Assembly (NCBI GenBank): GCA_027487215.1
Contig: JAIYDZ010000006.1
Span: 275,892-339,891, forward strand
Direction: 5' to 3'
Length of the DNA: 64,000 nt
From: Pseudomonadota bacterium
Lineage (GTDB): Bacteria > Babelota > Babeliae > Babelales > CAIQNR01
Positions within the stretch are counted from its first letter, which is position 1. Every line of letters begins with the position of its first letter. Position numbers and translations under genes: made by a program. This document shows, in pieces, positions 1 to 64,000 of the stretch. The notes beneath the pieces were generated by a model. It saw only the letters and a program-made list of their open reading frames with translations, did no database searches and had not been told where the DNA came from.

Positions 1-510
1 AAAGAATGCAACTAAACTTGCACCCAAACTGAACGTGGTTAAGTATAAAGCGATATCTTTATGACCACCAAATTGGTACATAATACCTGCAACACCAAGT
101 AAACCAAATGTTGCAACAGCAAACCCCATCACTCCTCCGCCAAAAAAAGCCATAAGGAATGCGGCATGTTCACCACGGTTTTTTGCTTCCATAGTAGTAC
201 GTACGTTTGCATGAGTTGCTGCGCACATACCAATGAAACCAGGAACCATTGAAAACATAGAACCCACAACGAAAATAATCGCTGGGGTTGAGCCAAGAAA
301 ATACACAATTGCAGATGCTACGACAGCAACTACAAGTGCAATAACTTTGTACTCTTCCTTGAGGAAGGTCATTGCGCCACGAGAAATTGCCTGAGCAATT
401 TTTGCAGCTTTTGCATCAGTAACAGCAACAGCGGCTATCTTCATAAAAAGAATTGCGACAACTGCCGCGCCAACTGCAACTGCACCAAAAAGAACAGTAT
501 ATAATTGCAT
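1..510 (-). CDS. hppA: H+/Na+-translocating membrane pyrophosphatase, N-terminal ~170 aa (gene runs off the window start)
   Basis: Reverse-strand ATG at 510-508 opens a frame with no stop down to position 1; it is absent from the ORF track because it is truncated. My translation: MQLYTVLFGAVAVGAAVVAILFMKIAAVAVTDAKAAKIAQAISRGAMTFLKEEYKV...GFIGMCAATHANVRTTMEAK...AFFGGGVMGF. The ISxGAMxFLxxEY, ANVRT and GGxVMG blocks are typical of H+-PPase N-termini. Confidence 0.75.
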   Translation of the reverse strand, partial: MQLYTVLFGAVAVGAAVVAILFMKIAAVAVTDAKAAKIAQAISRGAMTFLKEEYKVIALVVAVVASAIVYFLGSTPAIIFVVGSMFSMVPGFIGMCAATHANVRTTMEAKNRGEHAAFLMAFFGGGVMGFAVATFGLLGVAGIMYQFGGHKDIALYLTTFSLGASLVAFF

Positions 511-623
511 ATACACTCCGTTTGTATAGGTACATCTTCCAGAACACTACTGTCAAAGACTACTAGATATGACCGTTTTGTAAAGATTTAAGCCTTATCT
601 AGAGGGTTTTCAGGCTCAACTAT

Positions 624-1973
624 TTAAAGACTTTTCTGTAAAAACGCCCGTTCGCTAAAAGGAATTTTCGTTTCGCCTACAATCTGGTACTCATCAGGAC
701 CCTTACCCAAAAGTAAAATAACCGTCGAAGGGGTTGCCATTGTCCGTGCCTTATAAATAGCCAATTCTCGGTCAGGTTCACATACCACCTTATGGATTAA
801 CTCTTGAGAAATTCCTGCAAGAATATTCTCAACAATTGCCTTTGGCTCTTCTTTGCGGGGGTTGTCGGTTGTCACAATCACGACATCTGCATAGGTTGCT
901 GCCAACTGTCCCATTAAAGGACGCTTGCTATGATCCTTTCCTCCTCCTGCCCCAAAAATAACAATCAAATGATCTGTCCACGGACGCACCGTTTCAAAGA
1001 TTGATTTAAAGGATGCGGGAGTGTGAGCATAGTCAATATAAGCACGCGCACCGTTTGCAAGAACGTATTCTTCCAAGCGACCGGGAACCTGAGGCAATAT
1101 AGGAGTGAGTTTTTTCAAAACAGCTTTACTCAGACCCAATGATTGACACAATTTAACAGCACTTGCCAAATTATAACGATTAAAAAGACCAGGAAATTGT
1201 GGAGCTTGAAATCCTTGCGCATCTAATGCTGTGTAAGAGTGAAACTCCGGATGTTTTTCTAAAATCAATTTCCCATAGACGTCATCAGCATTAACAAAAA
1301 TCGATGCATGGTCTTTTAAATGACCAAAAACCTTATATTTGGTATCAAAATATTCTTCAATAGTCGGATAAAGTTCACCATGCTCACGATCAAGGTTGGT
1401 AAAAATTAATCCATCAAATTCTAATGTCTCAATTCTATTAAATGTTACTGCCTGTGCTGCAACTTCAATGACCACATACTCAATATGCTCTTTAACGCAC
1501 AATGCAAAAAACTGATGTAAATAATCAGGCTGAGGAGTGGTCAGTACAAAAGGAAATGAATGTGCATCAATTTTATTACCCACACTTCCAATCACTGCCA
1601 CTTTATGCCCAGCACCACGCAGCAGGTTATAAATCATGTGAGTCGTGGTTGTTTTGCCTTTTGTTCCAGTTACCCCAATCAATTTAAGTTGATTTGCGGG
1701 ATATCCAGCAGCATGAGCACTGAGAGTTGCAAGTGCACTGCGCGTATTTTGAACACGCTCTAACGACGCACCCGCATTATGAATTTCAGTTTTTAATTGA
1801 TCAGAAATAAGAGCATCGTATTCAACAACAATTTTTGTTGCGCCCAACTTTAGTGCTTGATCAATATAGCCAACACCATCATCATGCTGGCCTTTGATCA
1901 CCACAAAAGTGGTACCTTTGCCTACCTGTTGAGTATGACAGGCGACAGGAAAAACTTGTGGAAGCTTAGCCAT
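624..1973 (-). CDS. murE: UDP-N-acetylmuramoyl-L-alanyl-D-glutamate--2,6-diaminopimelate ligase
   Basis: 449-aa ORF with the Mur-ligase P-loop GVTGTKGKTTTTH. The C-terminal DNPRKEEP contains the DNPR motif typical of meso-DAP-adding MurE. Confidence 0.9.
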   Translation of the reverse strand: MAKLPQVFPVACHTQQVGKGTTFVVIKGQHDDGVGYIDQALKLGATKIVVEYDALISDQLKTEIHNAGASLERVQNTRSALATLSAHAAGYPANQLKLIGVTGTKGKTTTTHMIYNLLRGAGHKVAVIGSVGNKIDAHSFPFVLTTPQPDYLHQFFALCVKEHIEYVVIEVAAQAVTFNRIETLEFDGLIFTNLDREHGELYPTIEEYFDTKYKVFGHLKDHASIFVNADDVYGKLILEKHPEFHSYTALDAQGFQAPQFPGLFNRYNLASAVKLCQSLGLSKAVLKKLTPILPQVPGRLEEYVLANGARAYIDYAHTPASFKSIFETVRPWTDHLIVIFGAGGGKDHSKRPLMGQLAATYADVVIVTTDNPRKEEPKAIVENILAGISQELIHKVVCEPDRELAIYKARTMATPSTVILLLGKGPDEYQIVGETKIPFSERAFLQKSL

Positions 1974-1976
1974 TGT

Positions 1977-3350
1977 TTATCCTTTGCGTTGCGCCACCAA
2001 TACTGCCGCACGAATGCGTGGCAAGTTCCATAAAATTGCAAATAAATTAATTGCAAAACATGCACCAGTCATAATATCTACAAGATCCCAAACAACATCT
2101 AAATTTGAAACTGTTCCCCACAAAGAAACTGCGCAAAAAATAAAGGTAAATACATGTTCAAATTTATCATTGGTTAAAAAGAACCAACACTGACGACAGA
2201 TAAATCCGTACGCAACAAACACACCCATTCCAAAAATCATAGAAAGAAATGCTGTTGCCCATCCGCCAAGTGATCCAAATACTGTCTGAAAAGCTGCTGC
2301 CGTAAGCGCTACGCCTTGTGGCCCTGTGCCAAGCACGCCACTTACCACAATTGAAAGACCAACCATTACGCATACAAGTTGCACACTCACAAATGAACTG
2401 AGCATTGCTGATAAACCATTTGCATAGGTTGAACTACTTCCTGTCGCGCCATAGACAATACTTGCAGTCCCCAGTCCCGATTCACTTGCGTTGATCGCAC
2501 GGTTTAAAGAAAGCGCAATAAGCTGTTGTACAGAATATCCAAACACACCGCCCATGCAAGCTTGCGGGGTCATTGCGCATTTAAATATTAATGCAAAAGC
2601 TGCTGGCAATGCTGACCAGTGGTAAATAAATACCCCAAGAGCCATTACAAAAAAAAGTCCAACTTTTAAAGGAACAATAACGCCATTTACTTTTGCAATA
2701 CGGCGTGCTCCACCAACCAAGGTGAACAGAATAAAACTTGTTAAAGCCAAAGCAATATGCCATGACGTAATTGACTGTAAAAATGAAGATGAAGACTGGC
2801 TGGTCATATTTAAAATAGTAACCCCGATGGAATTACATTGAGAAGCGCACCCACTAGTCAGTCCATATCCAAAACAGACTGCTGCATAAAGTGTTGGTAA
2901 AAAGTAACGACCGGGAACACTCTTTAAATAAACAAATGGTCCACCCAGCGCACGACCAGTTTTTGAAGCGTCACCTGAATACATACTCGTTAAAAATACT
3001 TCCGCAAAACGCAGAACCATTCCTAAAAATCCTAAAACAAAAATCCAAAATACCGCACCTGGTCCACCTTTGCCGACAGCCATTGCAACCCCTGCAAGTG
3101 CCCCGTTACCAAGACCAGTACTTAATACTTTTAAAAATGCCTGAAGTGAATTGATCTCACCTTTTCCATCAGACTTTCCACCAAAAACTTCACGAAACGA
3201 TCTAAAAAATCCAGTAAACTGAACAAAGTTTAACATAACCGTTGCCGCAATGGCCGTGGTTACAACCGCACATAAAAAAGGAAGTCCCCACATTGCGTCT
3301 TTTACCGCAGTAATATAAGTTGGCAATTGTACCATCAGATCATGTACCAT
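1977..3350 (-). CDS. Alanine/glycine:cation symporter (AGCS) family transporter
   Basis: 457-aa polytopic ORF. The block GKGGPGAVFWIFVLGFLGMVLRFAEVFL matches the AGCS signature region. Paralog of 34780..36111. Confidence 0.75.
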   Translation of the reverse strand: MVHDLMVQLPTYITAVKDAMWGLPFLCAVVTTAIAATVMLNFVQFTGFFRSFREVFGGKSDGKGEINSLQAFLKVLSTGLGNGALAGVAMAVGKGGPGAVFWIFVLGFLGMVLRFAEVFLTSMYSGDASKTGRALGGPFVYLKSVPGRYFLPTLYAAVCFGYGLTSGCASQCNSIGVTILNMTSQSSSSFLQSITSWHIALALTSFILFTLVGGARRIAKVNGVIVPLKVGLFFVMALGVFIYHWSALPAAFALIFKCAMTPQACMGGVFGYSVQQLIALSLNRAINASESGLGTASIVYGATGSSSTYANGLSAMLSSFVSVQLVCVMVGLSIVVSGVLGTGPQGVALTAAAFQTVFGSLGGWATAFLSMIFGMGVFVAYGFICRQCWFFLTNDKFEHVFTFIFCAVSLWGTVSNLDVVWDLVDIMTGACFAINLFAILWNLPRIRAAVLVAQRKG

Positions 3351-3423
3351 GTTTTTCCTTTCATGGAATGTTTATTGGTATACTAGACAGCACAGTATAG
3401 CTTTTTTGAAAGAACATGTCTTT

Positions 3424-3855
3424 ATGAAAATATTAGCCTTGGACCTTGGTGATGTATGGACAGGCACAGCGTTATCAGATGGTCTTCAGATTCTTGCGCG
3501 ACCTTATAAAACAGTAAAAACAGAGGTTCTTGAGACGTTTTTAATAGAAACTTTTAAAGAAGAACGAATAAGCACTGTTATTGTTGGACTGCCTCAAACA
3601 CTTCGCGGAACTGAAAGCGATCAAACAAGAAAAACAATTGCTTACAAAGAAAAACTTGAGGCTCAATTTCCAAAATATACATGGATTTTATGGGATGAGC
3701 GTCTTTCAAGCAAACAGGCCCAACAACTTAAAAGTCCCAAAGATGATAAACAAAAAATACACTCACTTGCAGCTGCATTAGTCCTTGAAACATACCTTAT
3801 GAACCTCCAATTTAAAAAAATGCTCCAAGACGACGCTGACGATACTATTGGCTGA
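3424..3855 (+). CDS. ruvX: Holliday-junction resolvase-like / pre-16S rRNA nuclease YqgF
   Basis: MKILALDLGDVWTGTALSD and IVGLPQTLRGTESDQT blocks are typical of YqgF/RuvX. I prefer the ATG at 3424 over the longer track start at 3349. Confidence 0.85.
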   Translation: MKILALDLGDVWTGTALSDGLQILARPYKTVKTEVLETFLIETFKEERISTVIVGLPQTLRGTESDQTRKTIAYKEKLEAQFPKYTWILWDERLSSKQAQQLKSPKDDKQKIHSLAAALVLETYLMNLQFKKMLQDDADDTIG

Positions 3856-3917
3856 CGACCAAATTCTGTGTACACTACTTTTGAAAGCAGGAACAAGTAG
3901 TAAAAAGGAAGCAAAAG

Positions 3918-4097
3918 ATGAAATGTAAAAAGTGCGATGGACTTATGGTCCTTCAGTCGTTTTTTGACCATTTTCTGAATTTTGACGGCTGGCGTTGTTT
4001 AAACTGTGGTAAAGTTATACCTAAAAAGAAGACAAGTCTTGAGTACGATTCTTTTGGTGTGTTTTATCAACAACAAAAATGTAAAAATAAGAAGTAA
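3918..4097 (+). CDS. 59-aa zinc-ribbon-like small protein (below the ORF-track length cut-off)
   Basis: ATG 3918 is preceded by AAAAGGAAGCAAAAG. Translation: MKCKKCDGLMVLQSFFDHFLNFDGWRCLNCGKVIPKKKTSLEYDSFGVFYQQQKCKNKK, with two CxxC pairs 19 residues apart. It fills the gap between ruvX and the next gene exactly; its stop is 3 nt before 4101. Confidence 0.5.
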   Translation: MKCKKCDGLMVLQSFFDHFLNFDGWRCLNCGKVIPKKKTSLEYDSFGVFYQQQKCKNKK

Positions 4098-4100
4098 TGC

Positions 4101-4772
4101 ATGAACTGCCACTACCTTGTTCTTCAAGCAACTTATCATGTAATTGAGTATGCACTGTACTCACCTACGGGACTTGTTGAATACAATACACTTGAAAAAA
4201 CTGAGGTCTGTCGATTCTTGGTAAGTCGTCTTAACTCACTGGTGACAAAAAATGATCTTTCGTGGTCAAAAATTGGATTTATAGGGGTCAGTCAGGGACC
4301 CGCTCCTTTTACCACACTGCGTGGACTTATCACCACAGTAAACGGAATCAGCTTTGCACGACACATACCACTTATTGGTCTTGATGGTCTTAAAAGTTTT
4401 TTAACAGAACTTCCTTCTGACAAAATACGCGTCATTATACAAAATGCATTTGCAAAAGACGTGTACTTTGCAATTCAAGAAGGTGACGATATTGAATGTG
4501 GATGGGATAATGGAACAGCCTTTCTTGCATCTCTTAAAGAACGTTATCCTCAACGTAATCTTTTATTTGCAGGAAACGGTATCCTTTTATTAGCTGACGA
4601 GATTACTTCACTGTTTGGAACTCAAGCAGAATTATTTAGTAACGAACAAGAAATAGTCTCACTTAAAACAGTTGCTCAACTATGCAAAGAAAAATGGGAT
4701 ACCCAAAAAAAGGGAACCCCACATCTTTCACCGCTTTATCTTAAAACACAAGAATATAAAACTTCTTATTAA
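4101..4772 (+). CDS. tsaB: tRNA t6A37 biosynthesis protein TsaB/YeaZ-like (divergent)
   Basis: GVSQGPAPFTTLRGLITTVNGISFARHIPLIGLDGL resembles the GPGSFTGLRIG...PLIGV core of TsaB. Length of 223 aa fits. Confidence 0.5.
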   Translation: MNCHYLVLQATYHVIEYALYSPTGLVEYNTLEKTEVCRFLVSRLNSLVTKNDLSWSKIGFIGVSQGPAPFTTLRGLITTVNGISFARHIPLIGLDGLKSFLTELPSDKIRVIIQNAFAKDVYFAIQEGDDIECGWDNGTAFLASLKERYPQRNLLFAGNGILLLADEITSLFGTQAELFSNEQEIVSLKTVAQLCKEKWDTQKKGTPHLSPLYLKTQEYKTSY

Positions 4773-4773
4773 G

Positions 4774-4959
4774 TTAAGGCTTTTTTGGTGAACGCATAAA
4801 ATCTATAAGTGAACTGTGTGCTTCTGGCATCGGTTTTTTATGACCCGTTTTTTCAGCCAACTTATCTTTTATATGCAAAGCCTTTTGTGGACCTTGATTA
4901 ATTACATCATGTCCACTTTGAGCAACTTTACGACCCGTTCTTCTTCTTTGATTTTTCAT
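4774..4959 (-). CDS. Small basic protein with one PQKAxHIK module
   Basis: 61 aa beginning MKNQRRRTGRKV. A GAGGTT Shine-Dalgarno lies 6 nt upstream of the ATG. Shares the N-terminus and the GPQKALHIKDKLAEKTGHKKP module with 5927..6283. Confidence 0.5.
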   Translation of the reverse strand: MKNQRRRTGRKVAQSGHDVINQGPQKALHIKDKLAEKTGHKKPMPEAHSSLIDFMRSPKKP

Positions 4960-4969
4960 AATTACAACC

Positions 4970-5362
4970 TCATTTTGTTTTTAATTTAGAATTCATTTCT
5001 TTACTGCATCGAAGTGAATTTTTTTTACACGCAGTTTTAATAAGGTTCTGCACATTAAAATCACTATAATCCCAAGCAGTAAGACCAAAAGTATTTTGTT
5101 TAGTCAAATCAATGTGAATTGAAGGACATTCAAGAAGAGTTTTTATAATGACATGATTTTTTGCTTGAGCTGCATATTCTAAAGCAGTCCAAAAATAAAA
5201 ACCGTATGTTTTATTTACATCTATCCGCTTACAAAGAGTTTTTACTACGTTAGCATTACCGTTTCTGACCGCATCAATAAAATTAAACCACTCATCTGTT
5301 TGACTTTGGGCCGAGAATGTACCCACTAAGCCAAATATAAGTATTATTCTTTTGAAATTCAT
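4970..5362 (-). CDS. Secreted ankyrin-repeat protein
   Basis: ATG at 5362 is preceded by GGGAGG. Signal peptide MNFKRIILIFGLVGTFSAQSQ. ANK-like blocks: AVRNGNANVVKTLCKRIDVNK and TALEYAAQAKNHVIIKTLLE. Confidence 0.7.
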   Translation of the reverse strand: MNFKRIILIFGLVGTFSAQSQTDEWFNFIDAVRNGNANVVKTLCKRIDVNKTYGFYFWTALEYAAQAKNHVIIKTLLECPSIHIDLTKQNTFGLTAWDYSDFNVQNLIKTACKKNSLRCSKEMNSKLKTK

Positions 5363-5597
5363 AACCACAACCTCCCTTTGATATAGTTCTACTCTACACC
5401 AAAAGGGATCTCCAGATGAATATTTACAAATAAGAGAGCTTAAAAAATATCCACACAAGCCTATGTTTATTTATGGCCCATGAGCTTACGCTTTACAAAG
5501 CTATAGCAATTACCGGCGCTCTTGCCATTAAATGATGTAAGTGATATTTTTAAACACTGTCTATTTCATTATTTTATCATACAATGAGAAGGTTATT

Positions 5598-5774
5598 ATG
5601 AACCGTAATATATATATTTTCTCTCTTTGCCTCTTAACAAATTATGGGCTACAGGCTACTGAAAAAGCTGCTGATATTCCTGAAAAATCCATTGATATAG
5701 TTTTTATGAAGATTACAAAAAAGAACATAACTAATCAAACCTTGACTGCATTTGGGATTGTTAAAGCGGCATAA
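5598..5774 (+). CDS. Small hypothetical secreted protein
   Basis: ATG 5598 sits in the recurrent context GAGAAGGTTATTATG. MNRNIYIFSLCLLTNYGLQA is a signal-like N-terminus. No recognisable domain. Confidence 0.35.
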   Translation: MNRNIYIFSLCLLTNYGLQATEKAADIPEKSIDIVFMKITKKNITNQTLTAFGIVKAA

Positions 5775-5861
5775 GAAACTAATCCCCAAAAAAAATCTAC
5801 CGAAAAAAAAGACTAAAACAGTAAAAACTGAGACAGTTTATCAAAAAACTCTCAAATATAT

Positions 5862-5906
5862 AGGCAAGCGCGTAAGGTAATTCTTCATATGCTTGCCTTA
5901 TTTTTT
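5862..5906 (+). terminator. Hairpin + T-tract terminator
   Basis: AGGCAAGC (5862-5869) pairs with GCTTGCCT (5891-5898), followed by TATTTTTT. Confidence 0.45.
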
Positions 5907-5926
5907 AAAACCTAACAAACCATTAC

Positions 5927-6283
5927 CTACTTATTACTTGTAAACTTACACTTTACAAAGTTATAGCAGTTAGCAAAAAGTTGGTACCAATGCGGCTTAC
6001 ACTTTTGGCATTTCTCAAAGTTAGCTTCTTTGATATGGCGAAGTTTTTGAGCACAACGGTATTTCTGAGCCCATAAGTATTCAGAATCTTTTTGAGCAAA
6101 CGGTACATTTTTTTCTTTGAGTACTTCGCGATTGAGTAATTGATCAGAAGTGAGTGGTTTACAATGAGCACATTTTTCTGAGTTAACTTCTTTTATATGA
6201 TGAGCTTTTTGAGGACACTGATAGCGATGAGCCCAAGAGCCTTCAATACCCCTTTGTGGCGCAGTTTTTCTTTGATTTTTCAT
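5927..6283 (-). CDS. Small basic Cys/His-rich protein with two PQKAxHIK modules
   Basis: 118 aa beginning MKNQRKTAPQRG, with AAGGAG upstream of the ATG. Two internal copies of W-x-(H/Q)-(R/K)-Y-(Q/R)-C-(P/A)-QK-x2-HIKE-x4-EKC-x2-CKP. Confidence 0.5.
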   Translation of the reverse strand: MKNQRKTAPQRGIEGSWAHRYQCPQKAHHIKEVNSEKCAHCKPLTSDQLLNREVLKEKNVPFAQKDSEYLWAQKYRCAQKLRHIKEANFEKCQKCKPHWYQLFANCYNFVKCKFTSNK

Positions 6284-6376
6284 GAATTCTCCTTCGACTT
6301 ATAACGTATCGAAATAGATCACGGCACTCACTGTACACCCGCTTGTGCTTAAAATCAACTCTTGAATAGAACTACC

Positions 6377-7093
6377 TTAGGCTAACGACTGAAGCATCCC
6401 CACCATCACCACAGCTGCCTGTTGAGCTCGCAAAACTGTTGGAGTTAATCGAATTAATTGAGCACTCTTTTCTTTAATCAGTAGCTGTTCTTTTTCAGAA
6501 AAATCCGCCTCAGGACCTACTAAAACAGCAATCTGAGAAAGTGGTACGTGTTTATAAGGTTGCCCTTCAACATCTGCACTTATCAAAGGTATGGTAAGAG
6601 AAGTAACCGCTTGAAAAAGTCCAATTGGTTCTTTAATGTTTGGAATTTTAAAATGTTTTGATTGTTCTGCAGCGGCAATAATGATTCGTTCAAGACGCTC
6701 TTTTTCACGTGCGCCATTCCATTTGCGCTGCATTTTGTCTGTGAGCACTAACTGAATTTCAGACACTCCACACTCTGTCAAACCATATACCGCTTCTTCT
6801 AATGCTTCCCGTTTTAAAACCGGTAAAAGTACAGTAATGGCAAGCGTATGCTGTGCATGAGATTGCAAAGTTTCAAGCGTGCCTTGCAGCTCCTTCTTAC
6901 TAAACTGCAGACAGACAAAACGGGCCGACTTTTTTTGATCAAATAAAAGAATCGACTGGCCTTTTTCCACACGCAAAACATGTGAAATTCTATGAACTAG
7001 GTCAGGGTCTGTAATTATAAAATTACCAGCGTTGCATCCAGAAAGAGGAAAAAATATCGCAAACTCATGACGATTTCGGCTGTGGATAATCAT
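6377..7093 (-). CDS. rsmE: 16S rRNA (uracil1498-N3)-methyltransferase
   Basis: HRISHVLRVEKGQSILLFD and VGPEADFSEKE (the RsmE IGPEGGFS-like motif). The start is ambiguous between 7093 and 7120. Confidence 0.8.
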   Translation of the reverse strand: MIIHSRNRHEFAIFFPLSGCNAGNFIITDPDLVHRISHVLRVEKGQSILLFDQKKSARFVCLQFSKKELQGTLETLQSHAQHTLAITVLLPVLKREALEEAVYGLTECGVSEIQLVLTDKMQRKWNGAREKERLERIIIAAAEQSKHFKIPNIKEPIGLFQAVTSLTIPLISADVEGQPYKHVPLSQIAVLVGPEADFSEKEQLLIKEKSAQLIRLTPTVLRAQQAAVVMVGMLQSLA

Positions 7094-7469
7094 GCAAATT
7101 CCTTTGTGAATAACCTGCATAAATAAGTGCTACTTTAATATAAAAAACAGTTTTTTCTGGAACTACCTTAAAACAGAAATGCTTTATGAGACGCCCACCA
7201 ATATGCGCAGTTCCAATAACTGATGAAAACCATTCATAAAAAGCTGAATGGTGTGTATGATCCATGTCGCGTTGCTCAGAAGCAACTAAGTCGAGAAATT
7301 GTTCCCCTTCTAAATCATCCCAAGAAAATTCACCTGACTGCTCAGAGCCTGAATTATAGTACTGATCGGCATTAGAACTATTCTGCTGAGTACAGAGCTC
7401 ACTTGGAAAACTAGATACTAATACTATAAGTAAAACTAAAACTGCTTTCTGTACGAACTCTTTTTTCAT
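7065..7469 (-). CDS. Hypothetical secreted protein
   Basis: Signal-like N-terminus MKKEFVQKAVLVLLIVLVSSFPS. No domain recognised. The 3' end overlaps the rsmE start. Confidence 0.4.
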   Translation of the reverse strand: MKKEFVQKAVLVLLIVLVSSFPSELCTQQNSSNADQYYNSGSEQSGEFSWDDLEGEQFLDLVASEQRDMDHTHHSAFYEWFSSVIGTAHIGGRLIKHFCFKVVPEKTVFYIKVALIYAGYSQRNLHDYPQPKSS

Positions 7470-7547
7470 AATGATTCCTTATTCTAGACCCCACCCTAAT
7501 CCCACTAGTAGTATATAGATAAAGAGCCCAATAAAAAAGGTCCCAGT

Positions 7548-9041
7548 ATGAAAAGCGGCGCTCCCACAGCACTTGTTATTCTTGATGGCTTCGGATTCTC
7601 CCCATCAAACGACTATAACGCAATGGCACATGCCCAAACCCCTGTACTTAACAACCTTATGGGTAATTACCCTGTAACCCTCCTTGAAGCATCCGGCTCA
7701 GCCGTCGGCCTGCCTGAAGGATGGATTGGAAATTCTGAAGTAGGGCACCTTACTATTGGATGCGGAGCTGCAATTGCCCAATCACCTACCATTATTTTTA
7801 ATGCACTTGAAAACGAATCATTTTTTACTCTTCCAGCACTTCTTACTTCATTTGAAAAACTTAAAGAACACCAAGGGACGCTTCACCTGATTGGCCTTCT
7901 TTCTGATGCAGGAGTACATGGCCACATTGATCACTTAGTTGCTTTTTTGCATGCTGCACACGAACAAAATATAGCGCGTATAGTTATACATGTTATTACC
8001 GACGGCAGAGACACTGCTCCATGCCAAGCTCAACAGTTTCTTGAATCACTTGAGAAAATACTACAGGACTACCCTGAAGCGGTACTTGGTTCACTCATGG
8101 GCCGATTTTATGGCATGGATAGAAACAGAAACTGGCATTTAACAAACTATGCATACCAATGCCTCACTGAAGCACAACCTCTGCCAACACCCTCATGGCG
8201 CACGTATCTAGAAGAATCCTACAAAAAAGATCTAACTGACGAATTTATCCTTCCAACACAACTTGCTGACAATGTGCACATCAAACCCAATGACGGTATT
8301 ATTTTTTGCAACTATCGTCCTGATAGAGCACGACAGCTTACTGCCTGCTTTACCCACACTCCCTCCCCTCTGGGCAAACCAACTATCCCCCTTTCATTTT
8401 TCATTACACCTGTTTCATATGGTTCTGAATACCACACAACGGTGCTTTTTGAAAAATCACACGTTCCTCAAACACTAACAGCCATACTCAACGAGCATGA
8501 ATATTCAGTCCTGTTTGTTGCTGAAACAGAAAAATATGCGCATGTTACTTATTTTTTTAATGGCGGACGCGAAAATGTCTTTCCTCATGAAAAGCGAGTG
8601 CTTGTGCCATCACTTTCAAGTAAAAACTTTGTAACACACCCAGGCATGTCTGCCGATATTATTACTGAAGTAGTGATAGATTCACTCAAATATCAGACAC
8701 GCGACTTTTATGTCATCAACTATGCAAACGCAGATATGATAGGACATACCGGAAACTTTAATGCAGTGGTTAAAGCGATTGAATGTCTTGATAAACAGAT
8801 AGGCATCTTATATCACGAAATTGTAGAAAAACAAGGCGGCACTCTTTACATCACCTCTGATCATGGCAACGCTGAAGAAATGTTTGATGAACAAACAGGA
8901 CAAGTCAAAACAGCACACACAGCAAACCCTGTACCTTTTATTGCAATCAATAAATCACTTTATCAAAGCGGACAGGAGCTTCCCTTACACGAGCTTGCTG
9001 ACATTGCCCCGTTTATATTACACGGCATGAATTTAGATTAA
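7548..9041 (+). CDS. gpmI: 2,3-bisphosphoglycerate-independent phosphoglycerate mutase
   Basis: 497 aa with ALVILDGFG, NSEVGHLTIG, TDGRD and NADMIGHTG blocks characteristic of iPGM. Confidence 0.92.
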   Translation: MKSGAPTALVILDGFGFSPSNDYNAMAHAQTPVLNNLMGNYPVTLLEASGSAVGLPEGWIGNSEVGHLTIGCGAAIAQSPTIIFNALENESFFTLPALLTSFEKLKEHQGTLHLIGLLSDAGVHGHIDHLVAFLHAAHEQNIARIVIHVITDGRDTAPCQAQQFLESLEKILQDYPEAVLGSLMGRFYGMDRNRNWHLTNYAYQCLTEAQPLPTPSWRTYLEESYKKDLTDEFILPTQLADNVHIKPNDGIIFCNYRPDRARQLTACFTHTPSPLGKPTIPLSFFITPVSYGSEYHTTVLFEKSHVPQTLTAILNEHEYSVLFVAETEKYAHVTYFFNGGRENVFPHEKRVLVPSLSSKNFVTHPGMSADIITEVVIDSLKYQTRDFYVINYANADMIGHTGNFNAVVKAIECLDKQIGILYHEIVEKQGGTLYITSDHGNAEEMFDEQTGQVKTAHTANPVPFIAINKSLYQSGQELPLHELADIAPFILHGMNLD

Positions 9042-9625
9042 ATTTCTTTACGATAGTGATTGAAATCTCGCTCTGAGCCAACCACTTCAAATCCTAATCG
9101 TGTGTATACTTTGTGCGCAGTCGTGTTAGTAGTACGTGTTGCAAGCCTTACCACCTTTGCGCCTAATTTTTTAAGATCAGCTATGGCATAGTTAACAAGT
9201 TGATCGGCATAACGTTTACCACGCGCATCTTTATCAACTGCAATAAACTGAACACGACCAGTTAAAGAATTGAGCATGTAATAGGTTCCAAACCCTACCG
9301 GTTTACCATCAGCATGCAAAGCAATAATTTTCAATTTACCACTGTAATCTTGATAATAGTGCTTTCCAGGTGTGTGCGTATCAAGCATGAAATCAACATC
9401 AAAATCTGCAGGCTCAACAAGCAAGAACCAATTTTCATTAAACTGCTTTTTAATAAATGCTTTATGAAACTCGGGTACATACTGATTGATTCCATCAGCT
9501 TTAAAAGTCGGACGTCCTGATAAAAAGCTTGGCAGAAAACTACTACGAGGGACAAAAAACAATGTACCTGCCCCAATACAAAGACCAACCGATAAAATTT
9601 GTATGATACGTTTTGCATTCATCAA
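9038..9625 (-). CDS. GNAT-family N-acetyltransferase with N-terminal membrane anchor
   Basis: VQFIAVDKDARGKRYADQLVNYAIADLKKLGAKVVRLATRTTNTTAHKVYTRLGFE is a GNAT acetyl-CoA-binding core. Hydrophobic N-terminus. Confidence 0.7.
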   Translation of the reverse strand: MMNAKRIIQILSVGLCIGAGTLFFVPRSSFLPSFLSGRPTFKADGINQYVPEFHKAFIKKQFNENWFLLVEPADFDVDFMLDTHTPGKHYYQDYSGKLKIIALHADGKPVGFGTYYMLNSLTGRVQFIAVDKDARGKRYADQLVNYAIADLKKLGAKVVRLATRTTNTTAHKVYTRLGFEVVGSERDFNHYRKEI

Positions 9626-9632
9626 ACACCCT

Positions 9633-10385
9633 TTAATTGAAATATTCTATATGCTTGAGCGAAAGTCCTTTTGGATCGGCACACACCAAACCATGCAAAG
9701 CTTTTTTCTCAGCAAACACTCGCTTAATATCAGTTTCACTCATTTGTGGTTTTGATGCAATTGTTAATGATGCACCTACAATCCGACGAACCATGTAACG
9801 CAAAAAAGAATGTCCCACAATTTTAATAGTATACGCGCCCGTTTTTTGACAGTGCGTAAGTGTAATACTTTCAATTGTTCTTACCGTGTCTCGCTCTTCT
9901 TCCTCTTTGCAAAAGCCGCGAAAGTCATGAGTTCCAACAAACATTGAAAGCGTACGAGCAAGTTTCGTGTGATCAAATTTAAAAGGATAATACCACCCAA
10001 ACCGCTGCGTTAATGGATCTGGTCTTTGAGTAAAAAAAGTGTATTGATATACCTTATGTTTTACATGGGCATGAGGATGAAATTGCTCATCAACTTTTTC
10101 GATACTATTAATAATAATATCAGCAGGTAATGCATTATTAAACACCCACTGCATTTTTTCAGGAATAAGATTAAGTTGTGTTTCTACAAGAACAACCTGA
10201 CCCGAAGCATGCACACCCGCATCAGTGCGCGAAGCACCAAGTATAAATACATTTTCTTGGCTAAAAACGCGTAAAAATGTTTCTCGCAAAACGCCTTCAA
10301 CCGTTACCATTCCAGGTTGCCATTGCCACCCAAAATAATCGGTTCCATCGTAAGAAATAGTCATTTTATAAAAATACAGAGACAC
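9633..10385 (-). CDS. truA: tRNA pseudouridine(38-40) synthase
   Basis: ISYDGTDYFGWQWQPG and GASRTDAGVHA catalytic block. Confidence 0.9.
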   Translation of the reverse strand: MSLYFYKMTISYDGTDYFGWQWQPGMVTVEGVLRETFLRVFSQENVFILGASRTDAGVHASGQVVLVETQLNLIPEKMQWVFNNALPADIIINSIEKVDEQFHPHAHVKHKVYQYTFFTQRPDPLTQRFGWYYPFKFDHTKLARTLSMFVGTHDFRGFCKEEEERDTVRTIESITLTHCQKTGAYTIKIVGHSFLRYMVRRIVGASLTIASKPQMSETDIKRVFAEKKALHGLVCADPKGLSLKHIEYFN

Positions 10386-10468
10386 TAAAAAACACTCCCC
10401 TAAAAAGCTCTACAAAAGAAAAGAGTCCCTCATTAAAGAAGAACTCTTTAAAACTTTACATGCAGTAA

Positions 10469-10744
10469 TTAGCGTTGCGTTGCACAGTATGGCAACAATG
10501 CCATTGTACGAGCAAGTTTAATTGCTATTGAAAGTTCACGTTGTTTTAAGGCAGTGTTGCCAGAAATACGTGAAGGTAAAATTTTACCACGCTCAGTCAA
10601 AAAGCTTTTTAGCAAATCAGTATCTTTGTAATCGATAAACTGTACAGAGGTAAGTCTGCAATGCTTTCTTTGGCCTGCACCAAAACGTTTGTTACGTTTT
10701 TTAACAAGACGAGAACTGATTTTTATTTTTAATTTCTTAACCAT
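10469..10744 (-). CDS. rpsR: 30S ribosomal protein S18
   Basis: [51 protein letters not shown] is canonical bS18. Confidence 0.92.
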
Positions 10745-11211
10745 TATGCCATTCCTTCATCGTCTGACTCGTCATCACCAAATCCACCATCTTTACGGTC
10801 TGAACCAGAAGAACGGAGTCCTTCCATGTTGTTATCGCGTAAGAATGAGTCAACATCACGAGCAGGAGCATCTTCAACTGATTGAGGACGTCTGTACTCA
10901 AGTGTTTGACCTGGTTCTAGTCTGACTAAAACATGGCGCATAATCATATCGTTGAATTTAACGGTAAACGCTGTCTTGATTTCTTCAAAAACAACTTTAT
11001 CTGTTTCGACATCAAAACGTGTCAAAAAGTATACACCGTAATCATTTTTTCTGACTGGGTAAGCCAAACGGCATTTGCCCCAACGTTCAAAAGAAAGGAC
11101 TTCGCCTTTTCCTTTTTTAATAATATCAGCCAAACCTTTTTCAAGGTTTGTCGCTTCGTCACCGGTAATTGCCGGAACAGCAAGCATCAAAATCTCATAG
11201 CGATTCATCAT
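10744..11211 (-). CDS. rpsF: 30S ribosomal protein S6
   Basis: [12 protein letters not shown]...[19 protein letters not shown] core with an acidic tail ending [10 protein letters not shown]. Its stop overlaps the rpsR start by 1 nt (TAATG). Confidence 0.85.
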
Positions 11212-11420
11212 ATCGCAAAACCTTATAATAACGCGGTTACCAATTGGAAACGCAGCTTAAAACTGCGTTATACAAGCCCACAACCGCTTTTTGAGAAACT
11301 TGTATTTAGAAAACCATGAAAGAAATTGTAACAGAATATCAAAAAAAATCGAGCTTTACCCATTACCACTTGTTTGATAGCTATAAAACATTTAATAATA
11401 AGCTCAGAGAGAGGTTTTTA

Positions 11421-11450
11421 TTGCAACCAGACCTCTCAGTTCTTTACACT
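11421..11450 (+). promoter_or_regulatory. Putative sigma70-type promoter of the ankyrin run
   Basis: TTGCAA (11421-26), 18-nt spacer, TACACT (11445-50), then ATTAAATGGAAC (11454-65). Same architecture upstream of 13934, 53056(-) and 63388. Confidence 0.4.
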
Positions 11451-11498
11451 GATATTAAATGGAACAAATAAGGTAAAAAAGTTTGGATGGAGGTTATT

Positions 11499-12017
11499 AT
11501 GAATAAATTACACGTATTTTTCTTATTAAGTCTTGTTACTACTCAGGCCGTCGCAGAGACAGTTCTCATGAAAGCTGTTACCGATTGCCATAAAGAGCGT
11601 AACAGCCTCGCATCACTAAATCAATTAACCGTTGTTTTAGGGGGAGACTCTAGATTTGACGAGTCCGACGACGGTATGACTCCTCTTTATTATGCTGTTA
11701 TGACAAGGAATGAAGAGGTTCTTGGACTATTACTTAATAGAGGGAAAGGAGATGTTAACTATAGATTAAATAGTGATGATGAATCTATACCCACCTACAC
11801 AGCATTAATGAAAGCAGTAGAAATAGGATCTGAATTAATGGTTGCAATGCTTTTAAATAAAGGTGCAAATCCGCACGTAATCTCTTATGCCAGTGTAGTA
11901 GGCAATAATGATGATAGTGAAGAGGTTGCACAAACAACTCCACTTGAATGGGCCCGCGCAAAAGGTGATAGACCTCAGATTGTAAGACTGCTTGAATCAG
12001 TTAAAGTTGCGGCATAA
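11499..12017 (+). CDS. Secreted ankyrin-repeat protein
   Basis: GGAGG lies 5 nt before ATG 11499. Signal peptide MNKLHVFFLLSLVTTQAVA. ANK blocks: DGMTPLYYAVMTRNEEVLGLLLNRG and TALMKAVEIGSELMVAMLLNKGANP. Confidence 0.8.
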   Translation: MNKLHVFFLLSLVTTQAVAETVLMKAVTDCHKERNSLASLNQLTVVLGGDSRFDESDDGMTPLYYAVMTRNEEVLGLLLNRGKGDVNYRLNSDDESIPTYTALMKAVEIGSELMVAMLLNKGANPHVISYASVVGNNDDSEEVAQTTPLEWARAKGDRPQIVRLLESVKVAA

Positions 12018-12056
12018 AAACAAAAATTTATTAAAAAAGTAAAAAGGAAAATTGTA

Positions 12057-13694
12057 ATGAATAAAAAACAACTCTTAGCGTTTTTATTTTTGACAAACTT
12101 AACTCAACAAATCTTTGCAAGTGACTATAACAACCTTTTAAACGCAGTACACAACAACCTTAAAGACGAAGTAGAATTATTACTCAATAATAACACAAAT
12201 AACAATATTCATTTCACTAAAACGGAACTGGGTCATGCCCTTACTGAAGCTCTCAGGGAAAAAAATCAAGCTATAGCAAGAATTCTTCTTTCTTATGATC
12301 CTGAAGTAAATATATTTAATGAATACCAAGCAACACCTTTATTATATGCTGCTAGAAATGATTACGATGAGGTTGTAAAAGATTTAATTGCAAGAAAAGC
12401 ACAAGTTGATGCAGAAACTACAGATAAACAGACAGCTTTAATAGAAGCAGCTCAGTTTAATAGTCTGAAAAGCGTTAAGGCTCTTCTTGAAGCTGGAGCC
12501 AACGTTAACGCACAATCTCAAGACAAAATGACTGCTTTAATGTTTGCTGCAAACAATGGTAATGCAGAAATGGTTGAGATGCTTCTTAAAAATGCTGCTG
12601 ATCGTAATATAAAAAATAATTTAGGTAAAACAGCATTAGATTACGCAAAAAAAGAATCAGTAAGAATTTTGCTGCAAACAGCTTTTAGCGCTCAACTTTC
12701 AACAGCTATAAAAAATCACAAAGAAGATGAAGTAGAATTATTACTTAAAACTAGCACAAACAATAATACTTATTTCACTAAAACAGAACTTGGTCATGCT
12801 CTTACCGAAGCTCTCATGAGAGAAAATCAAGCTATAGCAAGAATTCTTCTTTCTTATGATCCTGAAGTAAATATATTTAATGAATACCAAGCAACACCGT
12901 TATTATATGCTGCTAGAAATGGTTACGATGAGGTTGTAAGAGATTTAATTGAAAGAAAAGCACAAGTTGATGTAGAAACTACAGATAAACAGACACCTTT
13001 AATAAAAGCAGTTGACTTTAATCGTTTTGAAAGTGTTAAAATTCTTCTTGAAGCTGGAGCCAATGTTAACGCACAATCTCAAGATAGAATGACCGCTTTA
13101 ATGTTTGCTGCAAACAATGGTAATGCAGAAATGGTTGAGATGCTTCTTAAAAACGGCGCGGATAGTACTATAAAAGATAATTTAGGCAAAACAGCACTAG
13201 ACTATGCTAAAAATGAATCAGTCAAATTTTTGCTTAAAACAGATCTGAGCACTCAACTTTCAACAGCTATAAAAAATCACAAAGAAAATAGAGTTGAATT
13301 ATTACTTACAAGCGGCGCTGATGTTAATTTTAAAACCGAAGCAATAGAACCGGTTATTATTACTGCACTTTATGAACAAAACAAAGCAATTATTAAAATA
13401 ATTCTTTCGTACAACCCTCAAGCTAACGTCGCTAATCAAAATGGCACAACACCATTAATGTTTGCTGCTATTGCTGGCTATGACTATATGATAGAGGATC
13501 TAGTTAAAAATGGGGCACAAATTAACGCACAAGACCAAAAAGGAAGAACTGCTTTAATGATTGCCGCAGATAATGATCATCTAATAACCGTTAAAGCTCT
13601 TCTTGATAACGGCGCAGATAAGACACTCAAAGACCGCAACCAAAAAACAGCTTTTAATTATGCTAAAGATAACGAAATTAAAAAACTCCTTTAA
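12057..13694 (+). CDS. Secreted ankyrin-repeat protein (545 aa) built from a triplicated 187-aa module
   Basis: Signal peptide MNKKQLLAFLFLTNLTQQIFA. More than 10 ANK consensus blocks, e.g. TALMFAANNGNAEMVEMLLKNGAD and TPLLYAARNGYDEVVRDLI. Confidence 0.85.
   Translation: MNKKQLLAFLFLTNLTQQIFASDYNNLLNAVHNNLKDEVELLLNNNTNNNIHFTKTELGHALTEALREKNQAIARILLSYDPEVNIFNEYQATPLLYAARNDYDEVVKDLIARKAQVDAETTDKQTALIEAAQFNSLKSVKALLEAGANVNAQSQDKMTALMFAANNGNAEMVEMLLKNAADRNIKNNLGKTALDYAKKESVRILLQTAFSAQLSTAIKNHKEDEVELLLKTSTNNNTYFTKTELGHALTEALMRENQAIARILLSYDPEVNIFNEYQATPLLYAARNGYDEVVRDLIERKAQVDVETTDKQTPLIKAVDFNRFESVKILLEAGANVNAQSQDRMTALMFAANNGNAEMVEMLLKNGADSTIKDNLGKTALDYAKNESVKFLLKTDLSTQLSTAIKNHKENRVELLLTSGADVNFKTEAIEPVIITALYEQNKAIIKIILSYNPQANVANQNGTTPLMFAAIAGYDYMIEDLVKNGAQINAQDQKGRTALMIAADNDHLITVKALLDNGADKTLKDRNQKTAFNYAKDNEIKKLL
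12168..13289. repeat. Intragenic tandem duplication, 561-bp unit x2, plus a diverged third copy at 13290-13691
   Basis: GAAGTAGAATTATTACT recurs at 12168 and 12729. The diverged third-copy counterpart (AGAGTTGAATTATTACT) starts at 13290, giving a 561-bp period (187 codons). One identical run of ~75 nt: AATCAAGCTATAGCAAGAATTCTTCTTTCTTATGATCCTGAAGTAAATATATTTAATGAATACCAAGCAACACC. Confidence 0.9.
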
Positions 13695-13736
13695 AACTAA
13701 AAAAGCATAATTAAAAGTAACAATAAGCATATTTTA

Positions 13737-13772
13737 AGAGGCTCACCGTAAAATTACCGTAAGCCTCTTTTT
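13737..13772 (+). terminator. Rho-independent terminator
   Basis: AGAGGCT (13737-43) pairs with AGCCTCT (13762-68), followed by TTTTT. Confidence 0.6.
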
Positions 13773-13854
13773 GTTGAGAAAGATTTTCTTAACGGTATAC
13801 TTAAAAACCCCTACAAGCAAAAACTCTCAAAATAAGCTCACAGTCAGGTTTTTA

Positions 13855-13884
13855 TTGCTACGACCAGTACGCTTTATATATAAT
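13855..13884 (+). promoter_or_regulatory. Putative sigma70-type promoter
   Basis: TTGCTA (13855-60), 18-nt spacer, TATAAT (13879-84), then ATTAAATGGATC (13888-99). Preceded by AGGTTTTTA, as at 11411. Confidence 0.45.
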
Positions 13885-13933
13885 AAAATTAAATGGATCA
13901 AAAGCTCTTGATGAGCTTTAAGCGGAGGTTATT

Positions 13934-14560
13934 ATGACTACAAAAAAATTTTTCGCCCTTATTTTTCTTACCACCCTTACTCAATCGGTCTTTGCAGGGC
14001 CTAATGAAAACCTTTTAAAAGCTATACAAGAGCAGGATTTTAAAAAAGCAGAACAAGCTCTCAATGAGGAAGCTGATGTCAACTATACCTATCAGAACGG
14101 ATACTCTCCTTTACTACAAGCTACAGAAAATAAAAATACTCCTATAGCATCATTACTCCTTAAAAGAGGAGCAACCGTAGACTTTCAAACTCGCTTGGGA
14201 AGTACTTCTTTAATGTTTGCCGCTTCAAATAATGATCTTAGAACAGCAACTTTGCTTATTAATTACAAGGCTAATGTTTTACTCAGACAAAGAGATACCA
14301 CCAATTTTAAAGGTAAAATAATCAAAGGCGAGACCGCTCTGGAAATTGCTAAAAGAAAAGCACACCTCTATATGGATACTAAGGGTGAAGCTATAGTAGA
14401 TCCAGAAAACTTTACAGACAATGAAATTTTGCAAAAATCACTTGAAATTGCAGAGCAAGAGCAACAGAAAAAAATCTCTGTAGCAACAGAAATAAAAGAT
14501 TCTAGGCATGATTCAGCAATTGATCTGTTTCAAGAAGGACAGGCTGCTCAGAATGAATAA
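13934..14560 (+). CDS. Secreted ankyrin-repeat protein
   Basis: GGAGGTTATTATG start context. Signal peptide MTTKKFFALIFLTTLTQSVFA. ANK blocks: SPLLQATENKNTPIASLLLKRGA and TSLMFAASNNDLRTATLLINYKAN. Confidence 0.8.
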   Translation: MTTKKFFALIFLTTLTQSVFAGPNENLLKAIQEQDFKKAEQALNEEADVNYTYQNGYSPLLQATENKNTPIASLLLKRGATVDFQTRLGSTSLMFAASNNDLRTATLLINYKANVLLRQRDTTNFKGKIIKGETALEIAKRKAHLYMDTKGEAIVDPENFTDNEILQKSLEIAEQEQQKKISVATEIKDSRHDSAIDLFQEGQAAQNE

Positions 14561-14583
14561 TTGAGTAAAAATAGGGGATGGTT

Positions 14584-15264
14584 ATGAAGCTAAAAAACAT
14601 GATTATTGTAAGTGTACTTCTCGTGCAAAGTAGTTATTTATTACAAGCAAATTATAATACAGACATCACACAAGAAAATGATATGAATACAGATCTGCAA
14701 GAGATCAATAATGATGCTACTATCAGTTATGAAGCAAGCAAAGCACTGTGGAATGCATTACAAGAAAATGACACCGCTGCGGCTCAACAAGCAATTAATG
14801 ATGGTGCTGATATCGATATTTCTAATGAAGACGGATTTACTGCTTTGATGTTTGCAGCCGGTCAAAAAAATCTCGCTATCGTGCAGGAACTCCTTGAAAA
14901 AGGGGCTGATACTACTGCCCGCGATAAATATAATAAAACAGTATTACTGCAGATGTCTGAAAGAGGCATAGAAGATATTAACAAAGCACTTTTACAAAAA
15001 GATGCTAACGGCAAACCTGCATGTAACCCTAATGAAGCGGATCAATTTGGCAAAACTCCTTTAATGCACGCGGCACAAAGAAGCTATACTCCTCTGGTCA
15101 TAATGCTTATAGAGGCAGGAGCAGATACCTTAGCAATAGATAGTATCGGCCGCTCAGCTCTTTTTTATGCACGAGAAGCCCGTAACGCAGGAATTGTTGA
15201 TCTGCTCAGCAAAAACGAAGAATTACGCCACCATGACTCAAGCCAAAACCAGCTTGAAGCATAG
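14584..15264 (+). CDS. Secreted ankyrin-repeat protein
   Basis: AGGGG lies 6 nt before ATG 14584. Hydrophobic N-terminus MKLKNMIIVSVLLVQSSYLLQA. ANK blocks: TALMFAAGQKNLAIVQELLEKGAD and TPLMHAAQRSYTPLVIMLIEAGAD. Confidence 0.8.
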   Translation: MKLKNMIIVSVLLVQSSYLLQANYNTDITQENDMNTDLQEINNDATISYEASKALWNALQENDTAAAQQAINDGADIDISNEDGFTALMFAAGQKNLAIVQELLEKGADTTARDKYNKTVLLQMSERGIEDINKALLQKDANGKPACNPNEADQFGKTPLMHAAQRSYTPLVIMLIEAGADTLAIDSIGRSALFYAREARNAGIVDLLSKNEELRHHDSSQNQLEA

Positions 15265-15429
15265 GACCTAGCAAGAAATTTCCATCTTTTGTAATTATGT
15301 TATAATCCTTCATGCGATACTTTACAGACCGTTTTGTAAAACAATCCGTGGGGGATTTTTCTATAAATACCAGTTTAATAAGAATGGTTGTCTTATTATC
15401 ACCTACCAGAAATTAAAAGGCTCTCCTCT

Positions 15430-16062
15430 ATGATCCGAATCTTTTTGATAATCGTGGTATCAACCGCAGTTACTTCTCTTTGTGCCGCAGAAAAAAAATC
15501 TAAATCTATTTCTTTCATTGTTAAAACCGACTCAAAAAAGCTCGATGTAACAAACGTTATAAAAGCATTTGAAAAAGGTAAATTTAGTACTCTTGCATCT
15601 ACAGCACAAAAACATCAGCTACGCGCAGACACGATTTTTAAAAGCCATAATGCACCTGAACGTTTTTGCTCTACCCTCCTTCACGTTGCTACTGCTTTAC
15701 CCACCAGCTCTGGCCTTCAGAAAATCTTAGAGGCAAAAATTCCATACAATATAAACATCACAGATAGTTGGGGAAAAACACCTCTGCATCTAGCAATTGA
15801 GAATGGTAATGAAAAAGCAGTCAGTCTTTTACTTGCTTATGGAGCAAATATAACGGTGCAAGATAAAGATAAAGAAACAGCTCTCACCTTGGCTCAAAAA
15901 TCTAGAAACCAGACTATTTTAAAGACGGTTACGACTCATCGAGATAAAGTTGTCGAAACATTGCTAGAAACTCTCAAAAATGATCCCTCGCAACAAGCTC
16001 TTTATAAGAAATGCAAACATGCGGTAAGTCAGTGGTATGAAAACAATAATCCCCGGCAATGA
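15430..16062 (+). CDS. Secreted/anchored ankyrin-repeat protein
   Basis: ATG 15430 (MIRIFLIIVVSTAVTSLCAA) is preferred over the TTG at 15388. ANK block TPLHLAIENGNEKAVSLLLAYGANITVQDKDKETALTLA. Confidence 0.7.
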   Translation: MIRIFLIIVVSTAVTSLCAAEKKSKSISFIVKTDSKKLDVTNVIKAFEKGKFSTLASTAQKHQLRADTIFKSHNAPERFCSTLLHVATALPTSSGLQKILEAKIPYNINITDSWGKTPLHLAIENGNEKAVSLLLAYGANITVQDKDKETALTLAQKSRNQTILKTVTTHRDKVVETLLETLKNDPSQQALYKKCKHAVSQWYENNNPRQ

Positions 16063-16108
16063 CAAGCATTAACCAGGGATCTTTGTTTTTAAAATCTTTT
16101 AAAAAATT

Positions 16109-16780
16109 TTAAATATATTTCTGAATTTTTTGAACCACGCGGCCAATAATTCTGAAATGATCTTTACCACGAACAAGCGCAACCGGTGGTTGCTTTCTGC
16201 TTGGCGCTTCAAGAACAATAAAATCTTCACTAAACGTAACTTGCATGACTGCTTTAATTGGTGCTTCGTTGCCATATTCAACAGCAGCGATATCACCCGA
16301 GCGGGTCCACACTTCAGGAGAAACGATTAAGTAATCACCTTTTACAAATGCAGGAGCCAACAAGTTATTATCAACGGCAAGTGCAAACATTGCTGCATCA
16401 GAAGTATTTAAAATCGGAATAAATACATCTTTGTACCCAGTGGTCGTCTGCATAAGTTGATTGTTGTACGGTGATGGATTTGAAGGAATTTCTCCTACAA
16501 TCGGCACCACATGTACTTTCAATTCAATATCAGACTTTTCTGGCATACTCACATTGCTGTCAATATTGTCAGTTCTGTTACGACGTTCTGCAAACAAGTC
16601 GATAGGACTTATTTCAAACGCATTTGCTAATTTTCTTAAAGAATCTTCGTTCCAACGACGAGTGCCGTTTTTAATGTGGGTCAAATAACTTTCAGACATT
16701 CCTGTTTTTTCAGCAAGAATTTTTGTCGTCCAGCCTTTTTCGCGCAAAAGTTCCTTGACCCGTAGCGCTGTTGATGACAT
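16109..16780 (-). CDS. XRE-family HTH regulator fused to a LexA/S24-like C-domain that lacks the Ser nucleophile
   Basis: N-terminus LRVKELLREKGWTTKILAEKTGMSESYLTHIKNGTRRW is an XRE HTH. The C-terminus aligns to the LexA cleavage domain, but VSGMSM is replaced by VDNNLL (Ser to Leu). The Lys position (PIKAVM) is retained. Confidence 0.65.
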   Translation of the reverse strand: MSSTALRVKELLREKGWTTKILAEKTGMSESYLTHIKNGTRRWNEDSLRKLANAFEISPIDLFAERRNRTDNIDSNVSMPEKSDIELKVHVVPIVGEIPSNPSPYNNQLMQTTTGYKDVFIPILNTSDAAMFALAVDNNLLAPAFVKGDYLIVSPEVWTRSGDIAAVEYGNEAPIKAVMQVTFSEDFIVLEAPSRKQPPVALVRGKDHFRIIGRVVQKIQKYI

Positions 16781-16876
16781 GCTTTACTCCTCCCTATCTG
16801 AGTAACTATTTAAGAGTAACATAGGGTTAACACTGCGATTATTTTCTAATTGTACAGTTAAAGATAAAGTTGTCAA

Positions 16877-17584
16877 ATGGAAAAGATTTATACAAAAATT
16901 AGCCCTAAAATTGCCCTTCCTTCAGAGACGACCTTTGAACTGGAAACATGGGGTAAAAACCAACTTTTAAGCGGGATTGATGAGGTAGGAAGAGGTTGTT
17001 TGGCAGGCCCAGTAGTAGCCTGTTGCCTCGTTTTAAAGCCCCACAAGCTGCACCCTTTACTGAGAGACTCAAAAATTCTAACTGAAAATCAAAGAATGGT
17101 GGCTGCCCAGTGGATTAAACTCAACTCCTGGTATGGTATAGGGATCATACCTCATACCATTATTGATCGTGACAACATTTATCAAGCAACCAAGCAGGCA
17201 ATGCGACGCGCATATTATCAACTTGTCCATCACCCAGAATTGCCCATGATTCCCTCAACCGTCATTATTGATGCTATGCCTCTTTCTTTTGAAAATAATG
17301 TTACGGTGCACTCGTTTACTAAAGGGGAACAGCGCTCTGCTTGCGTTGCTGCCGCTTCAATTATTGCAAAAGTAACACGCGATGCACTCATGCAACGAAT
17401 TGATTCCACCTTTTCTGGCTATGGCTTTGCAAGTAATAAAGGCTATGGCAGCGCACCGATTCATCAACAAGCTCTACACTCACAGGGCCCTTGCTTAATT
17501 CATAGAAAAACATTTCTTTCGTCATTTTTGAGTGAAAGGGTAAGTCTTGGAGACTCGGCACAGCAAACATCGTTATTTTGCTGA
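16877..17584 (+). CDS. rnhB: Ribonuclease HII
   Basis: GIDEVGRGCLAGPVVA and DSKILTENQR blocks. Confidence 0.9.
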   Translation: MEKIYTKISPKIALPSETTFELETWGKNQLLSGIDEVGRGCLAGPVVACCLVLKPHKLHPLLRDSKILTENQRMVAAQWIKLNSWYGIGIIPHTIIDRDNIYQATKQAMRRAYYQLVHHPELPMIPSTVIIDAMPLSFENNVTVHSFTKGEQRSACVAAASIIAKVTRDALMQRIDSTFSGYGFASNKGYGSAPIHQQALHSQGPCLIHRKTFLSSFLSERVSLGDSAQQTSLFC

Positions 17585-18167
17585 AATTATTGACAGCTCG
17601 CTTATTACCTGGACTGCCCAAAGTTGGCAATGGGACATTGTCCCTGAGTTTGGATCAGTCGTTGCCATTGTTACTAAAAAACGGACACTCTTTGGCATTG
17701 TGTATGATATTAAAACCGGTTCACTGGAACCTGGACGCTATCCGTTTACTTATCAAAAAACAGAAGAAGAGCTTCTTGAAGAACAACCACAAATTTTTGA
17801 GTTTTTAAAAACAACCTTTTCGTGCCTTACTTTAGGGTTTCAAGAACAGGAGGCGATATTTCATCAACTTGCGCCTGAACCACCAAAAATTCATGCGTTT
17901 GTTGCTTCTATGACTCCCGAGCAATATAAACAGTTTTTTATTTCAACCGGTTACTTACATCTGCTGTTTGCTTCATCAGGAATCTGCATGGTTGATGAAC
18001 TGCTTTTGGCCCTGCTGAGAAATTTTCACAAAAACAATCTCCTGAGTGAAGAAAAGTTTGCAGAATTTATTGACGCAATTGCACAACTGAGTGGTAACGA
18101 TTATCGTCGACTTAAGCTGCTCATTAAACGAATCCCTTCCCATTATCGTTTACCTAAACAGTCGTAG
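17547..18167 (+). CDS. Hypothetical protein
   Basis: 206-aa ORF with a TTG start overlapping the rnhB end. No motif recognised. Start uncertain. Confidence 0.35.
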   Translation: METRHSKHRYFAEIIDSSLITWTAQSWQWDIVPEFGSVVAIVTKKRTLFGIVYDIKTGSLEPGRYPFTYQKTEEELLEEQPQIFEFLKTTFSCLTLGFQEQEAIFHQLAPEPPKIHAFVASMTPEQYKQFFISTGYLHLLFASSGICMVDELLLALLRNFHKNNLLSEEKFAEFIDAIAQLSGNDYRRLKLLIKRIPSHYRLPKQS

Positions 18168-18174
18168 GAAAAAA

Positions 18175-19065
18175 ATGCTCACTATAAAAGATGCGCTGAT
18201 AACAACCACCCACAAACTTACCGCTCTCTATGAACCATCCCATGCACACATGGTAGCTCTCTGGCTTTTGGAAAAAGTAACGGGTAAAAGTCCCGCACTT
18301 CTTATGGTACATCAGACCAGTGAGCTTTCTGCATCTGACCACGAAAAACTTATGACAATGCTAAGCCGACTGATTGATCAGAAATATCCTTTACAATACC
18401 TGCTTGGAAGTGTCCCTTTTGGTTCAATTGATATTATATGCAAAGAACCAGTACTCATTCCACGCCCCGAAACAGAACACTGGGTAACAGAACTTATTGA
18501 GTATCTTGCACCCTTTGCTGACCAACCACTGACTATTCTTGATATGTGTACCGGATCGGGATGTATTGGACTCGCGCTGGCACATGCCTTTAAAAACAGT
18601 ACCGTCCATGCGGTTGATAATACTCCTCAAGCACTTGAGCTGGCACATGATAACGCCGCTCATAATGATATTACTAACTTTATTGTGCACAGTTCAGATG
18701 GATTTACTCAGCTTGCTCCCTCGCTCCGTTTTGATCTGATTGTTTCAAATCCTCCATACATTGATCAGGAACTTTATAAAACGCTAGAACCGGTAGTAAA
18801 AGATTGGGAAGACAGAAATGCACTCGTGGCAGATAACGACGGGCTTGCGCTTTATGAACGTTTTGCTGTTGATATTCCAGCATGGCTTAAAAAAGACAGT
18901 ATTATTCCCTCGGACTATTCTCGTATTGTAATGGAAATTGGATCTGACCAAGGACTGAGCGTAAGTGAGCTTTTTAAAGCGGCAGGTTTTACGCACGTCG
19001 CGGTGAAAAAAGATCAGTATGAAAAAGATCGTACTGTGTGGGCAGCAGCTGCAGATCGATATTGA
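18175..19065 (+). CDS. prmC: Release-factor glutamine N5-methyltransferase
   Basis: LDMCTGSGCIGLALA (SAM-binding) and VSNPPYI catalytic motif. ATG 18175 (MLTIKDAL) is preferred over the track's upstream start. Confidence 0.85.
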   Translation: MLTIKDALITTTHKLTALYEPSHAHMVALWLLEKVTGKSPALLMVHQTSELSASDHEKLMTMLSRLIDQKYPLQYLLGSVPFGSIDIICKEPVLIPRPETEHWVTELIEYLAPFADQPLTILDMCTGSGCIGLALAHAFKNSTVHAVDNTPQALELAHDNAAHNDITNFIVHSSDGFTQLAPSLRFDLIVSNPPYIDQELYKTLEPVVKDWEDRNALVADNDGLALYERFAVDIPAWLKKDSIIPSDYSRIVMEIGSDQGLSVSELFKAAGFTHVAVKKDQYEKDRTVWAAAADRY

Positions 19066-19104
19066 AGTTGTACTCCTTACGATCTCTGTTACACTTACTT
19101 CATC

Positions 19105-20916
19105 ATGAAAATTCAAAAACTAGCCCCTCAAGAAGCACAAAAGATTGCTGCTGGAGAAGTTGTAGAACGTCCGGCAAACATTATTAAAGAACTGATTGAA
19201 AACAGCATTGATGCTGGAGCAACAGTTATTACTATCTCTGCTTTTGAAGGTGGTAAAACGTCTCTTGTAGTAAGTGACAACGGTTCAGGCATGAGCGTAC
19301 AAGATGCGCTGCTTTGTATCGAGCGACACACAACGAGTAAAATCACCACCATTGATGAACTTTCTGCAGTCACTACCTTTGGATTTCGTGGTGAAGCGCT
19401 TGCAAGTATCTGTTCAGTTGCACGCGTTACGCTTACTACTAAAACAACTGATTCTCTTGAAGGCATCAAGCTCACGATTGAGCAGGGCGCTGTTTTAAAA
19501 AAAGAGATTATTGGGTGCCAAGTTGGGACCACTATTGAAATTAATGATCTGTTTTATATCATCCCGGTACGTAAAAAATTTTTAAAAGCCACGACAACCG
19601 AGTGGAATCATATTCTGTCGCTTATTAAAGCCTGCGTTTTAAATCATCAAAACATTCATTTTATTTTAAAACATAATAATGAAACGGTGCTTAATTGTCC
19701 GCCAGTAGGCACCATACTTGACCGTGTGCAACAACTCTTTGAGCAGCCGCTTACTCAGTATTGTATTGGTGTTACTGCGCATACAGAAAATGGTATTACC
19801 GTAACAGGCGCCATTACCACTCATCATTACTCACGCTATGATCGCGGGGGAATGTTCTTTTTTGTAAACAATCGGTGGGTTAAAAATCATCAACTGGGCA
19901 GCGCGGTCATGAAAGGATACGCCAATATCCTGCATACAGGAAAATATCCAGCTGCTTTTATTATGATCAGTGTTGACCCGTTACTGGTCGATGTAAACGT
20001 GCATCCTAAAAAAGAGGAAGTATCGTTTGTCCACCCACAAAAAGTTACAACCGCAATCACGCATGCACTTAAAAACACACTTGAAGCACATCTTTCAGCA
20101 CAGCTTAAACGTGCAATCACTCTTGCACCGTTACCAGCGCTTGAAAGATTTCCACAAAGATTTGGACAGCCATCAGTATTTTCACAAGGACCTTTTTTTG
20201 AAAATCACAGCACGACTACAGCCTTCAAAAGGTCAGTAGAAACACAACCGCTCTCAATTCCTGATCACCCTTTTGAAACACACCAGCAAACTGTAATCAA
20301 TGGGCCTGCAACGCCCGAAGAACCTTCATCATTTGATGAATACACTTTGATAGGGCAGTATCATAAAACTTATTTGTTACTTGAAGTGCGTGACGGATTA
20401 ATGATCGTTGACCAACATGCAGCACATGAACGGATTTTATACGAACGTTTTAAAAAACGATTTGAAGCACTTGAACCAATCGCCCTTCTGTTTCCGATAT
20501 CAGTCACGGTTAATTCATTAGATCTAGACCTGCTTGAAAAACATTATGAACTCTTTCAGGAGTATGGTGTGCGCATAGAACGCATGGGTAAAGATCAACT
20601 CATGGTCAAAGCGACGCCTGTGTTTCTTAAAAACCAACCACTTGATGATCTTATCTATCAAACTGTTGGATGGCTTAAAGAATCACAAACTTTAAATCCT
20701 GAGGATCTTCATAAAAAAATTACTGAAAAAATTCGTGCACAAATGGCATGTAAAGCTGCGGTAAAAGCTGGTGATAATCTTACTTATGAGACCATGGAAC
20801 AGCTGCTTAAAGATCTAGCAACCGTGCCCAATCGCTGCACCTGTCCTCACGGTCGCCCAACCAGTTGGATGGTTACATTGTCTGATCTTGAAAAACAGTT
20901 TAAAAGAAAACTGTAA
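19105..20916 (+). CDS. mutL: DNA mismatch repair endonuclease MutL
   Basis: IAAGEVVERPANIIKELIENSIDAGA GHKL ATPase N-terminus. C-terminal DQHAAHERILYE (DQHAx2Ex4E endonuclease motif) and CPHGRPT. Confidence 0.92.
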   Translation: MKIQKLAPQEAQKIAAGEVVERPANIIKELIENSIDAGATVITISAFEGGKTSLVVSDNGSGMSVQDALLCIERHTTSKITTIDELSAVTTFGFRGEALASICSVARVTLTTKTTDSLEGIKLTIEQGAVLKKEIIGCQVGTTIEINDLFYIIPVRKKFLKATTTEWNHILSLIKACVLNHQNIHFILKHNNETVLNCPPVGTILDRVQQLFEQPLTQYCIGVTAHTENGITVTGAITTHHYSRYDRGGMFFFVNNRWVKNHQLGSAVMKGYANILHTGKYPAAFIMISVDPLLVDVNVHPKKEEVSFVHPQKVTTAITHALKNTLEAHLSAQLKRAITLAPLPALERFPQRFGQPSVFSQGPFFENHSTTTAFKRSVETQPLSIPDHPFETHQQTVINGPATPEEPSSFDEYTLIGQYHKTYLLLEVRDGLMIVDQHAAHERILYERFKKRFEALEPIALLFPISVTVNSLDLDLLEKHYELFQEYGVRIERMGKDQLMVKATPVFLKNQPLDDLIYQTVGWLKESQTLNPEDLHKKITEKIRAQMACKAAVKAGDNLTYETMEQLLKDLATVPNRCTCPHGRPTSWMVTLSDLEKQFKRKL

Positions 20917-20962
20917 CACTCCCTTCATCACATCGATCTCACCTTGCAAAAATCAATGTTAA

Positions 20963-21766
20963 TTAAGAAATAGATCTTTTTTGAGCGTCATTGCAAAGCT
21001 GCCTATAAAAACAGGCACATACTAAAAGCCCAACCAATTGCATGTAAAAACTCAAGAACAAAGTAAAGCTACCACTGATATATAATGGGAAAATCTGAGA
21101 GACAACCTGATCAATATTCACAATGATTCTTATGGTAGCAATTAAAGCGCATACACCACCTACAAAAAAGCACACAAGATTTAATGAATTTCTCTTTGTT
21201 ATCACATAAGCTTTACCCATTGCACTTACAACATTAGAAGAACCGTCAGCCAAAGCATGAGGGAAAAAACCTATTCGTAATAAAGGATAACATCCTAGAG
21301 CAGCAACTAAATAGGCGCTATATCTTTGAAAACCAAAGAGATTCATATCTAAAACCTTAACCGCTAAAGCTATGACACAAAGAAGATATAAAAAAACTAT
21401 GACTCCACCCAAAACAGTCCACATAAAATCTAAAAGTGTCTTAATAAAAAGATTTTTATAAGAATCAGATTTAGCTAAAACAACCCTCAAAATAAAAGCG
21501 TGGGCACAGTACAATGCAAAAACAGTTCCGCCAATTTTTAAAAATAGCCATGTCGCTACCAATTCATTACTTATAGACGAAGGACACATAATATCGAAGC
21601 AATCAATAAATGGACTAAAATAACACCCGACCATCACTCTTGAAAGTGCTGCAAAAAAGAATGGAATAAGCATCATGGCACATGAAGTTTTTAGAAAAGT
21701 TAACCAATGTTTTTTTAATTGATGGCACGCTAATCTAAGGGCCAATAGTAAAGAATTATTTTTCAC
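20963..21766 (-). CDS. Polytopic membrane protein, paralog 1 of 4 (most diverged)
   Basis: Multiple hydrophobic spans. Shared motifs ALADGSSNVVSAM...ITKRN and C-terminal CFYRQLCNDAQK. Confidence 0.6.
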   Translation of the reverse strand: MKNNSLLLALRLACHQLKKHWLTFLKTSCAMMLIPFFFAALSRVMVGCYFSPFIDCFDIMCPSSISNELVATWLFLKIGGTVFALYCAHAFILRVVLAKSDSYKNLFIKTLLDFMWTVLGGVIVFLYLLCVIALAVKVLDMNLFGFQRYSAYLVAALGCYPLLRIGFFPHALADGSSNVVSAMGKAYVITKRNSLNLVCFFVGGVCALIATIRIIVNIDQVVSQIFPLYISGSFTLFLSFYMQLVGLLVCACFYRQLCNDAQKRSIS

Positions 21767-21861
21767 GACAAGATCCTTTAAAAGATATATAACGCATGTT
21801 GGTTAAAGGTTAAATTTTTGTTCTAAAAATGCCACTTAAACTTTTGAAACTTTTACCTCAT

Positions 21862-21890
21862 AAAAAAGCGGATCTTTCGATCCGCTTAAT
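21862..21890 (-). terminator. Rho-independent terminator of paralog 2
   Basis: Plus-strand text AAAAAAGCGGATCTTTCGATCCGCTT. On the minus strand the GC-rich hairpin is followed by T6. Confidence 0.7.
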
Positions 21891-21914
21891 TTTTAAAATC
21901 TATAGATATCTTAT

Positions 21915-22769
21915 TTAATCGAGAAGGCCATTGGAATGAGCATTATTGCGCAGCTGTTTGTAAAGGCAAGCAACCGCAATAAAAAAAATAAATAAAGCCA
22001 CGGGAACAAACACTAACAGTAGAAGTACATTCACTATCCACACGATGTTTAGCAAACCACTTAGTAAGTACAGGGGAACAACAGCAATACAAAAAACAAG
22101 ACATAATAGCATATACAATACTATTCCTGACAAAGCCCACCCCACTATTCTCCATAGATTACCGTGGGTAATTTTCCAGCTCGTTGAAAATGCGTCAAAA
22201 GAGTTTTCTGCTCTGTCTGCAAGTGCATATGAAACTAAACTAGATCGAAGTAAAAGGTACACAAACACTACACTCAGCCCCATGATTACTATAACAAGAG
22301 GACCTTTAAGGGAATTAAAAGCCTGACTAACAGGAGTAAGACTCTCACTGCTGGCCGACAAACTAACAAATGCCGCTTTTAAAAATGCCATAGATACAGA
22401 AACAGGAAGAATCCAAGCGTACATATATTGAAAGTGAAGCCCAGAATTATTAAATAAATTTTTCCAGCTCAATTTATGATGCACAACGAGCCGTGTAGCT
22501 AACTTGATTAAACCAAAATAAAAAAATAAAAAAGCTATTACACAAAGCACAAGAAAAAGAGCTACAAGTCCAGGAGACTGGACTAAAAAATCTCTAAGAA
22601 CAAAATCTTTGTCGTACTCAGAGTATTGAAATACACTAAACCCAAGCATACAGGTTAAAATCAAAGACGATACAATCAGAGCAGCGCCAAGCCGCCAGAG
22701 AGACCACCATTGTTTTTTTAAAATAACAAACAGATCTTTATAAGCTGCGCTTATAGATAATTTTTTCAT
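21915..22769 (-). CDS. Polytopic membrane protein, paralog 2 of 4
   Basis: N-terminus MKKLSISAAYKDLFVILKKQWWSLW, ALADRAENSFDAF...ITHGNLWRIV, C-terminal CLYKQLRNNAHSNG. Confidence 0.6.
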   Translation of the reverse strand: MKKLSISAAYKDLFVILKKQWWSLWRLGAALIVSSLILTCMLGFSVFQYSEYDKDFVLRDFLVQSPGLVALFLVLCVIAFLFFYFGLIKLATRLVVHHKLSWKNLFNNSGLHFQYMYAWILPVSVSMAFLKAAFVSLSASSESLTPVSQAFNSLKGPLVIVIMGLSVVFVYLLLRSSLVSYALADRAENSFDAFSTSWKITHGNLWRIVGWALSGIVLYMLLCLVFCIAVVPLYLLSGLLNIVWIVNVLLLLVFVPVALFIFFIAVACLYKQLRNNAHSNGLLD

Positions 22770-22915
22770 ATAAAAACCTTGTATCTAAAAAATTTCACAT
22801 CCCTGTAAGTATACCATAGTGCCCATGGATCGCACCTGGTAGTCTACTGGGCAAACAGCATACCTTAAATAAGCCAACTCATACCTTCTTTTGAAAAAAA
22901 GCCTCGTTTGACCAT

Positions 22916-22942
22916 AAAAAAAGCGGACCTTTCAATCCGCTT
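22916..22942 (-). terminator. Rho-independent terminator of paralog 3
   Basis: Plus-strand text AAAAAAAGCGGACCTTTCAATCCGCTT. Nearly identical to the 21862 hairpin. Confidence 0.7.
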
Positions 22943-22965
22943 AAAAACCCTTAAAATCTTATTAA

Positions 22966-23838
22966 TTAGACAATACGACCATCTTCTTTGGCATTATCAA
23001 GAAGCTGTTTATAGAGACATCCCATAGCAATTAAAAAAATGACTGTTGAAAAAGAATTCGAGATAATTCGCCATATAAGGCACCCAATTTCAGAAACTGA
23101 AGAAAGCTCAAATGCTATTGCACCACTAACACTCATTACAATAAGAGAAAGAAAATATAAAAGCATAAATGCAACAACTATACGCCAAAAATTTCCACGT
23201 GTTGCAATAAAACTCCTACGCACAGCAACAAGGGTATTATCAGCTCCCTCTACCAGAGCCCACGAATAAAAAATACTACGAATAATAAGAAAGCAAAGTG
23301 AAAACAAAAAAACTAAAAGAAACGTCTTTCCTACGGTTGGATATCCAGCCTGCGTAAACGTTACAATCACCTGAGAAACAAGCGATCCGATTACACTTAT
23401 ACTTATAACCCATCCACCTATTCCCACTAAAAACCACAAAGTTCCCTTAATAACTGCTCCAAAAAGATACGCTTGAAGAGGTCTTCTCTTAAGAATATCC
23501 CATACAACCGTGGTCAATACATACATAGATACCATGGAAATAATAGCATAGAGAAAACTCCATACTTCAAAAGAAACACCCCCCTCATCAAAAAAATGGG
23601 TGGTAGAAAACCAATCAACATTATAACCATGGCTTAAAGGGAAATAAGACAGAATAGTAAGAAAATCAAATCCTGCCTCTTGCACGGCAATAGGAGTAAC
23701 TTTTGTCACTAATAGATGGAGGGTGACTGCTATAATACCCGTATAAATCAGACACAATCCAAATACAGTTGGCCAATGTTTTTTAAATTCTTTCCAGGAG
23801 GTACGGATCCAGGAGCCAACATCTAATTTTTTAATCAT
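22966..23838 (-). CDS. Polytopic membrane protein, paralog 3 of 4
   Basis: ATG 23838 is preceded by AAGGAA. MIKKLDVGSWIRTSWKEFKKHWPTVFG, ALVEGADNTLVAV...ATRGNFWRIV, C-terminal CLYKQLLDNAKEDG. Confidence 0.6.
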   Translation of the reverse strand: MIKKLDVGSWIRTSWKEFKKHWPTVFGLCLIYTGIIAVTLHLLVTKVTPIAVQEAGFDFLTILSYFPLSHGYNVDWFSTTHFFDEGGVSFEVWSFLYAIISMVSMYVLTTVVWDILKRRPLQAYLFGAVIKGTLWFLVGIGGWVISISVIGSLVSQVIVTFTQAGYPTVGKTFLLVFLFSLCFLIIRSIFYSWALVEGADNTLVAVRRSFIATRGNFWRIVVAFMLLYFLSLIVMSVSGAIAFELSSVSEIGCLIWRIISNSFSTVIFLIAMGCLYKQLLDNAKEDGRIV

Positions 23839-23880
23839 CTGCAATTCCTTAATGTAAAAAGCATTTACATACATTACAGC

Positions 23881-23908
23881 AAAAAAGGCGGACCTACTGA
23901 TCCGCCTT
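23881..23908 (-). terminator. Rho-independent terminator of paralog 4
   Basis: Plus-strand text AAAAAAGGCGGACCTACTGATCCGCCTT. Same design as the two above. Confidence 0.7.
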
Positions 23909-23930
23909 AAAAGTTTTCTTAATCTAATAA

Positions 23931-24776
23931 TTAAACAAGTTGACCGTTTTCTTTTGCATTATCACGCAGCTGCTTATAAAGACAACCACTAGCAATTGTC
24001 ATTGTCGCACTAAAAAATGCATTAATGAAAATAACCCATACCAAACGAACAAGAGGAGAAATTAAAGTAAGTTTAAGAGCAACTACTCCTCCTACAAACA
24101 TTAAGGCAGATGCAAAACAGGCTACAACCAAGAGTGCTGCAAAAAATCTCCAAAAATTATTACGTGTAACTGCAAAACTGGTTATAACAGCAGCAAGAGC
24201 ATTAGGAGCCCCATCAGCAAGCGCCCACGAAAGAAAAAGAGATCTTAACATTATTATCATAAGGCACAGCATCGCAATTACTAACGCAACTATTCCAGAA
24301 AGTGGATACCCTGCCTGAGTAGAAAGTACTACAACCTGGGTAAAGGCCTTCATGACACCATAGGTGAGAGCTACAAAAGATCCAAATCCTAGCAAGAACC
24401 ACACTGATTCTTGTAAAAACTCAGGAACAAATTTTGCATGCACATGTCTTCTTAAAAGACTGTTCCATACAAATTTGGTAAGCGCATAAGAAATTATAAA
24501 TGAAAAAGCTAAATACCCAATGCCAAATATATCCCCCGTAAGGTTATATCCTTCCGTAAAAGAATAATGGGAAACTGTCGAAAGAAACTGATTATTTCCA
24601 AACAGTGCTTCTTTTGCACTCATTACTTCGGGAGTAGCTTTATTTACCAGAAGTACCAGCGCGGCATATAAAATACTTGTAACTACCAAAGAAACGCCAA
24701 AAATAGAGGACGCATGTTTTTGCCATTCACGACAAGAACTTTTAATCCAGGAGCCAAGAGATAGTTTTTTTTCCAT
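23931..24776 (-). CDS. Polytopic membrane protein, paralog 4 of 4
   Basis: ATG 24776. MEKKLSLGSWIKSSCREWQKHASSIFG, ALADGAPNALAAV...VTRNNFWRFF, C-terminal CLYKQLRDNAKENG. Confidence 0.6.
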   Translation of the reverse strand: MEKKLSLGSWIKSSCREWQKHASSIFGVSLVVTSILYAALVLLVNKATPEVMSAKEALFGNNQFLSTVSHYSFTEGYNLTGDIFGIGYLAFSFIISYALTKFVWNSLLRRHVHAKFVPEFLQESVWFLLGFGSFVALTYGVMKAFTQVVVLSTQAGYPLSGIVALVIAMLCLMIIMLRSLFLSWALADGAPNALAAVITSFAVTRNNFWRFFAALLVVACFASALMFVGGVVALKLTLISPLVRLVWVIFINAFFSATMTIASGCLYKQLRDNAKENGQLV

Positions 24777-24860
24777 GAAAAGCCCTTTCATATGAGACAA
24801 TCTTAATCAGGGAGTGTAACACTCTTTAAAGAAAGGACAACTTGCTAAAGCTCTACCAGC

Positions 24861-25064
24861 CTATTCTCTTCCAACAGAGTGAAGAAATTCTTTAATTACC
24901 GTTACTATTGAAGGTTTATCCAAAAGATTAAGTCCATAATTGACTAACGCAAGCGCAACACACACTCCCATAATGCGCACAATAAGCTGTCCAGTGAAAA
25001 TAATGAAAACTATTACCCCAAAAGTAATAGCCGCCCCGCCCACATAGGATCTTTTAAATTCCAT
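24861..25064 (-). CDS. Small two-TM membrane protein
   Basis: 67 aa containing GGAAITFGVIVFIIFTGQLIVRIMGVCVALALVNYGL. Lies just upstream of the paralog array on the same strand. Confidence 0.4.
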   Translation of the reverse strand: MEFKRSYVGGAAITFGVIVFIIFTGQLIVRIMGVCVALALVNYGLNLLDKPSIVTVIKEFLHSVGRE

Positions 25065-25233
25065 ACATTCCTCTTTGACATGAAAGGATGAACCGTTTAT
25101 TGTTGGACATTACCATAACATTTTTTGCCTGCAAAGAGGTTGTCTGCCTGAAACCCATTTGTGACAGAAAAAATGAAACTGATGCGTTTAAATAAAAATT
25201 ACTATTGTCTGCACTACCCAACGCTATAAAACT

Positions 25234-26157
25234 ATGAAAATAATTGTCCTCTCTCGTGACCTTTCACCCGCCGACCAACAACTGTTTACCGCTGCACGAG
25301 CACGGGGGCACCGTATTAGTTTTGTCAGAGCACTTGATTGCTCATTAATGGTTGCTACGGGAAAGCTTTCCATTGCTTACCGTGACAAACCTCTTCCAAA
25401 AGCAGATTGTGTTCTTTTACGCAATACTCTTTTCTTTTGCGCTGATGGGGCAATTGTCGCCTATCATCTTGAAGCAATGGGCATTCCCGTTATTAATCCT
25501 ATTGCATCGCTTCAGCGCGCTGGCAACAAACTCAAAACATTACAGCTCTTAGGCTCACACGGTATTCAGATCCCCACAACAGGATTTTCTCTGGGCCGCG
25601 AAGCACTTGAACAGGTGGTTGATAAGGTAGGAGGAGAGCAACAGATTATTAAAACGGTACATGGCAGCTGGGGGACAGGAACTCTTCTTGCCGGCGCTCC
25701 GCTTGGATCGCATAGTCTTGCAGAAACACTACAACTCAGTTCATGCAATCCTTTAATTCAACAATTTATTGAAGAAGCTTTTGGCAAAAGTATTCGCGTG
25801 TTTGTTATTGGCAATAAAGTCGTGGCAAGCGTTGAATATGAATCGACTGAAGGTGATTTTCGTTCTAACTTCTCACGCGGGGCAGAAGGACGAGTTGTTA
25901 AACTCACTAAACAAGAAGAGGCCATGGCACTTAAAGCAACGCACCTTCTTGGTCTTAATTATTCAGGGGTCGACATTGTGCGCTCATCTGAAGGACCTTA
26001 TATTCTTGAAGTTAACGCCTCTCCTGGAACGCTTGGCATAAGTGAAGTCTCTGGTATTGATGTAGCTGATTTACTCATTGAAGAATGTGAAAAAATAGTT
26101 GCTGACAAAGAAATGTTCGTTGTTCCTGCTCGCACACAAAAAACTTTCTCTCTCTAA
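25234..26157 (+). CDS. RimK-family ATP-grasp peptide ligase (paralog A)
   Basis: NKLKTLQLLGSHGIQIPTT, GDFRSNFSRGAEG and GVDIVRSSEGPYILEVNASPG are RimK-family ATP-grasp blocks. Confidence 0.75.
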   Translation: MKIIVLSRDLSPADQQLFTAARARGHRISFVRALDCSLMVATGKLSIAYRDKPLPKADCVLLRNTLFFCADGAIVAYHLEAMGIPVINPIASLQRAGNKLKTLQLLGSHGIQIPTTGFSLGREALEQVVDKVGGEQQIIKTVHGSWGTGTLLAGAPLGSHSLAETLQLSSCNPLIQQFIEEAFGKSIRVFVIGNKVVASVEYESTEGDFRSNFSRGAEGRVVKLTKQEEAMALKATHLLGLNYSGVDIVRSSEGPYILEVNASPGTLGISEVSGIDVADLLIEECEKIVADKEMFVVPARTQKTFSL

Positions 26158-26242
26158 AAACTGCACAGAATCATTGACCAATTATGAAATAGCATTACGC
26201 TACACCCTTGTTAATAAAGGTTCTCATAATAAAGGGTCGATA

Positions 26243-26905
26243 ATGAAAAAACTTTTTTTTCTTTTAGCACTTGCACCATTTTTTTTGGATGCAACGCCTG
26301 AAGATGCTGCAAAATTGGTAAGCGTACGCGCCATCAATCCAAACATCCGCGTTGAATGTTGGTATGCAACTCAGAACAATTTCACTGGACAACAAGTGTA
26401 TCCTACAGAGCTTTTTGGTGAATGTTTTGTACTTGAAAAAGTTGCAAAAAAACTTGATAAGATACAAAAAACTCTTCAAAAAGATGGTCGTGGTTTACTC
26501 ATTTGGGATGGTTTTAGATCTCAGCAAGCTCAAGAAACTCTCTGGAACATTTGCCCTGATGAACGTTATGTAAGCGATCCTTCAAAAGGTGGCAGACACA
26601 CACGCGGCACAACCGTAGACTTAACAATTATTGATCTTAAAACTAACACACCCCTTAATATGGGCACCGGTTTTGATGTATTTACACAGCGCGCATGGTC
26701 ACATGCTGAAAATCTGTCACCAGAAATTCAAGCAAACAGAGCTTTGCTACAAAATCTCATGAAAGAACATGGATTTACTGAAGTAGAAACTGAATGGTGG
26801 CATTTTGATTATAAAAATTATAATGAATACAAACCACTTGATGTAACCTATAAAGAAATCCTTGCAAAACTTCCTGTACAATCACAACCAGAAATTGGCG
26901 CATAA
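26243..26905 (+). CDS. Secreted D-alanyl-D-alanine dipeptidase (VanX/DdpX, peptidase M15D)
   Basis: ATG 26243 with signal peptide MKKLFFLLALAPFFLDA. GGRHTRGTTVDLTI (VanX SxHxxGxAxD zinc site) and EWWHFDY. Confidence 0.8.
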   Translation: MKKLFFLLALAPFFLDATPEDAAKLVSVRAINPNIRVECWYATQNNFTGQQVYPTELFGECFVLEKVAKKLDKIQKTLQKDGRGLLIWDGFRSQQAQETLWNICPDERYVSDPSKGGRHTRGTTVDLTIIDLKTNTPLNMGTGFDVFTQRAWSHAENLSPEIQANRALLQNLMKEHGFTEVETEWWHFDYKNYNEYKPLDVTYKEILAKLPVQSQPEIGA

Positions 26906-26940
26906 TACGCCCTTTGGTGGACACTACTAAGTTTCAAAAA

Positions 26941-26982
26941 AGCTCACTACGATTCTTAAAAAAATGGTAGTGAGCTTTTTTT
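26941..26982 (+). terminator. Rho-independent terminator
   Basis: AGCTCACTAC (26941-50) pairs with GTAGTGAGCT (26967-76), followed by TTTTTT. Confidence 0.65.
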
Positions 26983-27181
26983 CTAGATAGCTATAAAAAA
27001 ACTAAAGCTCGATATATCGATTAAAAAAGCTCTAACTGGCAACCTCTTGTGTGGTCAATGCCTGAACAGCCCCCTAAAAACCTTACACACTATTCTAAAC
27101 GTTAGCTGGTCGTTAAAGACAGAGCATTGAATTTTTCACGCTGCCCCTTTACACTCTTTATAAGGGAAAAAAGAGGGAAAT

Positions 27182-27619
27182 ATGAAACGATTAGTTATTG
27201 GAAAAGAAGAGTGGTGCAGACTTGTCGATCTGGGACCACTTACACTCAAGTTCAAAACAGACACGGGCGCCACAACTTCATCGCTTCATGCGCTTGAAAT
27301 TGAACCGTTCTTTGAGAATGGTCAGGAATTTGTCCGCTTTATTACACAACTTAATCGTGGTAAAGCTTCACCAAAAATTCAATGCGTTGCTCCAGTCACA
27401 CGACGCAAGATAGTCACCAGTTCAAACGGTATCCGTGAAAAACGTGTTGTTATTAAAGCAGTACTGCATTTAGGTGACCGTATATGGCCAATCGAACTAA
27501 CTCTTGCAAATCGTAGCTCTATGCGATATCGTATGTTGCTCGGTAGAGATGCAATGCAAAACATGCTTATCAAACCGCGTAAAGCATTTTGCCTTGGTAA
27601 ACAGTTATCTTTGACGTAA
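27182..27619 (+). CDS. Retropepsin-like aspartic endopeptidase (RimB-like; old name 'putative ATP-dependent zinc protease')
   Basis: LTLKFKTDTGATTSSLHA carries the D-T-G-A aspartic-protease motif in the context typical of the family found next to rimK. Its stop is 13 nt before rimK. Confidence 0.7.
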   Translation: MKRLVIGKEEWCRLVDLGPLTLKFKTDTGATTSSLHALEIEPFFENGQEFVRFITQLNRGKASPKIQCVAPVTRRKIVTSSNGIREKRVVIKAVLHLGDRIWPIELTLANRSSMRYRMLLGRDAMQNMLIKPRKAFCLGKQLSLT

Positions 27620-27632
27620 AGGTATTAAATCA

Positions 27633-28529
27633 GTGAGAATTGTCCTTCTTGCAAGTAACCCGGAACTCTATTCAAATAAACGCATTATGGAAGCGGCTGA
27701 AAAACGTGGCCACCAAGTGCGGTTCATTAATATTGAACAATGCTTTATGAATATTTGTGCCAAAAATCCAGAGATTCATTATCACGATGGACAAACTATC
27801 TCTGAAGTTGATGTAGTCATTCCTCGAATTAAACCTGCAATGACACTCTACGGCAATGCAGTGTTACGTCAATTTGAACTCATGGGCGCTGTATGTCTTA
27901 ATACTCCCATTGCAATCAGCAAATCTCGCGACAAACTCCGCTCACTTCAGATTCTTGCTCAACACAAAATTGATATCCCTACTACCGCATTTGCACACTC
28001 TCCTCAAAACACAAAAAATATTATTTCACTCGTAGGTGGCGCTCCCCTTATTGTAAAACTTCTTGAAGGAACTCAGGGCATCGGTGTCGTGCTTGCAGAA
28101 ACTCAAAAAGCCAGTGAAAGCGTGATTCGCGCATTTAAAATGCTCAAAACTCACATTCTTGTTCAGCAGTTTATTAAAGAATCAGCAGGACAGGATTTAC
28201 GTTGTTTTGTCATTGGTGATAAAGTAGTGGGCGCAGTACAAAGAACCGCTTCTGATGGTGACTTTCGTTCAAATCTCCATTTAGGTGGAATTGCCGAGGT
28301 GGTCAAAGTTACGCCTCAAGAACGTAAGGTTGCAATACTTGCTGCAAAAGCAATGGGGCTTCATATTGCTGGAGTTGACGTCATTCGCTCAGATACAGGT
28401 CCAAAAGTGTTGGAAGTAAACTCTTCTCCGGGCATTCAAGGGATAGAAACAGCAACCAAGATTGATATTGCTGATAAGATGATTGAATACGCTGAAAAGC
28501 TTTTTGAAAAGAAACAGCAAAAAAGTTAA
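27633..28529 (+). CDS. rimK: Ribosomal protein S6--L-glutamate ligase family ATP-grasp enzyme (paralog B)
   Basis: GTG start. MRIVLLASNPELYSNKRIMEAAEKRGHQVRFI, DKLRSLQILAQHKIDIPTT, GDFRSNLHLGG and GVDVIRSDTGPKVLEVNSSPG. Confidence 0.8.
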   Translation: MRIVLLASNPELYSNKRIMEAAEKRGHQVRFINIEQCFMNICAKNPEIHYHDGQTISEVDVVIPRIKPAMTLYGNAVLRQFELMGAVCLNTPIAISKSRDKLRSLQILAQHKIDIPTTAFAHSPQNTKNIISLVGGAPLIVKLLEGTQGIGVVLAETQKASESVIRAFKMLKTHILVQQFIKESAGQDLRCFVIGDKVVGAVQRTASDGDFRSNLHLGGIAEVVKVTPQERKVAILAAKAMGLHIAGVDVIRSDTGPKVLEVNSSPGIQGIETATKIDIADKMIEYAEKLFEKKQQKS

Positions 28530-28546
28530 TTTTTCAGGATTAGTAC

Positions 28547-28870
28547 ATGAAATATGGAAAAAATCCGGTTCAAAACTATCGTTTCTACCAAGAATTGGTC
28601 GATTTACCTTTTGTAGAAAAAATAATTCTTTTTGGATCAAGAGCCCGACAAGATAACAGCGAGAGATCAGATATTGATATTGCTCTCTGGTCTCCTCAAG
28701 CGACAGATAATGATTGGCTTAAAGTGTTTCTCATCATTGGAAATGCAGACACTCTTCTAAAAATCGATTGCCTCAGACTCGACTCGCTTGATACAACATC
28801 CTTACTACGGAAAAATATTGAAACTGAAGGAGTAGTTCTTTATGCAAAAGATAGAATTAGCACTCGCTAA
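28547..28870 (+). CDS. mntA: MNT-type minimal nucleotidyltransferase (type VII antitoxin MntA-like)
   Basis: ILFGSRARQDNSERSDIDIALW matches the GS-x10-DxD Pol-beta nucleotidyltransferase motif. 107 aa. Confidence 0.75.
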   Translation: MKYGKNPVQNYRFYQELVDLPFVEKIILFGSRARQDNSERSDIDIALWSPQATDNDWLKVFLIIGNADTLLKIDCLRLDSLDTTSLLRKNIETEGVVLYAKDRISTR

Positions 28871-29231
28871 GGTAGAAACGGCACTTATAGCGCTTGAAAA
28901 ATCTTGTTTAGCACCGATAGATAAAGAAAGATTTGTAATTGACTCTGCCATTCAACGATTTGAATTTACCTTTGAACTTTTTTGGAAAACTCTCAAAATC
29001 ATTTTAAACAGTCAGGGCGTCGACGCACAGTTTCCAAAAGTAGTGCTCTTAGAGGCTTATCAAGGCAAACTCATTAACGACGAACCTGTGTGGCTCTGCA
29101 TGCTTAAAGACAGAAATCTCAGCTCTCACAGCTATAATAAAGATTTAGCAGATGAAATTTATACCCGCATCAAAACATATGTGCCCGTACTAAAAACCAC
29201 TCTTGCTCATCTTAAAACAGTAAAATCATAA
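28842..29231 (+). CDS. hepT: HEPN-domain protein, HI0074 family (toxin HepT-like)
   Basis: IQRFEFTFELFWKTLKIIL block plus the Rx4H HEPN motif RNLSSH. Overlaps mntA by 29 nt. Confidence 0.75.
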   Translation: MQKIELALAKVETALIALEKSCLAPIDKERFVIDSAIQRFEFTFELFWKTLKIILNSQGVDAQFPKVVLLEAYQGKLINDEPVWLCMLKDRNLSSHSYNKDLADEIYTRIKTYVPVLKTTLAHLKTVKS

Positions 29232-29307
29232 TCAATCTAGCGATAAAGCACACTCTTGACGTATACTAAGAAAGTAGAGATCTCTAATTTGCATACATGA
29301 GGGTGCG

Positions 29308-29715
29308 ATGAAAAAACATACATTCCTTTTACAAAAGCTTGCTCGCGATAAAATTGTTGAACAAACAGAAGCTGAAGGTGGAACTGTTGAATATCGTATT
29401 CTTGAAGATTCTGTTGAATTTCTAGACGCTCTTACTCAAAAAATAGTTGAAGAACTAGAAGAGGTTTTTTCAGCGGAAAACAAAGAGGAGCTCATTAAAG
29501 AGCTTGCTGATGTTGAAGAAGTTCTTGCTGCATTCAAAAAATTAGTAAACATCGATCAAAAAGATATTAATGCCGCTCGCGCTGAAAAATTAAAACTCAA
29601 AGGTGACTTTACCAAACGTCATTATATTGAAACCATGACTGTGCAAGCCGGATCACGTCTTTATAAATACTGCAAAGCAGATCCTAATAAATATCCAGAG
29701 GTTGATGCCGAATAA
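29308..29715 (+). CDS. MazG-like / PRA-PH-like nucleoside-triphosphate pyrophosphohydrolase
   Basis: N-terminal KLARDKIVEQ plus KIVEELEEV...KELADVEEVLAAF (EExxE ... ExxD metal-binding helices). 135 aa. Confidence 0.6.
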   Translation: MKKHTFLLQKLARDKIVEQTEAEGGTVEYRILEDSVEFLDALTQKIVEELEEVFSAENKEELIKELADVEEVLAAFKKLVNIDQKDINAARAEKLKLKGDFTKRHYIETMTVQAGSRLYKYCKADPNKYPEVDAE

Positions 29716-29746
29716 TTCTTAAAACTCGATAAATAACTATTTATAG

Positions 29747-29787
29747 GTATGTTAGCTTTAATAACTTAAAAACTAAAGTTAACATAC
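29747..29787. terminator. Long hairpin between convergent genes
   Basis: GTATGTTAGCTTTA (29747-60) pairs with TAAAGTTAACATAC (29774-87) at 13 of 14 positions. No strong T-tract. Confidence 0.4.
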
Positions 29788-29794
29788 TCCACTG

Positions 29795-31950
29795 TTAATT
29801 TATTACACATCCCAAACATTTTTTCTTACCCGACACCCTTCTGCCATAGCGCCTACTTGTGTTTAATTGATTTTGACCAAAAGTTGATGTCAATTGTGCC
29901 TCTTGCTCTCTTTGTCCATCTTCTCTATCAATAACCACATCGTCAGTGCTTGGCACAAAATTACTCGATGGTTGCAGATCAATAGGGCTAAAAACTTCAG
30001 GTTGATACTCTTGCAAGGCATCATGAGGTTGAACACCCGCCATCAGCTGATCACTTGGTTGATCGCCTATCTCTTGAATATCCTCCAGTTTTAATTGTTT
30101 CCAATCCAAATAAAGGCCATCTTCATTTTTTGCTAGAGCAATAATATCGGAAAAAGAAACCTTCGTTAAATCCACTTGAAACTGGTTGAGTACAGACTGA
30201 CATGTCGCAAGTTGCCACATATTAACATGTCCTGACCTAGTACTTACCGTTGCAAATTTTAGACCATCTTTACTAACGCTTATCTTACTAAGCCCAGCAC
30301 ATGGCATCTTAGGATAACGAGAATTTTTGTCGTACCAATGAGGATCGGGAACCTTTTTTTCGTGCCAATTAGCATATTCAATCGCTCGCTTAAAATAACC
30401 TTCACAATCCATAAGAACATCTTTTAAAGAATCTAATTGTTCAGAGTCGCCAAGACAAGAGCTTACAGCTACCTTCAATGGTCCATTTCCTAGTTTAACA
30501 ATTTCAGGATCTGTTTTTTCCATAAGAAGCAAATCAGCTCCCTCATCATAAACGATAAACAAGTCACCTTCCGAACTAAAACCTGCACCTATAAACTTTT
30601 TAAAACAATCCTTTAAATGTTTATAGTGTGATGGTTCAGAAAAGCAGTTTATTTGTATATCGCCTTGAGTGGAAACAACTGCAATTCTGTCTCCATCTTC
30701 TTGAATCAATCCACATCGACGACTATACATAGCACGACAATCCCAATCTAGTCTTTTTATAGAATGAGGTTTATCTTTTTGATCATCAATTTTCCATGTA
30801 CTAACATCACCAAAAGCGTCAATTACAGCAAGCTCAGAACCGCCTTCTATTAATTCAGCCGCAATGATAAGACGATCCAAATGAAAACTTCTTAGATGCT
30901 CACCAGTTGCAGCATTATATAAAGCCACCGCAGAGCGGTCTTCATACGATAAACCATAGATCACAACAAGGAAGTCTTTTAAAGGAGTAAATTTTATTGA
31001 TCTGCAATAGCCTGAAAGAGGAATATATCTTCCTGTGCGATAATTCCAATAATTAAAATAAAATGTTGGTATGGTATAAAGAGGCTTAGCTGCTTCCTGA
31101 GCACTTTCATCCTTACCGCTTTTTTCTAATTTCTTAAAATCCCACACATGTATATTAAAATTAACTTTATAGACCGCAGCACTACGCTCAGACGGTTCAC
31201 TCTCTCGTTCTTCAGTCACTATTTTTGAGCCATCTGGACTAAAAATTAAACCTTTAATATCAAGATTATGAGGGATGGCCACTAGTCTCTCACCACAAGC
31301 AACATCAAAAACAGTAAGGGTTTTTTTATCCAAAACCATCGCTAATTTTGAAGAGTCAGGACTGAATTTAACTTCTTTACAAAAAGGGTCAGAATTAAAT
31401 GTAGTGCTACCACATGGAGCATAAACCCTTACTAGACAATCAGATGGGCTAAAAGAATGTATAGTTTTTAAAACACTCTTTCGTCCTTGCAACAAAAGTT
31501 TATCAACAATCATACTTTTTAAAGAAACCTTATCAGCCATTTTCTTCAATAAATCATGTGTGTCTGAACTTATGCCTTCTTTCATAAACTTTTGCGCAAG
31601 CGCTCCGACCAACATATCAGTATAAAAAAATCTAAATCTGCTGCGGCACATGTTATATGTCCAAGCGTTTTCTGGTCAAACTTTTTCATGTCTTCAATTG
31701 CTTTTTGAGAATGGTTATTCAAATTCATTAAATAACCAAAAACTAACGGTGTAAGAAATTGACTTTCAACCTTGATTATTGGGTTGTTCTCTGTGCGTAA
31801 AACTTTTTTAAGAACTAAGCTATTTTCTATAAATGATTGAAAGACAGGCACTCGAGAGCCATCTCTTAACTGCAAATCAAAACCAGAAAAAAGGCTGTTG
31901 CAAAAAAATAGAGTGCTCCCTAAAAAAATAATTTTTATCCTTGTGATCAC
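29795..31950 (-). pseudogene. Skp1/BTB-like + WD40/beta-propeller protein, reading frame broken at a T7 tract
   Basis: The N-terminal ORF 31582..31950 (GTG start, hydrophobic leader, LQLRDGSRVPVFQSFIENSLVLKKVL) and the 618-aa ORF 29795..31651 overlap by 70 nt. A -1 shift at GATTTTTTTAT (A7 on the plus strand, 31624-31630) fuses them to ...AAADLDFFYTDMLVGALAQKFMKEGIS. That junction aligns with IIADYFDNNNIKTVTKLLADKLLSEGIT of the intact paralog at 63388. Confidence 0.6.
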
Positions 31951-31977
31951 TTATTAAACCTTTTAAAAAATAAAAAA

Positions 31978-32007
31978 ATCATACATTTACCTTGCAGATA
32001 CTGTCAA
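31978..32007 (-). promoter_or_regulatory. Putative sigma70 promoter of the frameshifted gene
   Basis: On the minus strand: TTGACA (32007-32002), 18-nt spacer, TATGAT (31983-31978), about 28 nt upstream of the GTG at 31950. Confidence 0.4.
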
Positions 32008-32162
32008 AAATCAAAAATTTTTGACCTACTAAAAACGAAACGTTCCCTAAAATAATAACTTTTGGCACCATAAAACATAAAAAAACTTTTCATACGTTAA
32101 AAAGTAATTCTAGTCTAAACAATAAAACTATTTTACAAAATCTTTACTAAAGGAGTTTTTAT

Positions 32163-34460
32163 ATGGTTCGTAAAAAATCTTCTGAGAATGATTCGTCATT
32201 TTTAGAACTGCAAAGCAAAACCGCTCGGATAATTCTTAAGATAGGTGGCACACTCTTTTCTTTTGGTATATTGTCATTTATTGTCGCCCACTGGAATGAT
32301 CTCTCTTTATATGCTCAAACAGGTCTTGTTACGGTTGGGATGGCGCTTTTTTATAGTACGGGAACCTATATACTTCAGGCTCTTCAAAAAAAGACTGCCG
32401 GAAATACTCTCATTGTTCTTGGTTTTTTATGTTACGGTGCGGCACTCTTTCTTGCCCGTCAATGCATTAGCACTCATCTTTATGATTCAAATACAGCCCT
32501 ACCAAGCATCACCTTACTATGGGCGGTAGGTGGTTTACTTACACTCCTCCTGACAGATTTAAAAGAATTGATTAGTTTTATTGTATTGGTGCTGGTGGTT
32601 CGTATGAGTATGATGTGGTTTTTCTATGATCATCATACCGCCATTCTAGGACTCTGGAGTATTGTTCTTCTATCCATATTATTTTATTGCCTTGGACTTC
32701 TTTACAAAAAAGCCAACAACACAAGCTTTCAAACCATTTGCTTTAACAGCGCTACAAAAATAAGTGTATTATTTGTACTTTGCCTTCCTTTTACTTCAAC
32801 AATGGAAAAGCTCAGTGGTCTTACCCTCTCTCTTTTACAGCATCCAGGGGAAATTCTTTATTTACTGTCTCCGTTACTCATTGCATGCTTAGTGACTTTT
32901 GTCCTTGCCTTCACTTACAAAGCTTTTTTGCCCTCAAGTCGCTTCTGTTTAGGGGGTATGGGTTTACTAGGGCTTACCGTTGGCATAATGGGTTACTTTG
33001 ACCTTGTCACTTACATGAACGGAAGTTATTTTAGATTCCCAACCACACTACCTACACCAGCAGGATTTATTTATGCCGTTATTGCAGGAGCTTTTATTGC
33101 ACTCGGCTCCCTTTTAGTAATACAACACGATTGGCTAAAAAGTATTTTTACAAAAGATACGATTGCAGGACTCTTTTCAATAATATTTTTGTCGCTCTTT
33201 TTAAATTGGGCAACACTTCAACTCACTCACTCGCAGTTGGCAAACAAATCATCTATATTCCTTCTATTACCCTTGATAGCAGCTCTTAGCTATTTCTGTT
33301 CTCGCAACCTTTTTGCACCAAGTGCGGTAACAGGTGTAATGGAAATAACCACTACTGCACTAACTGCAATGCTCCTTTTTATAATGTATTGCCTCCCTGA
33401 ACTGATACTCTTTAAACATTACTCCTTAACACAACTGCTTAAAAACCTCAGTTTCTGTGGAGTGTTTGTAGGGGTTGGACTTGTGGCACTCCTTCATAGC
33501 CTGCGTAATAGAATCTCTCTTGCAGCTTGCGCTTATAAAAGTTCGCATATGGTATTTGTCGTTGCAGGGCTTTATGGGACATCATGTCTTTTTGCTTCAT
33601 TTTCAGGATTTGTCTTATCAGAAAACCTTTTTGTCACAACATGCAGCGCTACACTCTTAGTGCTCCTCTTACTCCATGTCGGATACACCGTAGGCGTTGA
33701 ATTAAAGTCACCATTCATTCCAGGGATACTTTCAATAGCGCTTTTACTTCCCGTTACTACAATTCTTACACAAAAATCTTCTGTAAGCTTTTACCTGCCT
33801 TTTACGCTTGCCATTGCAACTCTTTATCTGTGTGCAAAAGCTCTTGAAAGTTTTAAAGAAAAATCGATGAGCATTTTTTGCTCTTGGACAAGTATTGGAC
33901 TTTTAAGCACTGCAATTTTATGGCTTTCAACCAGAAGCGGACTTATTAATTTCTCTCAATTGATTGCCCGATCATTACTTGATTACCCACTACAAGAACT
34001 CTACATTTTTATTCCTCTAATCGCATGCGCTCTCTATCACATAGGACGCGCACTTTTTTATCGCACTATTTCAAAGACAGAAATAACCCTTGTAGCAATT
34101 CTTGTGGGAGGCGCAACTCTTTCAGCGTTACCTTATCAACACATTCTATTTAAGGAGAGAATGCTCACCTCTTATGGTTTTTTTTGGGCAGTACTTTTTA
34201 ACGTTCTTCTTTTTGTAGCACTGATGAGTATTATTCTTTTGGGTTATAGAAAAAAATCTCTCTCTCTTATTAATTGGGGAGCAGGACTGCTGTTTATAAC
34301 CATTATTATAAAATACTTTAATTGGGTTTTTAGTGCATTAAGCAAAACAACTTTTTTCATGATCTCAGGACTCATTTTAATCATCGTCGGATATAGTATG
34401 GAAAAAGGTCGTGCTTACTTAATTGAATCGCTCACAAAACGCCTAAGGAAAAAATCATGA
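32163..34460 (+). CDS. Large polytopic membrane protein (~20 predicted TM spans)
   Basis: 765 aa, almost entirely hydrophobic helices, with no soluble domain or catalytic motif recognised. Confidence 0.55.
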   Translation: MVRKKSSENDSSFLELQSKTARIILKIGGTLFSFGILSFIVAHWNDLSLYAQTGLVTVGMALFYSTGTYILQALQKKTAGNTLIVLGFLCYGAALFLARQCISTHLYDSNTALPSITLLWAVGGLLTLLLTDLKELISFIVLVLVVRMSMMWFFYDHHTAILGLWSIVLLSILFYCLGLLYKKANNTSFQTICFNSATKISVLFVLCLPFTSTMEKLSGLTLSLLQHPGEILYLLSPLLIACLVTFVLAFTYKAFLPSSRFCLGGMGLLGLTVGIMGYFDLVTYMNGSYFRFPTTLPTPAGFIYAVIAGAFIALGSLLVIQHDWLKSIFTKDTIAGLFSIIFLSLFLNWATLQLTHSQLANKSSIFLLLPLIAALSYFCSRNLFAPSAVTGVMEITTTALTAMLLFIMYCLPELILFKHYSLTQLLKNLSFCGVFVGVGLVALLHSLRNRISLAACAYKSSHMVFVVAGLYGTSCLFASFSGFVLSENLFVTTCSATLLVLLLLHVGYTVGVELKSPFIPGILSIALLLPVTTILTQKSSVSFYLPFTLAIATLYLCAKALESFKEKSMSIFCSWTSIGLLSTAILWLSTRSGLINFSQLIARSLLDYPLQELYIFIPLIACALYHIGRALFYRTISKTEITLVAILVGGATLSALPYQHILFKERMLTSYGFFWAVLFNVLLFVALMSIILLGYRKKSLSLINWGAGLLFITIIIKYFNWVFSALSKTTFFMISGLILIIVGYSMEKGRAYLIESLTKRLRKKS

Positions 34461-34645
34461 ATTTAACAATTTTCCAAAAATTATTTCTCGTTATAACAGT
34501 CCAATCATTGTTGATCTTTGGCATAGCATCAAATCATTTAAGTTATAAATCATGGACCGATTTTCCTAAAAAAGATCTCTATACTTCAAAAGATGCTCAA
34601 GAAAGCGTACTAGAAGAGGTCGCCTCAGATATTGTTAAGGACTAA
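34457..34645 (+). CDS. Small single-TM protein, translationally coupled to 32163..34460
   Basis: ATGA stop/start overlap at 34457-34460. MNLTIFQKLFLVITVQSLLIFGIA anchor. Confidence 0.4.
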   Translation: MNLTIFQKLFLVITVQSLLIFGIASNHLSYKSWTDFPKKDLYTSKDAQESVLEEVASDIVKD

Positions 34646-34779
34646 AAGTCCTTAAAACTTAAACTAAAACATGAGCTTAAGAGAAGTTTTTTGTCTCTCT
34701 TTGCTTAGGTGAAAGTTATCATTCCCCTCTAATTTGTGTAATCTTGAGGGGAATGATTGTTTTATATGAAGGATTTTTA

Positions 34780-36111
34780 ATGCTGAATGAGATGGGTAGT
34801 CACCTGTTTTCTTATCTTGAATTGGTTGATGAACTGATGTGGGGATATGTTGCTATTCCTGCTGTTTTTGTCTTTGGACTTTACTTCTCAACCAAGTCAC
34901 GCTGGATACAAATTTTCAAATTTGGCACCATTTTTAAAATTTTTAAAAACCTTTTCTCTAAAAAAAATTCTGGATCTCAACGCGGAATAAGGCCTCTTAA
35001 TGCATTTTTTGCTGCAATTGGCGGATGCATAGGAATTGGTAATATTGTTGGGGTATGTCTTGCTGTACAAATTGGTGGTCCTGGATCAGTTTTTTGGATG
35101 TGGATTGGCGGACTTCTGGGAATGATTGTTAAATACGCAGAGATCTATCTTGGTGTAAAATATAGAATTCATGAAGGCACCCATGGGTATAGTGGCGGCC
35201 CTATGTACTATTTACAAAAAGCAAGTCACTCACGAATTTTATCGGTTCTTTTTTGTATTTTAATGTGCATCTATGGGGTAGAAATTTATATCTTTAGAGT
35301 TATTACCCAAAGTGTTGTAGACGGATGGGGATGGAATCAAAATCTTACCGTGGTCCTTCTTTTAGCCGGTGTTCTTTTTGCTGGTAAAAAAGGTGTCGAC
35401 TCTGCTGGTAAAATTAGCAGCGCATTAGTTCCTCTCTTTTTAGTGATCTTTACCGGTGTATGTCTCTGGGTATTTGGACAAAACATTCCTCAATTTATTG
35501 CAGCACTTAAACTTATCGTGACCAGTGCTTTTACAGGCCACGCAGCTGTGGGAGCTTTTGCAGGAAGCACTGTGATGCTTACTATGGCAAATGGTATTAA
35601 ACGTGCCTGTTACACCGGAGACATTGGAATTGGATACGCTTCAATCATTCACTCTGAGTCAGCAGAAGCTGTACCTGAAAAAGAGGCTGCGCTGGGTATT
35701 TTTGGAATTTTTATTGATACTTTTGTTATTTGCACAATGAGTGTTCTTCTTATTATTGTTACCGGACTGTGGAATCAGGGGATCGATGAAAACTTTGTAG
35801 TTGCTCAAGCACTGGGTCAGTACGTTCCTGGAATTACAGTCATTTGGCCATTTTTTATCTTTCTTCTGGGTTATTCAACACTTATTGCATTCTTTGCCGC
35901 AGGAAAAAAATCAGCACAGTTTTTACTTCCTCGTTATGGCTCTATCATTTATAATGTGTATGCCGCTTTTGCATTCCTGATCTTTTCATTTGTAGGCACA
36001 CCTATTAGCATCATGACCATTATGTCTATGACAGGCGCGCTGCTCTTACTTCTTAATATGTATGGGATCTTTAAGCTTAAAGATGGTATATCTTTTGACC
36101 TGCATACATAA
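34780..36111 (+). CDS. Alanine/glycine:cation symporter (AGCS) family transporter
   Basis: GGPGSVFWMWIGGLLGMIVKYAEIYLGVKYR AGCS signature. ATG 34780 is preceded by GAAGGA. Confidence 0.8.
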   Translation: MLNEMGSHLFSYLELVDELMWGYVAIPAVFVFGLYFSTKSRWIQIFKFGTIFKIFKNLFSKKNSGSQRGIRPLNAFFAAIGGCIGIGNIVGVCLAVQIGGPGSVFWMWIGGLLGMIVKYAEIYLGVKYRIHEGTHGYSGGPMYYLQKASHSRILSVLFCILMCIYGVEIYIFRVITQSVVDGWGWNQNLTVVLLLAGVLFAGKKGVDSAGKISSALVPLFLVIFTGVCLWVFGQNIPQFIAALKLIVTSAFTGHAAVGAFAGSTVMLTMANGIKRACYTGDIGIGYASIIHSESAEAVPEKEAALGIFGIFIDTFVICTMSVLLIIVTGLWNQGIDENFVVAQALGQYVPGITVIWPFFIFLLGYSTLIAFFAAGKKSAQFLLPRYGSIIYNVYAAFAFLIFSFVGTPISIMTIMSMTGALLLLLNMYGIFKLKDGISFDLHT

Positions 36112-36213
36112 CTTAAAAGATATGATTTTTTGACCATTTTACAGACTCAACCCTAACCTGATATACTCAAAAACAGGGTATTTTAGGGGACTTCTCAATA
36201 ATGGAGTATTTAA

Positions 36214-37428
36214 ATGGTTAAAAAATCTCTTTTAGGGCTTTTATTAAGCTTATCTTTAGGTAATTCGGTCTACACGTGGAAATCTGAAGATCTCCTTGCT
36301 CCCGTTTATGATGCGGGTGCAAAAACAACTGAATGGATTACTGAGCATAAGTTGCTGGTAGCTTCATCTGCAATTGCTGCCTATACAACCTACCAAAGCT
36401 ATAATCTTTTTAGCCACGTCTCAAAACTGGTATTTATACCTACTGTTGATCAGGAAGATGTTGTATGGACGACAACACCAGAAAATGAAAAAATAACTAC
36501 CGTCTTTTATCAAGGCTTGAAAAACTCTTTGACCCAACTTACTAACTATACCGGTTCGCGTGGGTTTACTGCTCCAACAGGAGAACATATCGTCTCTGCA
36601 CTTGGAATTGATATTGCCTACAACCCTCTTACCAGCCATGAAATAAAAGAAGTAATTCTTAAAGGTGACTCTCGCCTACAAAAATACGCGCTACGCGATC
36701 ATTTCTTCCATTTACTTACCAGTGTAATAAATAACAGCAAACGCATAACCTACACCCAGCCTCAAACTTCTAACGGTATGACCATGAAGTCCCACTCCCT
36801 TGTTTTTGATCAGGTTTGTATTGGTCAAAACAATGATATGAATAATTTTGATGAAAAATTCAGTCAAGAACAACAACAAAAGCCTTCAATCCTTTTTGGG
36901 GTATCACGCGGATCTGCTACGGTGTTTAACTCTGTTGCCGATCGCAATTATGATCTAAGCAATGTAAAAATGATTATTCTTGAAGGATGTTTTGATAGCG
37001 TTATCAATATTATTGATAAACGATGGGGAAAGCTTTATCAACTAATGCCAACTTCAGTCTTTAAGTATTTAGCAAAAAAATCGGTCCCTGGTCTTAATGT
37101 TGATGGGCCTTTCCCGATCCAACATGCAGATAAATTTGCCCATAAAGCACAAAATATTCCAGTCGTTTTTATCACAAGTAAAATTGACAAAGTTGTGCCT
37201 CATGAATGTACCGTGGCGCTTGCAAATGCGGTAAAAAAAGCAGGGCATCAAAAAGTATACTTACTGAAACTTGAAAAGTCTGCTCATCCTTATTACCACA
37301 TTGATCACGCAGACGATCGTGCAAAATATCTGCACTTCATGCATGCGGTGTACAAAAAACATGGACTCCCTTATTCAGAAGCACAAGCAGCTCTTGGAGA
37401 GCACCTATTAGAGGAAGCTCTTTTATAA
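36214..37428 (+). CDS. Secreted/anchored alpha/beta-hydrolase-like protein
   Basis: Hydrophobic N-terminus. GVSRG (GxSxG nucleophile elbow) within ILFGVSRGSATVF. Later EGCFDS and KSAHPYYH could supply Asp/His. Fold assignment is tentative. Confidence 0.4.
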   Translation: MVKKSLLGLLLSLSLGNSVYTWKSEDLLAPVYDAGAKTTEWITEHKLLVASSAIAAYTTYQSYNLFSHVSKLVFIPTVDQEDVVWTTTPENEKITTVFYQGLKNSLTQLTNYTGSRGFTAPTGEHIVSALGIDIAYNPLTSHEIKEVILKGDSRLQKYALRDHFFHLLTSVINNSKRITYTQPQTSNGMTMKSHSLVFDQVCIGQNNDMNNFDEKFSQEQQQKPSILFGVSRGSATVFNSVADRNYDLSNVKMIILEGCFDSVINIIDKRWGKLYQLMPTSVFKYLAKKSVPGLNVDGPFPIQHADKFAHKAQNIPVVFITSKIDKVVPHECTVALANAVKKAGHQKVYLLKLEKSAHPYYHIDHADDRAKYLHFMHAVYKKHGLPYSEAQAALGEHLLEEALL

Positions 37429-37475
37429 AGATATCTTTCTCGTGTATAGTAAAATTATAAGAAAATCCGCAATTA

Positions 37476-37504
37476 TTGTATTAAATTGAGGATCTTCTTA
37501 TAAT
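37476..37504 (+). promoter_or_regulatory. Putative sigma70 promoter
   Basis: TTGTAT (37476-81), 17-nt spacer, TATAAT (37499-504), about 50 nt upstream of ATG 37556. Confidence 0.45.
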
Positions 37505-37555
37505 ATACCTCACAAATATTTTATTAAAAATAATCTTAACAAAGATAACTTTCTT

Positions 37556-38626
37556 ATGAAAAAAAATCTTTCACTTACGCTTCTAGGCGGACTTTTTTGC
37601 ACAACTTACATTTTAAGCATTTTCTCAATGGAGCACGACACTCATGGACGATATGGAGCCCACTCATTAACACCCTCAAGAAACGCTTCCCGAAGAAACC
37701 CACATTCAGAAAGACAAGATGAAAGAGACAACCCAAGAGAGCGCGAAAGACGATCACAAATTAATGAACCACGAGAAAGACGTCATCCTCGTCGCACTTT
37801 GGGATCTGGCAACCATCGACGCGATCAGGCAATTTCATCAAATACTTTCAGACCACGTTACGTTTTTACCAGAACTACTGTAGAAAAAGTCGATGCACCA
37901 ATGATAGATCAATCAGTTGTCCAAGAAGATAAATCAGTAGAAGTTACTTCAGAAAATTTTAGCCAAATACTTTATATAGCTGTCGTAAAAAATGACTATA
38001 AAAAAATTCAAACAGTTCTTTCTTCTTACCAGGGAGAAGAATTTGATCCAAACCAATTTGCTGAAAAAAATGAAACTCCTTTGCATAGAGCAGTCAGAGA
38101 TCAAAGATTAGAAATAGTTAAAGTACTGTGCGCTGACCCAAGAATTAAAATTAATACCCCTGACGATAAAGGTGAAACTGCTTTATTTAAAACAATAACA
38201 CCAGAGATAATAGAGCATCTTATTTTTAATGGAGCTGATCCTCGTCATAAAAATGAACGTGGATACAGTCCTCTTGATCAGGCACGAAAGCTATCACGTG
38301 AAGATGTCTTAATATCTCTTCAAGTAAAAATTATTAAAGAAAAAGCACAATTTATTAAACAGCAAGAGGAAGAACGTCTCCAAAGAATTCAGAGCAGTGC
38401 AGTAGAGGTTAAAAGTACTGAGGACACAGATAATCCTGTATGTTCAATCTGCTTTGAATCTGAAGTCGTCCTTGCAAGCGCTAAAGATACAACCGACATT
38501 ACCGGGTCTTTTGTTAACTCCTTTACTTGTACCCACCAGTATCATGAAAATTGTATTAAATCTCTTATTAAATTGGGATCAAAACGTTGCCCTCTTTGTC
38601 GAAGCTGTCTTAAAATATTGCTCTAA
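37556..38626 (+). CDS. Ankyrin-repeat protein with C-terminal RING-H2 finger (E3 ubiquitin-ligase-like)
   Basis: Hydrophobic N-terminus and an Arg/Glu-rich linker. ANK blocks: TPLHRAVRDQRLEIVKVLC and GETALFKTITPEIIEHLIFNGADP. C-terminus reads C-x2-C-x25-C-x-H-x2-H-x2-C-x11-C-x2-C (CSIC...CTHQYHENC...CPLC, nt 38441-38599). Confidence 0.75.
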   Translation: MKKNLSLTLLGGLFCTTYILSIFSMEHDTHGRYGAHSLTPSRNASRRNPHSERQDERDNPRERERRSQINEPRERRHPRRTLGSGNHRRDQAISSNTFRPRYVFTRTTVEKVDAPMIDQSVVQEDKSVEVTSENFSQILYIAVVKNDYKKIQTVLSSYQGEEFDPNQFAEKNETPLHRAVRDQRLEIVKVLCADPRIKINTPDDKGETALFKTITPEIIEHLIFNGADPRHKNERGYSPLDQARKLSREDVLISLQVKIIKEKAQFIKQQEEERLQRIQSSAVEVKSTEDTDNPVCSICFESEVVLASAKDTTDITGSFVNSFTCTHQYHENCIKSLIKLGSKRCPLCRSCLKILL

Positions 38627-38811
38627 GAGCCCCGGGAAAAATTGGTTATTCAGAAGTTTCTCTACGCGCACTTGTAGAATATTATCAGCAATAAGAACAT
38701 AAGCTAACAAGACCATAGAAATTTTGTTTTCGGTATCAACATACAAGAATCAGTCTCTGAAAGCCTTAGTGGCTAGTCAGAGTATTAGCCCTGGAGAGAT
38801 TATAATGAACT

Positions 38812-40710
38812 TTAAGAAGAAAGCTTACTCATTAAATCTTCCCATAAAGCTGTTTCTGCTTTAGATTGCGCCTCTTTTTGTGCAAGGTTCTTTTGTGCAG
38901 TGGCAAACTCAGGTGTGCCATATTCAAGATCCCCAAACACATTGCGCAGCTCAAAAAGCTCTGCTTCAAGTTTTTCTATTTTGCGTTCTGAACGCGCAAT
39001 AGATTTACGCAACTCAAAAGCATCAAGAGAACTGATTGAAGGTTGTTGTTCAGGCTCAGACTGAGAAGTTGCAGCCATTTTTCCATCTTCTTTTTTAGGT
39101 GTCGTTTTTTCACGCATTTTTTGCTGTTCTGCTTTTTGATGCAAGAACGATTCATAGTTACCGATGTAACTAAACACCCCGTCGGGAGTAAGTTCAAGAA
39201 TACGAGACGCAAGACGATTGACACATTCATGGTCGTGAGACACAAACAGCATGGTACCTTCAAATCGCTCAAGTGCGTCAAAGAGAATCTCTTTTGTTTG
39301 AATATCCAAATGGTTTGTCGGTTCGTCAAGGAGTAAGAAGTTAGCATCCTGTAAAAGAACCTTAACCATACTCACTCGGTTTCGCTCACCACCGCTTAAA
39401 ACGCCCGTTTTTTTAATAACTTCTTCTTTGGAAAATAAAAACGATCCTAAACAACTTCTAATTTGTTGTTCTGTTTTGTGCGCAGTACTATCAAAAACTT
39501 CCTGCAGCACTGTTTTGCGGGGATCAAGAACCTTATGTTGTTCCTGTTCAAACACCGTTGTTTTTACATTATGCCCCAGATGTAACGTTCCTGTTCGTGG
39601 TTTATATTTTCCACACAGTACGTTAAAAAGAGTTGTTTTACCCACACCATTGGGCGCAATAACTGCTACTTTTTCACCACGCTCAATCTGGAAGCTCACG
39701 TTTTTAAATATTGGCGTATCCCCAAACGAAAAGCCTAATTTTTCAACTTCAAGAACCATCCGCCCTGAACGTTCAGGAGTGCCAAATGAAAATCCTACTG
39801 AACGCACTTGGTTGGGAATTTCAATAACCTCAATTTTATCAAGCGCACGCTCCATACTTTTAGCCATTTTTGATTTACTTGCCTTGGCCTTAAATCGTTC
39901 AATGGTTTTTCTTTTTTGTTCAATCTCTTTTTGTTGCTGTTCATGAGCTGCATGAAGATGAGCCATCGCTTGAGCTTTTTGGTTCTCATAATCCTGGTAG
40001 TTACCGTGATACACAGTGCTTCTGCCCGCTTCAAGTTCTAAAATTTTAGTACACAGTTCATCTAAGAAATAACGATCGTGACATACGAGCATAAAACCAA
40101 ATTTTGCTTCTTTTAAAAAGCCTAAAAACCAATCTTTTGCCACAATGTCTAAATGGTTTGTTGGTTCGTCAAACAGATAAAAGTCGGCATTTTGTAAAAG
40201 AAGTTTTGCAAGCACAACACGCATCTGCCAGCCTACACTGAGTGAGGTCATTGATGCATTCATACGTTCTTGAGAAAAACCAAGTCCAGCAAGAATTTTT
40301 TTAGTTTTACTCATAGAAAGATCAGGATTTAACTCTTTTAAAGCGATGCTTACAAGAGCATATTCAGAAACAGCGTCTTGATCTCCTGAATTTACCGCTT
40401 CTTCTAATTTTTTAAGTTGCTCACTAAGTTGAGCAATTTCAGTGAAAGCATAAAACGCTTCCTCAACAACAGATCGCGAACTGTTAAGAACCACCTCTTG
40501 AGGCATATAAGCAAGTGTGCCTTTTCCAGCAATCGAAACAGATCCGCCATCAAGTGGCTGCTTTCCTGCGATTGCTTTAAGTAGAGTAGATTTCCCTGAA
40601 CCATTACGCCCAACAAGTCCAACTTTTTCACCTGCTGCAATCGTTGCTGACAGTGAATCAAATACTTTTTGCTTACCAAAATTCAAGGACAAACCATTGA
40701 GCTGTAACAC
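38812..40710 (-). CDS. ABC-F family ATPase (two ABC domains, C-terminal coiled coil)
   Basis: Two Walker A sites (GRNGSGKST, APNGVGKTT) and two signatures (LSVGWQ, LSGGER). No TM domain. 632 aa. Confidence 0.88.
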   Translation of the reverse strand: MLQLNGLSLNFGKQKVFDSLSATIAAGEKVGLVGRNGSGKSTLLKAIAGKQPLDGGSVSIAGKGTLAYMPQEVVLNSSRSVVEEAFYAFTEIAQLSEQLKKLEEAVNSGDQDAVSEYALVSIALKELNPDLSMSKTKKILAGLGFSQERMNASMTSLSVGWQMRVVLAKLLLQNADFYLFDEPTNHLDIVAKDWFLGFLKEAKFGFMLVCHDRYFLDELCTKILELEAGRSTVYHGNYQDYENQKAQAMAHLHAAHEQQQKEIEQKRKTIERFKAKASKSKMAKSMERALDKIEVIEIPNQVRSVGFSFGTPERSGRMVLEVEKLGFSFGDTPIFKNVSFQIERGEKVAVIAPNGVGKTTLFNVLCGKYKPRTGTLHLGHNVKTTVFEQEQHKVLDPRKTVLQEVFDSTAHKTEQQIRSCLGSFLFSKEEVIKKTGVLSGGERNRVSMVKVLLQDANFLLLDEPTNHLDIQTKEILFDALERFEGTMLFVSHDHECVNRLASRILELTPDGVFSYIGNYESFLHQKAEQQKMREKTTPKKEDGKMAATSQSEPEQQPSISSLDAFELRKSIARSERKIEKLEAELFELRNVFGDLEYGTPEFATAQKNLAQKEAQSKAETALWEDLMSKLSS

Positions 40711-40727
40711 AGAAAAATCCCTCTAAG

Positions 40728-40756
40728 AAAAAAAAGCCGCGGAACGAGCCACGGCT
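40728..40756 (-). terminator. Rho-independent terminator
   Basis: On the minus strand GCCGTGG pairs with CCGCGGC (one G.U), followed by T8. Confidence 0.65.
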
Positions 40757-40781
40757 TTTATAGTTAAATCTACTTTACTAA

Positions 40782-41474
40782 TTAGTCTCTTCTTTTGCCA
40801 AATAAACGGAGCAAGTGAATGAAGAGATTAATGAAATCAAGATACAATGTTAGTGCACCCATCAATGCAACTTTATCACGATCTGACTGGTCAAGCATCG
40901 GCGCATGAGCCATATACTTTATTTTTTGTACATCATATGCTGTCAAAATTGTAAACAATGCAACTGCAAACAATGAAATGTAATAATCTGCTACAGGGCT
41001 ATTAAACCACATATTAACAAACATAGAAATTACAACTCCAAACAAACCCATTACTAGATAATTTTCAAGTGCTGACAGGTCTGCCTTGGTGAAATATCCA
41101 TAAAGCGCCATGCTTAAAAATGTTCCTGCGGTAATGGCAAATGCCAAGTAAATTGATTCTATCGTATAAAAATGAAGGTATACCGAAAAGGTAATACCCA
41201 AAACTGCTGCATAGGTTAAAAACGAAACAAGCGCAGTGGAGTAGTTCATCGTTGCAATACGCCAGGTTAAATAAGTAACCAAACCAATTTGCAAAAGAGC
41301 CAAACCAAAAAATAAAATTGGAGAGCTTACAACTACTTTAAATACTGCTGGTGTTGAGGCTACCAAGTAGGCAACTCCCGCAGTTGTAGCTAATGCTACT
41401 GACATCCAGCCGTATACCTTGTACATAAAATTTCTGACTGCATCGCTCGTGAATGTGTATTCTCGTTCAAACAT
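40782..41474 (-). CDS. BAX inhibitor-1 / YccA family membrane protein
   Basis: FMYKVYGWMSVALATTAG N-terminus, 7 TM spans, C-terminal YLDFINLFIHLLRLFG. Confidence 0.85.
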   Translation of the reverse strand: MFEREYTFTSDAVRNFMYKVYGWMSVALATTAGVAYLVASTPAVFKVVVSSPILFFGLALLQIGLVTYLTWRIATMNYSTALVSFLTYAAVLGITFSVYLHFYTIESIYLAFAITAGTFLSMALYGYFTKADLSALENYLVMGLFGVVISMFVNMWFNSPVADYYISLFAVALFTILTAYDVQKIKYMAHAPMLDQSDRDKVALMGALTLYLDFINLFIHLLRLFGKRRD

Positions 41475-41573
41475 AGAGTGTTCTCCTACCGCTTTAAATT
41501 TCTTGTGATAAGCTTCTACATGCCTTTTAGAATACCAGTTTTATCAAAAAGAGACAATGTGCTTGCAAACACC

Positions 41574-42236
41574 CTACTCAGGCTTAATAGGGTCAAAATG
41601 AAGATCAACTCCCGAAGGTTTGCCTTGGCGCTTGTTGCGACGCATAGCCAATGCTCCTGAGAAAGGAGATTTTTTATGACAAGCATCAGAATCTTGCTGA
41701 CTACAAAAAGGAGGAGTTACACAAGCTCTCTCAGCGGTAGTTTCAAAATGAGTGCCGCTCTGTGACAAAAAAGAAAGCGAAGCTGGAGAAGAAAGCTCGT
41801 CTGAAGAAGAAGGTAAGCGGGCAGAAGAAGCTCCACAATCAGGAGAAAGGTTCCTTTTAATAAGTAACCGAGAAATTTCAATTCCTTGTAAAGCAGCAGA
41901 AACAGTGACTAAAGAAAGGTTTTTGCCGGAGCATTTTTTAGAATGTTTTTCCCAAAGCATTTCAAACCCCAGCTTGCCTTCTGTAGGATCATAAAAAACC
42001 TCAGAAATTTTTTCTCTACAGTCCGGGCATTCCGCCTCACCATCAGAATTTACTTCACATACTACCGACGGATCTAAATCTTCTTTATTAAAATCAAACA
42101 AACTACAAAGTTCTTCATACGTCTGCGGTTTTGTTAGCGGTTTTGTTAGCGGTTTTGTTAAATGATAATTTTGATTTTTTTCAGCTGCATGCAATGAAAT
42201 CACGCTTAAAAATACTAAAAGTCGAGACAAATTCAT
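41574..42236 (-). CDS. Hypothetical secreted protein with a (TKPL)3 repeat
   Basis: Signal peptide MNLSRLLVFLSVISLHA. No domain recognised. Confidence 0.45.
   Translation of the reverse strand: MNLSRLLVFLSVISLHAAEKNQNYHLTKPLTKPLTKPQTYEELCSLFDFNKEDLDPSVVCEVNSDGEAECPDCREKISEVFYDPTEGKLGFEMLWEKHSKKCSGKNLSLVTVSAALQGIEISRLLIKRNLSPDCGASSARLPSSSDELSSPASLSFLSQSGTHFETTAERACVTPPFCSQQDSDACHKKSPFSGALAMRRNKRQGKPSGVDLHFDPIKPE
42126..42161. repeat. 12-nt tandem repeat x3 (CGGTTTTGTTAG) inside a CDS
   Basis: Direct reading of 42126-42161. Encodes TKPLTKPLTKPQ on the minus strand. Confidence 0.9.
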
Positions 42237-42419
42237 AAAGCCCCCTAAATGTATATTGAATTTGACAGGAAGGGCAGTGTATCACATAAAAAGAAGAGCT
42301 CCAACAGCCCCTCTTTCATGGGTTTATTCCTTTTGAGTAGGGGTAGAATCTCCCATTTCTTGCTATGACCTTATACACTAGTGTACACAAAGCAAGGCTT
42401 ACAAAATAAGGAGAAGGCT

Positions 42420-42980
42420 ATGCAACTGAATCGTTTTTTATTAGGTACTGGACTCATGGCAGCGTTTTTGAGTATCAACTTTAGCTCGCAAGACACGAGC
42501 GTAGATGGAAGTGATAAAAAACCATCTATCAATTTCTATGGAACCTTAACTGATACTACGGGACAAAAATATCAGGTTGAGGACATTACTATTTCAGGAA
42601 TGTATAAACAAATACCGGTTTATCAAAAACCTAAAGATAAACAAACTGATCCTCACGTTCACATCACCCGCCTTGATTTTGTAGAAATGCACATGCTACG
42701 TATACCAAACCCTCAAGACATTTTAACTTTTAACAACAGACAATACATTGAAATCGAAGTAACTTCTCGCGATGCGACACGAACAAAACAAAACTATATC
42801 ATTGAGCGCAGCAAACGAATTATTTGCGATCAAATCAACTCCGCAGGTCGCATTGAAAAAGATTTAGCATTTGAAGCAATAGATTCTTTGGTGTTTGAAG
42901 GACACAAAGGACAAACAGAAACTCCTGATAAAAATACTGATCAAAAAGAAACAATTAAACAACCGACAACAAAGCAATAA
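42420..42980 (+). CDS. Hypothetical secreted protein
   Basis: AAGGAGAAGG precedes ATG 42420. Signal-like N-terminus MQLNRFLLGTGLMAAFLSINFSS. Confidence 0.5.
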   Translation: MQLNRFLLGTGLMAAFLSINFSSQDTSVDGSDKKPSINFYGTLTDTTGQKYQVEDITISGMYKQIPVYQKPKDKQTDPHVHITRLDFVEMHMLRIPNPQDILTFNNRQYIEIEVTSRDATRTKQNYIIERSKRIICDQINSAGRIEKDLAFEAIDSLVFEGHKGQTETPDKNTDQKETIKQPTTKQ

Positions 42981-43103
42981 ACCACCTCTTTGTCTTAAAA
43001 AAAGAAACTCTTGGACTAACCAACCGTTGCCCAAGAGTTTCTTTTTTCAGTTTTTATGTTATACCTTAAATTGTCATCAAAACCCGACTGTTAAAGGAAA
43101 CGT

Positions 43104-43424
43104 ATGGCTGTAATGATAACAAGCGAGAACGTTGAACAAGAAATTAATCAATCAAAAAATCCAGTGCTGCTTGATGTGTATGCCACTTGGTGTGGACCAT
43201 GCCAACAAATGGCTCCTATTTTTGACGAACTTGAAAAAGAGTTCTCTTCAAAATGCACATTTGCAAAACTGAATATTGATGAGGCTCGAGAACTTTCAAT
43301 TCAATACGGAATTACTTCTGTACCAACCTTTGTGTTCATCAAAAATGGTGAAATCAAACACAAAGAAACTGGCTACATAGGCAAGGAAGATCTCAAAGCA
43401 AAGCTAGAAGATTTTATCGGCTAG
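43104..43424 (+). CDS. trxA: Thioredoxin
   Basis: 106 aa with VLLDVYATWCGPCQQMAPIF (canonical WCGPC) and TSVPTFVFIKNGE. Confidence 0.92.
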   Translation: MAVMITSENVEQEINQSKNPVLLDVYATWCGPCQQMAPIFDELEKEFSSKCTFAKLNIDEARELSIQYGITSVPTFVFIKNGEIKHKETGYIGKEDLKAKLEDFIG

Positions 43425-43523
43425 TCTTTACGCGCACACATAAAAAGGCGCGTCCAACATCGTAGTAAGAATTTTTAAAAGTCCTCCTTGTGGGGACTTT
43501 TAACATTATAAAGGGGTAGTTTT

Positions 43524-44000
43524 ATGAAGCACTCTCTCACGCATTTTTTTGCGCTCTTTGTTATAGTTCTGTCTTTCTCTGAAACTTTTTGTAAACGTCC
43601 TAAAAAAATACGCAAACAAACTTCCACTCTAGACGCTCCTCTTATCTCAGTAGTATCACCTGATTCATTTGCAACCGTGGTGGGAGAATCAAAAATACCC
43701 GTGGTACTTACTATTTGTGCAACTGGCACCTGGTGTGCACTTTCTCATGCAATGGCTCCCGTTATTAAACAAGTGGCAACAGAAAAAAAAGATTCTGTTC
43801 AATTTGCAGAAATACATGTAGATAGTTTTGAAAGAGAAGAACCGGCTCTCGTCCTTCTTAAACAGCGTTATAACGTCGAAGTAGATTGCGTTCCGACAAG
43901 CTTTGTTATTGTAAACAATCAAGTTATTGGAAAGCTAGAAGAAGAAATGGATTTAGAGAAATTTAATGAAACGATTAATTCAATTTTGCAAAAGAAGTAA
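43524..44000 (+). CDS. Secreted thioredoxin-fold protein with a monothiol CxxS site
   Basis: Signal peptide MKHSLTHFFALFVIVLSFSETFC. ICATGTWCALSHAMAPVIKQV has WCALS in place of WCGPC. Confidence 0.6.
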   Translation: MKHSLTHFFALFVIVLSFSETFCKRPKKIRKQTSTLDAPLISVVSPDSFATVVGESKIPVVLTICATGTWCALSHAMAPVIKQVATEKKDSVQFAEIHVDSFEREEPALVLLKQRYNVEVDCVPTSFVIVNNQVIGKLEEEMDLEKFNETINSILQKK

Positions 44001-44012
44001 TATTTCTGTTGA

Positions 44013-44040
44013 TTGACAAAGGGTCTATATCGGTTATGAT
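44013..44040 (+). promoter_or_regulatory. Putative sigma70 promoter
   Basis: TTGACA (44013-18), 16-nt spacer, TATGAT (44035-40), 75-90 nt upstream of the next ORF. Confidence 0.4.
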
Positions 44041-44114
44041 GTGCACACTATCAGCTTTAAAAAAGGCATAGTTAGTAATAAGCAGTGTTTGAAACTGTAT
44101 AGATAATTCACTTT

Positions 44115-44603
44115 ATGTGGGGTACTGACGTGAACAAACAATTATTCTCTCTATTAACCGCTCTTTCTCTTTTTGTTGGCGCAACTGCCAAAGAGGTTCC
44201 TGCACAAGTAAGAACCTTAACCCTTATCAACAGTTCTGATGATGTTAAGACCGTCGAAATTAAATACGTAAGAAACGTATACGCTTCTTCTGACAATGAA
44301 ACACTTGCTGCCGCAGAAAGAGTTCTTCATAGAACACACAAACAGATTATAACTCTTCAAGCTGGTCAAGAAATCGATGTACTTCTTGACGCTACAAGCA
44401 TTTCATTAAAAGCAATAACCGTAACTGATTCTCATGGAAAAATAACCCGTAAGTTCAGCAATGATACTATTGAACTTCCTCTCACAATTACTTTCAATGA
44501 GAGAGATTTCAGTACAAGTCCTCTAGTCATTGTTTCAAGAGGCAAAGACAAAATTCACTGGACAACACGTGCAGCTCAAGCAGCAGTGAACGTACTTCAG
44601 TAA
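44115..44603 (+). CDS. Hypothetical secreted protein
   Basis: Signal-like LFSLLTALSLFVGATA. The start could be the GTG at 44130. No domain recognised. Confidence 0.45.
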   Translation: MWGTDVNKQLFSLLTALSLFVGATAKEVPAQVRTLTLINSSDDVKTVEIKYVRNVYASSDNETLAAAERVLHRTHKQIITLQAGQEIDVLLDATSISLKAITVTDSHGKITRKFSNDTIELPLTITFNERDFSTSPLVIVSRGKDKIHWTTRAAQAAVNVLQ

Positions 44604-44632
44604 ATTAGTTTTAAAAAGCTGATAGATTAAAA

Positions 44633-44660
44633 AGCTCGGTATTAAAGCCGGGCTTTTTTA
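44633..44660 (+). terminator. Rho-independent terminator
   Basis: AGCTCGG pairs with CCGGGCT (one G.U), followed by TTTTTT. Confidence 0.6.
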
Positions 44661-44760
44661 ATGCTCTTTAAGCTCACAGAGCCATTATCCGCTTGACACC
44701 CCCTTCCATTTAGACAATATTTAAACCTGAATTGAATAGGGTATTACGTATGGGGGATTT

Positions 44761-45552
44761 ATGAAATTAGGTAAAATGATAGTAACTTTATCTGTAGCTA
44801 CATTTTTTATAACTACTTTTCCAGTGAGCGACAATGTCGTTCAGTATGAGATTCATCCACAAAACACTCACTCTATAAGTGATGCTACCCAAACCGCTGA
44901 CACTCAAGCGCTACTGAATCAAATAAACCAAAGAAAAGCGGACCTTTCGGCTTACACAAATGAACTGCCTCCACTTTTTAAAGAAATTAACAATATTAAC
45001 TTTGTACATAACCCACACAACCTTATTACTTTTGAAATCATTGATTTTTGGTCATCCACAGTCAATAAAGTTATGAAGTTACTTCTTTCTAAAAGGATTA
45101 CTTGTATCTATGTTGGATGGGATGATTTTAAAACCCAAACAGGTAGAATTAATGATGATCACGTGATAATAAGTCCTGAAATTAAAATCATGAGAGAACT
45201 TCATTCACAGCTTTCAAGTCACATGGTTATTACTGCCCTACAAGTCAACTATAGAGGCACCCTCGCTGTAGGAGATCCTTTTTGTAAATGTGGAGCGTTA
45301 AAATTCAGAGATCTTTTTGGAATAGATTTTACTCCTGAAACAAACTATGGGCTAAAATATAAACATTGTTTTTTAATACTCACCGATGGAGTCATTACAG
45401 ACATTGTTCCAGAAAATGCTACCAAAGAAGAACTGTATAAAAGACTTTCCCTGGCCTATAATGCTGTTAATGAAATTCCGCTTGAACAAAAGTTAAAAAA
45501 AGATCTTCAGGCGGCTCAAAAAAACTATCAATGTATAAAGGACTTGAGATGA
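44761..45552 (+). CDS. Hypothetical membrane-anchored/secreted protein
   Basis: 263 aa with hydrophobic N-terminus MKLGKMIVTLSVATFFITTFPV. Its stop overlaps the next start (ATGA). Confidence 0.45.
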   Translation: MKLGKMIVTLSVATFFITTFPVSDNVVQYEIHPQNTHSISDATQTADTQALLNQINQRKADLSAYTNELPPLFKEINNINFVHNPHNLITFEIIDFWSSTVNKVMKLLLSKRITCIYVGWDDFKTQTGRINDDHVIISPEIKIMRELHSQLSSHMVITALQVNYRGTLAVGDPFCKCGALKFRDLFGIDFTPETNYGLKYKHCFLILTDGVITDIVPENATKEELYKRLSLAYNAVNEIPLEQKLKKDLQAAQKNYQCIKDLR

Positions 45553-54421: not shown

Positions 54422-54660
54422 TACTCTCTCCTTCTATGGCTGGTTGATCGTGCAACCTAAAATTTTTACCTAGTTTAAGATTCTAGTAACATAAATAAGA
54501 TAAAATCAACCGTTTTGATTTTACTATTTACTAAAAAACTCTCTTTTCTCTCTTGAGGTTTTTGCGTTTTTTCAAAAGTCGTTGGTATGGTAGTTGCATG
54601 AAAGTAATGTAACTGCTGTTACCTAGGTAACTCTTTTAAAAAGAGAGAGTCGTAGTAATT

Positions 54661-54930
54661 ATGAAACGAAAAACCTTTATAGTATTGTTTCTCACCACCC
54701 AAATTCTTTTTATTACTCTTTATATTGATAAACAAAGTAGAATTGTAAAACTGTCTTACAAACAACAGCGACTTGAAACAGAAAAAACTCGACTTTCAAA
54801 ACGCAAACAGGAACTTACTAACACACTCTATGCCTACAAAAATCCTGCGGAGGTTAAAGAATTTGCAACTCAGTCACTCAGCATGGAACCACTTACCCTT
54901 ACACAAGTAAAAAGGATCTCTTATTCATGA
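54661..54930 (+). CDS. ftsL: Cell-division protein FtsL-like
   Basis: 89 aa with one N-terminal TM span, then a heptad-like region (QQRLETEKTRLSKRKQELTNTL). ATGA overlap with ftsI. Confidence 0.6.
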   Translation: MKRKTFIVLFLTTQILFITLYIDKQSRIVKLSYKQQRLETEKTRLSKRKQELTNTLYAYKNPAEVKEFATQSLSMEPLTLTQVKRISYS

Positions 54931-56618
54931 ACAGTTCATCTCACAAACTTAGAACTGCTCTGGTGTTTCTTCTCTTTTTTGTCTGCTTTAGTGGCGCTGT
55001 TGTTAATCTGTTTATTTTACAAATAACCAAACATGATTTTTTTGTTGACCTGGGAAATAAACAGTATAACGTAATGGTAACAACACCCGCTCCACGCGCA
55101 GTTATCCTTGATAGAAATGGACATCCACTGGCGCTTAATCATGACAGTATTGCTGCATTTATATTGCCTAAAACCCTCAAAGATCCAGTCGGGTTAAAAA
55201 AATTTTTACAAAAACATTTTCCAAGCGCAGTTGCTCGTCTTAAAAAAAATACTGCCAACCATTTTGTGTACATCAAACGAAAACTAACAAACGAAGAACA
55301 AAAACTTATTACTGACAGCGGCCTTGAAGATATTCATCTTCTTGCTGAACCCAGTCGGTTTTATCCAAGTCCCGCAACAGCAACGATAACTGGTATTACT
55401 AATATAGATAACCAAGGACTCTTTGGCATTGAGCTTCAGTACAATCAAAGACTTTCAGGAACCCCAACCACCAGCATGCTTGAACGCGATGCGCGATCAG
55501 GACATTTTCATTTTTCACACAAAACAATGAAACAAGGTGATGAAGGAAAACCGGTTCGCCTCACCATTGACGGGACCTTACAATTTTTTGTCCAAGAAGA
55601 ACTTTCAGCTCAAGCAGCAAAATTCAAAACTCCTGACGGCGCTGCAATCATTATCGATCCTACCACTGGTGATATTCTTGCAATGGCTACCATTCCTACT
55701 TTTAATCCTCTAGACACACGCGATATTGATTTGGCCACCACTAAAAACAGTGCTGTCACTGAAAGTTATGAATTTGGTTCTGCTATCAAATCATTTGCAG
55801 CTCTTGCAGCACTTGAAGAGGGAGTGGTGACTCCTGACGAAATGATTGATTGTGAAGGGACAAAAACAACCATCGTTGAAGGTCGTCGTATTAATACGGT
55901 CGAAGCACAAGGAATTGTTCCCTTTGCAGACGTTATTGCCCGCTCTAATAATATTGGAATTGCAAAGGTTGCCAAACGAATGGGCCCTGCATTATATAAA
56001 CATTATAAAAAACTGGGATTTGGTACCAAAACGGGAATTGCTTTCCCTGGAGAACAGGCAGGCTTTGTAAACCCTCCTGAACGTTGGTCAAAACAATCCA
56101 TTATTTCATTATCATACGGGTACGAACTACGCACTACCTTGTTGCGACTTACCACGGCGTTTGGAGTATTTGCTACCAATGGTCACTTGATTACCCCTCG
56201 CCTTGTACTTGAACCGGAAGAATATACTAAACCACCAGAAAAAATATTTTCTGATCAAAGCATTGCCCAAATGCGCGCTATTCTTGAAAGAACAACTTCA
56301 AGCGCAGGAAGTGCCCGACGAGCATCAACAAAAGGATACATCACGCTGGGTAAAACAAGTACGGCAAACCTACTGATTAATGGACAATACGATCAGACAA
56401 AAAACCTTTATGGATTTGTCGGAATCATAGAAAAAGGTCATTATAAGAGACTTATAGGACTCTTTTTAAAAGAATCACCCTATCACGATTTGTATGCAGC
56501 AACTGTGGCTGCGCCGTTGTTTAAAAAAATTGCAGAAAAAATGCTTATTCATGACCATGTGTTAACAGGAGAAGACGATGCTGATTCCAGCAACAGTACC
56601 GCCCCACAAGCGAGATGA
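54927..56618 (+). CDS. ftsI: Penicillin-binding protein (class B transpeptidase, FtsI/PBP3-like)
   Basis: N-terminal TM span. Motifs SAIK (SxxK), SNN (SxN) and KTS in GKTSTA (a KTG variant). 563 aa. Confidence 0.85.
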   Translation: MNSSSHKLRTALVFLLFFVCFSGAVVNLFILQITKHDFFVDLGNKQYNVMVTTPAPRAVILDRNGHPLALNHDSIAAFILPKTLKDPVGLKKFLQKHFPSAVARLKKNTANHFVYIKRKLTNEEQKLITDSGLEDIHLLAEPSRFYPSPATATITGITNIDNQGLFGIELQYNQRLSGTPTTSMLERDARSGHFHFSHKTMKQGDEGKPVRLTIDGTLQFFVQEELSAQAAKFKTPDGAAIIIDPTTGDILAMATIPTFNPLDTRDIDLATTKNSAVTESYEFGSAIKSFAALAALEEGVVTPDEMIDCEGTKTTIVEGRRINTVEAQGIVPFADVIARSNNIGIAKVAKRMGPALYKHYKKLGFGTKTGIAFPGEQAGFVNPPERWSKQSIISLSYGYELRTTLLRLTTAFGVFATNGHLITPRLVLEPEEYTKPPEKIFSDQSIAQMRAILERTTSSAGSARRASTKGYITLGKTSTANLLINGQYDQTKNLYGFVGIIEKGHYKRLIGLFLKESPYHDLYAATVAAPLFKKIAEKMLIHDHVLTGEDDADSSNSTAPQAR

Positions 56619-57441
56619 GTTTCACAATAATTATGCAACACTGACCAAAGACACCTCGAAATTATTACTTTTTGTTGCTGATCAAAAAATGCAAAGTCTT
56701 AACGAAGAATTTTTTGGTCCTGATTTACCAGCAGGAATTAGCGATCCTGAACACATTTTTAAAATTGCCTCACAAAGTAACGTCGGCGGACTTTCTGTCC
56801 ATCTTGGACTCATGAGCCGTTATGGCCAGCAGTATTCAAACATTAACTTTGTCCCTAAACTTGATGGGAAAACAAACTTAACTCCCACCGATCCTTATAG
56901 TCAGCAAATCTGGTCGGTGGCTGATGCAGTTGATGTTGCACGCAATGGCAACATGAAACTTTGTGGTGTTGGTTACACCGTGTATGTTGGTAGTGAATAT
57001 GAACGAGAAATGCTCACTGAAGCTGCAACCACTATTAAAGAAGCGCATGCACACGGACTGGTTACTATTTTATGGATGTATCCACGCGGACACAAAGTAA
57101 AAAACCCTTATGATCCTAATATTATTGCCGGAGTTGCCGGCCTAGGCGCAACATTGGGTGCAGACTTTGTTAAAATTACTGAACCTGACACAGGACCCCA
57201 TGATTTAATATACGCAGTCCAAGCGGCAGGAAACACAAAAGTGCTTGTTGCTGGTGGTCCTGCGCGCAGCCCAGAACAGATGATTAAACGAGTAGAAGCT
57301 CAACTTTCTTATGGAACTGCTGGAGCTGTCATTGGAAGAAATATTTTCCAGCATCCACTTAAAGAAGCAATCACTATTGCAAACAACCTAGCAGAAACTA
57401 TTTATCAACATCTTGATGAAGATAACTTCGTGGGATTGTAA
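56578..57441 (+). CDS. Class I fructose-bisphosphate aldolase (DhnA/FbaB, DeoC/LacD-type)
   Basis: GADFVKI Schiff-base lysine context and a C-terminal GAVIGRNIFQ phosphate-binding block. Overlaps the ftsI end by 41 nt. Confidence 0.6.
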   Translation: MLIPATVPPHKRDEFHNNYATLTKDTSKLLLFVADQKMQSLNEEFFGPDLPAGISDPEHIFKIASQSNVGGLSVHLGLMSRYGQQYSNINFVPKLDGKTNLTPTDPYSQQIWSVADAVDVARNGNMKLCGVGYTVYVGSEYEREMLTEAATTIKEAHAHGLVTILWMYPRGHKVKNPYDPNIIAGVAGLGATLGADFVKITEPDTGPHDLIYAVQAAGNTKVLVAGGPARSPEQMIKRVEAQLSYGTAGAVIGRNIFQHPLKEAITIANNLAETIYQHLDEDNFVGL

Positions 57442-57471
57442 TTCAGTTTTTCTTTCATAAAAATTTTAAAA

Positions 57472-57895
57472 GTCGCTTCCCGCGCAGGGCAAGAGGGAGT
57501 TCTGGTCAACCCCCTCTTAACTCCCGGACCTTTTAATACACGCGACCCGTTTTCGCTTTCAGCTTCCTCGGGCTAACGCAATTTAACGCCGAAAGTCCGA
57601 CGAAGTTTTAACGTAGACGGATGCATTTCGCCCTTATGTGGACTTTTTGTACACGGTCCGTTTTTACCAATTGAAGTGAGTTTGGCTTGTGTCCCTAGCC
57701 CCTGATTGACCTGTCGACTTCTTCATAGTAAGTAATTTAGTAAAATACCTTATTAGCTTAACTTGACGTTGACAAAACCGCGCTGCGGTTCTTCATGTCA
57801 ATTTAAGCGTGTATTAAAAAAAGCCCAGAGTCCAGAGAGGTTGGCCAAAACCTCTTTGGTGCTGCCTGCAAAAGGCCCTACCAATAGGAAGCGTT
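57472..57895. ncRNA. Unclassified structured-RNA candidate (GC-rich, ORF-free island); strand not resolved
   Basis: No ORF of 60 aa or more in any frame, and markedly higher G+C than the flanks. The ends pair: CGCTTCC (57474-80) with GGAAGCG (57887-93). A 13-bp long-range helix joins 57531-43 to 57807-19. Pseudoknot-capable segment at 57491-57525. Nested hairpins at 57756-57808 and 57832-57859. Contains GAAAGTCC at 57591-98. Confidence 0.55.
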
Positions 57896-57954
57896 AAAAG
57901 AACGGAATAACAATACCTTCAATCTGGTACTACAAAATAAAATTTATTAATTTA

Positions 57955-58599
57955 CTAAACTACTTGCGACTCTTTGTGTGGGAGTCTGACACACACAGAC
58001 ATCGATGACTCTGCCTGAGCAACTGATACTCTTACCACCTCATCAGTAAGTCGTGCAAACAGTGCCTTTACTTCTTTTAAAACTTCTTGGCCGTCGTCTG
58101 ATGCGATGGCCATCTGATTTTGATGCATGTTTTCAATCATAGAATTTTTATGTACCTCAGTTACACAACAGACAACTCGTTGTATTTCATACTTTTTAAG
58201 TAACGCAGTCACTCCCTTAAACAAAGGAGTCTCTACAATAATAATCTGAGAGCTATCCTCATGAAAGGCACGCTGGGTTAACAAACTTTGCCACAAGTGT
58301 TTTGAATGGGGAGTATCATAATTTCCTAACTGCTCATCAGCTATCATAATAAATCGACTCTGACTCATTACACTTTTATCAGAACTCATAAATAATTTTT
58401 TATTAAGTACAGATGTTAACATTACTTGTGCATACGGTTCCTGATAAGGCATAACACCACTCTTAATCTTACAAAAACTTTCTGCATCAGATAGCTCACT
58501 GTAGACTACGACTGAAAGTCCTGCTTGTACAAATGACAACCCCCAACAAATTCCTTTGTCAGTTGTACCACCGATAATACACAGATCATACTCAAACAT
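57955..58599 (-). CDS. Truncated, degenerate UDP-glucose/GDP-mannose dehydrogenase-like N-terminal domain
   Basis: YDLCIIGGTTDKGICWGLSFVQAGLSVVVY...GVMPYQEPY...IIIVETPLFKGVT follows the UGDH N-domain pattern, but GxGxxG is broken. The protein stops at 214 aa, so there is no catalytic-Cys domain. Confidence 0.4.
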   Translation of the reverse strand: MFEYDLCIIGGTTDKGICWGLSFVQAGLSVVVYSELSDAESFCKIKSGVMPYQEPYAQVMLTSVLNKKLFMSSDKSVMSQSRFIMIADEQLGNYDTPHSKHLWQSLLTQRAFHEDSSQIIIVETPLFKGVTALLKKYEIQRVVCCVTEVHKNSMIENMHQNQMAIASDDGQEVLKEVKALFARLTDEVVRVSVAQAESSMSVCVRLPHKESQVV

Positions 58600-58744
58600 T
58601 AATCACTCCTTTATCTGGCTTTGCATCACCTTACCATACTCAGGCTGCAAGAGAAAAAGATCTTAAATATTCTTTAACCTCTTGTGTTTGGTGCCAGGAC
58701 ATTTTAAGATCTAAGGATGCAATTTTGAAAAAAGGAATACCCGA

Positions 58745-60166
58745 ATGAAAAGAAGTAGTAGCATAATTTTTGCACTTTGTGTTTCTGCAACAGTGTACGC
58801 AGAAATCCAAATTGAAAGCACAAGTCAAACCTATTTGTTTATTGCACCGATCTTTACCACATTGCCTGCGCGTATAAATTCATGGCAAGATTCGTGGTTT
58901 GATCTTGGTAAAAATACTGCTTTTCAAGTTAATACTCAGTATCGACGTTCACATGATTCTAGCAAAATGAAACGTCATTTTCTTATGGCAAACCGTGATG
59001 CGCTTACCATTCGTGGAAGCGCCAACACTTCAACCTCACCTGTCACTGATGTTCGTGCTGATTGGCTAGGTCTTCCTACCACTTTTCAAGGAACGTTCAC
59101 TGTTAAACCTGAGCATGAACAGTTTTGTATGTCAGTCTCTGCACGACAATCATTTACTATTAAAGATGTCAGTTTTCTTGAACGCATGTGGGGGTTTGTT
59201 GAACTTCCTTTAGTCTGGACGCGTAACGACTTAAACTTTGCTCAGGAAGCAGTTACTAATGCTGGAGCAACAACAGCAACCGTCTATGACATAGAAACTG
59301 CATTTAATAATCCGGCATGGAATTATCAAAAAATTAAAACAACTCGCGACAGCAAAATCAATCTTGGTGAAGTGCGTATTGGATTTGGAAAAACATTTAT
59401 TTCAGACGGTCGCGCACATCTCATATCTTATTCAGCGATTTCAATTCCTACCACCAAAAAACAAAACAATGAATATATTTTCTCTCCTCACGTAGGTCTC
59501 AATGGACATTTTGCAATGATTACAGGCGTAAGCATTCAACTGCCCATCACCAGAAAAGCTGATACAAATACCACCAGTCTTTATTTAGATTTTGAAAATA
59601 CTTACATGATTCGTAACTCTCAGTACCGCACCTTTGATTTAAAAGATAAAGAATGGAGCCGCTTTCTGTTGTTCCGTGAAAAAGATCAAGTCACCAACAC
59701 CACCGTTCCTGGCGTAAACGTTCTAACACAAAAAGCGCGCATTTCTCCTTACTCGCTTGTTAACGTTGCTGCAGGGCTTCGCTTTTATGTAGGAGCAGGT
59801 GAAGGTGAAATTGGATTTGGGGTTCATGGCCATAATCAAGAACGCATTCGACTCAATAATACTTGGCAAGAAATTTATGGTATTGCAGGATCAACAACCA
59901 ACACTTCAGCCAGCGCAAGCACCATCAAAACACTCGGCGCCGATGACGCAGCATTCACTCCGGTAAAAGAAACAGATATCGATCTGAACTCAGCTGCATC
60001 GCCAGCAACACTTGTCTATCGCGGACATGTGGCATTTGGCATGCACGGGCGTGATGAAAGCGCAAACGCACTCTCGAGTATTGGGATGTTTATAGAGATT
60101 CCAAGCAACAAAACAAAAGCGTTCAGCCAATGGGGACTGTGGGCTAAACTGGGAGCAGCTTTTTAA
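58745..60166 (+). CDS. Outer-membrane beta-barrel protein (porin-like)
   Basis: Signal peptide MKRSSSIIFALCVSATVYA, alternating-polarity strands, and a C-terminal aromatic residue (LWAKLGAAF) typical of the OMP beta-signal. Confidence 0.6.
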   Translation: MKRSSSIIFALCVSATVYAEIQIESTSQTYLFIAPIFTTLPARINSWQDSWFDLGKNTAFQVNTQYRRSHDSSKMKRHFLMANRDALTIRGSANTSTSPVTDVRADWLGLPTTFQGTFTVKPEHEQFCMSVSARQSFTIKDVSFLERMWGFVELPLVWTRNDLNFAQEAVTNAGATTATVYDIETAFNNPAWNYQKIKTTRDSKINLGEVRIGFGKTFISDGRAHLISYSAISIPTTKKQNNEYIFSPHVGLNGHFAMITGVSIQLPITRKADTNTTSLYLDFENTYMIRNSQYRTFDLKDKEWSRFLLFREKDQVTNTTVPGVNVLTQKARISPYSLVNVAAGLRFYVGAGEGEIGFGVHGHNQERIRLNNTWQEIYGIAGSTTNTSASASTIKTLGADDAAFTPVKETDIDLNSAASPATLVYRGHVAFGMHGRDESANALSSIGMFIEIPSNKTKAFSQWGLWAKLGAAF

Positions 60167-60345
60167 GTAAAGCTGTTTTAACATTTTTCATTTAAGTTTC
60201 CCTTTGCGTCACCGTGACAAGGCAGTCTTTAGACCAGGCGCCCCTTTTAACAGCATTGGACTGATGCTAGCTTTTTAAGCTCCGTAAGCCCAAAAATCCT
60301 GAGTTGTTGTAAAAAATTGTTTAAGCTTATGGTCATCAATAACCA

Positions 60346-62346
60346 TTGGTCACCATTGACAAAAAGAAGCTATCTTCTAAAATTTTTACTAAAGAATATC
60401 TAATTAAAATCGAGGTTTTATTGAGTTATAAGTCTAAAAGTTCAGCAAATTGTATAGATTTTTATAAAAAATCAGTCGCTTTTATCTCTCACCAATCTAC
60501 TATCAAAATACGTTCAATAGTCACCGGCATAACAGAAAACATACTACATCATCAGGACCAAAAATTTCTCTGCACTAAATTCTCTCCTGACGGAACTTAT
60601 GTAGCGGCAGGATCTGAATGTGGCACTCTCACAGTCTGGAAAAGAGAAACTGGACACCATATAATCAGCCTTAAAGGTCATACAGCGGGTGCAACGGATA
60701 TTAAAATAAGCGCTGATGGTTTACTTCTAGCGTCTACCGCACAGTGGGATAAATCCATAAAAATTTGGAATATTCAAACTGGCCATTGCATTGCTACTTT
60801 TAAGGACTCGTTTCTTATTCAATCAATTGAATTTACAAACAATGACACCTGTATTATTTCTCGGTCAGTCAACGACGTATACAAAACATGGAATATCTCA
60901 ACAGGCGCATTAATAAATATTCTACCCAAAAAATATAAAGATTTGACTCGACGTTTTTATTGCTTAAGTCCAGACAAAAATTTGGTATTGTTTTCTTCTA
61001 GAAAAAACCAATACCGTACTTTCACCGTTTGGGATGTTTTTCAAAACAAAGCAGTTGCTCAACTTGAAAGTCCCTCTCATGGTACTTTTAGTTTTAGCGC
61101 TAATAATCAATACATTATTGGCAAATTCGTAAACGAAATTTCCTTATGGGACACAACCACAGGAAAATTACTCCATACCACAATATCATCAGTTACTACT
61201 CTTTCCTTCGTGTTATTTACAGATAATCATACTATCTTAGAAGTGTCGGACACCGCGATTGTGGTGCGCGATCAATCGCTCCAGACAATAAATTCTTTTG
61301 CTACTCAACGTCAAAGTATGGCAACAGTGGTATACGCGTACATTTTTAATAATGTTGTGGCTTATCTGACTAAACAAAATTGTCTGACTGTTGTAGATAT
61401 CAACACACAAAAAATAATATTTAAAGAAGAAATAGATTACTCGCTAATCCCGTTTGCTCTTTCAAGTAAAAGTGAGATGATCGCCGTTATTAAATATGAC
61501 AACAGTATTTACCTTCACAAAAAGAATGAAGTTAAACCCCTTTTTATGCTCAAAGGCCACACACAAGGAGTAACATCTGTTATCTTTAATAAAAAAGATA
61601 CCCTCCTTCTTTCAACATCTCATGACGCGACTCTTAAATTATGGAATACCTCTACTGGTAAGTGCTTAATGACATTTGAAGGACACACGCAACGCGTGAA
61701 TCACGCACTCTTTACCTCTGATGATAAAATTATTTCCTGCTCAAATGACAACTCCATAAAACTATGGGACGTTGAAACCGGAGAATGTATTGAAACTCTA
61801 CAGGGTCATACTGATTGGGTACGATCGGTATCGGTAAGTTCTGATGGCAAAACTCTTTTATCTGCCTCCTATGACACTACTCTTAAATTATGGGACATCA
61901 AAACCGGACACCTACTTACTACCATTTCTACCACTCAACGAGTAATTCGTGCGCAATTTCATCCTTATAAACAAGAGTTTCTCTCTCTTGGTGAAGATAA
62001 GATAACTACTCTTTGGGACGCACAAACTGGTCAGAAAAAAATAAGTATGGTGCATCCTGATTTTTATTTTCCTGAAAGCAGTGAGAACCTGATTGGATAT
62101 GCATTTTCTACCTACAGTCCTGATGGCAAGTATATTATGACCTTCTTTGACGAGCAGTATAAATATGGAACATGGGGCGCTGCTCTGATTATACGCGATA
62201 GTAACAGCGGCAAAAAAATAAAAACTATGGGGGATCGGTCAGATAACGATCAAATTCCTTGTTTTAATAATAAAAGCTCACTTATTATTCATATTCTTAA
62301 GCACACCTATAAGAACAAACTACAGATCAGAAAATGGAATATATAA
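60346..62346 (+). CDS. WD40-repeat protein (666 aa)
   Basis: Canonical units, e.g. LKGHTAGATDIKISADGLLLASTAQWDKSIKIWNIQTG, LKGHTQGVTSVIFNKKDTLLLSTSHDATLKLWNTSTG and LQGHTDWVRSVSVSSDGKTLLSASYDTTLKLWDIKTG. TTG start, uncertain. Confidence 0.85.
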   Translation: MVTIDKKKLSSKIFTKEYLIKIEVLLSYKSKSSANCIDFYKKSVAFISHQSTIKIRSIVTGITENILHHQDQKFLCTKFSPDGTYVAAGSECGTLTVWKRETGHHIISLKGHTAGATDIKISADGLLLASTAQWDKSIKIWNIQTGHCIATFKDSFLIQSIEFTNNDTCIISRSVNDVYKTWNISTGALINILPKKYKDLTRRFYCLSPDKNLVLFSSRKNQYRTFTVWDVFQNKAVAQLESPSHGTFSFSANNQYIIGKFVNEISLWDTTTGKLLHTTISSVTTLSFVLFTDNHTILEVSDTAIVVRDQSLQTINSFATQRQSMATVVYAYIFNNVVAYLTKQNCLTVVDINTQKIIFKEEIDYSLIPFALSSKSEMIAVIKYDNSIYLHKKNEVKPLFMLKGHTQGVTSVIFNKKDTLLLSTSHDATLKLWNTSTGKCLMTFEGHTQRVNHALFTSDDKIISCSNDNSIKLWDVETGECIETLQGHTDWVRSVSVSSDGKTLLSASYDTTLKLWDIKTGHLLTTISTTQRVIRAQFHPYKQEFLSLGEDKITTLWDAQTGQKKISMVHPDFYFPESSENLIGYAFSTYSPDGKYIMTFFDEQYKYGTWGAALIIRDSNSGKKIKTMGDRSDNDQIPCFNNKSSLIIHILKHTYKNKLQIRKWNI

Positions 62347-62633
62347 CTTTATAACCCGAAGGTTATATACCAAACTATTTCTAAACTAAAAATCAATTTC
62401 AGGTTTGTATTGGGCATTGAGTCTACCATTACAGCGAGTATTAATTTCAAGATGCTCTAACTAGTAAGTAATACCGAATAACTGTGCCACTGATGATGGT
62501 ATAAAATAGAAATTTTAGATAATAGAAAAACTTTCAAATATAAGAGTTCAAGCTTATTTCCTGCTTGTGTTGCACTAAAAAACCTTTATACTAACGCTGA
62601 TTTATACAATTATATCTACAAAAGGGGCACACA

Positions 62634-63077
62634 ATGAAACGCACCGCATTATTTTCATTAGTATTACTTACAACTTTTGCAGCACGCGCAGAAGAAAACA
62701 TCATTCAAGAAGCATTTGATACTGTGGTTGAAAAAATCTCTGATGCAGTTGATAATGTTACACGAGCAGTTGAAGATGCAACAGAAGCTCCTTCTTATGG
62801 AATTTGTTTAGATGAAAACGTAGAAGCTTTTGCAAAAACTCTTCCAGGAAAAGTGTACATCAAATTCATACCAACACACACCCGTGTACTTGCAGAAACA
62901 TTTGAGTTTGAGCACGTGGTAGAATTTGGATATGACGCATGCGTAACTAACGATGCTGACTTTATTGCACAAGCACACGCTCGTGGATTTAATGTTATTG
63001 ATACAAACAATAATGATGCATCTCTTATTGTATTCAATACTGACAAACATGATGAAATCATCAACTTTGTTGGCTAA
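62634..63077 (+). CDS. Hypothetical secreted protein
   Basis: Signal peptide MKRTALFSLVLLTTFAARA. AAAAGGGG precedes the ATG. No domain recognised. Confidence 0.5.
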   Translation: MKRTALFSLVLLTTFAARAEENIIQEAFDTVVEKISDAVDNVTRAVEDATEAPSYGICLDENVEAFAKTLPGKVYIKFIPTHTRVLAETFEFEHVVEFGYDACVTNDADFIAQAHARGFNVIDTNNNDASLIVFNTDKHDEIINFVG

Positions 63078-63106
63078 TTAAATTCTGCTTTCTTTAGAAT
63101 ATTAAA

Positions 63107-63138
63107 GCCCGGATTTGCGTCCGGGCTTGTTTGTTTTT
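63107..63138 (+). terminator. Rho-independent terminator
   Basis: GCCCGGA, loop TTTGCG, TCCGGGC, then TTGTTTGTTTTT. Confidence 0.7.
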
Positions 63139-63293
63139 GGGGAATTTTTTAAACACTTATCCAAAACGTGATTTCAGTCAGTTTCTAAATCCTAAAATCT
63201 GAAACCTCCCCTATTTCTTTTATACTCAGCCCGTCCATATTTATTAAAAAACCACTTCAAAATTACTCAAATAGCCTTGGCTAAAGCCTTTTA

Positions 63294-63323
63294 TTGCTTT
63301 TTTTCAACCTGATCAGTTATTCT
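63294..63323 (+). promoter_or_regulatory. Putative sigma70 promoter
   Basis: TTGCTT (63294-99), 18-nt spacer, TATTCT (63318-23), then TAAATAAATGGAAAC. Confidence 0.4.
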
Positions 63324-63387
63324 TAAATAAATGGAAACGACTGCCCTCAAAGTGGGCACTTTAAAAAGTATTTAAAAGGAGGTTGTT

Positions 63388-64000: not shown

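Follow-up and report, generated by a model that had tools for sequence, protein, structure and literature searches.

Locus and architecture of the product

The window, i.e., the whole stretch of 64,000 nucleotides that was analysed, carries a gene whose product of 356 aa (taken from the list of open reading frames) consists of a hydrophobic N-terminus followed by an Arg/Glu-rich low-complexity region, three to four ankyrin (ANK) repeats, a charged helix and, at the C-terminus, a C3H2C3 finger (Table 1). Its neighbours are the genes of an ABC-F ATPase, a Bax1-I homologue, a Na/Ala symporter, thioredoxins and orphans; other signal-bearing ANK proteins and WD40 proteins are also encoded in the window, in which no Rfam or tRNA match was found, and promoter and terminator scans gave background level. 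Both the GC content of the gene (0.371) and its GC3 (0.221) lie inside the range of the other genes of the window, and in view of this unremarkable composition the reading as a recent horizontal import was rejected.

Table 1. Coordinates of the genes and protein segments discussed in the text (positions of the window).
Feature	Position	Strand	Basis or remark
Na/Ala symporter gene, conserved slot border	34744-36111	+	
Variable slot between the Na/Ala symporter and ABC-F genes	36112-38811	.	in this genome, occupied by the ANK-RING gene and a 404-aa hydrolase-like gene
404-aa orphan, signal-like N-terminus, G-V-S-R-G serine-hydrolase elbow	36214-37428	+	weak Pfam match
ANK-RING-H2 gene, stop codon included	37556-38626	+	ORF list, Pfam, independent assemblies, composition
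N-terminal segment MKKNLSLTLLGGLFCTTYILSIFS, aa 1-24	37556-37627	+	hydropathy scan; basic n-region and ~20-residue hydrophobic segment
Arg/Glu/Pro-rich low-complexity region, aa 25-125	37628-37930	+	composition; pLDDT below 50
Ankyrin-repeat domain, aa 134-256	37955-38323	+	Pfam Ank_2; PDB matches
Charged helical linker (VKIIKEKAQFIKQQEEERLQRIQ...), aa 257-292	38324-38431	+	ANK-to-RING; predicted helix
RING-H2 finger, aa 296-349	38441-38602	+	Pfam, PDB sequence matches, model and fold search, alignment, shuffles
ABC-F gene, conserved slot border	38812-40710	-	

The reliability of the sequence was assessed on other assemblies. Two contigs (44 kb and 38 kb) that were assembled from independent runs cover the region 37300-38800 with 0 differences, and the ANK-RING sequence recurs in four runs of three studies. 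The window comes from freshwater metagenomes, and no variant of the locus was present among the metagenome contigs covering this region. The identity of the independent contigs rules out an assembly artefact.

The named relatives of the CysRS encoded in the window belong to Candidatus Babeliales, Babeliaceae or Dependentiae (57-67% identity), and the window is syntenic with MAGs of Babeliales, as is the related locus L001, so that on sequence grounds the producer is assigned to the Dependentiae as a Babeliales-like bacterium. An origin from Pseudomonadota was rejected on account of these CysRS relatives and of the synteny of L001. Dependentiae are widespread and mostly uncultured, and parasitise protists. 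A host-dependent intracellular lifestyle may be presumed for the producer as well, since the cultured members live in this way (PMC6561590, PMC4776705).

The first 24 residues may be read either as a Sec signal peptide, with a possible cleavage after I-F-S, or as a signal anchor; a basic n-region preceding a hydrophobic segment is read from the sequence and hydropathy of the target and of every homologue, and aa 5-26 form the sole confident helix in the full-length single-sequence AlphaFold model, which is otherwise unusable (pLDDT 39.9). The region which follows (aa 25-125; 20 Arg, 9 Glu, net charge +5) is probably disordered; its Arg/Glu-rich stretch reads RRNPHSERQDERDNPRERERRSQ, and no DNA tandem repeat was found in it, which disposes of a tandem repeat at this position. 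In the family alignment (A1) this region appears as an insertion of ~90 residues, without equivalent in the other family members, and it might add a targeting function, e.g., to the nucleus. Both this stretch and the hydrophobic N-terminus had been pointed out in the first-pass annotation, made from the sequence alone, together with at least two ANK repeats, which are equally borne out by Pfam: Ank_2 matches aa 139-233 with 56.3 bits (cut-off 27.3, E 5e-15), and Ank_5 (38.6 against 27), Ank_3 (27.9 against 22.3) and Ank (27.1 against 21.1) are all above their cut-offs as well. Designed and natural ANK proteins in the PDB match aa 164-256 with E values down to 1e-22; the domain is composed of two canonical repeats and of N- and C-terminal capping repeats, and is presumed to be the substrate-binding module. 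A helix is predicted with low confidence at aa 248-280 in the single-sequence model, and the alignment places an equivalent charged linker in the other family members.

The C-terminal RING-H2 finger

The C-terminus reads C296-S-I-C299-x25-C325-T-H327-Q-Y-H330-E-N-C333-x11-C345-P-L-C348, the predicted zinc ligands being C296, C299, C325, H327, H330, C333, C345 and C348. The resulting pattern, C-x2-C-x25-C-x-H-x2-H-x2-C-x11-C-x2-C (spacings 2, 25, 1, 2, 2, 11, 2), falls within the range taken here to define RING-H2 fingers, C-x2-C-x(9-39)-C-x(1-3)-H-x(2-3)-H-x2-C-x(4-48)-C-x2-C; the eight-ligand C3H2C3 arrangement proposed at first reading is thus confirmed, and the codons from C296 to C348 occupy exactly nt 38441-38599. 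The motif is no product of chance: among 200,000 shuffled versions of the protein, 0 matched a regular expression for RING fingers, and seven of the nine Cys residues fall within the last 61 positions. The pattern occurs once in the six frames of the window and not at all in the first nine other loci (~160 kb).

With regard to the two Pfam families suggested in the first-pass annotation as a check, PF00097 (zf-C3HC4) matches aa 296-348 above its cut-off (27.3 bits against 21), whereas PF13639 stays below (20.3 against 27.3), as does PF12678 (zf-rbx1; 29.9 against 31). The same annotation had considered that profile searches might assign the Cys/His cluster to a non-RING zinc finger; no such family was found in Pfam at E <= 1 and this possibility fails, because each significant match to the cluster is to a RING-type family. 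The nearest sequences of solved structure are those of the RING-H2 E3 ligases RNF165/ARK2C, RLIM, Arkadia, RNF38 and RNF13 (PDB sequence search, E 1.5e-3 to 0.03).

An AF2 model of aa 281-356 has a pLDDT of 74.8 overall, rising to 82-91 in the core, and shows a beta-beta-alpha arrangement (in the numbering of the model, strands at 39-41 and 48-50, helix at 51-59). RING E3 domains account for all of its 50 best fold matches in the PDB, with a probability of about 1 and TM scores of 0.5-0.58; as the input alignment consisted of the RING segments of RING-H2 sequences matched by phmmer, the model leans towards this fold. The 25-residue loop between C2 and C3, which has 12 residues more than its counterpart in the paralogues of L012 and L014, is modelled only at a pLDDT of about 62. 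The canonical E2-contact positions can be read from the sequence as Ile298 and Pro346, with Arg349 as the linchpin and Leu337 as the helix hydrophobic residue; the latter, at position C6+4, stands where RING-H2 ligases usually have Trp. By these comparisons of sequence, the segment aa 296-349 is confirmed as a genuine RING.

A divergent family bound to a variable slot

Homology searches at first suggested that the protein is an orphan: a full-length search of an index of 5.8 billion proteins retrieved only the protein itself and ANK-only matches; a word search with the RING only gave nothing; an exhaustive phmmer search of 1.84 billion representative proteins gave 34 generic RING-H2 matches and no close relative; a scan of the genome contigs with the target found no relative; and a look-up of contigs by exact sequence gave no record. 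This view was overturned by a search guided by synteny, which revealed a family with a shared layout (a signal-like N-terminus, ANK repeats, a charged linker and a C-terminal RING-H2 finger) encoded between the ABC-F and the Na/Ala symporter genes, in the window as well as in L012 (two copies), in L014/L015 (two copies) and in L020 (one copy). In other words, four related genomes, that of the window included, hold in the same slot one or two genes of this composition; in L020 the single ANK-RING gene is accompanied by one ANK gene. The content of the slot varies further, since in L001 the symporter directly follows ABC-F, and in L011 and L013 unrelated genes are found.

The ANK-RING proteins of L012, L014/L015 and L020 are only 26-27% identical to the target, as against the 55-70% (tblastn) observed between related loci for the flanking CysRS, ABC-F, Bax1-I and symporter; by this comparison the family diverges rapidly, as is typical of host-interaction genes. 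The six homologues share about 25% identity, with a mean column identity of 30% in their alignment, in which the sole invariant columns are those of the eight zinc ligands; the alignment shows these predicted ligands to be selectively conserved and under purifying selection. Conservation elsewhere is too low for any stretch of the family to serve as a query for alignment-based scans. The first dyad of the L020 homologue reads C-x3-C, and for this reason some members of the family may be degenerating.

Proposed function, alternatives and known counterparts

Taken together, we consider it fairly probable that the product is an exported E3 ubiquitin ligase of the RING type, directed at the host and made by an intracellular bacterium of the Dependentiae. 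The idea of a host-targeting E3 mimic, already put forward at first reading, is supported in that it fits both the organism and the pattern of a fast-evolving family. What we infer, from export through zinc binding and E2 recruitment to catalysis and the target, may be arranged as follows: the N-terminal hydrophobic segment would carry the protein across the inner membrane via Sec, with a presumed onward release to the host; the C3H2C3 finger, once in the reducing cytosol of the host, would bind two zinc ions in a cross-brace; Ile298, the helix of C333 and Pro346 would then dock a ubiquitin-charged host E2, the thioester of which (E2~Ub) would be primed by the linchpin Arg349; and the ANK repeats, spaced off by the charged helix, would present a host protein for ubiquitination.

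As to the first of these steps, the cultured Dependentiae are intracellular parasites of protists endowed with many ANK proteins bearing signal peptides (78% of the 98 ANK proteins in Chromulinavorax), and such proteins are suspected to be secreted effectors of the phylum (PMC6561590); moreover, a type II secretion system is encoded in TM6 genomes (PMC4776705). The published surveys of Dependentiae consulted here list ANK, WD40, F-box, LRR and TPR proteins, and RING fingers are absent from their lists (PMC4776705, PMC6561590). The window itself shows neither a signal nor an apparatus of type III or type IV secretion. Dependentiae are not known to possess a type III, IV or VI secretion system, nor is a route from the periplasm to the host cytosol established for the phylum, which counts against this step.

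A first alternative, which we regard as unlikely, is that a true RING fold does reach the host and yet is not a usual ubiquitin ligase, acting instead as a decoy or inhibitor that ties up E2s of the host or in conjunction with another modifier (SUMO, NEDD8 or ISG15-like). What is shown, namely the fold and the conservation of the ligands, is compatible with this possibility, and so is the replacement by Leu of the usual Trp of the helix, a position at which the family varies (A, C, I, W, V); in addition, the 25-residue C2-C3 insertion could change the E2 surface. On the other hand, the features expected to contact E2 are kept throughout the family, i.e., Ile, Leu or Val just before C2 in all six members, Pro after C7, and a basic linchpin (Arg or Lys) after C8 in five of the six, a conservation that simple decoys of varied kinds would not need. 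With regard to the other modifiers, the SP-RING and MIZ families have no significant score in Pfam, and zf-Nse reaches merely E 0.012.

It is also improbable that the protein resides in the bacterial envelope, where a signal anchor would hold the ANK repeats and the Cys/His cluster as a periplasmic or surface protein-binding domain, stabilised by zinc and without any link to ubiquitin. The length of the ~20-residue hydrophobic segment, which is sufficient for a membrane span and could indeed make it an anchor instead of a cleaved signal, and the lack in the window of the secretion signals and apparatus mentioned above both speak for this possibility. However, a cross-brace whose ligands are six Cys and two His is ill suited to an oxidising periplasm, the finger matches eukaryote-type E3 RINGs only, and the family evolves far faster than the neighbouring genes; to this may be added the status of signal-peptide ANK proteins as suspected effectors (PMC6561590).

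Much less probable still is a role as the E3 component of an endogenous ubiquitin-like conjugation system or of an anti-phage defence system. Prokaryotic operons for ubiquitin-like proteins that include RING-like components do exist, and one PADLOC match was obtained (PDC-M72A, E 4e-8); this match, however, spans aa 118-279, that is the ankyrin region only, and a defence role was discarded on this ground. Furthermore, no E1, E2, Ubl or JAB gene is present near the ANK-RING gene in the window, and an exported topology would be incompatible with cytoplasmic conjugation. Finally, eukaryotic contamination or a chimeric assembly, in which a RING gene from a protist would have been mis-joined to bacterial sequence, as might be suspected from the typically eukaryotic domains and the metagenomic origin of the genome, is practically refuted, given that a single uninterrupted ORF, of a composition matching the window, is flanked by bacterial housekeeping genes on long, independently assembled and identical contigs and has homologues in the same slot of the related bacterial genomes (L012, L014/L015 and L020, besides the window).

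Returning to the ligase, the combination of ANK repeats with a RING finger is not unprecedented in bacteria, having been already annotated in two proteins of Cardinium: CAHE_p0026 (WP_014935004), which is encoded on the pCher plasmid of Cardinium hertigii cEper1 and has been called a putative RING-type ubiquitin ligase bearing ankyrin repeats (PMC5698495), and WP_133281964, from the Cardinium endosymbiont of Culicoides punctatus. Both come from an intracellular bacterium and share the succession of a hydrophobic N-terminus, comparable to that of all family members, ankyrin repeats and RING-H2. Colinear alignments that extend from the ANK repeats into the RING were obtained between the target and both CAHE_p0026 (23% identity, E 1e-7) and WP_133281964 (26% identity, E 3e-10); the family profile matches the latter with a probability of 98% (E 2e-14) and the common motif THQ(Y/F)H..C...G...CPLCR. 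Cardinium differs in being a member of the Bacteroidota with insect hosts, and the ligase role of its proteins is likewise putative; moreover, CAHE_p0026 is plasmid-borne and longer (566 aa), with many more repeats flanking the RING on both sides, and WP_133281964 has two RINGs. At such low identity, shared descent and an independent fusion of two common domains are indistinguishable. A more speculative scenario, which we put forward only tentatively, is that Dependentiae deliver RING-H2 ligases into protists through Sec, followed by type II secretion or vesicles, by means of a fast-evolving, locus-bound family whose ancestry would be shared with the Cardinium ANK-RING proteins through exchange between phyla inside eukaryotic hosts.

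Genuine ligase activity of a bacterial RING of this kind has been demonstrated for SneRING (SNE_A12920), a RING-type E3 of the obligate intracellular, amoeba-infecting Simkania negevensis, which is active with UbcH5b and UBE2T and forms K63 and K11 chains (PMC12591485); compared with SneRING, the target is set apart by its full set of eight canonical ligands, by the canonical Ile with which it would contact E2 and by the position of the RING at the C-terminus. With the eukaryotic RING-H2 E3s (RNF165/ARK2C, Arkadia, RLIM, RNF38, RNF13 and Rbx1/APC11) it has in common the C3H2C3 arrangement and the CP-x-CR motif with the linchpin Arg, at an identity of only 20-38% and with Leu in place of the conserved Trp; the length of its C2-C3 loop is closer to that of Rbx1/APC11 than to that of Arkadia-type fingers (roughly 14 residues) and, unlike these proteins, it has a bacterial gene and begins with an export-type N-terminus. 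The fusion of an E2-recruiting module with a repeat-type module for target binding is also found, in host-associated bacteria, in the U-box effectors NleG and LubX/GobX and in the chlamydial NEX1b family of RING/U-box and LRR proteins (PMC2891834, PMC2996335, PMC4209131); these have a zinc-free U-box or an N-terminal RING/U-box with LRR or other binding domains, and leave the cell through type III or IV secretion or by an unknown route, whereas in the target a RING-H2 with its zinc ligands complete goes together with ANK repeats and an N-terminus of the Sec type.

The present finding, which concerns one member of a small locus-bound family, is an extension of a known theme and does not introduce a new mechanism. 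Its interest lies in the fact that the fusion of a ligand-complete RING-H2 with ANK repeats provides a concrete and testable effector hypothesis for Dependentiae, strengthened by the recurrence of the gene at a fixed hot spot and by the conservation of the zinc ligands only, in a protein small enough to be assayed easily; together with Chlamydiae (Simkania) and Bacteroidota (Cardinium), Dependentiae would bring to three the independent lineages with intracellular bacteria whose ligases are of the true RING type and not of the U-box or NEL type.

The slot contains in the window a further gene, that of the 404-aa orphan, for which the match to Hydrolase_4 in Pfam is weak (21.6 bits against a cut-off of 27), PDB esterases match just at E~0.4 and no counterpart was found by tblastn in any related locus. 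It is not demonstrably part of the E3; it has a signal-like N-terminus and may be a second exported protein of the slot.

The ankyrin-repeat protein and its RING-H2 finger

The first-pass annotation had described an ankyrin-repeat (ANK) protein ending in CSIC-x25-CTHQYHENC-x11-CPLC, with all eight ligands of a RING-H2 finger, and this is what the translation contains: the ligands are C296, C299, C325, H327, H330, C333, C345 and C348, their codons span exactly the nt 38441-38599 originally read, and the hydrophobic N-terminus, the Arg/Glu-rich stretch and the upstream repeats (Pfam Ank_2 at aa 139-233, 56.3 bits against a cut-off of 27.3) are likewise present. In the Pfam scan of the protein, RING families exclusively, and no non-RING zinc-finger family, match the Cys/His cluster (aa 296-348); PF00097 exceeds its cut-off (27.3 bits; cut-off 21), PF12678 (zf-rbx1) falls slightly short (29.9; 31) and PF13639, also proposed for the search, lies below (20.3; 27.3). 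The motif is far beyond chance: none of 200,000 shuffled versions of the protein matched the RING expression, seven of the nine Cys lie within the final 61 residues, and the pattern occurs once in a six-frame reading of the 64-kb window and was not found across ~160 kb of further loci.

Single-sequence modelling of the full-length protein was of no use (pLDDT 39.9). A model of aa 281-356, built on 41 RING-H2 segments taken from an exhaustive search, has a pLDDT of 74.8 (82-91 over C325-C348, falling to about 62 in the 25-residue loop) along with a beta-beta-alpha core; every one of its 50 best PDB fold matches is a RING domain from an E3 ligase (probability about 1, TM 0.5-0.58), including RING1B, APC11, RNF165, gp78, HRD1, Arkadia, RNF125 and Rbx1/2. 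Since the input alignment was made of RING sequences, the model shows compatibility with the RING fold and is not independent proof; independent support comes from the Pfam matches, the nearest PDB sequences (RING-H2 E3 ligases) and the six-member family alignment discussed below.

No DNA repeat underlies the low-complexity region (aa 25-125), and the loop between the second and third ligands exceeds by 12 residues that of the family members of contig loci L012 and L014. The composition of the gene (GC 0.371, GC3 0.221) matches what is usual in the window, and a recent import was therefore rejected; an assembly artefact is ruled out by 44-kb and 38-kb contigs from independent public runs, which cover the region with no differences. 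The sequence also occurs in freshwater and lake metagenomes of several studies.

Coordinates of the ANK-RING protein, of the slot between the ABC-F and Na/Ala symporter genes, and of other features (L numbers, related contig loci)
Sequence	Position	Strand	Feature
Window	37556-38626	+	ANK-RING protein, 356 aa (mechanical ORF list)
ANK-RING protein	residues 1-24		Basic n-region and hydrophobic segment; signal peptide (possible I-F-S cleavage) or signal anchor
ANK-RING protein	residues 25-125		Low-complexity region rich in Arg (20), Glu and Pro; net charge +5; peculiar to this protein within the family
ANK-RING protein	residues 134-256		ANK repeats: two canonical, plus capping repeats
ANK-RING protein	residues 257-292		Charged helix
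ANK-RING protein	residues 296-349		RING-H2, including Ile298, Pro346, Arg349
ANK-RING protein	residues 350-356		Short tail
Window	slot	 	ANK-RING protein and 404-aa orphan
L001	slot		Empty; symporter adjoins ABC-F directly
L011, L013	slot		Unrelated genes
L012	slot		Two tandem genes, 294 and 302 aa
L014/L015 (Candidatus Babeliales MAG)	slot		Two tandem genes, 301 and 279 aa
L020	slot		One 358-aa gene and an ANK gene
L014	12204-13019	-	RING-H2 protein, 271 aa
L015	5354-6169	-	RING-H2 protein, 271 aa
Window	36214-37428	+	404-aa orphan
Window	12057-13694	+	ANK protein
Window	13934-14560	+	ANK protein
Window	51074-53056	-	ANK protein
Window	60346-62346	+	WD40 beta-propeller protein, strong matches (150 bits)
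Window	29795-31651	-	WD40 beta-propeller protein, weak propeller matches only
Window	43524-46010	+	Small proteins with signal-like N-termini
Window	43524-44000; 45531-46010		Thioredoxin-fold proteins
Window	1977-3350	-	Na+/alanine symporter
Window	34744-36111	+	Na+/alanine symporter
Window	25234-26157; 26099-26905; 27633-28529	+	Two RimK-type ATP-grasp ligase paralogues flanking an unannotated ORF
Window	20963-24800	-	Four tandem genes, 267-302 aa, 6-8 predicted membrane spans each
L013	2483-2959	-	158 aa, weak C2H2 zinc-finger matches
L018	15623-16780	-	Tandem LRR proteins

Affiliation of the organism and the locus-bound family

The window is a densely coded segment of a Gram-negative genome (about 38% GC), encoding a Mur ligase, a PBP transpeptidase, BamA, MutL, CysRS, iPGM and an ABC-F ATPase together with several ANK and WD40 proteins; neither tRNA genes nor Rfam families at the gathering threshold were found across its 64 kb. 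As far as protein relationships tell, the CysRS search settles the affiliation as Dependentiae/Babeliales, the named relatives (57-67% identity) being Candidatus Babeliales, Babeliaceae or Dependentiae, barring one evidently mislabelled MAG. The nearest ABC-F loci in the genome collection belong to MAGs at 50-55% identity, labelled 'uncultured Pseudomonadota' or 'Candidatus Dependentiae'; two titled 'uncultured Pseudomonadota bacterium' (L001 and L003) are probably Dependentiae, because their ABC-F proteins are 50-55% identical to that of the window and L001 also has the Bax1-I/ABC-F/symporter synteny. A CysRS (P0091) named 'Alteromonas naphthalenivorans' (59% identity) falls among Babeliales sequences; this name and the Pseudomonadota titles have likely been assigned wrongly in public records. 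The cultured members of Dependentiae (TM6) live as obligate intracellular parasites in amoebae and flagellates. Chromulinavorax encodes 98 ANK proteins, 78% with signal peptides (PMC6561590); in the window, a strict test for signal-like N-termini picks out 13 of the 49 long ORFs, several others, the remaining ANK proteins among them, falling just short.

In a 5.8-billion-protein index the full-length protein had ANK-level matches only; a search with the RING part alone had none, and the 34 matches from an exhaustive comparison with 1.84 billion representatives were weak and of generic RING-H2 type; the orphan status so suggested was overturned by synteny on the contigs surrounding the closest CysRS relatives. 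There, a conserved block (CysRS ... thioredoxins ... Bax1-I - ABC-F) is followed by the variable slot, in which L012, L014/L015 and L020 carry proteins of the same design: hydrophobic N-terminus, ANK repeats, charged helical linker and C-terminal C3H2C3 finger, the L020 member deviating in its first dyad (C-x3-C). The window protein aligns colinearly with them from ANK to RING, with 26-27% of residues identical (E values 3e-13 and 2e-8); for the flanking genes identity is 55-70%. Across the six members the eight zinc ligands are the sole invariant columns; the residue before the second ligand is Ile, Leu or Val in all six, Pro follows the seventh in four, and Arg or Lys follows the eighth in five. 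In characterised RING ligases these three positions serve E2 contact and E2~Ub priming. Ligands and E2 surface are held while the remainder drifts, a pattern that argues strongly, on evolutionary grounds, for a functional RING.

A third RING-H2 protein in L014 and L015, without ANK repeats and without a counterpart in the window, may be a membrane-anchored RING ligase, given its signal-like N-terminus, early RING (zf-RING_2, 34.7 bits) and hydrophobic C-terminal half.

Proposed function and precedents

The window protein is reasonably likely to be an exported, host-directed RING E3 ligase, which is the best-supported reading, and the earlier interpretation as an E3 mimic is supported as a hypothesis: the protein would leave the cell by a Sec-dependent route and be released to the host, where the finger would take up zinc and engage a host E2~Ub, with the ANK repeats as putative substrate adaptor. 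The analysis itself demonstrates which domains are present, the family, its synteny and the constraint on the finger, whereas export, zinc binding, catalysis and target are inferred from these. That the same finger acts as an E2 decoy, or as an E3 for another modifier, is unlikely; next in order, and also unlikely, comes a protein of the envelope whose zinc module would be structural. A role in a prokaryotic Ub-like or defence system of the bacterium's own is very improbable, as no E1, E2 or Ubl genes lie nearby and the single PADLOC match is confined to the ANK region. Contamination or chimeric assembly has a negligible probability, in view of the same-slot homologues in L012, L014/L015 and L020, the identical independent assemblies and the typical gene composition.

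The closest precedents for the proposed E3 ligase are ANK and RING proteins of Cardinium. CAHE_p0026, from a plasmid of Cardinium hertigii cEper1, similarly joins ANK repeats to zf-RING_2 (34.2 bits) and starts with a hydrophobic segment, all confirmed here, and aligns colinearly at 23% identity; WP_133281964, from the Cardinium endosymbiont of Culicoides punctatus and among the 34 matches of the exhaustive search, shares the hydrophobic N-terminus and ANK repeats but has two RING-H2 fingers, and matches the Dependentiae family profile with 98% probability and the common signature THQ(Y/F)H...CPLCR. The likeness may reflect either shared ancestry or convergent fusion, identities being too low to discriminate. 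Among other bacteria, SneRING of Simkania is a RING with E3 activity (PMC12591485) but differs from the present protein in its atypical ligands and in lacking ANK repeats; chlamydial NEX1b combines RING/U-box with LRR (PMC4209131), and the mimics NleG and LubX are of the U-box type (PMC2891834, PMC2996335). A limited check of the Dependentiae literature, which does not prove absence, found no mention of RING fingers, and some such MAG proteins already carry the NCBI name 'RING finger domain-containing'. We hypothesise that the protein belongs to the ANK-RING E3-like effectors of intracellular bacteria, a type already known, and as such it would offer a concrete handle on host manipulation in this phylum; what the analysis adds is a syntenic, rapidly diverging family with the RING ligands as sole invariant residues.

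Other possibly exported or eukaryote-like genes

Behind a signal-like N-terminus (MVKKSLLGLLLSLSLG...), the 404-aa orphan sharing the slot carries a serine-hydrolase elbow (G-V-S-R-G), and it matches Hydrolase_4 weakly; none of the related loci has an equivalent. It may represent another exported effector, e.g., a lipase or esterase. The N-termini of the three further ANK proteins (MNKKQLLAFLFLTNLTQQIFA, MTTKKFFALIFLTTLTQSVFA, MKKQLFALVLLTTVFQSVF) are near-identical and signal-peptide-like, which suggests a paralogous exported family; no Pfam family matches the long C-terminal part of the 660-aa member. Two WD40 proteins are also eukaryote-like, as are, at variable positions of related Babeliales contigs, the tandem LRR proteins of L018 and the L013 protein with weak zinc-finger matches. 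The thioredoxin cluster adjoining CysRS is kept in L011-L014 and L020.

The two symporters are paralogous, and finding both within 64 kb fits an organism that depends on amino acid import. No Pfam family was found for the two scanned of the four tandem membrane-protein genes, which look like a tandemly duplicated family; the close spacing of the RimK-type paralogues is unusual in a reduced genome.

Follow-up and report, generated by a model that had tools for sequence, protein, structure and literature searches.

A GC-rich, non-coding island between two convergent bacterial genes is probably a MITE-like mobile element

Analysis of a 64,000-nt stretch of genomic DNA (the window) indicates that the GC-rich island at window positions 57474–57893 is probably a MITE-like non-autonomous mobile element and not an RNA gene. 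The island had been put forward as a large structured RNA, perhaps a divergent RNase P RNA, with a GC-rich foreign insertion as a fallback. It is the fallback that agrees with the inverted repeats at the two ends, a flanking duplication matching at 7/8 positions, the absence of the island from syntenic sites, recurrent assembly breaks and end modules shared with another genome. A MITE-like insertion of this kind is an ordinary feature of bacterial genomes.

The island is 420 bp long and has a G+C content of 47.4%, compared with an average of 37.8% across the window; such a G+C content is reached by only 0.2% of 420-nt segments, and the immediate flanks contain 16% and 21% G+C. The earlier count of 33/60 G+C in 57481–57540 was exact. 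This enrichment is ambiguous, as a structured RNA gene in an AT-rich genome would look alike. The description of the island as ORF-free and placed between convergent genes (an aldolase ORF on the plus strand, 56578–57441, and a 214-aa ORF on the minus strand, 57955–58599) was also correct: no ORF of at least 60 aa lies inside, the longest being 44 aa. Concatenated six-frame peptides of the element had no match among 5.8e9 proteins, and a type I toxin or small-peptide module was rejected after reading of the six-frame translation, which contains no convincing small hydrophobic ORF. At 420 bp and without coding capacity, the element is of the size and kind expected of a MITE (under about 600 bp, non-coding). 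Its features and neighbours are as follows.

56578–57441, plus strand: DeoC/DhnA-family aldolase, outside the element; Pfam PF01791, E 1.3e-35; intact
57466–57473, unstranded: left copy of the candidate target-site duplication, TTAAAAGT; abuts the first inverted-repeat base
57474–57543, plus strand: left terminal inverted-repeat arm, 70 nt; from global alignment to the reverse complement of 57807–57893
57474–57490, plus strand: terminal box CGCTTCCCGCGCAGGGC; unique in the window, even at 3 mismatches
57491–57518, plus strand: palindrome H1, 11-6-11, AAGAGGGAGTT CTGGTC AACCCCCTCTT; followed by AACTC at 57519–57523
57531–57543, plus strand: inner 13 nt of the left arm, TTTTAATACACGC, perfectly conserved; 100% complementary to 57807–57819
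57544–57806, unstranded: central 263-nt segment; no ORF, no detectable homologue, only local hairpins
57807–57893, minus strand: right terminal inverted-repeat arm, 87 nt; mirrors the left arm in degenerate form, with about 18 additional nt
57828–57859, minus strand: palindrome H2 (57832–57859) with GAGTC (57828–57832); mirror of the H1 and ACTC module
57860–57876, plus strand: extra box-like sequence TGCTGCCTGCAAAAGGC within the right arm; a covariance model aligns 57856–57876 to box positions
57894–57901, unstranded: right copy of the candidate target-site duplication, TTAAAAGA; abuts the repeat
57955–58599, minus strand: 214-aa ORF, outside the element; shares 35% identity across 206 aa with the 221-aa neighbour in locus L010

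The two ends of the island form long, imperfect terminal inverted repeats in which 56 of 64 aligned bases are identical (70 vs 87 nt). Global alignment of the arms scored 53.5, against -3.4 ± 6.3 and a maximum of 23.5 in 1000 shuffles, and the core of the alignment scored 34 against 14.1 ± 2.2, so that terminal inverted repeats of the sort that define a MITE are present with scores far above shuffled sequence. Several pairings proposed originally were recovered as parts of these repeats: CGCTTCC (57474–80) with GGAAGCG (57887–93) by direct reading, and the perfect 13-bp helix 57531–43/57807–19 together with the hairpins at 57491–57518 and 57832–57859 by inverted-repeat search. Read as its reverse complement, the right arm runs CGCTTCC..AGGGC..AAAGAGG-hairpin-CCTCTCTGGACTC. 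Each end carries one module, the box CGCTTCCCGCGCAGGGC, a palindrome AGAGG..CCTCT and then ACTC, and two box-like sequences are found in the right arm. A box-free motif, AGAGG-N(8-30)-CCTCT-N(1-4)-ACTC, had just two matches in the window, one per arm and in opposite orientations, against an expectation of 0.01, a result that is partially circular since the motif was designed with both window arms and the related copies described below already known. The weak point of the arms is their length difference of about 18 nt and the fact that their inner end is best conserved, while in terminal inverted repeats it is usually the outer end.

Directly outside the repeats lie TTAAAAGT and TTAAAAGA, a direct duplication with a 7/8 match. 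Flanks that agree as well as this are found at a frequency of 6e-4 among window positions and 1.5e-3 among AT-rich ones. The duplication abuts the repeats as a MITE target-site duplication does, with the reservation that it has one mismatch and was noticed post hoc.

The island is lineage-specific. In L010, the nearest syntenic relative (aldolase 78% identical), the two convergent stop codons are about 10 nt apart and the island is absent, and it is also absent downstream of the aldolase in L011 (63% identical). Both loci therefore lack the insertion, as expected of empty sites, in relatives so distant (78% and 63% at the amino acid level) that the exact empty site is not alignable. The same comparison bears on the minus-strand neighbour, which had been called a truncated dehydrogenase-like gene: its 221-aa orthologue in L010, which carries PF03721 (UDPG_MGDP_dh_N), aligns with it nearly end to end, and the gene is not truncated.

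Public assemblies break at the element in a manner expected of a repeat. Logan contigs from SRR16126834, SRR35819072 and SRR35819081 are 100% identical to the window, with 0 mismatches in about 27 kb fetched. All left contigs stop at 57503, exactly 30 nt into the left end, and all right contigs begin at 57830, 30 nt to the left of 57860; the left break was seen in all three runs, which belong to two accession series. Logan uses k=31, and any 31-mer is present once per accession's contig file (PMC12424806). Because Logan 31-mers are unique and the contigs end k-1 nt inside the element, the 30-mers 57474–57503 and 57830–57859 must also be present in another context. On the left, the first copy-specific base, 57473, abuts the first repeat base; on the right, the first base obliged to differ between this copy and the other context or contexts is 57860. 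The same contig ends would also be expected from a variant sequence diverging at 57504 and 57829. Only these contig ends suggest that several copies may be present in this genome.

Three other explanations of the breaks were rejected on position. An invertible switch between the 13-bp repeats predicts contig ends at 57543/57807 rather than 57503/57830; recombination between the palindromes predicts ends at the two 6-nt spacers, which the observed pair of ends does not match; and presence/absence polymorphism within the samples would stop the contigs at about 57473, not 30 nt inside.

Searches for further copies were negative within their scope. No second copy was found in the 64-kb window by blastn, window-wide repeat finding or a box search with mismatches, and none in loci L001–L011 by nhmmer. 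Exact 22–23-mers and paired 13-mers identified no further copy in genome_contigs or metagenome_contigs. In viral_contigs, a 20-mer and a box-plus-palindrome pattern were unmatched, and an 18-mer matched once, in coding DNA, by chance. Blastn of the window element and of one related copy against plasmids and phages detected no copies, and the ORF at 63388, used as a probe for paralogue-bearing regions, had no homologues. The original prediction had allowed that many near-identical genomic copies with target-site duplications would make the island a MITE; the 7/8 duplication, flanking long inverted repeats, fits this picture, and no second copy was seen directly.

The end module recurs as a multi-copy family in an unrelated Firmicute, Oscillospiraceae bacterium EPI_MAG_00047 (JAVBMI01). 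Intergenic repeats on five contigs of this one MAG (loci L023, L076, L082, L128 and L132) all begin their end module with the box, identical over 17–22 nt, CGCTTCCCGCGCAGGGC(AAGAG); these loci were retrieved with the window's own 17-mer, which makes the box match partially circular. The copies are 300–540 nt long, non-coding, situated between housekeeping genes and 75–90% identical to one another. They are mosaics of boxes, palindromes and inverted segments, some with inverted-repeat ends of about 130 nt and tandem boxes, and in L023 and L076 the module stands in mirror image at both ends. Their palindrome is kept through compensatory changes in 6/18 pairs; in their centres covariation is essentially lacking (covariation term -0.52). 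In the window and the MAG copies alike, the stretch before the box is AT-rich, and one MAG subtype terminates in a terminator-like hairpin followed by a T run.

The box, palindrome and ACTC that define the EPI_MAG_00047 end module are all found in the window element. A covariance model built from the MAG copies alone placed the left arm as its top window match (25.5 bits, E 2e-4); a match including 57856–57876 scored 14.7 bits (E 0.12), and the right arm by itself, 57827–57858 on the minus strand, was weak at 11.3 bits (E 0.87). Of 133 loci, the five from the MAG were the only ones with the box-free motif. A profile HMM of the MAG module that used sequence alone missed the window arms, palindromic hits having collapsed the profile, and outside the end module neither blastn nor alignment detected similarity between the window element and the MAG copies, so that no centre is shared. 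The two also differ in that the MAG palindrome stems are 18 bp and the window stems 11 bp, in that MAG copies have 2–3 boxes repeated in tandem every 36 nt, plus additional GC-rich hairpins on the outside, and in their hosts, a 50% G+C Firmicute and a 38% G+C bacterium with many ankyrin and WD40 proteins. A literature search for the box sequence returned nothing, and the MAG repeat family is, as far as we could find, undescribed.

Under the MITE reading, the 420-bp element would have inserted into a former intergenic spacer of about 85 nt between the convergent genes. Its ends would act as cis sites for a transposase encoded elsewhere, which may have made a staggered 8-bp cut at TTAAAAGT; repair of this cut would have produced the flanking duplication. 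Transposition would then have taken place in trans, presumably by a DDE-type mechanism. No transposase was identified by Pfam among 30 window ORFs, among the five ORFs around the island or adjoining the MAG copies.

Known bacterial MITEs include the Correia elements of Neisseria, the Rickettsia palindromic elements, and the RUP and BOX-type elements of streptococci. Like them, the element is small, non-coding and intergenic, with terminal inverted repeats and a short direct duplication, would yield a long hairpin on transcription, and interrupts contigs in short-k assemblies. It differs in the unusual length and composite build of its repeats (box, palindrome, ACTC and inner 13-mer), whose inner end is best conserved, and no named MITE or IS was found to resemble it in sequence. 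No MITEs in Dependentiae turned up in a literature search. Several transposase-binding repeats per transposon end are known from the IR/DR of Tc1/Sleeping Beauty and from the multiple terminal sites of IS21, Mu and Tn7. By analogy only, the element resembles these in its long ends and repeated boxes (two in the right arm, up to three in tandem in the MAG); there is no sequence relationship, and the element termini are not TG..CA.

The palindromes at both ends raise another reading, namely a dispersed palindromic repeat (REP/REPIN/BIME) or small recombination module, in which an HUH (RAYT-like) enzyme or site-specific recombinase, and not a DDE transposase, would act on the palindromes as DNA hairpins or dimer-binding sites. 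We consider this unlikely. Like REPINs, the element has two inverted imperfect palindromes that together would make a long hairpin, and it is extragenic; the 11-6-11 palindrome is near-perfect at both ends, the compensatory changes (6/18 pairs) preserve the MAG palindrome, the MAG relatives are arranged between housekeeping genes as mosaics resembling BIMEs, and no transposase was found among the window ORFs scanned. Set against this, REP/REPIN and IS200/IS605-type elements make no flanking duplication, and here one is present at 7/8. The box and ACTC beside the palindromes are inverted as well, which indicates a true terminal inverted repeat. The spacer between the inverted palindromes is 313 nt, and a 420-bp element with a 263-nt centre is far bigger than a REPIN. 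Neither a conserved GTAG-type head nor, among the scanned window ORFs, a RAYT-like or recombinase gene was seen. An IS200/IS605-derived PATE was rejected on similar grounds: the ends are true inverted repeats, non-palindromic motifs being inverted as well, and a duplication flanks them.

The original headline, a gene for a novel structured ncRNA, about 400 nt in size and with a long helix closing its ends, would make the island perhaps one of several copies, with a 5' domain (box and hairpin) that may be conserved across phyla. This is now quite unlikely. The island is GC-rich in an AT-rich genome and folds very stably on both strands: the fold of 57445–57954 was better than 100/100 shuffles, with z scores of -4.49 on the plus and -4.90 on the minus strand. 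The interior, 57544–57806, when folded alone, gave z scores of -1.74 (plus) and -0.89 (minus), neither of them significant. The claimed self-complementarity is thus real for the island as a whole and confined mostly to the terminal arms. The strong predicted RNA structure arises because the two arms are complementary, and fold stability does not point to an RNA gene; read-through transcripts across the element, if any, would be predicted to form a long hairpin. Further points for an RNA gene come from the MAG family, with its compensatory changes in the module hairpin, the AT-rich sequence before the box that it has in common with the window, and the terminator-like hairpin and T run ending one subtype. 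Its centres, in contrast, neither covary nor are homologous to the window centre. A module in mirror image at both ends is what is expected of transposon ends and not of an RNA 5' domain, and the flanking duplication and the empty syntenic sites of relatives likewise argue against an RNA gene.

Searches for known RNAs and for transcription signals point the same way. Rfam 15 gave 0 matches at the gathering score over the whole window and 0 at E<=10 with lax filters over 57300–58100, and Rfam did not match the related MAG elements either. The RNase P, tmRNA and large RNA families whose search had been recommended were all negative, including OLE, GOLLD, ROOL, HEARO, raiA and other known large or ornate RNAs, none of whose models matched the window or the MAG elements. 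ARAGORN identified no tRNA or tmRNA gene in the window, in agreement with Rfam and with the earlier statement that the island is not tmRNA-like. Scans for promoters and terminators detected no excess of sites and none in the right place, and no T run follows the island hairpins; an independent transcription unit was accordingly rejected.

RNase P RNA (RF00010/RF00011) is of a similar size class, and the island shares with it a high G+C content within an AT-rich genome, a P1-like pairing of the ends and one GAAAGUCC octamer. Of GAAAGTCC, on which the comparison had drawn, the window has 5 copies where 1.9 would be expected, the other four being in coding DNA; its frequency is about at chance level, and it is not an RNase P signal. 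The candidate P4 strands, 57593–600 and 57682–88, are separated by only about 80 nt and enclose no S-domain, no covariance model matched at E<=10, and the island is absent from the relatives' syntenic site; RNase P was rejected. With Rfam negative, the interior not significantly structured, promoter and terminator sites not in excess and the octamer near chance, the headline reading as a structured RNA and possibly a divergent RNase P is not supported. Two of its local structures need correction. In the H-type pseudoknot, the loops joining S1a/S2a and S1b/S2b would be of zero length, which is sterically implausible, and AACTC is better explained by the conserved end module; the 12-bp stem is complementary at 11/12 positions, with a C.T mismatch at 57762/57802, and shares 2 nt with the 13-bp helix.

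A broader proposal is that the window element and the Firmicute-MAG repeats together form an undescribed cross-phylum class of small mobile modules that are not ordinary DDE MITEs. Their conserved ends, an invariant 17-nt box beside a covarying palindrome, would be recognised by some enzyme as folded DNA or RNA hairpins, or would express a structured RNA for their own mobility. We regard this as very unlikely.

Highly improbable is a static, single-copy, lineage-specific spacer (a foreign-DNA remnant or a bidirectional 3' structure) whose repeats have no meaning for mobility and whose breaks reflect local heterogeneity: the single copy seen directly, the convergent-gene setting in which a two-way terminator would be useful, and contig ends that formally fit a variant diverging at 57504 and 57829 speak for it, and the lack of any terminator-like site, the left contig end lying exactly k-1 nt past the first repeat base in three runs of two accession series, the same end module in multiple copies in another genome, and the duplication abutting the repeat speak against it.

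Reading the island as a MITE-like element removes a false lead, as the candidate large structured RNA or divergent RNase P is best explained by the pairing of transposon ends, and it flags mobile DNA in an uncultivated bacterium that is probably host-associated, since its genome encodes many ankyrin, WD40 and RING proteins. The presence of the module in an unrelated Firmicute, exact over 17–22 nt, suggests either a widely distributed putative transposase or horizontal spread. The MITE reading also accounts for an assembly break that recurs in three public sequencing runs. The same assembly is interrupted elsewhere too, inside an ankyrin gene with internal repeats and where a WD40-type ORF starts, and a Logan walk beyond the window reached another, unrelated contig end.

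The GC-rich island (57474-57893, 420 bp) lies in a 513-nt spacer that separates two convergent stop codons and contains no ORF of at least 60 aa. Most helices of the original prediction were found at their positions; these and the other features of the locus are as follows.

56578-57441, plus strand: aldolase ORF, DeoC/DhnA family; its stop is the left border of the spacer
57466-73: left flanking repeat TTAAAAGT, directly outside the inverted repeat
57474-80 and 57887-93: end pairing CGCTTCC/GGAAGCG, confirmed
57491-57518 and 57832-57859: two hairpins, confirmed
57531-43 and 57807-19: perfect 13-mer pair, confirmed
57894-901: right flanking repeat TTAAAAGA, directly outside the inverted repeat
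57955-58599, minus strand: 214-aa ORF, convergent with the aldolase; its stop is the right border of the spacer

The island has a G+C content of 47.4% versus a window mean of 37.8%, a level reached by only 0.2% of 420-nt windows, and its immediate flanks have 16% and 21%. Folded as single-stranded RNA, 57445-57954 beat 100 of 100 dinucleotide shuffles (z -4.49 on the plus strand, -4.90 on the minus). With fold, composition and most of the helices confirmed, the original observation is real and did not arise by chance. The interior (57544-57806) folded alone gave no significant signal (z -1.74 plus, -0.89 minus); the fold signal of the island resides in its ends.

Those ends form a long inverted repeat. 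The left arm (57474-57543) matches the reverse complement of the right arm (57807-57893) at 56 of 64 aligned positions, with a global score of 53.5 versus -3.4 +/- 6.3 (maximum 23.5) for 1000 shuffles; an ungapped-like core (57491-57543/57807-57856) scores 34 versus 14.1 +/- 2.2. The right arm is longer by about 18 nt. Counted on this alignment, arm mismatches yield four G.U pairs on the minus strand and one on the plus, a difference too small to show the transcribed strand. The two flanking repeats agree at 7 of 8 bases, and a flanking match of at least 7/8 occurs at 6e-4 of window positions and 1.5e-3 of AT-rich positions. Long terminal inverted repeats with a short flanking direct duplication are a hallmark of transposable elements. 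The island is probably a MITE-type non-autonomous element, an ordinary kind of feature of which it is a new member. A transposase encoded elsewhere would recognise the composite ends and mobilise the element in trans, perhaps by DDE-type chemistry, with a staggered 8-bp cut at TTAAAAGT that would be duplicated upon insertion. No transposase was present among the scanned window ORFs.

Comparison with relatives indicates that the island was inserted. Among the relatives reached, the nearest with conserved synteny is a JGI metagenome contig (L010; aldolase 78% identical), which has the same gene order as the window: BamA, a hypothetical ORF, a small ORF, PBP, aldolase, a convergent short dehydrogenase-like ORF and a ~480-aa ORF. 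Its two convergent stops are just about 10 nt apart. A second relative (L011; aldolase 63% identical) also lacks the island. The 214-aa ORF, originally described as a truncated dehydrogenase-like gene, aligns nearly end to end with its 221-aa L010 orthologue and was therefore not truncated by the island. As listed, the aldolase ORF shares 41 nt (56578-56618) with the end of the PBP (FtsI-like) ORF. Its L010 orthologue, as called, has 36 aa fewer, and hence the true start in the window probably lies further downstream. The closest named relative of the aldolase is from Candidatus Dependentiae (45% identity).

We also compared the window with Logan contigs from SRR16126834, SRR35819072 and SRR35819081, which were 100% identical over all fetched stretches (0 mismatches over about 27 kb). 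All aldolase-bearing contigs end at 57503 and all contigs bearing the 214-aa ORF end at 57830. Logan assembles unitigs and contigs at k=31, and no 31-mer is repeated within an accession (PMC12424806); a contig of unique DNA therefore halts k-1 = 30 nt inside multi-context sequence, so that the first bases specific to this copy are 57473 and 57860. The former is the base just before the inverted repeat, and the latter is where the additional stretch of the right arm begins. The agreement of the break points with the repeat terminus is indirect evidence for a multi-copy element, and the source genome may thus hold several copies, although a variant diverging at 57504 and 57829 gives the same ends; no second copy from this genome was directly seen in the window or the contig collections scanned. 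Three models predict break points elsewhere and were rejected: inversion at the 13-mers, recombination of the two palindromes with each other, and presence or absence of the insertion within the samples.

The remaining breaks of the same assembly across this ~65 kb lie inside an ankyrin gene, which holds 561-nt repeats, and where a WD40-type ORF begins. The ankyrin-repeat ORF (12057-13694) carries a 561-nt tandem duplication of 88% identity (12135-12434/12696-12995), and two SRR16126834 contigs, positioned by their length, end inside it, at about 12291 and 13257. The ORF starting at 63388 (63388-64000) apparently carries a signal peptide, and a search of 5.8e9 proteins with its N-terminal 204 aa gave no homologue at E<=1e-5. 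Nevertheless, a Logan contig breaks inside this ORF, at 63465, which implies that the sample has a near-identical 30-mer at another place. A Logan contig terminates at L012:13440-13530, about 1.5 kb to the left of the window start and about 100 nt past an H+-pyrophosphatase gene; the final 30 nt of this contig, TTTTATTTAAAATGACCTGAATACCCCACG, are unrelated to the island ends and possibly mark the edge of another repeat family.

Exact-word scans with interior and subterminal words of the island found no match. The terminal 17-mer (the box) gave at least 120 matching stretches, nearly all chance matches in GC-rich genomes; among the matches listed, five contigs of one genome stood apart, 'Oscillospiraceae bacterium EPI_MAG_00047' (JAVBMI01; L023, L076, L082, L128 and L132). 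This genome has ~50% G+C and T-box, lysine and purine riboswitches. Its repeat copies are:

L023:1589-2222
L076:1045-1603 and 6546-7225
L082:1-483
L128:2460-3344 and 6628-6782
L132:4691-5243

The family is non-coding, 300-540 nt long and 75-90% identical among copies. Housekeeping genes flank the copies, and no transposase was seen nearby. In each module, headed by a 17-22-mer, the parts follow one another as they do in the window: box CGCTTCCCGCGCAGGGC, AAGAG(A)GGG...palindrome...CCCTCTCTT, then GACTCTCC. In L023 and L076 it is mirrored at both ends within ~130-nt inverted repeats, and copies carry up to three tandem boxes with a 36-nt period (boxes of 18 nt, palindrome of 18 bp). Of the 18 palindrome pairs, 6 carry compensatory changes that preserve the pairing; covariation is essentially absent from the centres, which are unrelated to that of the island. 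The family is mosaic, and its centres fall into at least two subtypes, one of which has a terminator-like hairpin and T run at its end; Rfam found no family match for these elements, which appear undescribed.

A covariance model built from nine MAG modules only ranked the left arm first in the window (25.5 bits, E about 2e-4), gave the right arm a weak score (11.3 bits, E 0.87), and also matched box-like sequence at 57856-57876. The box-free motif AGAGG-N(8-30)-CCTCT-N(1-4)-ACTC, designed after both sets had been seen, has two window matches, the two arms on opposite strands (0.01 expected), and matches only the five MAG loci among 133 fetched. Even with the MAG loci retrieved by the window's own 17-mer, conserved ends with unrelated centres are the pattern expected of cis-acting transposon ends. 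The remaining curiosity is a base-perfect terminal box common to the island and a repeat family of an unrelated phylum.

A palindromic element of the REP/REPIN or recombinase type is unlikely, as the island has a flanking duplication and its non-palindromic motifs are truly inverted. Rather improbable is a novel structured RNA gene: the interior is unstructured, expression signals are lacking, the module is mirrored at both ends and relatives do not have the island. Promoter- and terminator-like sites around it were not enriched and none was positioned for a discrete transcript. Nor is the island a known RNA. Rfam 15 at gathering thresholds matched nothing in the entire window, and permissive filters (E<=10, 57300-58100) gave just two meaningless hairpin matches and no RNase P, tmRNA or large RNA. 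ARAGORN found no tRNA or tmRNA gene in the window. The window has five copies of the RNase P-like core GAAAGTCC versus 1.9 expected, with the four outside the island in coding DNA, and the proposed pseudoknot would have sterically implausible zero-length loops. The island is most likely not a new RNA class. A static single-copy spacer is very improbable.

The sole promoter-like site of the island region (57463-57492, minus strand) is a hybrid, not above chance expectation, with its -35 TTGCCC inside the left end of the element and its -10 TAAAAT in the flank; it is directed outward, antisense to the aldolase 3' end. Elsewhere, an 80-nt direct repeat of 83% identity (50860-50939 and 53222-53301), with a hairpin (AATGACTCC..GGAGTCATT), flanks an ankyrin-family ORF (51074-53056), one copy per side. 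A conserved motif, AATAAGCTCA.AG..AGGTTTTTATTGC (11385-11427 and 13819-13861, plus; 53130-53158, minus), precedes three ORFs by about 60-75 nt and is probably a promoter or 5' leader common to them; ankyrin-repeat genes account for at least two of the three. The motif includes an AGAGG..CCTCT hairpin (11410-11436) without box or ACTC. Eukaryote-like proteins are abundant in the window, including ankyrin repeats, an ankyrin plus RING-finger protein, WD40 beta-propellers and a Bax-inhibitor-1 homologue:

37556-38626, 40782-41474, 60346-62346 and 63388-64000: eukaryote-like ORFs
4970-5458, 11487-12017 and 13934-16062: ankyrin ORFs, examples among many

Such content points to a bacterium living in association with a eukaryotic host.
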